Source: Octopus sinensis (taxonomy: Eukaryota). Taken from it: a DNA stretch of 64,000 nt. Location of the stretch: positions 42,470,001 to 42,534,000 of the forward strand of contig NC_043015.1 of assembly GCF_006345805.1 (NCBI RefSeq). Reading direction: 5' to 3'. The first letter of the stretch is position 1. Each line of letters begins with the position of its first letter. The notes below the pieces were generated by a model. It ran no database searches. It saw nothing but the letters and a program-made list of their open reading frames with translations, and was not told the DNA's origin. The position numbers were made by a program, and so were the translations under genes. Shown here in pieces: positions 1 through 64,000 of the stretch.

Positions 1-411
1 ATATATATACATACACACACACACATATATATATATACATATATACACACACACATATATATACATACATATATACACACACACATATATATACATACAT
101 ACATATATATATACATACATACACCACACATATATATATACATATATATATACACACACATATATACATATATATACACACACATATATACATATATACA
201 TACACACACATATATATATATATACATATATACACACACATATATACAAATACACACACACACACACACACATATACATATATACACACACACATATATA
301 TATATATATACATACACACACACACCATATATACATATATATACGCACACACACATATACACATATATATACACACACACACACATATACATATATACAC
401 ACACATATCAT

Positions 412-1010
412 CATCATCATCATCATCATTTAACGTCCGCTTTCCATGCTAGCATGGGTTGGACGGTTCAACTGGTGTCTGGGGAGCCCGAAGGCTGCAC
501 CAGGCCAGTCAGATCTGGCAGTGTTTCTACAGCTGGATGCCCTTCCTAACGCCAACCACTCCGAGAGTGTAGTGGGTGATTTTATGTGCCACCGACACAG
601 GTGCCAGACGAGGCTGGCGAACGGCCACGCTCGGATGGTGTTTTTATGTGCCACCGACACAGGTGCCAGACAAGGCTGCAGACAGACGACTACGCTCGGA
701 TGGGTTTTTTTTATGTGCCACCGACACAGGTGCCAGACGAGGCTGGCGAACGGCCACGCTCAGATGGTGTTTTTATGTGCCACTGACACAGGTGCCAGAC
801 AAGGCTAGCAGACGACCACGCCCGGATGGTGTTTTTATGTGCCACCGACACAGGTGCCAGACGAGGCTGGCGAACGGCCACGCTCGGATGGTTTTTATGT
901 GCCACCGACACAGGTGCCAGACAAGGCTAGCAGACGACCACGCTCGGATGGTGTTTTTTTTATGTGCACCGACACAGGAGCCAGATTTGGCTGGCGATCG
1001 GCCACGATTG
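412..1010 (-). mobile_element. SINE-like retroelement with (GAT)n tail and internal ~60-bp tandem repeats
   Basis: Shares the sequence catcatcatttaacgtccgctttccatgctagcatgggttggacgg...ctggatgcccttcctaacgccaaccact with many copies in the window (e.g. 23165, 36560, 43010, 45615, 46780, 59290). Confidence 0.85.
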
Positions 1011-1488
1011 GGTGGTGGTGATTGTACGTGCCCACAGCAGGGAGGCCAGTACTGTGCACACCCCCGTTCGGACGGTATTCTTGTGTGCCACCGGCACTGT
1101 ACCACAAGTACAAATTCCATTGCTGTCATCTATTTTGATTGTGTCATCTATTTTGATTTTATCTATTTTGATTTTATATATATACATATATACACACACA
1201 CACACATATATACACACACACATACACATATACACACATACATATACATACACACACACACACATATATTAAAACTAATATAAGAAGAGACGGATGATTA
1301 TTATATGAATTATGTGGCTGGACAATGGTATCTATTTATCTATTTTACAGATTGATAATTTTAGCCACCAGAATCTGAAGAAAAAAATCTCAGTTCATTT
1401 CAAGAAAGCAATATAAAAATAAAACTCTGCTGATTATAATTTGGAATTCCGGAAAAAGTACAGATTATGAATGATCTTTTGCATGTCT

Positions 1489-2117
1489 GCAGGCATGGCT
1501 GTGTGGTTAAAGTTCTGTTTCCATATCTCAAAGAACATGGTCTGGAGTTCAGTACCACTGCATGGATGCTTGGGGGAATCTTTGCTATTTCTGTCATAGT
1601 CTCTGTCAGGCCAACTGAAGCCCTTTGAGTGGATTTGGTAGATGGAAACTGAAAGAAGCCCATCTGCAAGCATGGCTGTGTGGTAAGAAGCTTGCTTTCC
1701 AACTACATGGTTCTGGGTTCAGTCCTATTGTGTGGCACCTTGGGCAAAACCAAAGCCTTGTGAGTGGATTTGGTAGATGGAAACTGAAAGAAGCCCGTCT
1801 GCAGGCATGGCTGTGTGGTAAGAAGCTTGCTTTGCAACCATATGGTTCTGAGTTCAGTCCTACTGTGTGGCACCTTGGGCAAGTGTCTTCTATTATAGCT
1901 TCAGGCCAACCAAAACCTTGTGAGTGGATTTGGTAGATGGAAACCGAAAGAAGCCCGTCTGCAGGCATGGCTGTGTGGTAAGAAGCTTCCTTTGCAACCA
2001 CATGGTTCTGGGTTCAGTTCTTCTGTGTGGCACCTTGGGCAAATGTCTTCTATTATAGCTTCAAGACAATCAAAACCTTTTGAGTGGATTTGGTAGATGG
2101 AAACTGAAAGAAGTCCA
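1489..2117 (+). repeat. Four head-to-tail copies of the 5' half of the tRNA/CORE-type SINE
   Basis: Units start at about 1489, 1666, 1801 and 1961, each beginning gcaggcatggctgtgtgg and ending ...ggaaactgaaagaagccc. Confidence 0.85.
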
Positions 2118-3784
2118 GTGTGTGTGTGTGCGTGTGTTACTGTCTCCTGCTTTTGACTCTGCATGATGGTTATAAATGAACATCACCAACATCAGATCAG
2201 TATCCATCATTTCCAATCTTCCCCAAAAGCATGTCAGGCCACGAGGACATGTTGAACTTACTCAGAAACAGGTGAAGGTTGGCAACAGGAAGAGCATCTG
2301 GTTGTAGAAAATCTACCTTCACAAATTCCATCCAGCCCATGCAAGAATAGAAAAATTCAATGCCCCAGCACACACTGCCAATGTGACCAAATGCAAACTT
2401 GAGAAGCCGGAAGCACTGCATCACCTTGCATCACAGCCCAGATGTTGTGCCAATAAATGACCACCTTTTCTGAACCACGGCCCATTTCCTGCACATATGG
2501 AGGTTTAACGATGTGGATGATGATGAAAATGGCCACAGGGAATTCTTCACCTCAAACCCAGCGAAATGGTATAAGTATGGCATTCAGTTTCTGGCACAAT
2601 GATAGTAGCAGACAACAGAATATGATGGGATATATTTTGATGATATTTCGTTTTTGGATTTGGTTTGCAAGATTCTTTATATGAGTTCGTGTGTTGAAGC
2701 ATATTTTGTTGTGTCTGGGGAGAGCCATTTTCTTTTTGTGCCTTATTGTGTGTTTGAGTGTGTTACACATCATCATCATCATTGTCATCGTTTAGCGTCC
2801 GCTTTCCATGCTAGCATGGGTTGGACGGTTCAACTGGGGTCTGGGAAGCCAGAGGGCCTGGTGCAGCCTTCTGGCTTCCCAGACCCAAGTTGAACAGTCC
2901 AACTCATGCTAGCATGGAAAGCGGACGCTAAACGATGATGATGATGATGTGTAACACACTTAAACACACAATAAGGCACAAAAAGAAAATGGCTCTCCCC
3001 AGACACAATAGAATATGCGATGATGATGATGATGATGTGTAACACACTCACCAGTAAAATTTCCACTTTTTTTCTTATTTTTATTGTCCTAAAATTTTCG
3101 CTGCATCTTGCAACCTTTTCAATAGTTTTGAAAAAAAAAGTGGAAATTTTACCGGTGAGCGTGTTACATAATAAGCCACAAAAAGAAAATGACTCTCCCC
3201 AGACACAGCAGAATATTTTGATGAATAAACGCTTTTCCTATGTTAATTTGTTTGAACTATTAATTAACCCTTGACATACGAACATGTGTGTGTATGGAAG
3301 AATACAGTTAGGTGTGTATGTGTGTATATATATATACACACACACACATAAATGATATATGATAGATATATCCTGTATCAAAATGAAATTTCTGCCTTAA
3401 GTGAACCTTTATTAACTCTACAATATATTAATTAGATAAAGAAATTAATGTACAAATTGCATGGTGATTGTCAATCAATTGAATAAGACAAGAGCTAGGA
3501 ACTTAAGTATTAAGTTTCTGTTATTGACCGGTTCCACTTCATATAATAGAATCGGAAGGAAAGTAAGGAAAGCAGTGTAATGTCAGCCTTGTCACCAGCC
3601 TTAACAGAATCTGCTGCTGCCAATAGATAATCCTATAATCCTCTCTATGATGAACCTACGGAACTCTTATTTTCCTTGAATACCCTAGAGTAATGCATGT
3701 TGTATACATTGTATCTCAATTAAGAGTGGAGATTGATTCAGGTTTGTATGATTAATCTATAGCAGGGAAGACAAAGAATAGACT

Positions 3785-4300
3785 ATAAATATGGTTTTCT
3801 ATTGAGAGAGAGAGGTGGTAGAGAGCGTGAGCAAGAGAGAGAGAAAGCATGAGCAAGGGGGAGAGAGAGCAAAGGAGAATGAGCAAGAGAGAGAGCTTGA
3901 GCAAAAAAGAAAGAGAGAGAGAGAGAAAGCATGAGCAAGAGAGAGCAAAGGAGAAAGCTTGAGCAAGAAAGCGTTAAGGGAGAGAGAGGGGGGGCAGGAG
4001 CAAGGAAGAAAGAATAAGGGAAGGACAAAGAACGTGAGCAAAAAAGAGAGAGTAAGATAGAGGGAGAGAGAGAGAAAGCATGAGCAAGAGAGAGCAAAGG
4101 AGAATGAGTAAGGGAAGGAGAGAGCTTGAACAAGAAAGCATTAATAAGGGAGAGAGAGAGGGGGGCTAGAGCAAGGAAGAAAGAATAAGAGAGGGACAAA
4201 GAACTTGAGCAAAAAAGAGAGAGTAAGACAGAGAGAGAGAGAGAGAGCTTGAGCCAAGAAAAGAGTAAGGGAGAGAGTGGAAAAGAGAGACAAATGAATT
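3785..4300. repeat. GA-rich low-complexity repeat
   Basis: Repeated gagaaagcatgagcaagagagagcaaaggaga-like modules. Confidence 0.85.
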
Positions 4301-4852
4301 AACATAACAAAAGAAAAATGCAACAAAAAAAAAATCTTGAATAGATAATCTTCAGTTATAAGACGAGATGAAGAGGAGACAAAATGATGGAAAGTAAATT
4401 CTTTAATTTTTTGTAAAAACATCAAATCATTTTCAAACAGATTGTTTGTTGACTTATATGTCTGCCTTAACTCTAACTCCAACACTTAACGGTATATTTC
4501 CATTTGGTAACTACAGCAGACTAATAAATGACATACGACTATTGATTCAGCTTCAATGATTAAAAGCAAGCCATGCTTTAAAAACCTAGGCTGGAGACAA
4601 CTAAGCAGAGCCAGCCAATGACAAAGCCGCTACTCGGTCGCTCATCCTGTTGGAAATAGTGAGTCAAAAAAGGGAATCCTTACAAGATTGCTTGAATCAT
4701 GGCGTACTGTCTTCGGAAAGGAAAATATACACAAGTCAACTGTTGTTCCATACCAACCTCGAAATTGAAGGGGTGATTATGGTAGGGTTATGGTATTTAA
4801 TGCATCTGTTTTGCTTAATTTTGAAAATAATACTAGAATAACAGTCATTATT

Positions 4853-5582
4853 AACCCTTTAGCATTCAGATAACTCCATCAAATTTATCTTATTTATTTA
4901 CATTGTTGTAGATAAACCATGCATTATCTTGTAGCTTTGGGATTTTGATGATGTGGTTGTATATTTTTAGAAGGACATTGTAGAGAGGCCAGATCAAGTG
5001 AGTTAGATCGTAAAAAAACAAGTACCATAAATCTTCGAGTATAGTCCGCCCTTGAGTATAATACGCAGGGGATTTTTAGGGGGCTGCACCTCTGAAAAAC
5101 CTAAACCTTGTGTATAATACGCATGCCTTCTCTAACTTGAGTCGTGTGTAATTAAGCCAGCAGCACCTAGTCGAACTAACGCTTCTGTGGATGTGTAATA
5201 AAATAATGGTGATGTTCTTAACTGTTATATGGGAATGTAAATATGTTTGCAAATTGTTTTTTGTTACATGTTATTTTGTGTTCTGAATACTTTTATTTTA
5301 ATAAATGTTGCCTACTGCAAGTTATGGATGATTCTTTTATGACTTCATTGCTTTCAGGCTTAGCTTAAGGTATTTTCACACCCAACATCATGATATGTGT
5401 CTGAATAAACATTGCCGGACAGCAAATAGAGACTCGGATATTGCTTAGAAAATATTTTTCATTTTTAACCTCATATATACTATGCACGAGGGATTTTGAC
5501 CGTTAAATTTTGGGGAAAAAATGCGGATTATACTCGAGGATTTACGGTAGAATATTTTGGCCAATTATGGCTAATGGGTTAA
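4853..5582 (+). mobile_element. TTAA-type (piggyBac-like) MITE interrupted by a nested MITE
   Basis: Ends ttaaccctttagcattcag ... gggttaa. Related copies at about 21974-22203, 37834-38059, 42901-43367 and 57121-57350. Confidence 0.7.
5025..5547. mobile_element. TA-flanked MITE (Tc1/mariner-superfamily type)
   Basis: TIRs ccataaatcttcgagtatagtccgc / gcggattatactcgaggatttacgg, with TA on both sides. Confidence 0.75.
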
Positions 5583-7486
5583 AATGATGCTAAAAGCAGC
5601 GGGTTGGCAGAACTGTTAGCACACTTGAAATGCTTAGTGGCATTTTCATCCATGTTTATGGTCTGAGTTCAAATTCTGCTCAGGTCAATTCTGCCTTTCA
5701 TCCTTTCAGGGTTGATGAGATATGTGCCAGTTAAGCACTGGGGGTCGATGCAATCAACTAGTCTCCTCTGCACAAATTTCAGGTACATAGTAGAATGAAT
5801 TATTAAGATGGTGCTTGAAACATAAATTAGCAGGAAATTTTGATGAAAGGTCTTAATTTAGATCGCTTTTTGTCACTATATTTCCGATGAAATACACAGC
5901 ATCTGTTTCAACTAACTTTGAAAATAATGGAGGATTTAGTAAAATAACTGTCAATATTCCGTAAAATAACTTTGTAACTATCAACATGGTGTTTGGAACG
6001 TTAACATAGAATTTTGATAATAAGACGTTTGTATCATAGATTCAGGAGCAGTCTCTAGAGGGTTGGTATCAGGAGGGTTAAGACAGTAGGGGGTGATTTC
6101 AGGAGTGATTTGGCTGCTATTTAAACCATGTTGAATGGCTATATACTCGTCGCTGTAGATCTCCAAGTCAGTTCTGATCTACCAGAGCTACAATCAAACA
6201 AGTTCCAAATATGACTATTCCATCTATTTTTCAGATATTGTGCATCAATGACTATCAAACACAATGTATTCCTTTTTCTTTTAGGCAGTGAGAGAGATGT
6301 GAATTGAAGAAATGTTGCTGTTATCTCTAGCAAGTCAGGTGACCACATGAAGGTTCTCTTGTTGACAATTAGCTTAATAATAAAGGAGTGGGGGAAAAAC
6401 CGTTGCTGGTTGAAGGATACACCAGATACTTACAACACATACAACAAAACAAAATCAATTAGGTTGGCCTACTTAAATAAATCTAAATATTTGGTCACAC
6501 ACAAAAAATAAAACACATTCCTCATATTACTGAGCTGTAAATAGCTATAATTATAGAATAAAAGATAATAATTTTGTATCCATTTCAAACCACCATTTAA
6601 ATAAACTGACCACACCACAGAACATATGACATCATCATCATCATCATCATCTAATGTCCCTTTCTTTTCAAACTGGCATGGATTGGATATGAACTGACAA
6701 GCCAGAGGGCTGTGCTGAGCCCCACAGTTTGATATGGCAGGGTTTCAGCAGTTAGATCACCTTCCTAATGTCAACCATTTTACAATGTGTACTGGGTGCT
6801 TTTTTTTTTTTTGTCTTGTGGCACCAACACTGGTGAGGTCACCAAATACTCGTAAGCCAATATTCTGTGAAAAGATGTCTGGCCATGGGGAAATATTACC
6901 TCGCTTAGAAACAGGTGAGGGTTGGCAACAGGAAAAGCATCCGACCATATATAAACTTTGTCCAACAAATGCAAGCATGGAAGCGGACAGTGAAATAACG
7001 ATGAGTTTGACAGAAACATAAAGGAGGCAGATGTTTTGGGCCATGACACCTTATCAACACTCGCTTGCTTCTCTTTCATACTGGGGTAGCCAGCATCTCC
7101 TCTTCTTCCTCTATCATACTTTAAACCTCTCAGTATAAAGTCAACCCTCAATAGTACACCTCCACCCAGTTGAAGGGTCTTATCTTGTGAGTTACTTAGT
7201 GATCTCACTAGTGCTGATGCCATCCAAAAAAAAAAAAAAAAAGCTCCCAGTATGTTTTGTAAAGCGGTTGCTGTTAGAAAAGACGACCATCCACAGAAAC
7301 CATGCCATCGTGAACATTGGAGTTCAATTCATTCCTCTGGCTTATCAGATCCTGTTGAACTGTCCCAACCCATGATAGCGCAGAAGACGGATGTTAAATG
7401 ATTATATATATATATATATATTAACATGCAATTACCACACACATATATATGAATATTTGTGTGTGTGTGTGTGTGTTTGTATGTGT

Positions 7487-7537
<51 letters not shown>

Positions 7538-8329
7538 CTGTTATTGACAAGTACAATTATCAAGTGTTAACATTTGAGACCAGGAAGTGTGAAGTCTCAC
7601 TGACAGTTTTACATTTTTCTGATAAATTTTGCCAAAAAAGATAAGACAGATAGAGGATGGGGAAAGGAACAAAATGCTAGAGGAACGGAGGAATTAAATT
7701 TATTCCAGCAAATAACGTAAAATAACAAACAACCAGATGTCCAAAACAAAATGGAAAAAAAAAAAACAAGAAGAAAAAAAAACAATAAATCAAAAACAAA
7801 GCCCGGTTTGGAGTAGAAAGAGAGGAAAAAGAGGGGAGGTTTAATGTTTTGTATTTAATGAGGATTTCCCCATGTGTTTATGTTTCATCTGCTGCAGCAA
7901 AATAATGTAAAATATGGTGAAAGATTTACTTTATTTGAAGGCATAGAAGATGCATGGGTATATAAGACACACCCTGATTTCAGCAGTGCATATTCAGAAG
8001 TCTGTGGTAGTACATTAGAGCATCTAATATAGGCCTAACTTCCCGATCTGACTGAATCATTTGCACACCAAGCACAACGCTGAGTGGCATTTCGTCCTTC
8101 TTTAAGTTCTAGGTTCAAATTCTGCTGAAGTCAACTCTGCATTTCATCCTATCAGGGTCGATAAAATACATACCAGCAGAGCACTGGGGTCGATGCAATC
8201 GACTTACCACCTCCCCAAAAATTGCTGGTTTTGTGCCAAAATTTGAAACCTGTATAAACTTCAGGTCCTTGGCATATAGGTCCTGAAGTGACTTATTTTG
8301 TTTTTTTGCCATATTAGATGCACCTCTTT

Positions 8330-8549
8330 ACTCTCTTTTACTCTTTTACTTGTTTCAGTCATTTGACTGCGGCCATGCTGGAGCACCGCCTTTAGTCGAG
8401 CAAATCGACCCCAGGACTTATTCTTTGTAAGCCCAGTACTTATTCTATCGGTCTCTTTTGCCGAACCGCTAAGTGACGGGGACGTAAACACACCAGCATC
8501 GGTTGTCAAGCGATGTTGGGGGGACAAACACAGACACACCAACACATAT

Positions 8550-8590
<41 letters not shown>

Positions 8591-8748
8591 TACGACAGGC
8601 TTCTTTCAGTTTCCGTCTACCAAATCCACTCACAAGGCATTGATCGGCCCGGGGCTATAGCAGAATACACTTGCCCAAGATGCCACACAGTGGGACTGAA
8701 CCCGGAACCATGTGGTTGGTTAGCTAGCTACTTACCACACAACCACGC
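8330..8748 (-). mobile_element. tRNA-derived CORE-type SINE (octopus OR-like), full length
   Basis: Reverse complement has A-box/B-box-like head (tggttgtgtgg...gggttcagtcc), CORE-like (a/c)cttgggcaagtgt and a gaaacaagtaaaaga tail. Confidence 0.8.
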
Positions 8749-10659
8749 TTAGTAATGCATATTCAGTAAATAAAAGTTATACATTCAAGCAAGGTCGTTG
8801 CCAGTGCCACTGGACTGGCTCCTGTGCAGGTGGCACATAAAAAGCACCATTTGAGTGTGGCTTGTAAAAGCACCCACTACAATCTCAGAGTGGTTGGCGT
8901 TAGGAAGGGCATCCAGCTGTAGAAACTCGGGCAGATCAGATGAGTCTGGTGCAGCCATCTGGTTCACCAGACCTCAGTCAAATCGTCCAGCCCATGCTAG
9001 CATGGAAAGCGGACGTTAAACGATGATGATGATGAGTGCATTAAAGCTTATGAGGGGCCCGACTTTTGCATATAGGACCCAGGATAAGTTTTTGTGTGAA
9101 ATTTTTTTTAAGGCACAAATGACTTACTTTTATCATTTGCAACTTAAACTTCAGAAAGTTGGCCAACCATCTGATCCCCCACTATCTATCATCATCGTTT
9201 AACATCCGCTTTCCATGCTAGCATGGGCTGGACGATTTGACTGAGGTCTGGTGAACCAGATGGCTGCACCAGACTCCAATCTGATCTGCCCAAGTTTCTA
9301 CAGCTGGATGCCCTTCCTAACGCCAACCACTCTGAGATTGTAGTGGGTGCTTTTACATGCCACACTCAAATGGTGCTTTTTATGTGCCACCTGCACAGGA
9401 GCCAGTCCAGTGGCACTGGCAATGATGGCATATAAGACATGCTAATTATTTCATAGATTGATTTGCAAAGAAGAGAGATTCAGATTCAGGGATGAAATTT
9501 TGTTTTGTTATAACCCCCCCCCATATTTATCTTCTTTGCAAATCATCATATATTAAGGATCTAACTGGGGCTGATGGCTCGTGTAGGTTAGCCACATGCC
9601 ACATCATCATGGCAGATGAGGACAGATTGGGACGCTGTTCAGAGGGTTATCCAGAATGACCTAAGCAAATACGAACAAATGGTGGGTGCAGCGACATGCT
9701 GCAATGGTGCATGACCCCCATAACCGACCTACCTGACCATGTCAACTATTTTGGAAGGTACAGTTCTATATATACCCTCTGGCCTTCATCAGGTGTCTTG
9801 GGGAAATTTCGAACTTGGGTTCTCATTCCTATGGTATTTTTCAATGTTATTATTATTATTATTCAGGTCACTGCCTAGAATCGAACTCAGAATCTTGGGG
9901 TTAGTAGCCCGTGCTCTCAACTACTATGCCCACAGGCATATGGTGCAGTGGTTAAGAGCACGGGCTACTAACCCCAAGATTCCAAATTCAATTCCAAGCA
10001 GTAACATGAATAATAATAACAACAACAACATCATTGAAAAATACCTTAGGAATGAGAACCCAGGTTCGAAATTTCCCCCAAGACAGCTGATGAAGGCTGG
10101 AGTGTATATCAGCCGAAATGTTGTGTTAACAACAAACAAGATGAGAACAAATATCCGTCAAATGTAAATAATGTATTTTGGAAGGCTTGCAGATTTTGGC
10201 TTTCCATTGATTTCAAGTATAACCAACCATCACTTGTGGGTGAGTATCACTTTCTAGTAAGTACCATATTTTTGTTAATTGCTTTAGGTGCTTATGTAGA
10301 CGGTCAAAGTGTAAGGGCTTTCATTATAGGTTGGCTTGACCATTGGCTAACCAAGGGTTAACCAACAACAATAACATAAGAAAAAAAGAAAAATCTGATT
10401 GGAATATCTAGGATCCTGAGTTTGCAATTTGAAAGCTGATCTGAGACTAAATAACAAAAATACCAACATTAACAAAAAAAAATGATAATGATGATAATAA
10501 TAATAATAATAATCGCACTACTAGGCACTGCACACATCCTACGCAGAACACTTTCCATACAATAACCATCAGAGCATCACAACAAATCACAGCACATACC
10601 CAAGGCGCACAGAGCTGCGCTCGGTAGTGAAGTGAAAGCACGCTATAAAAATAAAACTA

Positions 10660-10696
<37 letters not shown>

Positions 10697-11249
10697 AAGA
10701 AGAAGCTGAGCAAGTATTTTTTAGGGAAAAAAAATGTCTTTTTAATCATTAAAAGAAGAGAAAAAAAACCTGAACCAAACTTGTTAAATATAATATCATG
10801 GCGCTAAAAATTCATAAAAGGAGAGAAAATAAAGAGAATAGGAAACAAAAAGCAAAAAAAAACCACAAATAAAGGAAAAAAATTTCAATGGTTTGTTATT
10901 TGGTTATTCATAATGATCCAACATGAAGCAAATCAATAGAATAACGATACGTATATACATACATACATATATATATATGTGTGTGTGTGTGTGTATGTAT
11001 GTATTGAGCATTCTGAGATTATCATCCAAGTACGACACTACAATCAGTACAATGAACTGTGTGTGTGTGTGTGTTTAAGTAGGTGATGCATTTGCAGAAA
11101 GCAAGCCAAAAACTTGCTCAGCTGCTATTCCAGGACGCAAATTGTTCTATCACTCCCACTCATGTCTTGGCAACAGTAAACCTCACACATGGCTGGCTGC
11201 TCTTCATGTCAACAACAGCAGCAACGTCTGTGAGTGACTATACATACAT

Positions 11250-11650
11250 ATATACTCTTTCTTTTTTTTTAATTGTTTCAGTCATTTGACTGCGGCCATG
11301 CTGGAGTACCGCCTTTAGTCGAGCAAATCGACCCCCAGGACTTATTCTTTGTAGGCCTAGTACTTATTATATCGGTCTCTTTTGCGAAACCGCTAAGTTA
11401 CAGGGACGTAAACACACCAGCACCAGTTATCAAGCGATGTTGGGGGGACAAACACAGACACACACACATATATATATACATATATGTGACAGGCTTCTTT
11501 CAGTTTCCGACTACCAAATCCACTCACAAGGCATTGGTCAGCCCGAGGCTATAGTAGAAGACACTTGCCCAAGATGCCACGCAGTGGGACTGAACCCGGA
11601 ACCATGTGGTTGGTGAGCAAGCTACTTACTACACAGCTACTCCTGTGCCT
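11250..11650 (-). mobile_element. tRNA/CORE-type SINE
   Basis: Same family as 8330-8748. Confidence 0.8.
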
Positions 11651-12589
11651 ATATATATATATACTGGTTATATTTATTTAAAGTCTGTTTTTCCATGCTA
11701 GCATGGGTTGGAAGGGAACATTTTTGAGACAGGTTTTTTTATGGTTGATGCTCATTCTGTCACCAACCTTTACCTGTTTAACAAGGGATTTTTAATCCAT
11801 AGGTCTTCAAAAGTGTAGGGGGACCAATCACGAAGTAGTGTCAATACAGAACATCATCATCATCATCATTTAATGTCCATTGTCCATGCTGGCATGGGTT
11901 GGATGGTCTGACCAGGGCTGGTAAGCTGAGGGGCTGCACCAGACTCCAGTTTGATTTGGCACAGTTTCTTGCCCTTCCTAACACCATTCCCTGCTTCATT
12001 TAAATGGAGCTGTAGGATTTCAATATTTATACACATTTTTTTTTAATGTTTTGTAAGTACCTTGGTGACCTTACTGGTGCTGGTGCTGGTGCCATGAAAA
12101 AAAAAAAAGCACCCAGTACACTTTGTAAAGTGGCTGATGTTAGGAGAGACATTCAGCTGTAGAAATCATAGCAAACTGGTCCCTGGACCTCAGTGCATGG
12201 CCCTGGTTTGTTGGATCCTGTCAAACCATCCAACCCATGCCAGCATGAAAAGCACAACAGGCTTTTGAGTTTCCCTCAAACAAAGCCCTGTGAATGGATT
12301 TGGTCAACAGAACCAGAAAGAAATCTAAGCAAATCCACTCACAGGGCTTTAGTTCAACCTGAATCTGTACGAGAAGACATCTGCTCAAAGTGGCATGCAG
12401 TGGGACTGAACCTAAAACTATATGGTTGGGAAGCAAGTTTGTTATCCACACATCCACATCAGAAATTAATAATTACAGTAAAGATAAGTTCCTCCCCAAG
12501 TCATAGACTCACAGGGCCGGTTTCCTGGTTTCTGTGGCGTACATATTCCCCCAAGAGCACTCACAGAGCACAAACCTCTGCCAAGGCAA

Positions 12590-13280
12590 TACCAGCACCT
12601 TCTCAACAATTAGCGAGAAATGATTTTTAAAAATGAGAATATTTGAAATAAACTCGACTGCTCTCACAAATGAGAATAGTAAAAATGACCCTGACTGCTC
12701 TCACGTCTGGTACCGGATTGATCCCAAAATCTAATCAATTCGTGCCAGTTATGAGGTCAAATACCCCTGAAAGTTTCACCTGAATCCATCCAGCGGTTCT
12801 TGAGATATCTTGTCCACGGATGGAAGCACTCCGTCGGTTACGACGACGAGGGTTCCGGTTGATCCGAATCAACGGAACAGCCTGCTCGTGAAATTAACGC
12901 GTAAGTGGCTGAGCACTCCACAGACACGTGTACCCTTAACGTAGTTCTCGGTGATATTCAGCGTGACACAGAGAGTGTGAAGGCCGGCCCTTTGAAATAC
13001 AGGTACAACAGAAACAGGAAGTAAGAGTGAGAGAAAGTTGTGGTGAAAGAGTACAGCAGGGATCACCACCATCCCCTGCTGGAGCCTTGTGGAGCTTTAG
13101 GTGTTTTCGCTCAATAAACACTCACAACGCCCGGTCTGGGAATCGAAACCGCGATCCTACGACCGCGAGTCCGCTGCCCTAACCACTGTGCTATTGCGCC
13201 TCCACTGTCCACGGATAAGAAAACAAACAAACACAACTGTAAACAATACCTCTGCCTTCCCCGAGGCAGAGGTAATAATG
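12590..13280 (+). mobile_element. Non-autonomous Helitron/Helentron-like element interrupted by a SINE
   Basis: 3' end aacaatacctctgccttccccgaggcagaggtaat with a short GC hairpin; sequence resumes after the insertion at the duplicated tgtccacggat. Confidence 0.5.
12822..13205 (-). mobile_element. tRNA-headed SINE with 11-bp target-site duplication
   Basis: TSD tgtccacggat at 12811 and 13206. Minus-strand head ...gcgcaatagcacagtggttagggcagcggactcgcggtcgtaggatcgcggtttcgattccc is tRNA-like. Confidence 0.75.
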
Positions 13281-14095
13281 ACAATTATACTACATGGCAA
13301 ATGGACACAGATTTACCTTTTACTAGTTTCAGTCATTGGACTGTGGCTATGCTGGGGCACCGCCTTGAAGGATTTATACAACATAAAAGGCACCCATTCT
13401 GGTGATATATACAAGGCATCCAGTACACTCTGTGGAGTGGTTGGTGTTAAGGGCATCCAGTCATAAAAAAACCAAGCCAAAACAGACTGGAGCCTGGTGC
13501 AGCTCTCTGACTTACCACTTCCGGGTGAAACCATTTAACCCATGCCAGTATGGAAAATGGACACTAAATGATGATGATGATGAATGAATGAAATGGACTT
13601 TTGATCTGTCAGTAAATTGAAATGCTTTATGAGAAAATGTTTCTATTTTTTACAACTGCCTAAGCTTCCTTTTTGACAACTTGGTAGGGTTCTTTTTTTT
13701 TTTTAGAATAACTTAAGGATCTGAAGAAATATGCAAGAAATCTACCTCCTGATAAGATTGAGGCAACGGTTTCTTCAGTAGTGTTGCTTCAATAGTAAAA
13801 GACAAATCAAACAGTGACCACACCTGGCTGTTTAATCCATTTTAGACCACCCCACCTGAGGCCATCATTGGTTCTATGATAAAAACTTCCCTTTGTAAAG
13901 CTAAGTTAAAACCTTCCATCAAAACTTTGGCAGGAATTCCAACCACATTTCATGGTTCACTGCCTCAACAGCTCCTTTAAAGGATCCAGTGGCTAAAGAC
14001 ATCATCAGGAGGAACCACATCCGATTTCAGCCCCATTTTCGACATGGTGCCACACTCAAGCAAAGACACACAAACATACATACACACACACATAT

Positions 14096-14158
<63 letters not shown>

Positions 14159-14280
14159 TTTATTTTAAGCAGCAGAAAATTCAACAAAATCTGTTGATAA
14201 AGCATATTACTCTACCACTGATATTTGAGTACTCTTTTTTCCACCTTGTTTCACATTTATGTGTTACTCCGGTATATATA

Positions 14281-14324
<44 letters not shown>

Positions 14325-14735
14325 GATGGGCTTCTTTCAGGTTTCGTCTGCCAAATCCAGTCACAAGGCTTTGGTCAACCTGAAGTTATAGCAGAAGACA
14401 CTTGCCCAAGGTGCCACACAGTGGGACTGAACCCAGAACCAAGTGGTTGGGAAGCAAGCTTCTTACAACACAGCCACTCTTACGCCTATGTATAACTCCC
14501 TAGACAGCGATGCATGTGTAGCTCTCTACACACATGAATCTCTACGTATATACTTCTACATATGAATATACATGTATACCCGTATACACAAGAACGTGTA
14601 CGTATATCTCTCTATACATAAATTCATACATATATCTGTCTACAGATGCATATGTATATCTCTCTATATGAATGTGTATGTTTGTATATACATAAACACA
14701 CACATGAAAAAGGTCTATGTATACCTCTCCATACA

Positions 14736-14775
<40 letters not shown>

Positions 14776-14777
<2 letters not shown>

Positions 14778-14939
14778 CGCAGGAGTGGCTGTGTGGTAAG
14801 TAGCTTGCTTACCAACCACATGGTTCGGGTTCAGTCCCACTGTGTGGCACCTTGGGCAAGTGTCTTTACTATTAGCCTCGAACCGACCAAAGCCTTGTGA
14901 GTGGATTTGGTAGACGGAAACTGAAAGAAGCCCGTCGTA

Positions 14940-15002
<63 letters not shown>

Positions 15003-15210
15003 TTGTCCCCCTAGCATTGCTTGACAACCGATGCTGGTGTGTTTATGTCCCCGTCACTTAGCGGTTTGGCAAAAGAGACCGATAGAATAAGTACTGGGCT
15101 TACAAAAAAGAATAAGTCTCGGGGTCGAGTTGCTCGATTAAAAAGGTGGTGGGTGCTCCAGCATGGCCGCAGTCAAAATGACTGAAACAAGTAAAAGAGT
15201 AAAAAGAGTA
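14776..15210 (+). mobile_element. tRNA/CORE-type SINE, full length
   Basis: ggcgcaggagtggctgtgtgg head, ccttgggcaagtgt core, internal (AT)n, gaaacaagtaaaagag tail. Confidence 0.85.
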
Positions 15211-15578
15211 TATAAAATATAAAAATTAAAACCGAAATTACACACACACACACACACATATGGAGAGAGAGTGAAGTGGAGGAGGAGGAGGGGGACACTC
15301 AAAGCCCCTATCAAATCTAGCTGCAGTTCGTGAGATAAAACTGAAGTGGGTGTGGGTGGTGGTGGCAGCGGAGGTGAGGGGGGGGTTCAATTCCTTTGTT
15401 AAGCGAAACAAAAACTGCTTCAGAACACAGATGCAGCCAAGCCAGGATTATTCTTTCGTGAACAGACAGTAACAACAACAACAACAGCACTGCCAACACA
15501 AACACCAATTACCAGCAATCAGCACATTTTTTCTCGGGCGACACACAGAAAGTGCACATGCAATATAGCTGCGCATAT

Positions 15579-15615
<37 letters not shown>

Positions 15616-15698
15616 CATACACACACACATATATATACACACCACACACATATATATATATATACACACACACACATATATATATTACAACACACACA

Positions 15699-15729
<31 letters not shown>

Positions 15730-16403
15730 TATATATCTACATATATATACACACACATACATATATATATATACACACACATACATACATATATATATAT
15801 ATACACACACACACACATATATACACACATATTATATATACACACAACCCCACACATATATATTACATATATACACACACACACACACATATATATATAT
15901 ACACACCACCAACACCACATATATAAATATAATTCTACACACACACACACATATAATATACACACCACCACATATATACACACACACATATATATATAAA
16001 TATATATATACACACGCACACGGTTATTTCTGTATGGTAGTGAAGTAAGGATGGTGGTAACATTATCTAATTATTATTATTATTATTTATTATTATTATT
16101 CAGAGTTGCATTTAGTCGAAGATGCCGTAAAAATAAGACGTGACTAAATTCTTCTGCGAGTTTTTTTGTTTCAACCAAACAACGGCGGAATATAAAAGAC
16201 CAAGCAAAGACCAAGCTGGGGCACCGCTTCCACCGAGTGGCTCTTGTTTATAGTTTAGAGTTTGCCGAGCGAAATATTTGGTGTTTTCTCTGGAGAACTA
16301 AATAATAAATACGTATATGCGTGTTTACACACACACACACATACACGTGCGTATGTATGTATGTGCCGTCAAAATACTATTTGTGATAGGTGTGAATGTT
16401 ATA

Positions 16404-16503
16404 NNNNNNNNNNNNNNNNNNNNNNNNNNNNNNNNNNNNNNNNNNNNNNNNNNNNNNNNNNNNNNNNNNNNNNNNNNNNNNNNNNNNNNNNNNNNNNNNN
16501 NNN
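16404..16503. other. Assembly gap (100 N)
   Basis: Run of exactly 100 N, the usual placeholder for a gap of unknown size. Confidence 0.99.
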
Positions 16504-16915
16504 TCCTCATGAAGCCCGTCCTCTCTTACCGCTAGTAAATTCACATGTATTATAAAAGAAATCCTGGCCTGGGATTTTTCTGTCCTTTCGCTCATTCACT
16601 CACTCACTAATTCATTCATTCATTCATTCATTCATTCATTTATTTATTTATTTATTTATTCATTCAAGAGTTTTTTAAAAGCACCAAACAACTAACTTAT
16701 TCTGAAATCTCTACCTCGTTATTGTTTTTTTTTTCGAGGATTAATATATCAGAAACATAATAGACACACAAGTTCGTTATATAAGCAACCACACACACGG
16801 AAGATCATAGAAACACACATCCGTGTATTTAATATACACTGTGTGCGTATATATATAATATATATTATATATATTGCTCCAGTATGGCCACAATCATTGG
16901 ACTGAAACATAAAGC

Positions 16916-16963
<48 letters not shown>

Positions 16964-16984
16964 ATACATATATTATATATACAC

Positions 16985-17034
<50 letters not shown>

Positions 17035-17194
17035 TATACAGATATATATACATATATATACATACATATATAATACATATATATATACATACATATACGC
17101 ACATACATATACACACATACTATATATAAATTTTTTTTTATTATTTTTCTAGTTTCAGCTCACAAGCTGTGGCCATGCTGGGGCACCGATATAT

Positions 17195-17232
<38 letters not shown>

Positions 17233-17820
17233 GGGGAGAGAGAGATTGGAGAAAGAGAGACGTGTATATATATTAATACTAATTCATATTTATTTCAATA
17301 TTTGTGCGATTTTCTACAGATCTGTATATTGCTACCATATTCTAATCTTGCGTATAAATATTATTTTAGAATACACATGGACAGACCCAGTCTCTCCCAC
17401 CACATCGAACTGCACATTCACTAAATTTATATATCTTAGCCAGAAAATTGGCTGAATTTCATTTCCACAGACATTATTTGTACTCTTAACGCAAATCCAC
17501 AGCCAGAACCAACGCGACACACAATGTGCGTATGTTTGGAGACCAAAGCTGGTTGGTCCCTTTGAATTTACAAGGTGCAAGGTCCTTCTGATGAGATTTT
17601 CTCCCACTCACAATGCATACAAAGGGGTTGCGGGCGGGGAGCAACCCGAGGCGAGGGTAAAAGATATTGGGGGAAGCAATTAAAAGGACGAAGTACCCCC
17701 CTATCTCGGATATCGGGTCATGCTCGTTCGTTTCGGCATCGGAAACGCGCTAAGAGTACAAGTGCCTGTCGAATTGTTCAGCTACTTCCACGTTAACTAA
17801 ATGATTTAATGTACAGAGCG

Positions 17821-17856
<36 letters not shown>

Positions 17857-19341
17857 TTATATATATATAATATAATATATATATATATTATATATATATA
17901 TATATGTATATGTATATGTATACATATACCATGTATATGTATATGTATACATATACATGTATATGTATATATACATACATATATATGTAATATATACATA
18001 CAGTAATATATGTATATATACATACATATATATGTATATATACATAATATATATTATATATATATATATAATATGTATATATACATACATATATATGTAT
18101 ATATATATACATATGTTATATATATATACATATGTATAAATAGATATACATACATATATATGTATATATATATACTATGGTATATATATATACATATGGT
18201 ATATATATATATACATATGTATATATTATATATTATATAATATACATAGTATATATTATATATATGCTATACATATGTATATATATATATATATTATAGA
18301 TATATATATACATATGGTATTATATATATATATATTATATATTTATAATATATACATATTAATATATATATCATATATATAATACCTATGTATATATACA
18401 TAATGTATATATATATATTATATATATACATATGTATATATTATATATATAATATATATGATATATATACTATCATATGTATATATATATATATAGATAT
18501 ATATCTAATTATAATATAATATGTCTATATATATATATATATAGATCTACATATGTATATATATATATATACAATATGTATATCTTATACTATACATATG
18601 TCTATATATATACTTATATATATAACATATGTAATATAGATATCTACATATGTATCTCCTCTATATACCTATGTATATATCTATATATATCCATCTGTAT
18701 ATCTATATATATATCTACATATGTCTATATCTATATATCTATACATCTGTATATATCGATATCTATATCCCTCTATCTATATCTATATATATCCCATATG
18801 TATATCTATATATATACATATAATCTCTAATAATATAATACATACATGTGTATATATTATACCTACATATATACCATGCACATATATATATATACATACA
18901 TATATATATATATATATGGCCAGTCAAACATTAACTAACGGATCGCTCAAATACCTTAAGCAGATTAACACAATTTCTTTTACAAGGTTGATAGTGACTT
19001 CGCCTGACTGACAGACGGAAAAGCAAACGAACCGAGACTTCGAAGTCGCTGTCAACCGCTTTCGTTCGCGGGCGCGCACTGGCGCCGTACGCGTGTATTT
19101 CCGCGCGCACACACAATATGTACTTTTAACAGCGAACTGCTAAAACGAGAATTTACGACCAACAGATAATATTAAACACATATTAAAACAGAAACCCAAT
19201 CACATCACACAGACAGACAGATATAGACAGATACACACATGCATGAGAGGATCCGCGTTTTACGCATGAATGGTTTTCATTTACTATAGCGATCGACAAT
19301 ATACGTTTAAAAATATCCCCCTTCAGTCCTGAAATAGCTAT

Positions 19342-19375
<34 letters not shown>

Positions 19376-20483
19376 TTCCCCTTACAAATGAAATTACAAT
19401 ATTATCAATAAGCAAAGGCGTTGAAAAGAAGGATTTCATTTTAATTTCACGCTTCGCTGAATTATTGCCACCTGTCTTTTCACCTCGTTTATTTTGAGTA
19501 TTCCTCGTCTAAAGCTCTTAACAATCACTCTCAACAGCATCTCTACGGCCTTTCGTTTTCCTTGAAGCATCAACAAAATTATCCAAGCCACGTTGTTTAT
19601 TTATCTATAGTAACCCGAAGTCAGCTCTGATCTAGCAGACTTCATGCGATACGACCGTGACGCCCCTCCTCCTCCAAGATATAACAATATTTAAGGAGAT
19701 ATATTCGAGTGTTGTCCTTCATTTCTCTTTAAGATGCTAGAATAAAATTTGCGGGAGTTTGGTTCCTGTGTCTAGCAGGTCTTCGAGATTCTATTGTGGG
19801 GTTCCTTGGAAACAAACTTTATCATTTTTGCAGCGTGGTCGCAGACGTAAGAGTTGAGGAAAATAATAATGTCGAATTAGTAAGGTGGGGAGTACACACA
19901 CACATACATACACACACACATACTTCTTTCTCTATTGGCAAGAAATCTTGAAATAAATTGAATAATAACATACATACGTATGTGCATGCATGCGTGCGTA
20001 TGTGTGATCAATTCAAGGTTCGTTTTCCCATGCTTACTACAGATATAGTTTGTGCATCTGTGTATTTACATATGTACACATCATCGGTGGTTTACGTTCA
20101 CTTTCCATGTCAGCATGGGTTGGATAGGTCATTGCTGCTCTCCCTAGATAGGTCAAACAACTTCATCGCATTCATAAGTTTCATTTTCGCCCCCCCCCCC
20201 AGCTGGATACCTTTCCTAATGCCAACCATTTTACAAAGTGTACAAGGGACATTTTATCATGGTATTGGCACTAGGGAGAATAGGGATGAGAGCACAACGG
20301 ATGGCAAGGGGTTCGGATAAATGGAGGGAATGAATGACTGACAGATATCGATACCACATGGTCACCAGACATTGTACACTTTTGGCCTGTGTATTCTACT
20401 AAAGTACCAGGACAACCAAAGGCTTGTGAGTAGATTTGATAGATGAAAACTGAAAGAAACCTATCGTATACACACACAGACAC

Positions 20484-20558
<75 letters not shown>

Positions 20559-21100
20559 TATAGTAATTCCTCGACTATCGCAGGTGTTATGTTCCAAAAC
20601 CTTGTGATAGGTGAACATGCGATATGGTGAGGGATTACTCTATATGTATATATATTGATTTCAAGTTTTGGCACAAGGACAGCAATTTCATGGAAAGGAG
20701 TAGGTCGATTACATTGACCCCAGTAATCAAATGGTACTTATTTAATCACCCCCGAGAGAATGAAAGACAAAGTCAACCTCAGCGAAATTTGAACTCAGAA
20801 CATGAAGACAAACGGAACACTTAAGCATTTCGCCCAGTGTGCTAATGATTCTGCCAGCTCACCACCTTATTATATCTATACACACACACATCATCATCGT
20901 TTAATGTCCGCTTTCCATGCTGGCAGAGGTTGGACGGTTTGACTGAGGACTGGCAAACCAGAAGGCTGTACCAGTCTCCAATCTGATCTGGCAGAGTTTC
21001 TACAGCTGGATGCCCTTCCTGATGCCAACCACTCTGAGAGTGTAGAGGGTGCTTTTTATGTGCCACTGGCAAAGGAGTCAGTCAGGCAGCCCTGGCATCA

Positions 21101-21146
<46 letters not shown>

Positions 21147-22229
21147 TGTATACATACAGATATGTGTGTGTGTGTATATATATATATATAAGGAGTTTTC
21201 CTCAACTGACTTACAGTAAAAGGTATGTACTATGAGTGCTCTGTTTAGTTCACCACTAACACTCTGGCTTAAACTGCAACTGAACGTGTGATGCTGAGAC
21301 TGCGTATCAGATGCAGCTATAGGAGGTTCTTCCCTGAGCAGAGCTTGTGTGTGTATGCACATTTATAGTACGGTGGTTGTACTATATATGTGTGGTGGTT
21401 GTCAACTAGATTACAAGCATAACCACTGTTATACTGCAACATATCCCTATAACAAGTTTGGTTACATTTCTACCAAGATGACCATATAGCCCTGATTTTG
21501 TTCTGGAAGTTTTTTGTAACAAATGCAGCAATATAATTTGGTCAACAATCCCACCAACAATAAGCTCAGCTTTTATATCCAAACTAGATTTTCAGTGGAC
21601 AGAGGATGAGCACACACCTTTAGACACAAAAAATGCAGCCCTTTTTTTGGACTGCATTAGTAGAGTTGCCAGAGCTTTATACATATAAGCACTCCACATT
21701 GCTCTCCCAATCGTATCAGGACAATTACCCCCCAATCTCTAATAAGAAGTTTTAAATCATATGTTGCCCTCAGGGGGTTATTGTCTACGGGGGGGGGGGG
21801 GGTAAATATCCTAGATTCCTCCCAATATGTTACCTATCATCGAGACAACTGGCTTCTGAAAGTGTATCACCTATGGACCCTCTGCCATGGAGTACCTCAA
21901 CACCCAACATTTAACCATTTTGATACTAACCCACCTGAGACTACCCTTGGTCCTACGATAAAAACTTCCTGTTTTAACCCTTTAGCATTTAAACTGGCCA
22001 TACCCGGCCCAAATATTCTTCCTGTTTTATGTTTAAACTGGCCAGATCTGGTTTCTCTCACCTACTCTAGAATGTCATTCTAAAAAGATTAATTGTTACC
22101 TCATTAAAATCTCACAGCTACAAGATAATGCATGATTAATTCAAAACAATGTGGATAAATAAACATTACCTTTGACAGAATAATGTGAATGATAAAAGGG
22201 TTGAAGTGATTTAAATGAAAACATTTCCT

Positions 22230-22440
22230 CAAATGCGATGATGTAAGCCTTATAGAGGCAAAGTTCGATAGGTGGTTTCAAGTCTAGACTCATTCTTCCA
22301 GTGGCCCAGATATAACTGAAGCCTTCTCAATCCTAAAGTTGATTTTGGAATTTAGGGATCTATCCCTGCAGACAGAGTTGTCAAGATATATAAAAGAATC
22401 TACCACATCAAGTCCATCCATGTCCATTCTCGAGCAGATG
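22230..22440 (-). pseudogene. Decayed RTE-type LINE reverse-transcriptase fragment
   Basis: Minus frame LDVVDSFIYLDNSVCRDRSLNSKINFRIEKAS resembles the RTE 'V..F.YLGS...I..RI.KAS' segment. Confidence 0.55.
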
Positions 22441-23579
22441 TAAGCATCATCTTAGTTTTCTTTAGAATTATCGTTAGTGTGATCGTTACCAGCGTCGCCT
22501 TACTGGCACTTGTGCCCGTGCTAGTAGGGTGCCAAGAGCACCATTCGAGTGTGATCATTGCCAGAGCAGCCAACTGGCTTCCGTGCTGGTGGCACGTAAA
22601 AAGGGCACCATTCGAGTGTGATAGTCACCAATGTCGCCTTACTGGCACCTGTGCTGGTGACATGTGTAAAAAGATTCAAGCGAGGTCGTTGCCAGTACTG
22701 CCTGACTGGCCCCCATGCCGGTGGCACGTAAAAGCACCCACTACACTCTCAGAGTGGTTGGCGTTAGAAAGGGCATCCAGCTGTAGAAACTCTGTTAAAT
22801 CAAGATTGGAGCCTGTTGCAGCCATCTGGTTCACCAGCCCTCAGTCAAAATCGTCCAACCCATATTAGCATGGAAAGCGGACGTTAAACGATGATGATGA
22901 TGTTGATGATGATTGCATGTTCAATACAGTAGAGGCAATAGAGGACAGGTTCATAATTTTCGAAATGACTCGTTTTGAATGAGCCACAAGAACACAATCA
23001 TCAACATATAACAAATTGTAAACAAGAGTTATAAAAGTACTTGATTTAGACTTGAAATCAACCCATCAACATTTAGGTAACTCTGTCAAACATAATGCTT
23101 ATTTGTACACCTTGTTTTGTCTTAATCATAGAATATCTCGCAGCTTGAGTATTTTGATGATGATCATCATCATCGTTTAACATCCGTTTTCCATGCTGGC
23201 ATGGTTGGACGGTTCGACCGGGGTCTGGGAAGCCAGGAGGCTGCACCAAGCTCCAGTCTGATCTGGCAGTGTTTCTACAGCTGGATGCCCTTCCTAACGC
23301 CAACCACTCCAAGAGTGAAGTGGGTGCTTTTTACGTGCCACCGGCACAGGTGTCAGGCAAGGCTGGCAACGGACACAATTGGTTGGTGCTTTTTACATGC
23401 CACTGGCATGGAAGCCAGTCAAGGCGGTGCTGGTATCGGCCACATTCGGATGGTGCATTTTACATGCCACCAGCACAGGTATCACAACTACAATTTCCAT
23501 TTCATTTTTTGAAAATTGTCAAATAGAAATTGTAGTTGTGATACCTGTGCCAGTGGTGGCAACATCAGTTTATTTTTAG

Positions 23580-23962
23580 AACTAGCACTATGACCCGGCA
23601 ACGCCGGTACATAGCACTAGTGCATGCATATACAACTGTGTGCGTGCGCACATACACGCGAGTACTGTCCAAATCTCTGACCACTCACATACAGGTAGCT
23701 GGCATTCAATTGGTGTATCAAGTTTCGGGCATTTTGATTGGGTTTTGGATAGAAAATTCACAAAAAAGTCACTTGATTGATTTTTTAATGGCTTTGCGGG
23801 GTGACTGAGGAAATGTAAAGATGTGCACGACCACCCTTGGACGGTTTTGAATGACCATAGAAAGTGCGAGCCCTCTAACTAAAAAATTGTGGATGTGTAT
23901 AAAGGACATGCACACACACACACACACACACAGACATTTTGCCGTTTATATGTATAGAGATG
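23580..23962 (+). mobile_element. Non-autonomous Helitron-like (HINE/DINE-style) element
   Basis: Starts actagcactatgacccggcaacgccgg; ends (ca)n-gacattttgccgtttatatgtatagagat, like the copy at 61193. Confidence 0.55.
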
Positions 23963-24532
23963 ACATTGTAGGGCAAGTGTGAGAGGGCAAAGATAGCCAG
24001 TTTCAACATAAAACTGATAAAATACTCGGGCCAGATGCAGCCAGTTTAAATCGTTTACGTGTTGTGTGTGATAGTGGGACAAAGATGTCTAGATTGGAGC
24101 CCTTAAAAATGCATGAGCAATCACCATTAGCAAAAAGGATATGGAAAACAAAGCCGGCGCAAGTACATCCTTCTGGACCACTGGAACCAGATTCTACCAA
24201 GTGCTATTTGAGCTGAAGTAGGCCTCCATACCAATGTGCAGTAAGACAAACAAATCAACAGACTTAAGTGGCCACCCCAACTTTCTCAAGATTCTCCATA
24301 TCTATTCATGACAGAATTTAACTACATTCCTCTCACCCACTTGTGAAATACTCCCCTAACCCCTACCCCCAATCTACTGTCCACATTCTCACTTGTACTC
24401 GCCTTATTGTACCTTAAGAGTTTTCTCCGATGCCTACCCCCGCCCCCACCAAATTTATCTTCTTCCCACTTACTCCCACATGCTGTGGGTTAGTCATGTG
24501 TCTCCTCTATAACAATATACCTGCATGTGATA

Positions 24533-24715
24533 GGCGGCGAGCTGGCATAACCATTAGCACATCGAGTGAAATGCTTAGTGGTATTTCGTCTGCCGTTACG
24601 TTCTGAGTTCAAATTCCGCCAAGGTCGACTTTGCCTTTCATCCTTTCGGGGTCGATAAATTAAGTACCAGTTATGCACTGGGGTCGATGTAATCGACTTG
24701 ATCCCTTTGTCTGCC
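24533..24715 (+). mobile_element. Second tRNA-derived SINE family
   Basis: ggcggcgagctggca...gagttcaaattccgcc...ctttgcctttcatcctttcggggtcgataaattaagtaccag. Further copies at about 5590, 8080, 20690, 25630, 29240, 31240 and 62970. Confidence 0.75.
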
Positions 24716-24992
24716 CCCCCCCATGTTTAGCGCCTTGTGGGTGATAAAGAGATAAATACACCTGCATGTGATCCTCTATTATACTTCAGCATCAAAACAC
24801 CTGGCATAAAGCCATCTCTCCCTTCTCAAATACCCCCCTCCCCACTTAACCAAACAACTTTTCTTTTTTTTTTCTGGTCCTGCAAGTCACTTGGTGACCT
24901 CACTAGTGCCAATAACATGATAAAAGCATCCAGTGCACAGTGTAAAGTGGTTGGCATTAGAAAGGGAAACCAGCCATAGAAACCATGCTAAA

Positions 24993-25380
24993 GTGGCTGT
25001 GTGGTAAGTAACTTACTTATGAACCACACGGTTCCAGGTTCAGTCCCACTGCGTGGCACCTTGGGCAAGTGTCTTCTACTATAGCCTTGGGCCGACCAAA
25101 GCCTTGTGAGTGGATTTGGTAGATGGAAACTGAAAGAAGCCCATCATGTGTGTGTGTATGTTTGTGTGTCTGTGTTTGTCCCTCCAATATCGCTTGACAA
25201 CCGGTGCTGGTGTGTTTACGTTCCCATAACTTAGCGGTTCGGCTAAAGAACCAATAGAATAAGTACTAGGCTTACAAAAAATAAGTTCTGGGGGTCAATT
25301 TGCTCAACTAAAGGTGGTGCTGCAGCATGGCCACAGTCAAATCACTGAAACAAGTAAAAGAGAGTAAAAAAGAGGGTAAA
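24993..25380 (+). mobile_element. tRNA/CORE-type SINE
   Basis: Same family as 14776-15210. Confidence 0.8.
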
Positions 25381-25861
25381 GAGAGAGTGGGGCTTGACGC
25401 AGTCCTGCAGCTCATTGGATCTTGTCAAAAGAAAAAAAGGTCAAAGGGAAGTCTGGACTGTTACAAATTCTTTCGCAACTGTCTGATGCTAAGGATCATA
25501 TGTGTGGTGCCCCTCCCAAATCTAAATCCCCACTGAAGCACTGGGACAACGATGATGGAGCATACATAAGTCTACTGCCAATTCACGAAAAACCTGGTGA
25601 ATATCTTACCAACAGTTACAAGCAAAGAAATACCTACTTCTTTACTACCCAAAAGGGGTTAAACACAGAGGGGACAAGCAAGGACAGACAAACGGATTAA
25701 GTTAATTACATCGACCCCAATGCGTAACTGGTACTTAATTTATTGCCCCCGAAAGGATGAAAGGCAAAGTCGACCTCGGTGGAATTTGAACTCAGAACGC
25801 AGCGGTGGATGAAATACCGCAAAGCATTTCGCCTGGCGTGCTAACATTTCTGCCAGTTAAC

Positions 25862-26340
25862 ACAATTGAGCTTGACACCTTCTTTGTACAGTGAAATCAG
25901 TGTAGTGTGCCACCAACCCAGTGGAACTGGTGAACCATTGCCTTCATTGACAATTATGGTGGTGGTGGCAAGATCAGCCCTTACACCAAGCTTGGCAATC
26001 ACAGCTGGTACGTCATTGGATCTATGGAGCTTTTCCTGGCTGCAGCAAGTCTTCTACAAATTCTCATCCATTGTTGATGGATTGTGAAAAACAGATCTGC
26101 AAAATACTACATCAACCTTTTCAGCAGTAGATCCATCTCTAGAATGGAGAGGAGCACAGGTTGATTGGATAGGACCAAATATTAGTTTTGAAGTCCTTTT
26201 CACTAAGGTGAGTGGAATATCTATGCATATGCTTGACCATTACCCATTCTTCGGTGTTCCCAGTGAAGTTGGTTTATGGTGCTTCATGTAGTTCTCTGTA
26301 ATCAGATATTGCTTTCTCAGAGAATTAGAAGCAATTTTAA
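25862..26340 (-). pseudogene. Decayed LINE (RTE-like) ORF fragment
   Basis: Minus-strand remnants KAP..SNDVPAVIAKLG and WWHTTLISLYKEG resemble the pre-RT 'KAPGPDGIP..' and 'W....I..LYKKG' motifs; stops and frameshifts present. Confidence 0.45.
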
Positions 26341-26399
26341 GAGCAGTATGTATACATGCATTTACGTATACATCTATTTATATAAACACACATACATGC

Positions 26400-26800
26400 A
26401 TTTACATACACACACAGTTATACATATATTATGCATATACATATACAGTGAAACAAACATATGCATATACATATATGTGCATATACAGTTATACATACAT
26501 GTGCACATACAGTTATACATACATGTGCACATACAGTTATTATACACACATATGCATATACAGTTATACATACATGTACATATACAGTTATTATATACAC
26601 ATGTGCATAAACAGTTATACATACATATGCACATACAGTTATTATACATACATGTGCACATACAATTATTATACACATGTATGTACATAGTTATATATAC
26701 ATATGCACATAGTTATTATACATACATGTGCACATAGTTATACATACATGTGCACATACAGTTATACACAGATATATATATAAACAAAATGTTATACACA
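26400..26800. repeat. 24-27-bp minisatellite
   Basis: Tandem (tacatacatgtgcacatacagttat[tat])n. Confidence 0.9.
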
Positions 26801-26808
26801 TACACATA

Positions 26809-28130
26809 CAGGAATGTTGTCCTGAAAATAGTGCAAAAGTAGGCATAAATCTTTGGTATAGTAACTCTTCCTGTTCTTCTCCATTGCAAGCAAACAATGA
26901 GTTAACAGAAGAACTGTAGTGTACCATCTCCAAGTTGACAAAGGAATGGTGCAGGCTGCCCAACATCCACAGAAAGATATAAGTTGTTTATAGGGACAAC
27001 GCTACTGACAAAAGTAATGTGCTTAGAAGGATGAAGACGTTTGAAGAAGGGGAAACTGGATTTAAGACAAACCATGCAATGGAGGGCCATCACTATGACT
27101 ACCGACACAAATCGCTGGCATGTGGACAAGGCACAATCCATGAGCTTGGGAAGTCTGCTCTTATTTGATGAAAGCATTTAAGAGTGAAGACAGGTTTTTT
27201 GAGGGGTTTTTTTCTTCCTTCCTATGTGGTGATAGAGGATGGAAAATGGCTGTTTCTTTATGATATAGAAACAAAGGCTCAGTCCATGGAATGGTGCCAC
27301 ATGTTCTACAAGGCTTAAGAAGCTCAAGAGCCAGTCACGATGAGGGTATCATCTTCCTTGGTACTGGTACACTGAGACATCCAAAAAGCATAGAGAAGCC
27401 ATCAAGGAAAAAGAGACCAAACAAGAATCTGTAAGCAATACATTCACTAGGACTACACACATATCAAGCAATCAGCAAATTCGACTGGTCATAATCCCCT
27501 ACCCACCATTTCTGGCCTCCGTGCTGGTGGCACGTAAAAAAACACCATTTGAGCGGGATCATTACCAACATCGCCTTACTGGCACCTGTGCTGGTGGCAT
27601 GTGTAAAAAGATTCAAGCGAGGTCGTTGCCAGTGCCGCCTGACTGGCACGTAAAATCACCCACTGCACTCTTAGAGTGGTCGGCATTAGGAAGGGCATCC
27701 AGCTATAGAAACTCTGCCAGATCAAGATTGAAGCCTGGTGCAGCCATCTGGTTCACCAGACCTCAGTCATACGTCCAACCCATGCTAGCATGGAAAGCGG
27801 ATGCTAAACGATGATGATGATGATGATGATCTGGACTCCATCTGACTTCCAATCGTTTAGTCCAAGGAAGGACAGTCATCAGAGACAATGATCTGACGAC
27901 ACAGACAAAGTGAAAGTAGCTGTGAAGCAGTGGGTACAACGTTGCAAATCTGAATCTTTCAAAGAGGGATTGGGAACAGGGTTCGACAATGGCACAGATA
28001 CACGGCTTACAAGAGAGTTTGTGGAGTAGTAGCTTTTTAGAAGGGAAGGATAATCTATCAATATATGCAGTTTGAACAAACTATTTCAGATAATGAAAAA
28101 AGTTGTGCTCACTTTCGGGACAAACTGCAT
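26809..28130 (+). mobile_element. Decayed mariner transposon relic interrupted by a (GAT)n-tailed SINE (~27520-27830)
   Basis: Remnants YRDNATDKSNVLRRMKTFEEGETG, ...YDIETKAQSMEW, (L)TPSDF and VKVAVKQWVQ; degenerate TIRs ttgtcc(t/c)gaaa at both ends. Confidence 0.65.
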
Positions 28131-28144
28131 ATATTCATATACTA

Positions 28145-29000
28145 CATAGGGTGCGATGGGTAAATTGTTGCCATTTTATATCTTTAATTCCATGCATGCG
28201 CATTGTTTGTTTTTGATTTTGTCAACTACACAGTATAGTAGGGTCAGTTGGGCACCATCTGTGAGAAAAACAGCACCATGCCAGAAATTTGGAAATATGC
28301 TGTACTGTTTGGCATTTGCACCGGAAGCTCCAATATGAACATTTCAGAGTGTTTGGGTGTCAATCTGAGAACCTGTACCAAGAGTGATAAAAATCAAACA
28401 TCCAGTTAACATCATGGTATTTGGAGTGATCACTGGTGATGGCGACGTTATGCCTCCACTCATCTTCCCGCACAGCCTCAGACTCAACACATAGGCCTAC
28501 ATCAAGTAATGTGGAAGAGGTAATGCTGCCCTGAGTCAAGAGGGGTGGCTGCTGGAAGACCCTGTGTCTGGCAACAGGACTCTGCACCATGTCACACAAG
28601 CAGGAGAACCCAGTCAGGACTGTCAGACAATTTCTACCAACACATCACCCCTTACATCTGACTGCCTAACTCCCCAGACTGCAAACCCCTAGATTATCAT
28701 GTGTGGGGCACCGTTGAGCGAGAGACCAACAAAAGCCCCTGTAACACCAAAGATGAACTGAAGGCAAGGATTATGGCAGAATTCACCAACTTAAACAAGG
28801 AGACCGTTCAGAAGAGTTCCAGGAGATTCTGAAGTCGTCTGGAGGCCATGGTTGAAGCTGATGGTGAATTTGAATAAATTTATTCTTTAGTGTTTCAAGA
28901 TAGTTTTATGTTACATTGGTAAATGTATCTGTTAAAATGAGATGTCAGTGTTATTTTCATTTTTGTGTAATTCAGATGACAATTTATTTACCACACCCTG
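28145..29000 (+). mobile_element. Internally deleted DD37D (maT-type) Tc1/mariner element
   Basis: TIRs agggtgcgatgggtaaattgt / acaatttatttaccacaccctg. Transposase remnant KHPVNIMVFGVITGDGDVMPP...WQQDSAPCHT...NSPDCKPLDY, 37 residues between the 2nd and 3rd Asp; stops and frameshifts. Confidence 0.75.
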
Positions 29001-30249
29001 TATATGCACAAACATGTATGCACATATACATATATATATATATACATACACACACACACACACACACACATACATACATACATGAATACAAAAATACACA
29101 CACACACAGAAAAAAAGCATTAGGACCATGTAACCCATGCTAGCATGAAAGCCTATGAGTACAATGTGAAATAATGGTTTAAAATTTTGCCCCAAGGGCA
29201 GCAAATTTGGGGGAAGGACATGAGTTGATAACATCAAACTCCAGTGTACAACTGGTAGTTATTTTATCGACCCTGAAAAGACGAAAGGCAAAGTCGACCT
29301 CAGCGGGATTTGAACTCTGAACGTAAAGACGGGACGAAATGTCGCTAAGCATTATTGCCCAACGTGCCAAACGATTCTGCCAACTCATCGCCTTTACTAT
29401 GTGAAATAATGAATTGTGTTGCTATATAAGCATATACATCAACAAATACATATTATATAAATATATATATCGTATATACCCACACATATATGTACGTTGT
29501 ACATATATATATATATATCTATATCTATACATTCACGGACGAAAATACATATATATAGATATGTATACAATTGTGCGCGCGCTCTGCATATTTACAGTGG
29601 AATCGTCTTTTCGAAATGAGAGGAAGTTGGGGAAAAAAAAAGTGAGATTTTGTTTGATCTTCTCCCCTAAACCTTGGATGAACAAGAAAGTGAAACGAAA
29701 TGGGATGTTGTAGTGTTCATGCCTGCTTTTCAACGGGGAACCAGCAACACATATGGAGAGAGAAACCGGCTTGAAGATATATAAACGAACGTTTATCAAC
29801 CCGGATTGCCGGGTCGGGGAGAAGACAATGCAATTGCTCTTAGACTAAATAAATAACAATAATAATGGTCTTTAATTTAGAAACCAGCAATTTTGAAGGA
29901 AGGGAGTCAGTCGAAATCACCGACACCAGTATAAGACTGGTACTTCATATATATATATATATATATAATCTTCTTTCTACTAAAGGCACAAGGCCTGAAA
30001 CTTTCGGGGGAAGAGGCCAGTCGATATTATATCAACCCCGTGTGCGTGACTGGTACTTTGTATTATCGACGGCCCTGAAAGATTAAGTGCTAAGTTGAAA
30101 ATGTGAGATTCGAACTCAGAACACGAAGAACGGGAAGAAATAAAGCAAAGCAATTTTTTCCCACGACGACGCTCTTAAAACGATTTTCTTTCTACCAGCC
30201 AGCCCACCTCAATATTATTACTAACAATAATTTTAACCAGGCACAATGC

Positions 30250-30259
30250 ATATATATAT

Positions 30260-30302
<43 letters not shown>

Positions 30303-30304
30303 TA

Positions 30305-30388
<84 letters not shown>

Positions 30389-30565
30389 CATACACATACA
30401 TACATATACATACATACATATACATACATACATACACATACATACATACATACATATACATACATACATACACATACATACATATACATACATACATACA
30501 TATACATACATACATATACATACATACATATACATACATATACATACATACATATACATACATAT

Positions 30566-30605
<40 letters not shown>

Positions 30606-30625
30606 TATATATATATTTATATATC
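30250..30625. repeat. (AT)n/(ATAC)n microsatellite field; similar fields at 1-410, 15570-16015, 16750-17230 and 17820-18915
   Basis: Read directly from the sequence. Confidence 0.95.
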
Positions 30626-32690
30626 ATGTATGAACAGAATTTGCTATCGAATCGCGGGCCCTTGTATCCGTGGCTGGCAATTTATTTCATCGATGTGAAA
30701 AATAAATGTCAAAAAAAGCCGAAAATAATGGTGATAATGATTTTCTAATAGAGAGAGACAGAGATACAATTTTGAGTGCAACGGTGTAAATGTCAGTCGA
30801 AAGTAATTAGACAATCCGTATTTAGTTGGTACTTTTACTTTTAATCAATCCCAGAAGGACGGACGAAAGATATAAACAACAGCCAACCAACCTCGACGAG
30901 ATTCGAACTAATAATTAATTAACGACGGTAACGATTTGTTATATTTTGCCACAAGGGCCCCCAAATATACTGAGGACAATGTCAAAGGATTAAGATGCAA
31001 GACACGAATAGATGGGTTTACATCGATCAAAGGGAGACGTTTGCAACTATAAGAAGGTAACAAAATGATATAAAAATAGGATTAAGCAATCTAGATAATT
31101 AGTAAATAGGATCCCCAAAAGGCGGGATCATCCACCTAGAAGTAGGTAATTCGAGGTGAAAAGTCCCGGATTATCCTTGCCTTCTCCAAGCAAGGCATGG
31201 AAAGTGCCATCTTTCTTCCTACTTAATAAATAATCCTTTCTAATATGAGCACAAGGCCTGGATTTTGTGGGGAGGAGGGCAGTCGATTGCATCGACCCCC
31301 AGTACTTGACTGGTTCTTAATTTATCAATTAAGGATGAAAGGCAAGGTCGACCCTCAATGGAATTTGAACTCAGAACGTAGAGGTAGATAGATGAAATAC
31401 CGCTAAGCATTTCGTCCGTTTGTGGTTTAGGCACAAGGCCAGCAATTTTGAAGGGAGACGATTTGTCTCCAGTATATTATCGGCTTCAGGTACCTCACCT
31501 ACCTTCATTATATTATCCCCAAAGAAGAATCAAAAGGCCAAGTAAATCTCAGCAGGGTTTTGATCTTAGAACGTAAAAGGACCAGGGGAGAAAAAAAAAA
31601 TAAAAAGAGAAAGAGCTATTGTCAGGCATTTTCCAACGCTTCAACCATTCTGCCAACTAAATAATAATAATAATGATGATAATGATCATGATGAGTTTGT
31701 TTCTGATACAGACACAAAGTCTGAAATTTAGGGAAAGGGAATTAGTCGATTGCATAGGCCTAGTGCATCTCTGATACTTTATTTTATCGACCCTTGAAAT
31801 GCAAAGCTGGCCCCGGTAAGATTCGATCTCAGAACCGCAAAGAAGAAGAAGAAATACCAAAAGGTATCTTTTTCCCAACGCTTTAACGATTCCGCCAGCG
31901 AAATCCTAATAATAGTAATAATAGCTTCTAATTTAGGTATAAAATTCGCGATTTTAAAAGAAGGTGGTTAGTCGATACCATCAATTCTCCCCCACCAGTA
32001 TTTGGCTGGTATATTTTGTGGGCTCCCGAGGGATGATGAGTGGAGCTGACCTCGGTGGGGTTTGAACCCAGATCGTTGTGATAAGCTTTGGGTATGTAAT
32101 GAGAAGGTGAAAAAAAAAATAATAGGCGATCTTAATAATAAAGGGAATCTTTAAAGTGAAAGGGGTTGACAATATATTCGGGAAATAGCTGAGGTATAAA
32201 GATATATTATATTATAATACAAATAAACAAGCATTTTGGTCATTGAAGGGGAATAGAGGAGAGAAAAAAAACAGGTATGATGTGTAAGTGGGGACATAAT
32301 GAGGGATAATAAGGGACACGGATGGAAAATAGAAGGGGTCAGAAAGGGGGAAATCGAACAAAGGAGCGCCAAGGATTTATTAGGGATCGAACTATGGAAT
32401 TGTAAACATGCGAGTCTCTTGGATTCTTGTGCCGGCATAATAATAATAATGAAGGGGGATGAGGGAGAGGACTAAAGAGAATGAAAGAGAAAGCGATGCC
32501 AGGGATATTAGATAGACACATAGGTGTAGAGAGAGGGGGTGGAGAAAGACTAGTGGTAGCGAGAGAGTAGGAGGAAGGGGAGGGCGCTCTTTTTCTGCCA
32601 TATTGAAAAACTAGGCAGAAAAATGTTTGGGTTTTTGGATTTGAAAAGACAATTGGGGGGGATTTGTGTGTGGTTGCGAGAAATGCTTAC

Positions 32691-32770
32691 CTTCCGTAAA
32701 TGCTATCAGTTATTTTGCTGCGCTTCACCGGGCGCCGCAGTTTGCCACTCTCGGCATTCCGTCTCTTCAT
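32691..32770 (-). CDS. MACO1: Macoilin (TMEM57) first coding exon
   Basis: Reverse complement reads MKRRNAESGKLRRPVKRSKITDSIYG+AG, closely matching the macoilin N-terminus (MKRRNADCSKLRRPLKRNRITEGIYG); followed by a GTAAGC donor. No later exons found in the window. Confidence 0.9.
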
Positions 32771-32949
32771 ATTCCAATACGAACCGATGTTTTCTCTCCT
32801 TTCTTTCAAGCGAGCTAGCTTAGAAATGACAAAACAACAACACTCTGTATGTGTGAGTGTGTCTGTGTCTGTGTGCGTATGCGTATACGTACGCGTATGT
32901 ATCTACGTATGCGTGAGTGTGTGTGCGCTGCTGTACGTATGCGTATGTA

Positions 32950-32983
<34 letters not shown>

Positions 32984-33527
32984 AGCTTATTGTAATTGAT
33001 TGTTTTTGTTGTTATTTTTTTTTCCTCAGCAGCAGCAGTTTTTTGTTTGTCTGTTTGTTTTGTTTGTTTGTTTTTTTCTGGGGGGGGTTTAATTTTGCTA
33101 AAAAAAAAATTCGTTAGCAAAAGTTTAAAATTTTTCCTCCTTCACGTTAAAAACTCTCAACTAATTTTCCGCAAATAAACATTAAGAATAAACGTTAAAA
33201 GAAGAAGAAGAAAAAAAACAGAAAACAAGAAGAAACAAGACAAAAATATATTCCAACGAGACTTCGTACGAGATCCTGTCGCGTTAGTTTGACGTAAAAA
33301 CAACCATTCTCTCAACAGCGTCTATTGCAATACACGGAAACTTCCGTAAACCCAACATTCGCTGCGTCAATTTCCGTATCCTTCCGTAACCCAACTTCGT
33401 TAAACATCGTCACTTTCCGTCGCCGCTTCACGAATATTCTGTATTAAATCATTTTTTCCTTCATTTTATCCGAAAATTTCTCTCTCTCCGAAATTCTTCG
33501 ACTCTTCGCAATTATTTCCCTCTCACC
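32771..33527. promoter_or_regulatory. Bidirectional promoter / 5' UTR interval between MACO1 and CCT8
   Basis: 757 bp between divergent ATGs; CpG-retaining. ETS-like (C/T)TTCCGT motifs at 33341, 33371, 33381 and 33414; near-palindrome ACGGAAACTTCCGT at 33334-33347; TGACGTAA at 33290. Confidence 0.7.
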
Positions 33528-33587
33528 ATGGCACTACACGTACCAAAAGCACCCGGCTTCTCGTCTATGTTGAAAGAGGGTGCCAGG
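33528..33587 (+). CDS. CCT8: T-complex protein 1 subunit theta, coding exon 1 of 17
   Basis: Translates to MALHVPKAPGFSSMLKEGAR, matching the known CCT8 N-terminus (MALHVPKAPGFAQMLKEGAK); followed by a GTAAGT donor. Confidence 0.98.
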
Positions 33588-34524
33588 GTAAGTTCACGAG
33601 TTAATTTTCGAGGGTTTTTACTTAAAAATTTCACGCTCAAACTTAAAAAAGACCATGTGAGCAATCCTTAATTAATATCCAATTAGCGATGCTTGCCTTG
33701 TTTATTTCCCCAATTACCTACATTGTTTTAATTAATTCTCAGCACAGTTTTATTCTATGATGTCCCCTCTATTACTTAAAAACATATTTCGACAATAAAT
33801 TACCAGATAAGACCTTAATTTATTAAATAAAACCCATTTTTTCTTCCCCCGTCCCAAATGGCCGGGCGTGATGAAAAATGCCTCCTTCATAATTAATATT
33901 TGAACTATGCGGCCTCTTATTCATGTTTCTATTATAATTTGTACCCATTTTTATTTACTACATTCATAGATATGTCTTTTTAAAATGTTAAAATAATGTC
34001 ATCTGATGACTACATGTTCTTGATTTTGTCTGCTGAGTCATTTATGCGGGTCGTGAAGTTACCCATTCATGGAAATCAAGAAGGCACCACATGGCATGAC
34101 ATCTCATATGCATTGCTCAACCGCTGAATCACATCTTTTTAAAAAAAACTTTATTTTAAATTTTGCATTCTAACACCAGTCCAGCATCTCAATATATTGC
34201 TTAATATCATCATCATTTACTCATTATGTCAAGATGCTTGGTTAAAAATATTAAGTTTGGTCCCGGTTCTCCCTTCCCCGCCATTTTTGCCCCCTCTTTT
34301 TACTTTATTTTATTTCCTAACGTTTGATGACATGAAATATATACATATATATATATATATGCACCGGAGTAAGCATAATAAATGTGAAACAAGGTGGAAA
34401 AAAGGAGTACTCAAATACCAGGGGTAGAGTAATGTGCTTTGTTAAAAACTGTCCGACGAACGGGAACGTGAAACTCAGAGTAACAGGTTTTGTTGAATTT
34501 CTGCTGCTTTGAAATAAACTATAC

Positions 34525-34737
34525 TCTTTTACTTGTTTCAGTCATTTGACTGCGGCCATGCTGGAGCACCGCCTTTAATCGAGCAACTCGACCCCGGGAC
34601 TTATTCTTTTGTAAGCCCAGTACTTATTCTATCGGTCTCTTATGCCGAACCGCTAAGTGACGGGGACGTAAACACACCAGCATCGGTTGTCAAGCAATGC
34701 TAGGGGGACAAACACAGACATACACACATACATATAT

Positions 34738-34775
<38 letters not shown>

Positions 34776-34820
34776 GACAGGCTTCTTTTCAGTTTCCGTC
34801 TACCAAATCCACTCACAAAT
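34525..34820 (-). mobile_element. 5'-truncated tRNA/CORE-type SINE in CCT8 intron 1
   Basis: 3' part of the family consensus, ending at aaatccactcacaa. Confidence 0.8.
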
Positions 34821-36049
34821 CCACCCGGTCTGTTTGGATGATGTGGCTGTGATTGTTTTTTGGTTAGGCATAATCTATAATAGTGTTTCTCACCCATATC
34901 ATTTCGGGTCCCCTGAATCGATTTTCTCGGTAACTATGGGGGCTAGGAAAAAAGCACAAACCACATTCCAATCTATGCACTCGTCTCTACATGTGTGCCA
35001 TTTTTCATCGAATCCACCCAGCCGTTTGGCTGTGAACCTCAAGACAAGAAAGAATACAACGATCGCCCATGTCCAATTTATATTATAGAATATATACACA
35101 TATATAAAATCAGGGTTCTTCTCGATCAGTCATGAGCAAACAGTGGCTCGTCTGATTAATGATTTATGTTTCATGCGGTTCGCTTCTTGAAAAACATAGT
35201 CTCTTGTCCTGCCAGAAATACTAGCCACATCACACTATATACCTTGTCATGGTAACGAATGGGACCCTTTTTTATGGCGGGTCTGTTCGATCAGGGTTGC
35301 CCTAAACAAAAAACAAGATGTGTAGTGAAATGACGATACACATATTACTAAGAAGACAAAATGACCGGCGATTTTCTTGGTTGTTTTGCTCTTTAATTTT
35401 ACCGGGATCGATAAAATGAAGTACCTTTAATATGCTGCCGATTAACTTTTCTCGTGCCCTTATTAAAAATTTTCTGAAGTGACCGGACCCTTATCTTATA
35501 AAATAAGTTATGGGATTTCTGAGGGAAAAGCCATCACCTCGGTTCTAGCTTTTTCTTGCTTGTAATGAAAGCAGTTTATTTCGAAAAATGCAGCAATTTT
35601 TATGCCAAATATCTCGAAAATTTCTTGTAAAATCACCAGTGTTGAGTTATATTAGCAGTGGTTACTAATAATTGCTTAAGTTCTTGTATCTTTGCACGTG
35701 GTTAGTTTTGACGATTACCCAACCGGTTCAGCTCGTCTGTCTTTGGGAGATATGATTGCTTGTATGAATGAATAACCGTCTGATTTATTCAAAGTTACAG
35801 GACTTGTGATATTGACCATAGGGTCTGAGTTGCTGCAGAGATAGCTTTTATGTTCTTGTTGAAAGTAAATTAAAGTAGTTGGCGTAAGGAAGGGTTTCTA
35901 GAACTGCTTTATGCTATTTAATAAAAGGGGAAGAAAACGGCGTTAATTTGTTTAAAAAGCAATGAATGGTTATATTTAAACATTTAATAACCTGCTCGTA
36001 ATTGTAGCAGTTTTCCCTCAAATGATAACGTCACCATCTTGAAAAAAGA

Positions 36050-36850
36050 TTTAATCGGGTAACGTTGTGGAGGAGACAATCTCCAGACACTTAGAAAGGA
36101 TGGCTTTTTTATTTTATTAATTTCTTCTGTTCTGAGATTGATGTTGACATGTCTCCAAAAGTCCTTGTCAATTAGAAACCAACCATCTGAGCCTTTCCAA
36201 GTCATAGACACCTACATTGTTGTAGTCATCACCATGATTGTGCAAGCTCATCAGGGACCAGTACCTACCTGGCATTGAAATCGTCTCTGATAGAACTGAT
36301 AGAAGGCTCTTCAACTTCACAGACTAAGGCAACGGCCACATTGCTGCTAGGTTTGTTAACGCCCAACATTACTGCAAACTTGTAAGTAAATCCGACAGTC
36401 ATCCTTTAGGTATTTGATAAAATGCATTTCTATTTTGGACTGAACGTCAATCCTAAGCTGTTGTGTATTGACCTTCAAGTGCTTTCATTTACAGTAGATA
36501 GAGAGGCTCTCAAAAGTGTTGACCACTTACCATATTTCTCCCCGCCGGGAGGCATGTTACTTTCCGTGCCGGTGGCTCGTAAAAAGCACCCACTACACTC
36601 ACGGAGCGATTGGCGTTAGGAAGGGCATCCAACTGTAGAAACATTGCCAGATCAGACTGGGCCTGGTGCAGCCTCCTGGCTTCCCAGACCCCAGTCGAAC
36701 CGTCCAACCCATGCTAGCATGGAGAGCGGACGTTAAACGACGATGATGATGATGCTGACATTGATGGCAAGATTCAGAACAAACTTGACTGTGTTAGAGC
36801 AGCCTTTGGATGCTTAATGGTAAGAATCTTCAAGAACTGAGGTCAAGGCT
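36050..36850 (+). pseudogene. Decayed RTE-type LINE RT fragment interrupted by a SINE (36560-36755)
   Basis: Remnants DRRLFN, FGLNVNPK, TVDREALKSVDHLPY and IDGKIQNKLDCVRAAFGCL. Confidence 0.6.
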
Positions 36851-38340
36851 GACTTGGGCTAAACAGCAACAAACATGTACAAAAGATTAAAATTAAGTAA
36901 CCAGACTGTAAGATTTTGCAAAGTTAGGAGTGGTGCAGTAAGGAGGAAACTTCTGCAAATGGTTGCAGCTGGTACATTTCTAGGTTTGACTGCAAATTGT
37001 GCAAGTCTGTCTAAGTACTGAAATTGAATATCTAGATGAAATATGAGAAGGACATTCAATCATAGAAGCCATGTCAAAATCTGACCTACGAGTGTGTTTG
37101 TCAGATCCTACCAAACTATCCAACACATTCTAGCATGGAAGATTGATGTTAAAAGATGTTGATGATATTCGCGGAAGAGATGATTAATGATAGGTAAAAA
37201 AAAATGTGCTGTTTTCTGAGCATGAAGATCTGGCATCTGATTTGGCTGTTGGGGGTTGTGGAATATTATTCAGCAAGTCAGTTGTGATACCAAATAATTT
37301 GAGCAGCAAACTCTTGTTCATTAATTGATTCTTGGTATTATAGATCAAACAGCTAAAAATCCATTGGTTTTTTTTTCTTTTCTTTTTTTCTTCCAGCAAC
37401 TGGCTTGCTCCTACAAGACTGTTCACACCTAAAAAGTACTTAATCGCTCTAGATATGGTATATCTCAACAGCCTAGTTTATAGATAGGTAGACTCTTGGA
37501 CAGAGTGGACGATTATTGAAGAGGTTGCAAGACACAAAAAAAAAAATTTTTTTTTAAATTGAGTAAACGAGTGGAAATCAAATCAGTGAGTGTGTTAAAT
37601 AATAAGGCACTAAAAGAGAATGACTCTCCCCAGACACAATAGAAAAGTTTAACTGTTACACTGAATCATGCTTGTTCATCAAATGTCACTGTCTTATTTT
37701 TTTTTTTTTTAAATAGCAATTTTTAAATAATATACAAGTGTCAAGTAACCCTGTGAAGGAGCTGAACAGGACAAATGATCTTTATTTAACTTGTATAAAA
37801 GCTTCTTTGTAAAAATCAACAGAAGACAAAGACTTAACCCTTTAGTGTTCAGATTATTCTTTCAAACATAATGCCTATTGATTCACATTGATTTGAATTA
37901 ATCATGCATTATCTTATATCTTCAAGATCTTGATGGTGTAATTACTTAATGTTGAATAACATTGTAGGGTAGGTGTGAGGGCCTGGATCTGGTCAGTTTG
38001 AACAAAAACAGATTAAATTTTTTGGCCGGATATGGCCAGTTTAAATACTAAAGGGTTAAGAGTGCTGCTGTAGAGAACTACCGTGTAAAACTAAGAAATA
38101 GAATCTATGATATCCATTTTGCTTTCATTCATTCCTTACTTTCATAAACTGAAAGGACTCGTCAATTTCTTATTAAATTTAGATGTTCATTTTGATATTG
38201 AGATTGCATCCCTAAGTTCCGTGTACATTTTTAGATGTTCAAAATTAATAAAACGTTTTTGTCTTTTCAGAGTTATTGGTTTTTCTTTCCTGTTCATTAA
38301 TAATCTGGAACTTAATTTGTGTTTAATTTTATTTTAACAG

Positions 38341-38431
38341 CATTATATGGGCCTTGAAGAAGCTATCTATAGAAATATTGATGCTTGTAAAGAGATAGCG
38401 AAAACAACCAGGTCTGCTTATGGTCCTCATG
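38341..38431 (+). CDS. CCT8: CCT8 exon 2
   Basis: ttttaacAG acceptor; HYMGLEEAIYRNIDACKEIAKTTRSAYGPH+G; GTAAG donor. Confidence 0.97.
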
Positions 38432-38947
38432 GTAAGATGTAATACAGTTTCTCTATACTTTGAAAAGAACTGGTCAATTTGAATGGTAGACCTAATTGTC
38501 TTTCTGGTCTGCATAACCATCTAGCTTTTTGGTACATGGTATTGGGGGCATTTGTGTTAATTATTTGCTCGCAGGATAACTTTGTCTTCCATTCTTGAAG
38601 GCTTTGGGACTCATAGGTACTGCCTTTCTTTCTCAGGTAAAATATTCCTTACACAGTATTATTTTGTAGTCCATGTCTCTGTAGTCTTTGATTTGCTTGT
38701 TGCAGAGTTCCTACCATAATTTTTAAGAAATGTGGTGGTAAACTAGCTGTGGAAGGTAGGGACGCCATCCCTGAGACCTCTTTTGGAGCCTCCTACCTAA
38801 TTAAGAAAATTGAGATCAGATTGTTTTGTTGGTTCTTGACGATAGAGAAAAAAAATAAGCATTTAAATTTCAAATTGTAATTAATATTTCACATTTTGCA
38901 TATTTATTAGCTTTCCTCTTTTTTTTTTTATTTATTTACTTTTGCAG

Positions 38948-39027
38948 GTCAGAATAAAATGATCATTAACCACATTGAGAAACTATTTGTCACCAATGAT
39001 GCTGCTACAATTCTTAACGAGTTATCT
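38948..39027 (+). CDS. CCT8: CCT8 exon 3
   Basis: tttgcAG acceptor; (G)QNKMIINHIEKLFVTNDAATILNELS, with the chaperonin TNDAATIL motif; GTAAGT donor. Confidence 0.97.
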
Positions 39028-39997
39028 GTAAGTTCTAGAACAACGTTTGAAATTAATATTCTTAAATGCTTAATGAAATTAGTGCAGATGTGTTTCTTCT
39101 GGTGTTTTGTAATTATGTCTTGAATGGCATATTCTTCTCTTCTTTTAATTGTTTTAGTCATTTAACTGCAGCCATGCTGGAGCACTGCCTTTAGTTTAAT
39201 AAATCAACTCCAGGACTTATTCTTTGTAAGCCTAGTACTTATTCTATCAGTTTCTTTTGCGAAACCACTAAGTTATGGGGACGTAAATATACCATCAGTT
39301 GTCAAGCAGGTGGGGTGGGTACAAATATGTGTTTGTGATGGACTTCTTTCAGTTTCCGTCTACTAAATCCACTCAAGGCTTTTAGAAGACACTTGCCCAA
39401 GGTACCATTCAGTGTTACTGAACCCAGAACCATGTGGTTAGGAAGCAAGCTTCTTACCACACAGCCACTCTTGCATCTATTGATAAGAGGAAAAGAACTC
39501 CAAATTGGTACATGACCTATTATATAGTAAACAAATTTCTTTCTAATTGCACCCTACCTTGGAAAATGTAGTCCTGAGTGTGTGTGTGTGTGTATATAGA
39601 CACATTCTCGGGTGCAATCTCAAACACCCAATGTGTATGTCATAGCTATGTAATTAAGAACCTTTGCTCCCCATTGTTTTGCAACATAGGCAAGTGTCTT
39701 CTGCTATAGTTCCGGGCCAACTAAGTAAGTTATTAGAAAATTACTATTTTTTAAATCACACAACAAGAGATATTCAGCAACAGTACTTTGGAGTAAAGAT
39801 TTTTGCCAACATAACATGACAGTCCTGGTTTAGGATGAATGTTACTGTAATTTAGCCCCAGGAGACATCATCTCCAGCTGGGGCTAAATTACAGCAACAT
39901 TCGTCCTAAACCAGGATTACCATGTTATGTTGGCAAAAATCTCTTAAGTTGGTTATGCTTCAACAATACGCAAAATATTACAATTTTTCTTTCTATG

Positions 39998-40360
39998 AAG
40001 TGGTTGTGTGGTAAGAAGCTTGCTTCCCAACCATTTCGTTTTGGGTTCAGTCCCACTGTGTGGCACCATGGCAAGTGTCTTCTACTATAGCTTTGGGCCA
40101 ATCAAGACCTTATGAGTGGATTTGGTGGATGGAAACTGAAAGAAGCCTGTCATGTGTGTGTGTGTGTTTGTCCTCCCATTATCGCTTGACAACTAATATT
40201 GGTGTGTTTATGTCCCTGTAACTTAGTGGTTAGGCAAAAGAGATTGATAGAATAAGTGTTAGTCTTAGAAAGAATAAGTACTGGGATCTATTTGACTGAA
40301 GGCAGTGCTCCAGCATGGCTGCAGATAAATGACTGAAACAAGTAAAAGAATAAAGAATAG
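39998..40360 (+). mobile_element. tRNA/CORE-type SINE in CCT8 intron 3
   Basis: Family head, core and tail present; an opposite-orientation copy lies at ~39140-39470. Confidence 0.75.
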
Positions 40361-40449
40361 CCCTGGTCTAGACTATGTCACCTTATGCAGTTAGCTGTAT
40401 TCAGTTTGAAATCTATCCAAGTTTTACAGTGATATTTTGTATCTTTCAG

Positions 40450-40581
40450 GTTCAACATCCAGCTGCCAAGATGCTGGTGATGGCTAGTCAGCAGCAAGAA
40501 CAAGAATGTGGTGATGGTACAAATGCTGTTCTGATTCTGGCTGGTTCCTTCCTAGAACACGCCGAAGAACTACTTCGCATG
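40450..40581 (+). CDS. CCT8: CCT8 exon 4
   Basis: VQHPAAKMLVMASQQQEQECGDGTNAVLILAGSFLEHAEELLRM, containing the GDGT ATP-binding motif; AG/GT boundaries. Confidence 0.98.
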
Positions 40582-42342
40582 GTAAGGCTCTAAGTGAAAA
40601 TTTCTTTCAGCAGGTACATCATATTTTGGGGCATGTAAGGCACACCCCAATTTTAAAAGACCCAATCTACGAAAAAGTAAAGAAAACTGCAGCTAACCCT
40701 TGAATCCCTTAACTGAATGTCTCGTACATTTTTGTGTATAGGAACCATGAAAGTTTAGACTGATAACCTTTTGGTAAGCTATTTATAGTAGGCTATATTT
40801 TACATCAATGCAAAGTCACTTTGATCCGCGAAAGAGAGGTGCAGCCAATGGTAAGTATCCAAGAGGTAAAGAAAATCCAAGGTAGAGGTAAGTGTTGATA
40901 GTGGTATTGGTAGAATAAATATCATGACCGACCAAGTCTAGCCAAAACCTGACCTTCATCATATAAGGTGCATGGTAACTTTTGGAAAATGTTTTGGATA
41001 AAAGTGTACTTTGTATGCCAGAAAATTTGACAAAATCTCATTCCACTGTATTGTGTGTGTGTTTATTTCTTTTTTTTCCTTCAGATTATTAGGTTTGTCT
41101 TTCTCCATGTAATTTGAAGGGGCATATCTGAAGTCATGATACTTCTTCACTGACTATGTAGCCACACAGTTTAGGGTTTTTTCCCCCCTTGTATTGTCAT
41201 TGTTTTATTCTTGAGCGAGGTGCTTAGCTTCATACTTAGCTTGCATGCATTCGCTATTACTCCATCCTTCAGTTGATGGTTCCTATTATTTGGTGACCTC
41301 ACTGCTGGTGCCACATAAAAAGTGGAAAAGTGGGGAGCGCTGTTAAGCGGTTAGCATTACAAAGGGCATTCGGCCATAAAAAAACCATGATGGATCAGGC
41401 AGAACTCGGCACATTCTTCTGATTTGCCAGCTCCTGTCAAACTGTCAAACCCATGCCAGTATGGAAAGCTGGAGTTAAATGATGACTCGATAGAAATCAT
41501 TATTCAATATCCATTTTTCCATGCTGGCATGAATTGGATGGGTTGCAGCAGCCAGTGAGCTGCAGGACTTCTTGCTCATATCTGCTTTGGTATGGTTTCT
41601 ATGGTTGGATACCTTTCCTAATGCCAACCACTTTGCATTGTGTACTAGGTAGGGCTTTTTTCTTTTCTTTTTGATGGTGAGGGGTACTGCTAAGTAATTT
41701 ATAAGAAAATGAAAGAAAACAAAAAAGCCCTATCAGCTGAAAGTGAGATGGTTTTTTGCCCATTGTTGAAAGTTGATGTGTAATAGAGGGGCAAGCACAG
41801 GTGTCTTGCTGTAGAGATAATGATGGTAAGAAGGTGCAAGCAGATGAATGTAAGAGAATATGGACAAGGAATTGGTGAATGTAGTGAGTGGTGAACGACA
41901 GTAGAAGTGGGGTTGATGTTAAATACCAATAACTTCACAGTTGAATGGTTGGTTGTAAGAAATGATGTTTCAGCTATAAATTTTAAAAGCAAAGAGAGAT
42001 TACTACAAACTAATTGAGAATTTGCTTTCTCAATTGTTGAATACCCGTAAATCTTAAACATGGTCTTTGAATATATGGTAATGGTTGACGTTTCATATCT
42101 TTCCATTAAAAACCCACATAACATTCAGTGGCTCATTCCTTTGTTATAAGTGGGTACTTCGTGAAGGTTTATTCCTGGGGACACATTTTCCAGTGTATCT
42201 TCCTTTTAAATCCCAAGTTTTGTTTGGTACGTTGGACCAAAGTGATTTCTAAACACTAATTTTTAATTAATTGTATAAGTAATCATTTATGTATGTTTGT
42301 ATATAGTTTCCTTAATTAGTTTCCAATCTCTTCTTTTTGTAG

Positions 42343-42412
42343 GGTTTGTCTGTCCCTGAAGTAATTGAGGGCTACGAGATTGCTTACGCTAAAGCTACAG
42401 AATACTTACCAG
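42343..42412 (+). CDS. CCT8: CCT8 exon 5
   Basis: GLSVPEVIEGYEIAYAKATEYLP+G; AG/GT boundaries; frame continuous with neighbouring exons. Confidence 0.96.
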
Positions 42413-42663
42413 GTATGGTTTACTGTCTTCTTGCTTTTCCATGCTTTTACAAATTTTATCTGATGTAGTGACTTGTAGCAAAAGCTTCCCATATATTTTC
42501 ATTAAAAAAAAAAAAAGGAAAGAAAGAAATTATACATTTTTTTTTTTTACAAAACTGAGTTTTTTCATAAAATACATACTGAAGACTTGTCTGCGTTGCC
42601 GGTTGTAATTTCAATCTGTTATCTTTTAGTAAACCTTACACTTTTTTTTTTTTTCTTTTTTAG

Positions 42664-42792
42664 AACTTGTTGTTGGCCAAGTTAAAGATCTACGAAACAG
42701 GGAAGACGTCAGAAAAGTAATTCGTTCTGCTGTTATGAGCAAACAATACGGTTCCGAAGATTTCTTATCTGATCTAATTACTGATGCTTGTA
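42664..42792 (+). CDS. CCT8: CCT8 exon 6
   Basis: (E)LVVGQVKDLRNREDVRKVIRSAVMSKQYGSEDFLSDLITDAC+A; GTGAGT donor. Confidence 0.96.
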
Positions 42793-43694
42793 GTGAGTAT
42801 TTTTCACTTTTCTCTCCAAATTTCATTTTAGTCCAAGATGTTATAAACCTACCTATATGTTCTGTTTCCATCTTTTATAAGTTATCCTAATCTGTGTTAT
42901 TTTAACTCTTTAGCATTTCAGATTTCTCTTGTCAAATGTAATGCTTTTTCGTTCATGTTGCTTTTAATTAATCATGCATTATCTGATAGCTTCGAAATTT
43001 TGATATCATCATCATCATCATCGTTTTACGTCCGTTTTCCGTGCTAGCACAGGTTGGATGGTTCGACTGGGGTCTGGAAAGCCAGGAGGCTACACCAGGC
43101 ACCAGTCTGATCTGGCAGTGTTTCCACAGCTGGATGCCCTTCCTAATGCCAACCACTCCGTGGGTGTAGTGGGTGCCTTTTACGTGCCACCGGCATGGGC
43201 CGGAGGAGACTGGCTAACAGCTATGATTGGTTGGTGCCTTAACGTGTCACCGATACAGGCGCCAGTCAGATGGTGCTTTTAACGTTGTCACTGGCACAAG
43301 TATCTTAACTACAATTTCCATGGCATTGATAGGCTGGATACGGCTGGTTTAAATGCTAAAAGGTTAATTAAACACTTATGTAGCTAAACTCATTTAATGA
43401 TTGAAACGGTAAGCAGCAGAATTATTCTGACAGACAGTCTTCTGTAATTAGTAGGCCTCTTACTGTCTCAGCACAGTAGTACTAGCGATTGAGATTCTTT
43501 GAAAACCAATCCTTATCAGGATGGAACTCATTACTTCAGAAAGTTTGTAGACATTGAAGAACCAATACTGATCTAATCATTACTGAAACGTTTGTTTCCA
43601 AAGCCTTTCCAGATAATTGATTTTTCTTGGCCATGGTTGGTCACCTCACCTTAAATATTAAATGAAATGTAGGTACCTGCATCATAAGTATTCA

Positions 43695-44040
43695 ATTCGG
43701 TTCAATTCAATTTTTATTGGCTCAAAAAGCAAAAGCAAGGCCATGTAGGGGGACAGGGAGGGTGGTCATATAAAGAGTTCAGGCCATTTCTGGTCAAGAG
43801 AGACTTTGAACTGAGCGGTTGTCGGCATCTTCACTATCTCGTCTGGCAGCTTATTCCACAGATCCGCAACCCGGACAGAGAAAGCCCCTCTCCGATTGAG
43901 ATGAAATCGTCGTAGATAGAGCTTTTCGGAGTGACCCCGCAGCCCATGCTCTGGAGCAGGAGTGAAGAACAGCTCTTTCGAGAGGTTACACTTTCTGCTT
44001 ATGATGTTGTGAGTGAGAATCAGTTCACCACGGCGGCATC
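43695..44040 (-). mobile_element. CR1-type LINE 3' end
   Basis: Minus frame ...LRGHSEKLYLRRFHLNRRGAFSVRVADLWNKLPDEIVKMPTTAQFKVSLDQKW, the typical CR1 C-terminal signature; short (ATTGA)n-like tail. Confidence 0.8.
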
Positions 44041-44469
44041 GTTTTTTTTTTTAAATTAGTGCAGATCATAAGAAGTCCTTGACTGTATCCAGAAAGTTTT
44101 TGAATCTGTATCAAGAAAGATAACTATTGATAGATGAAATTAGCTTTGGTCATTTCACCATGGTACATGTTGTACCAGATGTACATGGTTGAGCTCAAAT
44201 CTACTTGACCAAATTTGACATTAAATTTGTTAATTTATGAATAAATACCATTCAAAGTATTCATTTTAATGTAGTGTATGACTGGCTTTTGTAAATAGTG
44301 TCACAAGTTCTATTTTGTTTTGCTTCTTGTAACAAAGTTGAAGGGTCTTTTTTTTATGTTATGCTAAGTATGATTTGGAAACTTTTCAATGTATCTTGTA
44401 AAATTAAATGTCAACTGAATTTGTGAGTTATGCATCACATGAGTAAATAATGTTTTACTTCAATTTCAG

Positions 44470-44531
44470 TTGGAATATTATCCATGAAAAATACTTTCAA
44501 TGTTGATAATGTCAGAGTATGCAAGATTCTG
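44470..44531 (+). CDS. CCT8: CCT8 exon 7
   Basis: (I)GILSMKNTFNVDNVRVCKIL, containing FNVDNVRVCKI; AG/GT boundaries. Confidence 0.96.
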
Positions 44532-44748
44532 GTAAGATTTTCTTCACTTTGTTTTCATTTCTATATTCATTCATTAGTGGCTTTACTGATTGCTTTGCAG
44601 CCTTCTATTCTGTTCATTGTATAATTTTAACTATTTTTGAATTAAAAGCACTGATATTTTTTTTTAAATAGCAATTTTAGTGTCAAAATCTTTCTGGTGT
44701 TTTTAGCAAATTTGTAGTTTCTATGTTTAAGTCTTTCTCTGTTTTTAG

Positions 44749-44886
44749 GGTTGTAGTATGATGAATTCCAGTGTGCTTCAAGGAATGGTTTTCAAGCGTG
44801 CAGTTGAAGGTGATATCACTAAAGCAGAGAAATGCAAAATAGCTATCTATTCCTGCCCATTAGATTCTTTGCAAACAGAAACTAAG
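44749..44886 (+). CDS. CCT8: CCT8 exon 8
   Basis: GCSMMNSSVLQGMVFKRAVEGDITKAEKCKIAIYSCPLDSLQTETK; AG/GT boundaries. Confidence 0.97.
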
Positions 44887-46112
44887 GTAAGAGTGACCCC
44901 TTTTTTTTAAAAATTTTTTATACACCTCTCACTAACAATACAATTGACAAGTGCTTTCTCCCTTTTTTTTTCTTTTTTAAAATCTAATTCTGTCTTTTGT
45001 GACAGTGTTAGCATGAACCGTTCTCAAAATATTTGGTTTAGGACTTTATATTTGAGAATTAGCATCCATGTATCCCAACATATCTACAGTCAAACAATCA
45101 AATGACTTAAACAAGTAAAAGATTGTAATATAATAGAGTGAATTGATTCTTTTAGGTTTTTTTTTTAGTTTTAGGTATTTTCATAATTCGAATTTCATTA
45201 AAGCAGTTCAAAGTTTTTACTTAACGTTTTTATAGATGTTTGTAGCAGAGAATTTGTGACAAGAACCACCAAAACCATGGAGTAGGCAGTCCACTGGTAA
45301 TTGGTGGAGTGAAAATACTTGTGGCCAAACATTTCTAAGTGTAAGGCAGGCAAACAATGAATCTTTTTCAGAAGTCTCCTGCTTATATGACAAATAGGTT
45401 CATTTCGATTCTAGTATAAACCTTTTTGCTCACCTTAACATGAAAGGCTGGTGGTTTTATAAAATGACTATTATTGCCTGCACTTTAGATTTTATTATTG
45501 ATGTGGACTTCTTTCTGCAATAATATTACATTGAAGAAGTTTTAAACGCTAATAAGCTCTCAACTGGACAATAATTTATTTCACAATAAACGCATGGTTT
45601 ATAATTATTTTATCATCATCGTTAACATCCGCTTTCCATGCTAGCATGGGTTGGACGGTTCGACCGGGGTCTGGGAAGCCAGGAGGCTGCACCGGGCCCA
45701 GTCTGATCTGGCAGTGTTTCTACGGCTGGATGCCCTTCCTAACACCAACCACCTTGTGAGTGTAGTGGGTGCTTTTTACGTGCCACCGGCACAAGCGCCA
45801 GGCGAGGCTGGCAACGGCCACGATCTGTTGGTGCTTTTTACGTGCCACCGGCACGGAGGCCAGTTGGGGCAGCGCCAATTTTCTACTTATCCATCTGACT
45901 ACATACCTACCCAGAAATCTCTATTTTTCCATTTGTTTATCTACTTACTCATCTCCTTCCACCTGTGTTTAGTCTCTTCTCTCCACCTACCTTTCTGTTT
46001 GTGTAAATCCTTACCTGTCTTTGTCACCTCATCTGTCAATACAATTGAGCAATAAAACCTAAACCAACGATTTCATAAGAAAGTTTTACTAATTCCATCC
46101 ATTTCTTAACAG

Positions 46113-46184
46113 GGAACTGTCCTGATAAAAACTGCCGAAGAATTGCTGAATTTCAGCAAAGGTGAAGAGGACCAAATGGAAAAG
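46113..46184 (+). CDS. CCT8: CCT8 exon 9
   Basis: GTVLIKTAEELLNFSKGEEDQMEK; GTGAGT donor. Confidence 0.97.
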
Positions 46185-46297
46185 GTGAGTTTGTATTTTC
46201 TTCTGGTAGATTATGGTGTTATTTTGCTTTTTGTTTGTTTCTTTCCCCCCTAATATTTTCCTGAGGTGTATCTAATTGCATATGTTTTTTATTTCAG

Positions 46298-46471
46298 CAC
46301 ATTCAAACCATTGCTGACTCTGGTGTTAATGTGATTGTTACCGGTGGTAAAGTTGGTGAGCTTAGTCTCCACTATTGCAACAAATATAACTTGCTAGTCG
46401 TTCGTCTTTTATCCAAATTTGACCTTAGAAGATTGGCTCGTTCCGTGTCAGCAACTGTCCTCCCCAAAATT
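46298..46471 (+). CDS. CCT8: CCT8 exon 10
   Basis: HIQTIADSGVNVIVTGGKVGELSLHYCNKYNLLVVRLLSKFDLRRLARSVSATVLPKI; GTAAGT donor. Confidence 0.97.
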
Positions 46472-47981
46472 GTAAGTAAACAGTCTTTTTTCTAACATTA
46501 ATCTCTTCATAATAATAATAATAATAATAATAATAATAGCTGATATGAATATTGGTTAGTTAGATTGATTCTCCGATCACACTTTCCACCATGCAGAGGG
46601 GGAGAGTAAGCGTTTGAGATGCAGGATAAGTGCACAATCTAAGGCTTGGTGGCAGGCACTGAGTAAAGGAATGCATGCCATATTGATATTACTCCTGTTA
46701 AAGTATTACTTAGAAAGTTAACTGTTATATGACCAATAAGGCTAAACTATGCAGCCTACCCTAGCACGTAAAAAGCACCATCCGTATGTAGCCAATGCCA
46801 GCACCGCCTTGACTGGCTTCCGAGTCGGTGGCATGTAAAGTCCACCAACCGATCGTGGCCGTTGCCAGCCTACCCTGGCACCTGTACCGGTGGCACGTAA
46901 AAAGCACCCACTACACTCACGGAGTGGTTGGCGTTAGGAAGGGCATCCAGCTGTAGAAACACTGCCAGATCAGATTGGAGCCTGGTGCAGCCCTTGGCTT
47001 CCCAGACCCCAGTTGAACCGTCCAACCCATACTTGCATGGAAAACGGACGTTAAACGATGATGCTGATGATATGCTTGTTTTAATCTTGATTACAAAGTA
47101 ATTGTGCTGCATGAAACTGAGTGATGATCAAAATGGCCTGATTTAAAGGTGTCTTTATATAATTCTTGATGCTTTCATCAACAAAAGAAAATAAATAACA
47201 AACTCACTACAAGGCAAGCACACAGCAGGAGAGATCTTCACAGGAAGAACTCCCATCCAACAAGTGTTTCTGCCCTTATACCTGATGCTCTGCAGGAGCC
47301 AGGCCCACCCAGGTCATGACTCTTACGTGTCCTGCTGCTGCTTTCCAAACTCCTGGCTCCAGCGGGATTTGAACCTGCATGGTTGTTTTTGTGAACTTGT
47401 GTTCCCAGGTCTGTGTTTTAACCCACTGGGCAACTCTGACTGACAAAGGAACCAGTTCTCTTCTTCCTTATATTCCTGTAAATAACTAATGGAATCCATA
47501 ATTAGGTCTATTGATCATTTCTAGACTAACTTAAAAATTGTAAAACATTTAGCTTCTGATACCAGTAATGTCATTGGTCAGAGCAGATGCTGTAGAAGTA
47601 AAACTGGTGCCTGTTCTTTTATTAGGTGCAGGCATGGCTATGTGGTTAAGAAATTCACTGTATAGTTTTAGGTTTGATCTTGCTGTGAGACACCTTGGGT
47701 AAGACTGACCAATGCTTTGTGAGTGAATTCGGTTAGTGGAAATAAGTCCTGGGGTCAGTTTAACTAAACCATTCGATCAGCTGCTCTGCATGGCTGTAGT
47801 CCACGGATTGAATCAAAGGATGAGTCTGGAATTCAGTTTTTTATTTTAGTTATGCCCACTTCAAAGAACATCTTTTTGTACTTAATCCACCTCAAAATTA
47901 AGGCATTTTATTAAAAAAGTGAAAAAAAAATTAATTACTTAACGGCACCTGGGATTATCGTTATGCTATTTTCTATTCTAG

Positions 47982-48069
47982 ACTGTTCCAACCACCGAAG
48001 AGATGGGATTTTGCGACCATGTTTATGTAGATGAAATTGGAGAAACTGCTGTTGTGATATTTAAACAAG
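47982..48069 (+). CDS. CCT8: CCT8 exon 11
   Basis: TVPTTEEMGFCDHVYVDEIGETAVVIFKQ+G; GTGAGT donor. Confidence 0.96.
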
Positions 48070-48177
48070 GTGAGTAGGACACCTGCGTTTTATTTCTTAA
48101 TTATTGATAATGATTGGTGCACTTATTAGCCTGATTGTTTATTTTTATTTATTTATTTATTTTTTCTCTGATTTCAG

Positions 48178-48293
48178 AGAAGGATGACACTGCAATCTCT
48201 ACAATTGTAGTCAGGGGTTCCTCTGACAATATTGTAGACGATATTGAAAGATGTATTGATGACGGTGTCAACACATTTAAAGCTATGACAAAG
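48178..48293 (+). CDS. CCT8: CCT8 exon 12
   Basis: (E)KDDTAISTIVVRGSSDNIVDDIERCIDDGVNTFKAMTK; AG/GT boundaries. Confidence 0.97.
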
Positions 48294-48411
48294 GTAAGGG
48301 CTGAAGCACTAGTTATTATATCCCGTCCTGTAGTGCCTTCTCTCTATTCATCTCCCAATCCTGTTGGAAACTAGAGATTTTGATAAGATGCTGTTAGCCA
48401 AGTACTATTAT

Positions 48412-48640
48412 TTAACCCTTTCGTTACCAACCTGGCCAAAACCGGCTCTGGCTCTGTAGTACAAATGTCTTGTTTTCATAAGTTTTGCATCAAAATATAC
48501 CACCAAACCTTAGTTGCAATTTATATTCCTAACACTAGCTTAATGATGACTAAGTTATTTTACTAAATTCTTTGTTATATTTAAAATAATTGAAAGAAAC
48601 ACAGAGCATCTCAAAATAAATACAGTAACGAAAGGGTTAA
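48412..48640. mobile_element. TTAA-flanked piggyBac-like MITE
   Basis: Perfect 16-bp termini ttaaccctttcgttac / gtaacgaaagggttaa. Confidence 0.8.
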
Positions 48641-49368
48641 AGAAAAAAAAAACAGGAATGTATGTATATAAACTATTACATGAACTTGGGCGAAATTTGC
48701 TGATAGCATTATGACTAATATACTCTGAAGATGTGGTTTTAACCTGTTATGTCACTTTCACTTTCTAAGTTGGTTGAATGCAGATAAGCTTTTTTTCTTT
48801 CTTTAGGGGTGTATTCATTTCTGAAGGTACATGTCTTAGTGGTTAGGGTGTTTGGCTCAAGTTCATGAGTTCAATTCCTGGTGGCACAGTGTGTCCTTGA
48901 ACAAGACACTCAGTTTCACATTGTCCCAGTCCACTCAGCTGGCAAAAATAATTAGTACCTGTAAATCGAATGGTTACCCATGTCACAATCTGTGTTACCC
49001 TGAATCTCTTTGAGAATACCTGAAGGGTCCACGTGTCTGGAGTGCCCAGCCACTTGCATGTCCATTTCACAAGCAGGCTCTTCTCTTCAGCGGATCAACT
49101 GCAACACTTGTTCTCATAACTGACAGAGAGCCACACTCTTCTATTAACTTTCGTATAAATCTGGAATCAGAAATATAGACTGTAGTAATACAGAAAAATA
49201 CTTTCTGTAAACCAAATATGATTAATTGTCTGTGAGGATGAAGACTAAAAATTATGGCACTGTTTTATACACGTCTGTGGTTGTGGTTGTTTAGTTTGTG
49301 TACCATTGTACATTGTTGTAAAATAGTATTTTTATTAATATTATGTGATATTGCATATTTCATTGCAG

Positions 49369-49440
49369 GATAGTAGATTGGTTGCTGGTGCCGGTGCAGT
49401 AGAAATTGAACTGGCTAAAAGAATTACTACTTTTGGTGAG
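49369..49440 (+). CDS. CCT8: CCT8 exon 13
   Basis: DSRLVAGAGAVEIELAKRITTFGE; GTAAGT donor opening the 8.05-kb intron 13. Confidence 0.97.
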
Positions 49441-49520
49441 GTAAGTCAAATCAATTGAATTGTACCGAAATTTAATTTATAGCTGTTTATATAAAATATA
49501 TATACATATATATATATATA

Positions 49521-49915
49521 GGCGCAGGAATGGCTGTGTGGTAAGTAGCTTGTTTACCAACCACATGGTTCCGGGTTTAGTCCCACTGCGTGGCACCTTG
49601 GGCAAGTGTCTTCTACTATAGCCTCGGGCCGACCAAAGCCTTGTCAGTGGATTTGGTAGACGGAAACTGAAGGAAGCTCTGGTGTATTTACGTCCCTGTA
49701 ATTTGTGTATATATTTGTGTGTCTGTGTTTGTCCCCTAGCGTTGCTTGACAACCGACGCTGGTGTGTTTACGTCTCCGTCACTTAGTGGTTCGGCAAAAG
49801 AGACCGATAGAATAAGTACTGGGCTTACAAAAGAATAAGTCCCGGGGTCGAGTTGCTCGATTAAAGGCGGTGCTCCAGCATGGCCGCAGTCAAATGACTG
49901 AAACAAGTAGAAGAA
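49521..49915 (+). mobile_element. tRNA/CORE-type SINE immediately upstream of the intron-13 array
   Basis: Family head ggcgcaggaatggctgtgtgg through tail gaaacaagtagaaga. Confidence 0.85.
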
Positions 49916-50005
49916 TATACAATTAGATTAAATACTATGAAAATCATTTTAATTTCTTTCCTTTCTCTTTCTACTTGTTGACGTCGTCTGTTGCTAACGT
50001 TAAAT

Positions 50006-50058
50006 ATGATGATGTGGAATTCCCCCTCTGACTTCTATGGAGACCTTCCAATTTCTGA
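50006..50058 (+). ncRNA. Candidate box C/D snoRNA copy 1
   Basis: Box C ATGATGA; guide TGTGGAATTCCCCCT; D' CTGA; C'-like ATGGAGA; guide CCTTCCAATTT; box D CTGA. External stem CTGTTGC (49988-49994) / GCAACAG (50065-50071). Confidence 0.72.
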
Positions 50059-50662
50059 TTGCTTGCAACAGTATATGGGATGCGTGTGTGTGTGTATTAA
50101 GAAATAAATCTTTTGTCATCTAAAAACAAATGTGACGAATTAGCAGTCTACTTGGGGAGGACTACCCAGTTGTAAAGCAATGCCTAAAATCTATTCATCT
50201 AACCCATGCCAGCTTGGAGAAATGGATGTAAGTGAATATATGATTTTAGATATATATATAGATGTGTGTGTATCATGAATTTTTTTTATTGTGCTTTTTT
50301 TTTTTACCTTAAATGCTGATATTAACCTTTTTTCGTTATTATATTTCTTACCATAGTACACCCCTCATGAGTTTCAATTAAATTCTAAAGTAATCATGAA
50401 TTTAGACTTTCATTAAACAACTGTAACTTTTATACTTATCAATATATTAATGTGATATTTGGCACGCAATTATAGAAAGGGTTCTTAATCAATTCTATAG
50501 CTTAACTTAAAGAGGACTTAAAAGAGAACGTGAAACAATCTACTTAACACTCTCTTCACTTACATTTAATTTTACTAATTAGAATTAAATGCTATGAAAA
50601 TAATTTTGATTTCTCTCCTTTCTCTTTCTACTCGTTGACGTCATCTGTTGCTAACGTTAAAT

Positions 50663-50715
50663 ATGATGATGTGGAATTCCCCCTCTGACTTCTATGGAGA
50701 CCTTCCAGTTTCTGA
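50663..50715 (+). ncRNA. Candidate box C/D snoRNA copy 2 (D-guide variant CCTTCCAGTTT)
   Basis: Same box layout and external stem as copy 1. Confidence 0.68.
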
Positions 50716-51801
50716 TTGCTTGCAACAGTGTATGGGATGCATGTGTGTGTGTGTGTAATAAGAAATAAGTCTTTTGTCATCTAAAAACATATGTGACATG
50801 TGAGCAGTATGAGGGCTACCCATCTGTAAAACGATGCCTAAAATATATTCCTCTAACCCATGCTAGCTCGGAGAAATGGACGTAAGTGAATATATGATTT
50901 TAGATATATATGGATGTGTGTGTAATCATGAATTGTCTTTTTTATTGTGCTTTTTTGTTTACCTTAAGTACTGATATTTAAAATCTGAATACAAGTGAAA
51001 TTTAGTGTGTGGAAACCTTAATCCTTTGGCGTTCAGATAACTCTATCAAAAGATATATCTTTCTTATTTGCATTGTTTTGAATTAACCATCCATTGTCTC
51101 ATAGCTTCAAGTTTTCAATGCTGTGATAGTTTGTTTTTAGAATCACATTCAGGGTGGGCGTGAAAGGCTGGGTCTGCTCGGTGTCAATGTAAAACAGCAT
51201 ATTTTGGCAAGATATGGTGGATTTAAATGCTAACATGTTGATATCTCTATGGGTAAATTCTTCTGATAATGCATTTGTATTACTATCCTGGACATTACAT
51301 CATCATCGTTTAACGTCCGTTCTCCATGCTAGCATAGGTTGGATAGTTCGACCGGGGATCTGGGAAGCCAGAGGGCTGCCCCAGGCTCCGGTCTTATCTG
51401 GCAATGTTTCTATAGCTGGATGCCCTTCCTAACGCCAACCACTCCGTGAGTGTAGTTAGAATTAAAGTATCAAGCTGTGAGGAAAATGTTTGTTATCGAA
51501 ACATTTCTAAGATTCCTGTTTGAAATGAAGAATAGTTGTCTTCATGGTTAAGGCAAGGCAAGCTGATTGTTATTAACAATCACTGTGATATTAGATACTT
51601 AGGGAATTGCCATAACTCCAAGATGAATTTATTGAACAGAAGACTACATTATTAAAAGAGAATGTGAAATAAGCTACTTAACACTCTCTTCAGTTACATA
51701 TAATTTTACTAATTACAATTAAGTTAAATGCTATGAAAATAATTTAAATATGTCTCCTTTCTCTTTCTACTCGTTGACGTCATCTGTTGCTAACGTTAAA
51801 T

Positions 51802-51854
51802 ATGATGATGTGGAATTCCCCCTCTGACTTCTATGGAGACCTTCCACTTTCTGA
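51802..51854 (+). ncRNA. Candidate box C/D snoRNA copy 3 (D-guide variant CCTTCCACTTT)
   Basis: Same box layout and external stem as copy 1. Confidence 0.68.
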
Positions 51855-52397
51855 TTACTTGCAACAGTGTATGGGATATGCGTGTGTGTGTACTAAGAAA
51901 TGTTTTTGTCATCTAAAAAGAAATGTAACATATGAGCAGTCTACATGGGGAGGACTACCCAGTTCAAAAACAATGCCTAAAATCTATTCATCTAACCCAT
52001 GCTAGCTTGGAGAAATGGATGTAAGTGAATATATGATTTTAGATACATATAGATATGTGTGTATCATGAATTGTCTTTTTTTTTTTTTTTTTATGCTGAT
52101 ATTTAACCCTTTCGTTACTATATTTCTTACCATAATACACCCCTCATGAGTTTCAGTTAAATTCTAAAGTTTCATTAAACAACTGTAACTTTTTTTTACT
52201 TATTGGCACACAATTATAGAAAGGGTTCTTAATCAATTCTATAGCTTAACTTAAAGAGAATGTGAAATAAGCTACTTAGCACTCTCTTCAGTTTACATTT
52301 AATTTTAATAATTACAATTAAATTAAATGCTATGAAAATAATTTTAATTTCTCTCCTTTCTCTTTCTACTCGACGTCGTCTGTTGCTAACGTTAAAT

Positions 52398-52450
52398 ATG
52401 ATGATGTGGAATTCCCCCTCTGACTTCTATGGAGACCTTCCAATTTCTGG
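52398..52450 (+). ncRNA. Candidate box C/D snoRNA copy 4, box D mutated (CTGG); probable pseudo-copy
   Basis: Core identical to copy 1 except terminal CTGA>CTGG. Confidence 0.45.
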
Positions 52451-53066
52451 TTGCTTGCAACAGTGTATGGGATATGCGTGTGTGTGTACTAAGAAATAAA
52501 TCCTTTGTGATCTAAAAACAAATGTGACGAATTAGCAGTCTACTTGGGGAGGACTGCCCAGTTGTAAAATAATGCCTAAAATATATTCATCTAACCCATG
52601 CTAGCTTGGAGAAATGGATGTAAGTGAATATATGATTTTAGATATATGTGGATGTGTGTGTAATCATGAATTGTCTTTTTTTATTGTGCTTTTTTTTTTT
52701 TTTTTTACCTTAAATGCTGATATTAACCCTTTTTCGTTATTATATTTCTTACCAAAATACACCCCTCATGAGTTTCAATTAAATTCTAAAGTGATCATGA
52801 ATTTAGACTTTCATTAAACAACTAACTTTTATACTTATCACCATATTAATGTGATATTTGGCACGCAATTATAGAAAGGGTTCTTAATCAATTCTATAGC
52901 TTAATTTAAAGAGGACTTAAAAGAGAATGTGAAATAATCTACTTAACACTCTTTTCTCTTACATTTAATTTTACTAATTAGAATTAAATTAAATGCTGTG
53001 AAAATAATTTTAATTTCTCTCCTTTCTCTTTCTACTCGTTGACGTCATCTGTTGCTAACGTTAAAT

Positions 53067-53119
53067 ATGATGATGTGGAATTCCCCCTCTGACTTCTATG
53101 GAGACCTTCCAATTTCTGA
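53067..53119 (+). ncRNA. Candidate box C/D snoRNA copy 5
   Basis: Core identical to copy 1. Confidence 0.7.
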
Positions 53120-53592
53120 TTGCTTGCAACAGTGTATGCGATGCATGCATGTGTGTGTGTGTGTGTGTGTACTAAGAAATAAGTCTTTTGTCATCTAAAA
53201 ACAAATGTGACAAATGAGCAGTCTACTTGGGGAGGATGCCCAGTTGTAAAATAATGCCTAAAATATATTCATCTAACCCAAGCTAGCTTGGATAAATGGA
53301 TGTAAGTGAATATATGATTTTAGATACATATGGATGTGTGTGTGTCATGAATTGTCTTTTTTTATTGTGCTTTTTTGTTTACCTTAAATACTGATATTTA
53401 AAATCTGAATACAAGTGAAATTTAGTGTGTGGAAACCTTAATTAAAAGAGAATGTGAAATAAGCTACTTAACACTCTCTTCAGTTTACATTTAATTTTAA
53501 TTATTACAATTAGATTAAATGCTATGAAAATAATTTTGATTTCTCTCCTTTCTCTTTCTACTCGTTGACGTCATCTGTTGCTAACGTTAAAT

Positions 53593-53645
53593 ATGATGAT
53601 GTGGAATTCCCCCTCTGACTTCTATGGAGACCTTCCAATTTCTGA
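53593..53645 (+). ncRNA. Candidate box C/D snoRNA copy 6
   Basis: Core identical to copy 1. Confidence 0.7.
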
Positions 53646-54236
53646 TTGCTTGCAACAGTGTATGGGATACATGCATGTGTGTGTGTGTGTGTACTGAGAA
53701 ATAAGTCTTTTGTCATCTAAAAACATATGTGACATATGAGCAGTATGAGGGCTACACATCTGTAAAACAATGCCTAAAATATATTCACCTAACCCATGCT
53801 AGCTTGGAGAAATGGATGTAAGTGAATATATGATTTTAGATACATATAGATATGTGTGTATCATGAATTTTTTTTTTTTTTTAAATGCTGATATCAACCC
53901 TTTTCGTTATTATATTTCTTACCAAAATACACCCCTCATGAGTTTCAATTAAATTCTAAAGTGATCATGAATTTAGACTTTCATTAAACAACTAACTTTT
54001 ATACTTATCACCATATTAATGTGATATTTGGCACGCAATTATAGAAAGGGTTCTTAATCAATTCTATAGCTTAATTTAAAGAGGACTTAAAAGAGAATGT
54101 GAAATAATCTACTTAACACTCTTTTCTCTTACATTTAATTTTACTAATTAGAATTAAATTAAATGCTGTGAAAATAATTTTAATTTCTCTCCTTTCTCTT
54201 TCTACTCGTTGACGTCATCTGTTGCTAACGTTAAAT

Positions 54237-54289
54237 ATGATGATGTGGAATTCCCCCTCTGACTTCTATGGAGACCTTCCAATTTCTGA
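54237..54289 (+). ncRNA. Candidate box C/D snoRNA copy 7
   Basis: Core identical to copy 1. Confidence 0.7.
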
Positions 54290-54765
54290 TTGCTTGCAAC
54301 AGTGTATGCGATGCATGCATGTGTGTGTGTGTGTGTGTACTAAGAAATAAGTCTTTTGTCATCTAAAAACAAATGTGACAAATGAGCAGTCTACTTGGGG
54401 AGGATGCCCAGTTGTAAAATAATGCCTAAAATATATTCATCTAACCCAAGCTAGCTTGGATAAATGGATGTAAGTGAATATATGATTTTAGATACATATG
54501 GATGTGTGTGTGTCATGAATTGTCTTTTTTTATTGTGCTTTTTTTTTTTTTTTACCTTAAATACTGATATTTAAAATCTGAATACAAGTGAAATTTAGTG
54601 TGTGGAAACCTTAATTAAAAGAGAATGTGAAATAAGCTACTTAACACTCTCTTCAGTTTACATTTAATTTTAATTATTACAATTAGATTAAATGCTATGA
54701 AAATAATTTTGATTTCTCTCCTTTCTCTTTCTACTCGTTGACGTCATCTGTTGCTAACGTTAAAT

Positions 54766-54818
54766 ATGATGATGTGGAATTCCCCCTCTGACTTCTATGG
54801 AGACCTTCCAATTTCTGA
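54766..54818 (+). ncRNA. Candidate box C/D snoRNA copy 8
   Basis: Core identical to copy 1. Confidence 0.7.
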
Positions 54819-55294
54819 TTGCTTGCAACAGTGTATGGGATACATGCATGTGTGTGTGGTGTGTGTGTGTGTACTAAGAAATAAGTCTTTTGTCATCTAA
54901 AAACAAATGTGACAAATGAGCAGTCTACTTGGGGAGGATGCCCAGTTGTAAAATAATGCCTAAAATATATTCATCTAACCCAAGCTAGCTTGGATAAATG
55001 GATGTAAGTGAATATATGATTTTAGATACATATGGATGTGTGTGTGTCATGAATTGTCTTTTTTTATTGTGCTTTTTTGTTTACCTTAAATACTGATATT
55101 TAAAATCTGAATACAAGTGAAATTTAGTGTGTGGAAACCTTAATTAAAAGAGAATGTGAAATAAGCTACTTAACACTCTCTTCAGTTTACATTTAATTTT
55201 AATTATTACAATTAGATTAAATGCTATGAAAATAATTTTGATTTCTCTCCTTTCTCTTTCTACTCGTTGACGTCATCTGTTGCTAACGTTAAAT

Positions 55295-55347
55295 ATGATG
55301 ATGTGGAATTCCCCCTCTGACTTCTATGGAGACCTTCCAATTTCTGA
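55295..55347 (+). ncRNA. Candidate box C/D snoRNA copy 9
   Basis: Core identical to copy 1. Confidence 0.7.
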
Positions 55348-55927
55348 TTGCTTGCAACAGTGTATGGGATACATGCATGTGTGTGTGTGTGTGTGTGTGT
55401 ACTGAGAAATAAGTCTTTTGTCATCTAAAAACATATGTGACATATGAGCAGTATGAGGGCTACACATCTGTAAAACAATGCCTAAAATATATTCACCTAA
55501 CCCATGCTAGCTTGGAGAAATGGATGTAAGTGAATATATGATTTTAGATACATATAGATATGTGTGTATCATGAATTTTTTTTTTTTTTTAAATGCTGAT
55601 ATCAACCCTTTTCGTTATTATATTTCTTACCAAAATACACCCCTCGTGAGTTTCAATTAAGTTCTAAAGGAATCATGAATTTAGACTAGTTTCATTAAAC
55701 AACTGTAACTTTTATACTTATCAACATATTAATGTGATAGTTGCCACACAATTATAGAAAGGGTTCTTAATCAATTCTATAGCTTAACGTGAAATAAGCT
55801 ACTTAACACTCTCTTCAGTTTACATTTAATTTTACTAATTACAATTAGATTAAATGCTATGAAAATAATTTTAATTTCTCTCCGTTCACTTTCTACTCGT
55901 TGACGTCATCTGTTGCTAACGTTAAAT

Positions 55928-55980
55928 ATGATGATGTGGAATTCCCCCTCTGACTTCTATGGAGACCTTCCAATTTCTGA
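55928..55980 (+). ncRNA. Candidate box C/D snoRNA copy 10
   Basis: Core identical to copy 1; 3' stem arm GCAATAG still pairs through a G-U wobble. Confidence 0.7.
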
Positions 55981-56302
55981 TTGCGTGCAATAGTGTATGG
56001 GATACATAAATCAATGCCTAAAATATATTCATCTAACCCATGCTAGCTTCGAGAAATGGATGTAAGTGAATAAATGATATATATAGATGTGTGTGTATCA
56101 TGGATTTTTTTTTTTACTTTAAAAACTGATATTTAAAATTGTAAAATAAGTGAAATTTATTGTTCCAAAGCGTTAATCCTTTGGCATTCAGATAATTCTA
56201 TCAAAAGAAATGCTTATTTATTTGCATTGTTTTGAATTAACCATTCGTTGTCTCATAGCTTCAAGATTACAATTAGATTAAATGCTGTTGCTAACGTTAA
56301 AT

Positions 56303-56355
56303 ATGATGATGTGGAATTCCCCCTCTGACTTCTATGGAGACCTTCCAATTTCTGA
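56303..56355 (+). ncRNA. Candidate box C/D snoRNA copy 11
   Basis: Core identical to copy 1; 3' stem arm GCAACGG pairs through a U-G wobble; the upstream pyrimidine tract is deleted. Confidence 0.7.
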
Positions 56356-57493
56356 TTGCTTGCAACGGTATATGGGATGCGTGTATGTGTACTAAGAAAT
56401 AAGTCTTTTGTCATCTAAAAACAAATGTGACATATGAGCAGTCTACTTGGGGAGGACTGCCCATCTGTAAAACAATGCCTAAAATATATTCACCTAACCC
56501 ATGCTAGCTTGTAGAAATGGATGTAAGTGAATATATGATTTTAGATATATATGGATGTGTGTGTATCATGAATTATCTTTTGTTATTGTCCTTTTTTTTG
56601 TTTGTTTTTTTTACTTTAAATACTGATATTAGTACAAGTGGAAACTTGAAGAGAATCTATCATGTGTGGGTTTGTTTACATCTGCCTCTTAGTCAAAAGT
56701 CATGACATTCATGCAATGTTCTGTTAGTATTTCACCTACAAATAGATAACATACTTGTTTCGTAGTTTTGAAGCTTGTGGAATTATGGACCCTTTACTGG
56801 AAAACTGGTAATGGTTAGCATCAGGAAGGGCATCCAGTTGTAAAGCAATGCCGAAAATAGCATATTCATGTAAGTAATGCTGGCATAGAAAAATGAATGT
56901 TAGATATAATGGGTTGTCTTTTATTTATTGTGATTTTTTTTTATTTCCCTTGGATACTTTGCTACTAACATTTAAGATGTTAGGTGAAGCTTACTTTTTC
57001 CAAAGCAAAAACCTACAACTATGATTCCCTGCTAACATTATTGGTAAAAGTCCTTTGATAGTAATGCAATTATTTATGGACTTGGATGTGCTGTGATTCC
57101 TTGGGCTCGTAAGGCCCGAGCTTAACCCTTTAGTGTTTAAACTGGCCAAATCCGGTCCAATATATTCTACATGTTTTATATTCAAACTGGCAATATCTAG
57201 CTTCTCACACCTAACCTACAATGCCATTCTAAAAATAAACAATCACATCATTGAAACCTCAAAGCTGTAAGATAATCCAGGATTAATCCAAAACAATTTG
57301 AGTGAAAAAGTATTACAGTTAACAGAGTAATCTGAACACTAAAGGGTTAATCCACTTTCCACAGTGTATACGTGACTGGGTTTACAACCCTTTTCTTTCT
57401 CTTTTAGATTATAACTATTGGACAATAGCATTTTTGCATGAGTATTAACTGCTCATTGCAGTTGGTTTTCAACTTTGTGTTTATTTGTTGCAG

Positions 57494-57586
57494 AGTATTC
57501 CTGGCTTAGAACAATATGCTATTAAAAAGTATGCCCAGTCATTAGAGGTTCTTCCTCAGTCTTTGGCTGAAAATACCGGTGCAAAG
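57494..57586 (+). CDS. CCT8: CCT8 exon 14
   Basis: SIPGLEQYAIKKYAQSLEVLPQSLAENTGAK; AG/GT boundaries. Confidence 0.97.
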
Positions 57587-57735
57587 GTAAGCGGGAATTT
57601 CATAATCTTTTTTTTTTACACCTTTACTTTTCTTCCCAGTTTACCAAATAACTTATTTGCTCTAAATTCCTGTTTTATATTTGTGAGGCTTCAGAGGTAG
57701 AAGAAAATAACATCTATTTTGTCTGTTTTATGTAG

Positions 57736-57807
57736 AGCCGAGAAGTTCTTTCCAAGTTGTATGCCTCTCATCAAGAAGGTAAACAGAATGTTGGTGTGAA
57801 TATTGAG
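57736..57807 (+). CDS. CCT8: CCT8 exon 15
   Basis: SREVLSKLYASHQEGKQNVGVNIE; AG/GT boundaries. Confidence 0.96.
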
Positions 57808-59087
57808 GTGAGGACTTGTTTGTTTGTCTTTATTTTCTCTTCACTCACCCATCCTAATAGGAGTAAACAGTAATCTCCATATTTCTGTGTTAATCCATTA
57901 GCATTTAAACAAGCCAGTTCTGGTCTCATAACTATCCTACAAACAAATACATCATCAAAATCTCAAAGATATGAGATAATTGCATGATTGATTCAAAACA
58001 ATGTGAATAAGTACTGCTTTTGACAGTGTAGTCTCGAATGCTAAAGGGTTGATAATGAAAATAAGGGAGATGGGTATTGCTGTTGAACACTTTGATAAGT
58101 AAAGTTATAACAGCCCCAAAAAGCAGCTTGTATGTGGCATCATGATTTCCAGAAATTGAACCCTCTTGGATGGTTAGTCTGGAAATGATATGCTATTCTG
58201 ATTTGGTTTATTACCGAATCTCCTTCAAGTCCCTTCATAATGACTTAAAAAGAAGAGAAAGAAAGCTTTCAATAATGTATGTAAAGAAATAAAAAGCAGG
58301 AAAAAAGCAATAGGGTGTTTGTACAAGGAACATTTAAATCGAAATTGATCTGGAAAATAAACAAATGATTTTTGTTTGGAGTTGCTCAATTAAGAAAATG
58401 GTTACTAGTGAGAACATCTGTGTTGATATTGTTATTTGTTTCTTCAAGTTGAGGCCACCAGTTCTTTGGCATTTAAACCAGCCATATCTGGCCAAAGGCG
58501 CATGGCTCAGTGGTTAAAGCATTGAGCTCACAATCGCGAGGTGGAGAGTATGATTCTCAGACTAGGCTGTGTTGTGGTCTTGAGCAAAGCAATTTATTTC
58601 ACAATTTATTGCTCCGGCTCACTCAGCTGTAGAAATGAGTTGCGACGTCACAGGTGCCAAACTGTATCGGCTTTTGCCTTTCCCTTGGATAACATCAGTG
58701 GCCTGGAAAGGAGCAGCTGGTATCCATGGGCAACTGCTGGTCTTCCATAAACAACCTTGCCTGGACTTGTGCCTTGGGTAACTTTCTCGGTGCAATCCTA
58801 TGGTCATTCATGACTAGGGAGGAGGGGCGTCTTTATCCCTTTTATCCAGCCAAAACATTCTACCTATTTTGCGTCCGAATTTGCCAAATCTGGCCTGTCA
58901 CACCTGCTCAACAATATAATTCTGAAAATTAAATTACCTCACCAAAATTTCAAAATAATAATGCATGATTAATTCAAAACAATGTCGATAAGTAAGCATT
59001 GCCTTTTGACAGAATAATGTGATTGCTAAAGGTGAACATTTTAATTTTTAAAACTTCAGTATAAATAATTATTCCTCAAATTGTGGG

Positions 59088-59633
59088 TTAACCCTTTCGT
59101 TACCAACCCGGCCAAAACTGGCTCTGGTTCTGAGTTCAAATGTCTTGTTTTCATAAGTTTTGAATTAAAATCTTCCACCAAACCTTAGTCACAATTTATT
59201 CTTTGTAACACTAGCTGAATGATAACTAAGTTATTTTACTAAATACTTTGTTAGATTTAAAATTAAGAACATCTCAAAATAAATACAGTAATCATCATCA
59301 TCATTTAGTGTCCGTTTTCCATGCTAGCATGGGTTGGACGGTTTAACTGGGGTCTGTGAAGCCGGAAGGCTTCATCGGGCCCAGTCAGATTTGGCAGTGT
59401 TTCTACGGCTGGATGCCCTTCCTAACACCAACCACTCCGTGAGTGTAGTGGGTGCTTTTTATGTGCCACCTGCACCGGTGCCAGACAGAGCTGGCAAACG
59501 TCCACGAACGGATGGTGTTTTTACGTGCCACCGGCACGGGGGCCAGGCGAGGCTGGCAGCAGACACAAACGGATGGTGCTTTTACGTGCTACCGGCACGG
59601 GGCCAGGCGAGGCTGGCAACGGGAAAGGGTTAA
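59088..59633. mobile_element. Second copy of the 48412 MITE with a nested (GAT)n-tailed SINE
   Basis: MITE sequence runs to aaatacagtaa (59290); the SINE follows; gaaagggttaa closes at 59633. Confidence 0.7.
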
Positions 59634-59684
59634 TATGTTGTTGTCTTTCAGCTGTTTATTTAAAATTTTTATTTTATTTTTTAG

Positions 59685-59801
59685 GATGTTGGTGGTGTTA
59701 TGGATTCAGTAGAGAAAAATATTTTAGATCTTTATACAAAATTTTTCTGGATATTGAAGTTTGCCACTACAGCTGCTTGCACAGTGCTCAATGTTGACCA
59801 G
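59685..59801 (+). CDS. CCT8: CCT8 exon 16
   Basis: DVGGVMDSVEKNILDLYTKFFWILKFATTAACTVLNVDQ; AG/GT boundaries. Confidence 0.95.
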
Positions 59802-60120
59802 GTAGGGATATATGTCTCTTGTTCTGTTGCTTCTCCTCGCTAGTATCTTCTTGCTCTTTTTATACTTTCTGTAATATGTGTAGATGTCATTAGTTAGAGA
59901 TGAGTTATGGCTATAGATGCATTGCATGGCTGTGTGGTAAGAAGCTTGCTTTCCACCCATATAGTTCCGGGTTCAGTCTCACTGTGTGGCACCTTGGGCA
60001 GGTGTCTTTTACTATGGCCTCAGGCAGACCAAAGCCTTGTGAGTGGATTTGGTTGATGGAAGCTAAAAGAAGTTGTGTGTGTGTGTATATACACACACAC
60101 TATATATATATTATATATAT

Positions 60121-60213
<93 letters not shown>

Positions 60214-61192
60214 CCACAGGAGTGGCTGTGTAGTAAGTAGCTTGCTTCCCAACCATGTGGTTCCAGGTTCAGTCTCACTGCTTAGCACCTTTGGCAAGTG
60301 TCTTCTACTATATAGTCTTGGGCTAACCAAAGCCTTTTGAATGGATTTGGTAGTCAGAAACTGAAAGAAGCTCTGGTGTATTTGCGTCCTTGTAACTTAG
60401 CGGTTCAGCAAAGAGATTGTTACAATAAATACTAGGCTTACAAAGAATGAGTGCTGGGGTTGATTTGCACAACTGCAAGTAGTGCTCCAGCATGGTTGCA
60501 GTCAAATGACAAACAAAAGAATAAAAATATATATGTATATATTTATGTCTGTTCCTTCACCATCACTTGAGAAATGATGTTGGTGTGTTTACATCCCTGT
60601 AACCTAGCTTACAAAGTTGACTAAAAACCTTCAAGGTGGTGCTCCAGTATGGCTGCAGTCAAATGACTGAAATAAATTAAATAATAAAAGAATATGTAAG
60701 TTTAAGTGCAGGCGTTGTTTCTCAACCATGTGTTCTTGGGTTTAGTCCCCTGCACTGCATCTTGAGCAAGTGTAATCTATTATAGCCCCGGGTTAACCAA
60801 AGCCTTGTGAGGGATTTTTTGACAGAGGCTTGTGTGTGTGTCAAAATGTGATGGTTGTAAATGAACATCATCCTCGTGCAAGTGAGATTGTTCGTTTCCG
60901 GTCTTCCATGGAAAACATTCTCTGGCCATGGGGGAAAATGGAAGTCTAATTTCTATTCTAACATCACAACCTGGGCCTTGGATGTCTTTCAGCCAAAGTG
61001 GTTCCTACAAACTGTCCAAGGCCGTTGCTGTTGATTCTTTGTTAGGCATTTAACTGGGTTCTGCAAGTATTACAAACCTCATCTCTGGTTTGAGAATATT
61101 GGCTTTGATTAAGCTTTTGGAAATAATGATACAATTCTTCAGAGTTATTGAGTATCAACATCTTGTTCAGATATGTTCAGTTTTTATAATAT

Positions 61193-61593
61193 ACTAGCAG
61201 CATAGCCCGGTGTTGCCCGGGTATGTAAGAGCTCCCTAGTAGGCAACGACTAATCCCAATCTAGTTCTTTCCCTCTAGGGAATGAAGGCGCATGTGTAGG
61301 TTGCAACGTCTTCTCTTCACTCGAATACTTCTGTGTTTACGATGTTCCTAGCTGTCTCCCGACAGAAAATGTGTTGCATATAAAAAGCTTAGATTCTCGA
61401 CCCCATGTCGAATTTATCGATTTTTTTCAGAACTGGGGGAGCTTTTCAAAGTTTTCGCTACGTTAGTTTTGAATTATGACATTGGGTTATGTGTGTGCCA
61501 AGTTTCATCAGAATCGGTTGAAAGCCGTATTCAGGGTGAGGGTACAACCTGACAGCCACACAGACACACAAACTGCCGTTTATATATAGAGAG
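61193..61593 (+). mobile_element. Non-autonomous Helitron-like element in CCT8 intron 16
   Basis: Starts actagcagcatagcccggtgttgcccggg; ends acagacacacaaactgccgtttatatatagagagat. Confidence 0.6.
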
Positions 61594-61621
61594 ATTTATC
61601 ATTTCCTCTTTTCTTTTGCAG

Positions 61622-61687
61622 ATCATTATGGCCAAACCTGCAGGTGGTCCCAAGACCCGAGAGACCAAAGACTGGGATGAAGATTAA
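61622..61687 (+). CDS. CCT8: CCT8 exon 17 (terminal coding exon)
   Basis: IIMAKPAGGPKTRETKDWDED* matches the CCT8 C-terminus (IIMAKPAGGPK...KDWD). Exon lengths sum to 1632 nt = 543 aa + stop. Confidence 0.97.
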   Translation: MIMAKPAGGPKTRETKDWDED

Positions 61688-61966
61688 TCTCATTAACTTT
61701 CATTTATACCAAGCATTCATTATCATGTATAATAGGTTGCATTATTTATTCCTTTTTTTTAAAAAGAAGAAGAAAAAAATATTTACTGGCTTCATATTAA
61801 GTACCATCTCTAATTTCCATTTATACCAGAAATGTGATGGAAAGGTCATTATCTTTCCACAGGGGGTTTCATACTGAGAAAAACCTTTAAAACAAGATTG
61901 GAAGAAGATAAAACAAAAAAGAAACCTGCTTTGCTACAATGTATGTGTATTGTAATTGGAAACCAA

Positions 61967-61972
61967 AATAAA
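61967..61972 (+). terminator. Candidate CCT8 polyadenylation signal
   Basis: AATAAA about 280 nt after the stop codon, followed by a T/GT-rich tract. Confidence 0.5.
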
Positions 61973-62039
61973 ACATTTGTTTGAATTATTTTGTATGTTT
62001 ATTTTTCTATCTTCAATTTTCAAGTCTATACTATACTCT

Positions 62040-62437
62040 TTTCTCTCTCTTTTACTTGTTTCAGTCATTTGACTGCGGCCATGCTGGAGCACCGCCTTTA
62101 ATCGAGCAACTCGACCCGGGACTTATTCTTTTGTAAGCCCAGTACTTATTCTATCGGTCTTTTTTGCCGAACCGCTAAGTGACGGGGACGTAAACACACC
62201 AGCATCGGTTGTCAAGCAATGCTAAGGGGACAAACACATACACACACATACATATATATATATATACATATATACGACAGGCTTCTTTCAGTTTCCGTCT
62301 ACCAAATCCACTCACAAGGCATTGGTCGGCCTGGGGCTATATCAGAAGACACTTGCCCAAGATGCCGCGCAGTGGGACTGAACCCGGAACTATGTGGTTG
62401 GTAAGCAAGCTACTTACCACACAGCCACTCCTGCGCC
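62040..62437 (-). mobile_element. tRNA/CORE-type SINE, full length
   Basis: Same family as 8330-8748. Confidence 0.85.
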
Positions 62438-64000
62438 TGTTTGGGTTATGTTATCAGTGTGGCAAGGGTTTTGTTCTACAGTCCCAATTCATCATCATCA
62501 TCATTTAACATCCATTTTCCAAGCTGGCATGGGTTGGACAGCTTCACAAGAACAGGCCAGGCCAAGGGCTACACCAGGTTCCATAGACTGTTTTGGCCTG
62601 GTATCTATGGCTGGATGCCCTTCCAAATGCCAACAACTCCACTGTGTTGTGGGTGCTTTATACATGGCACCATCGCCAGTGCCTTTTATGTGGCACCAAC
62701 ACCAATGATTTTTACATTTACTAGTTTGTTGTTCATCAATCAAGACAGCTTTGTATAAGTGTGTGTTTAATAACGTACCTAACGCGGAGAGATACACCAT
62801 GAGACATACTCATACACTCACAGGCAGATATATGGTCATATACTAAATGTGATGTCATGGAATGAAATGTCCTGTTGACAATAGAAAGACTATCTCTATG
62901 AAATGTTTTAATCGAAATGAAAATAAAATTTCATATTCACCCTAACCAGCCTTCACATACATATATATTTCTTTACTACCCACAAGGGGAGAAACACAGA
63001 GGGGACAGACAAACGGATTAAGTCGATTACATCGACCCCAGTACGTAACTGGTACTTAATTTATCGACCCCGAAAAGATGAAAGGCAAAGTCGACCTCGG
63101 TGGAATTTGAGCTCAGAACGTAACAGCAGACGAAATACGGCTACGCATTTCGCCCTGCGTGCTAACGTTTCTGCTAGCTCGCCGCCCTATACATATAAGT
63201 ATGTTTAATAACGTACCTAATGTAGAAAGATACACACACTGATACATTCAGAGACAGATAAACAGTCGTATTCAAAATGTGACGTTGTTGTCAGTTGTCA
63301 CGTATGTATATGTGTGTGTGTGTTTAATAATGTACCTAATGTGGAAATACAGCAAGACATACTCATACACTCACACTAGATACACAAGTCATGTACAAAA
63401 TGTGATGTAGTTGTAGTCGTGGTATAAAATGTCCTGTTGACAATAGAAAGATTATCTCTGAAGTGTTACATTGTTTTAATCAAAATGAAAATAAAATTTG
63501 GTATTGATACTGACCAGCCCTCATACATGTAGTGTATTTAATAATGGAAAAACACACTGTGAGACATATACATTCACAGATAGATACAGTCATATACAAA
63601 ATGTGACATCGTAGTGGTTAGAATTAAAAGTAAAAGTATAAAAATGAAACGATGTATCACATTAAATGTAAAATTTGATTTGATTTGGTTGAGCCGTTTG
63701 AGAATGCATTGGGAACAGAGACAAATGATTTTATATATATATATAGATGATACAAATGAACTTCTCTTATATATTTTCAAATGGCTATGGAGGTTCATTA
63801 GTGTAAAATAGGGTCCATAGCTAAGAAAAAGAAGTGGTCAGGGCCCTTTACCTCTAATGGCCCCTCAATAAAATGTACCTAATACACTAAAAAGAACATC
63901 CAACCATAAAAACCATGCATCCCCAGAATTGTAGTGAATGAGTGAGATATGGACCTAAACAAGAACTATCTTGGCGCCAGGATAGAAGCTGGTTGTAAGA

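What the first reader, a model, noticed from the sequence alone, without database searches (positions are those of the whole stretch)
49915..56640. Eleven-copy tandem array of a compact box C/D snoRNA-like gene inside CCT8 intron 13
Seen: 11 copies of a 53-nt cassette, with box C starts at 50006, 50663, 51802, 52398, 53067, 53593, 54237, 54766, 55295, 55928 and 56303. Each reads ATGATGA (C) - TGTGGAATTCCCCCT - CTGA (D') - CTTCT - ATGGAGA (C'-like) - CCTTCCAATTT - CTGA (D). Each is enclosed by a 7-bp external stem CTGTTGC/GCAACAG, on the sense strand of the largest intron of a housekeeping chaperonin gene. Established: intronic C/D snoRNAs are often hosted by housekeeping, translation and chaperone genes; external stems aid processing of snoRNAs far from the branch point; large tandem C/D arrays are mainly known from the mammalian SNORD115/116 and SNORD113/114 loci. 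Inference: this is a lineage-specific amplified intronic snoRNA cluster, with many genes in one intron and an unusually short, archaeal-sRNA-like double-guide layout. I know of no description of it.
Basis: partly seen in the sequence, partly recalled or inferred. Interest (0 to 1): 0.9.

Follow-up and report, generated by a model that had tools for sequence, protein, structure and literature searches.

The report
Tandem box C/D snoRNA array in CCT8

Summary
Eleven copies of the cassette sit at exactly the listed coordinates (0 expected by chance), on the sense strand of CCT8 intron 13 (49441-57493, the gene's largest intron). Ten copies keep intact boxes: C AUGAUGA, D' CUGA, a degenerate C' AUGGAGA and D CUGA. 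Copy 4 has CUGG in place of box D. All eleven keep the 7-bp external stem.

The stretch from the 5' stem half to box D changes about six times more slowly than the spacers (3 events in 71 nt against 0.25 per site). This points to constraint on the RNA-coding part rather than a neutral repeat. The full C/D architecture occurs nowhere else in the 64 kb.

No Rfam family reaches its threshold. No paper contains the sequence. The orthologous intron of three other molluscs is 325-1388 nt long and has no cassette.

Neither guide matches conserved rRNA better than shuffled guides do. The only lead is 9 bp with U6 snRNA.

Best reading: a lineage-specific, tandemly amplified, intron-hosted C/D snoRNA family, orphan as far as I could test. 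Expression, snoRNP binding, genome-wide copy number and conservation in close relatives could not be tested here.

The parts
49919..56660 (+). Tandem array of 11 units. Box C to box C spacing is 375-1139 nt. There are two spacer types plus one SINE-bearing spacer.
49988..50071 (+). Cassette c1, external stem to external stem (box C at 50006, box D ends at 50058). Intact.
50645..50728 (+). Cassette c2. Intact boxes; D guide variant CCAGUUU.
51784..51867 (+). Cassette c3. Intact boxes; D guide variant CCACUUU.
52380..52463 (+). Cassette c4. Box D mutated to CUGG, so probably a dead copy. Its leader carries a 3-nt deletion.
53049..53132 (+). Cassette c5. Intact. Its unit is 99.8% identical to c7's.
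53575..53658 (+). Cassette c6. Intact.
54219..54302 (+). Cassette c7. Intact.
54748..54831 (+). Cassette c8. Intact.
55277..55360 (+). Cassette c9. Intact.
55910..55993 (+). Cassette c10. Intact boxes. The 3' stem half is GCAAUAG, which keeps pairing by G.U. About 115 nt of the downstream spacer is deleted.
56285..56368 (+). Cassette c11. Intact boxes. The 3' stem half is GCAACGG (U.G). It lacks the pyrimidine/TGACGTCA leader.
49441..57493 (+). Host intron 13 of CCT8 (GT...AG, 8053 nt). The last cassette ends 1125 nt upstream of the 3' splice site.
49369..49440 (+). CCT8 coding exon 13 (DSRLVAGAGAVEIELAKRITTFGE).
57494..57586 (+). CCT8 coding exon 14 (SIPGLEQYAIKKYAQSLEVLPQSLAENTGAK).
33528..61687 (+). 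CCT8 (TCP-1 theta) coding region: 17 exons, 543 aa.

Best explanation
The array is a lineage-specific family of box C/D snoRNA genes, amplified by unequal crossing-over and block duplication inside intron 13 of the housekeeping gene CCT8.

Inferred mechanism:
1. Pol II transcribes CCT8, so every host transcript carries the cassettes.
2. No canonical 4-5-bp terminal stem adjoins the boxes. Only two A-U pairs are possible there. Instead, the 7-bp external stem CUGUUGC/GCAACAG brings box C (AUGAUGA) and box D (CUGA) together across an 11-nt/6-nt internal loop.
3. The C/D kink-turn can then form and recruit SNU13/15.5K, NOP56, NOP58 and fibrillarin, independently of distance to the 3' splice site. 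All copies lie more than 1.1 kb from it.
4. After splicing and debranching, or after endonucleolytic cuts in the spacers, exonucleases trim to the snoRNP. This would leave an RNA of about 60-85 nt.
5. The 15-nt D' guide (UGUGGAAUUCCCCCU) and the 11-nt D guide (CCUUCCAAUUU) would direct 2'-O-methylation of the nucleotide paired to the fifth position upstream of D'/D.

The targets are unknown. They are not in the conserved rRNA core, so the family behaves as an orphan or targets a lineage-specific sequence. Ten intact copies per host transcript would give a high dose.

Shown here: the architecture, the copy number, the host and strand, the constraint on the core, and the absence from other molluscs. 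Inferred: the processing, the snoRNP assembly and the methylation.
For: - All 11 copies are at the stated positions, with 0 expected by chance.
- The complete C/D'/D plus flanking-stem architecture is found only here in 64 kb on either strand; shuffles give 0.01.
- Variable columns among eight non-redundant copies: 2 of 53 in C..D and 6 of 84 stem-to-stem, against 122 of 362 in the spacers (Fisher p 7e-7 and 2e-7).
- Parsimony events: 0 in the 18-nt 5' stem plus loop and 3 in C..D, against 0.25 per site in well-aligned flanks (Poisson P 9e-4 for C..D, 4e-4 stem-to-stem).
- Copy pairs whose spacers differ by 10-20% have 0-2 differences in the 84-nt cassette.
- There are no changes in box C, D', C' or the D' guide in any copy.
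- The external stem is paired in 100% of cells. Its only two substitutions are wobble-preserving, and it forms in the MFE fold of the 84-mer.
- The cassette is on the same strand as a 17-exon CCT8 ORF.
- The only Rfam matches at relaxed threshold that overlap the cassette are C/D families: snoR60, sR55 and snoPyro_CD.
- The basic unit is not a dispersed repeat within the window.
- From established knowledge: C/D snoRNAs that lack a terminal stem or lie far from the 3' splice site rely on external intronic stems (Darzacq & Kiss 2000; Hirose & Steitz 2001; Hirose, Shu & Steitz 2003).
Against: - There is no expression or protein-binding evidence of any kind.
- No Rfam family reaches its gathering score. 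The best is snoR60 at 16 bits against 40, E 0.86.
- No convincing target. Against 120 eukaryotic rDNA contigs, the best conserved duplexes are 10 bp with 1 G.U (18S AAUUGGAGGG, D guide) and 9 bp with 2 G.U (D' guide). Shuffled guides match or beat these 17% and 81% of the time. A relaxed scoring gives 25% and 70%.
- C' (AUGGAGA) departs from UGAUGA at two positions.
- There is no compensatory covariation in the stem, and the fold energy is not unusual (z -1.2).
- The low divergence of the core could partly reflect gene conversion.
- Several snoRNAs in one intron are expected to give snoRNA-ended long RNAs unless the spacers are cut (PMC11028025).
- The 3' stem half and loop evolve at the spacer rate (4 events in 13 nt).
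Confidence: 0.6

Rival explanations
1. Neutral or decaying amplification. A single snoRNA or snoRNA-like sequence was carried along when a 0.5-0.65-kb intron segment was tandemly duplicated. Most or all copies are unprocessed passengers or pseudogenes, and the low divergence of the core comes from recent duplication and gene conversion, not from selection.
For: - Some units are nearly identical over their whole length (c5/c7 0.2%, c6/c9 2.8%), so part of the array is very young.
- Copy 4 already has a dead box D, and copy 10 and copy 11 carry deletions in or next to the unit.
- No target was found.
- There is no compensatory covariation.
Against: - Older copy pairs differ by 10-20% in the spacers yet by 0-2 nt in the 84-nt cassette.
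- The trough of variation is sharply bounded to the leader-to-box-D stretch. Conversion tracts would not place it there repeatedly without selection.
- Deletions in c10 and c11 stop exactly outside the external stem.
Confidence: 0.2
2. The functional product is not, or not only, a small snoRNA. It is one or more long snoRNA-ended RNAs (sno-lncRNA or SPA-like) spanning the spacers, protected at both ends by snoRNPs. These would act by binding proteins through spacer motifs such as the (UG)n run and UGCAUG, as described for the Prader-Willi region.
For: - All cassettes lie in one mapped intron.
- According to PMC11028025, two snoRNAs in one intron give sno-lncRNAs after exonucleolytic trimming.
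- Ten of the 11 units have a (TG)n run about 20 nt downstream of the stem (copy 10 lost it in its deletion), and six units have TGCATG there.
Against: - TGCATG is only about twice as dense in the array as outside it (1.19 against 0.56 per kb).
- The spacers evolve fast (0.25 events per site).
- The (TG)n length is variable, like an ordinary microsatellite.
- There are no expression data.
Confidence: 0.1
3. The repeat acts at the DNA level, or is simply a local satellite or TE fragment. It could be an intronic array of transcription-factor sites (the CRE palindrome TGACGTCA and the GGAATTCC palindrome), and the C/D resemblance would then be incidental.
For: - TGACGTCA occurs in 8 units and nowhere else in the window.
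- The leader that contains it is conserved.
- GGAATTCCCC resembles a kappaB-type site (my own knowledge, not tested).
Against: - The conserved block is a continuous 71 nt or more, not two short sites.
- It contains every C/D element in canonical order and spacing, on the host's sense strand, bracketed by an inverted repeat that stays paired in all copies.
- Copy 11 lost the CRE leader but kept the cassette precisely.
- The unit has no other copy in 57 kb of flanking sequence, which is rich in SINEs.
Confidence: 0.07

Closest known systems
Mammalian tandem C/D snoRNA arrays (SNORD115/116 at the Prader-Willi locus, SNORD113/114 at Dlk1-Dio3, rat Bsr/RBII-36)
   Same: Many near-identical C/D snoRNA genes sit head-to-tail. 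They arise by local duplication with copy gain and loss. Guides have no canonical rRNA target, and sub-variants occur among copies (PMC11028025).
   Different: In mammals each snoRNA lies in its own intron of a repeated exon-intron non-coding host. Those loci are imprinted, eutherian-specific and hold tens to hundreds of copies. Here 11 copies lie in one mapped intron of a protein-coding housekeeping gene in a mollusc-lineage genome, and the RNA is much shorter (53 nt from C to D). Imprinting and tissue specificity are unknown.
Intronic snoRNA clusters of Drosophila and plants (several snoRNAs in a single intron)
   Same: More than one snoRNA per intron, against the usual animal rule of one snoRNA per intron. 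Paralogous isoforms arise by local duplication (Huang et al. 2004 and 2005, cited in PMC5932544; PMC11028025).
   Different: The Drosophila clusters first described are mainly H/ACA with few copies. Plant clusters are mostly heterogeneous. An 11-copy homogeneous C/D array with 0.5-kb spacers is not what those papers describe.
Intronic C/D snoRNAs processed with external stems (for example vertebrate U24 and similar; Darzacq & Kiss 2000; Hirose, Shu & Steitz 2003)
   Same: There is no canonical terminal stem next to the boxes. An inverted repeat in the flanking intron encloses the snoRNA. The position is far from the 3' splice site.
   Different: Those are single-copy genes with known rRNA targets. 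Here the 5' stem half and its 11-nt loop are as conserved as the snoRNA itself, while the 3' half is not.
Archaeal C/D sRNAs (Rfam snoPyro_CD, sR55)
   Same: Very compact size (53 nt from C to D), two guides and a short D'-C' linker of 5 nt. Weak cmscan alignments run end to end.
   Different: Scores of 13-14 bits are far below the gathering scores of 35-45. The guides are 15 and 11 nt rather than the symmetric ~12 nt. C' is degenerate. The context is a eukaryotic spliceosomal intron. The resemblance is in layout, not in membership.

Membership tests
Box C/D snoRNA (class) | Box C RUGAUGA near the 5' end and box D CUGA near the 3' end | tested here: met
   AUGAUGA is present in 11 of 11 copies. 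CUGA is present in 10 of 11; copy 4 has CUGG.
Box C/D snoRNA (class) | Terminal helix that juxtaposes boxes C and D | tested here: met
   The feature is met by an external stem, not by a canonical adjacent one. The 7-bp stem CUGUUGC/GCAACAG is paired in all copies and forms in the MFE fold. Only two A-U pairs are possible directly next to the boxes (read).
Box C/D snoRNA (class) | Internal D' and C' boxes | tested here: inconclusive
   D' is a perfect CUGA and is invariant. C' is AUGGAGA, which has two departures from UGAUGA but keeps the terminal GA. Degenerate C' boxes are common in eukaryotes.
Box C/D snoRNA (class) | A guide of at least 10 nt complementary to rRNA or snRNA, ending next to D/D' (fifth-nucleotide rule) | tested here: inconclusive
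   Against 120 eukaryotic rDNA contigs, no duplex was better than those of shuffled guides. The D guide has 9 contiguous Watson-Crick pairs with U6 AAAUUGGAA (U6 sequence from PMC10045129); my estimate of the family-wise p is about 0.06. The organism's own rRNA, snRNAs and tRNAs were not available.
Box C/D snoRNA (class) | Stable small RNA bound by fibrillarin, NOP56, NOP58 and SNU13 | not testable with these tools
   No expression or interaction data are accessible.
Any curated Rfam family | Covariance-model score at or above the family's gathering score | tested here: not met
   There are 0 hits in the whole window at gathering thresholds. The best relaxed hit is snoR60 at 16 bits against 40.
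SNORD115/116-type tandem snoRNA repeat | Many tandem copies of one C/D snoRNA | tested here: met
   11 copies in 6.7 kb.
SNORD115/116-type tandem snoRNA repeat | Each copy lies in its own intron of a repeated non-coding exon-intron unit | tested here: inconclusive
   All copies lie between coding exons 13 and 14 of CCT8. Every spacer keeps a GTAAGT, and 10 of 11 keep an upstream AGCAG. Cryptic exons therefore cannot be excluded without RNA data.
SNORD115/116-type tandem snoRNA repeat | Imprinted, tissue-restricted expression | not testable with these tools
   No data are accessible.
Archaeal C/D sRNA | Match to archaeal sRNA models; symmetric ~12-nt guides; canonical C'/D' | tested here: not met
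   snoPyro_CD scores 13.1 bits (gathering score 45) and sR55 scores 14.3 bits (gathering score 35). The guides are 15 and 11 nt, and C' is degenerate.

The most novel reading that the evidence does not exclude
A non-mammalian animal lineage has independently evolved a tandemly amplified family of orphan C/D snoRNAs, hosted in a single intron of a protein-coding housekeeping gene. The array would act on non-canonical targets: spliceosomal U6 near the ACAGAGA box, or mRNAs. Alternatively it would act as snoRNA-capped long RNAs. Either way it would be convergent with the SNORD115/116 system of mammals.
Probability: 0.15. Interest if true: 0.8.

Novelty: new variant of a known kind. Interest (0 to 1): 0.55.

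Why it matters
According to a 2024 review, large tandem repeats of one C/D snoRNA are documented only at two imprinted eutherian loci and at one rat-specific locus. The same review says that understudied genomes might harbour more (PMC11028025).

An independent case would have three uses:
- It would show that tandem snoRNA amplification does not depend on imprinting or on non-coding host genes.
- It would give a natural test of how many snoRNAs can be released from one intron, whether by external stems, by endonucleolytic cuts or as sno-lncRNA by-products.
- It would add an orphan guide family whose targets could be sought by RiboMeth-seq or chimeric-read methods.

That link is pure speculation at present.

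Tried and rejected
- **TRF:** no rows, because the period exceeds its 500-nt limit.
- **Rfam:** nothing at gathering thresholds in the window or in three mollusc CCT8 loci.
- **Literature:** searches for the cassette sequence, snoRNA with octopus or cephalopod and CCT8 with snoRNA host gene found nothing relevant.
- **Close relatives:** the CCT8 protein search returned no hit above 64% identity, so orthologous introns of near species could not be fetched.
- **Locus look-ups:** two mollusc proteins (P0004, P0005) were not on record.
- **Six-frame peptides across the cassette as a protein query:** no candidates.
- **Exact DNA scans for the cassette:** 0 hits in prokaryotic genome contigs and in viral contigs.
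- **Targets inside the window,** including CCT8 exons: none within 2-3 mismatches.
- **rRNA target search:** run under two scoring schemes with shuffled-guide nulls, and not significant.
- **Rejected, homology to plant snoR60:** 16 bits, E 0.86.
- **Rejected, thermodynamic stability as evidence:** z is -1.2 and -0.9.
- **Rejected, UGCAUG enrichment as evidence for a sno-lncRNA sponge:** the excess is only two-fold.

Full report
**1. Observation**

The 26-nt string from box C to box D' occurs 11 times. Shuffles of the window gave none. The sequence and the alignments show the layout:
- AUGAUGA (C)
- UGUGGAAUUCCCCCU (15 nt)
- CUGA (D')
- CUUCU
- AUGGAGA (C'-like)
- CCUUCCAAUUU (11 nt)
- CUGA (D)

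This is enclosed by CUGUUGC(N11)...(N6)GCAACAG.

Eight copies are identical over the 53 nt. Copies 2 and 3 each change the same D-guide position (A to G, A to C). Copy 4 has CUGG in place of box D. Copies 10 and 11 each have one transition in the 3' stem half, and both keep the pair as G.U, so the stem is paired in 100% of cells.

Box C to box C spacing is 375-1139 nt. That exceeds TRF's period limit and explains its empty output.

**2. Host gene**

A concatenation of + strand ORF pieces hits CCT8 (TCP-1 theta) from many animals at E down to 1e-130. The best hits are gastropods and bivalves at 62-64% identity, and no closer relative was returned. Mapping with tblastn and reading the splice sites gives 17 coding exons, all with AG/GT, and an uninterrupted 543-aa ORF from 33528 to 61687.

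The array lies in intron 13 (49441-57493). At 8053 nt this is the longest intron of the gene, and it would be about 1.3 kb without the array. The cassettes are on the sense strand. The last one ends 1125 nt from the 3' splice site.

The first exon of macoilin lies head-to-head with CCT8 at 32681-32779 (-), as in the gastropod and bivalve loci. This supports orthology and a molluscan context. I could not confirm that the organism is a cephalopod.

**3. Is it more than a repeat that happens to look like a snoRNA?**

I scanned for the full architecture: RUGAUGA, a CUGA 10-21 nt later, a terminal CUGA 45-125 nt from box C, and a flanking inverted repeat of at least 6 bp within 12 nt of the boxes. 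Only the array copies pass, on either strand of the 64 kb. Shuffled windows give 0.01 candidates. Copy 4 fails on box D. Copy 11 fails only because my script extended its stem by an extra G.U pair.

I aligned the whole units and reduced them to eight non-redundant copies.

| Region | Variable columns | Parsimony events |
|---|---|---|
| C..D (53 nt) | 2 of 53 | 3 |
| 5' stem half plus loop (18 nt) | 0 of 18 | 0 |
| Stem to stem (84 nt) | 6 of 84 | 7 |
| 3' loop plus stem half (13 nt) | 4 of 13 | 4 |
| Spacers | 122 of 362 | 60 of 242 well-aligned columns (0.25 per site) |

Fisher's test against the spacers gives p = 7e-7 for C..D and 2e-7 stem-to-stem. The Poisson P at the flank rate is 9e-4 for C..D and 4e-4 stem-to-stem.

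Copy pairs whose spacers differ by 10-20% differ by 0-2 nt in the cassette. The trough of variation runs from the TGACGTCA leader to box D. The 13 nt after box D evolve like spacer, although the two changes inside the stem preserve pairing.

Deletions in copies 10 and 11 stop just outside the stem. Some units are very young (c5/c7 0.2% divergence), so the array is still turning over.

I read this as purifying selection on several copies. Gene conversion may contribute, but it does not by itself explain why the trough coincides with the RNA.

**4. Structure**

The 84-mer folds with the external stem in the MFE structure, but its energy is not unusual (z -1.2). This is normal for C/D snoRNAs. 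There is no compensatory covariation.

In a 201-nt context, the conserved leader ACGUCAUC pairs with box C (GAUGAUGU) in both the MFE and the centroid structures. This helix is paired in 91% of cells. It competes with the external stem, and its meaning is unknown.

**5. Known families**

No Rfam family reaches its gathering score anywhere in the window. With relaxed thresholds on one unit, the matches that overlap the cassette are weak C/D models:
- snoR60: 16 bits, gathering score 40
- sR55: 14.3 bits, gathering score 35
- snoPyro_CD: 13.1 bits, gathering score 45

So the class-level layout is recognised, but there is no family membership. No paper in the library contains the guide-plus-box strings. 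Searches on snoRNAs in octopus or cephalopods, and on CCT8 as a host gene, gave nothing relevant.

**6. Lineage specificity**

The orthologous intron (between ...ELAK..T.FGE and .PGLEQYA...) was examined in three molluscs:

| Species | Locus | Intron length |
|---|---|---|
| Batillaria | L001 | 325 nt |
| Tegillarca | L002 | 418 nt |
| Candidula | L003 | 1388 nt |

None contains a box C, and none has a match within two substitutions to either guide in a cassette-like context. Across those three whole genes there is no Rfam snoRNA, and a motif scan gave only one weak candidate, an overlapping pair in Candidula that looks unrelated to this cassette. CCT8 is therefore not an ancestral molluscan snoRNA host, and the cassette is a later acquisition. 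Closer relatives could not be reached.

**7. Targets**

I fetched 120 eukaryotic rDNA contigs from metagenomes using the conserved 3' end of 18S. I scanned them with both guides, allowing G.U pairs and anchoring on the fifth position.
- D guide: the best conserved site is 18S AAUUGGAGGG (10 bp, one G.U).
- D' guide: the best conserved site is GGGGGGAGU (9 bp, two G.U).

Shuffled guides do as well in 17% and 81% of trials. A mismatch-tolerant score gives 25% and 70%. Nothing in the window itself is complementary.

One lead remains. D-guide positions 1-9 form nine Watson-Crick pairs with U6 snRNA AAAUUGGAA (human nt 28-36; sequence from PMC10045129). This would place the modification at the second U. 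Over the combined rRNA and snRNA search space I estimate p at about 0.06, and to my knowledge no such modification is known in mammals. It is a lead, not a finding.

The family is best called an orphan as far as I could test. The caveat is that the organism's own rRNA expansion segments, snRNAs and tRNAs were not available.

**8. Mechanism and rivals**

The most likely mechanism is host-driven transcription, followed by external-stem-assisted snoRNP assembly that does not depend on distance to the 3' splice site, and then exonucleolytic trimming. This is established for single intronic C/D snoRNAs that lack terminal stems (Darzacq & Kiss 2000; Hirose, Shu & Steitz 2003; my own knowledge).

With 11 cassettes in one intron, release of individual snoRNAs needs cuts in the spacers. 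Otherwise snoRNA-ended long RNAs are expected (PMC11028025).

A further possibility is that each unit holds a small unannotated exon. GTAAGT is kept in all 11 spacers, and an AGCAG about 85 nt upstream of it is kept in 10. Each snoRNA would then lie about 100 nt upstream of a 3' splice site, as in the mammalian arrays. Only RNA data can decide this.

The rivals are neutral amplification with conversion, a sno-lncRNA as the main product, and a DNA-level repeat. They are weighed in their own sections.

**9. Novelty and score**

The RNA class is known. The family is new to Rfam and to the searchable literature. A homogeneous tandem array inside one intron of a protein-coding housekeeping gene, outside mammals, is unusual (PMC11028025; PMC5932544). 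I rate it a new variant of a known kind, with interest 0.55. The main limit is the complete lack of expression, target and cross-species evidence.

Noticed in passing
window 53039-53076 and the same offset in copies 1-10: The conserved leader ACGUCAUC, which is part of the CRE-like palindrome TGACGTCA, is complementary to box C GAUGAUGU (8 bp). This hairpin appears in the MFE and centroid folds of a 201-nt context and competes with the external stem. TGACGTCA occurs 8 times in the array and nowhere else in the window.
   Followed up: partly
window 53221-53311 and the equivalent position in other units: Every spacer keeps a consensus 5' splice site, GAT|GTAAGT. Ten of 11 keep an AGCAG about 85 nt upstream of it, roughly 100 nt downstream of box D. 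Each unit could therefore hold a cryptic non-coding exon, which would give each snoRNA its own intron.
   Followed up: partly
window 53133-53175 and the equivalent position in other units: A (TG)n microsatellite of variable length starts about 20 nt after the external stem in 10 of the 11 units (copy 10 lacks it because of its spacer deletion). Six units have TGCATG (an RBFOX-type motif) at its 5' edge. In density this is only about twice the background.
   Followed up: partly
window 51298-51456: A SINE-like dispersed repeat, with at least 15 other copies in the window at 75-90% identity, is inserted in the spacer after copy 2 together with about 450 nt of other sequence. This makes that unit 1139 nt long.
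   Followed up: partly
window 52937-55797: The array has higher-order structure. Unit c5 is nearly identical to c7 (0.2% divergence), c6 is close to c9 (2.8%), and c8 is a hybrid of the two types. This indicates recent multi-unit block duplication and unequal exchange.
   Followed up: partly
window 32681-32779 (-): A first-exon-like match to macoilin (76% identity over 33 aa to the Tegillarca locus) lies head-to-head about 750 nt upstream of the CCT8 start codon. The same divergent gene pair is seen in the gastropod and bivalve loci.
   Followed up: partly
L003 about 23650-24400: The orthologous CCT8 intron of the land snail Candidula carries its own, unrelated tandem repeat of about 40-55 nt (GGTATGGTTGGTGCATTGATTTGTCCAGGTCCTTGAA...).
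   Followed up: no
window 53074-53088: The D' guide contains the 8-nt palindrome GGAAUUCC. Two cassette RNAs, or two cassettes in one transcript, could therefore pair with each other through their guides.
   Followed up: no
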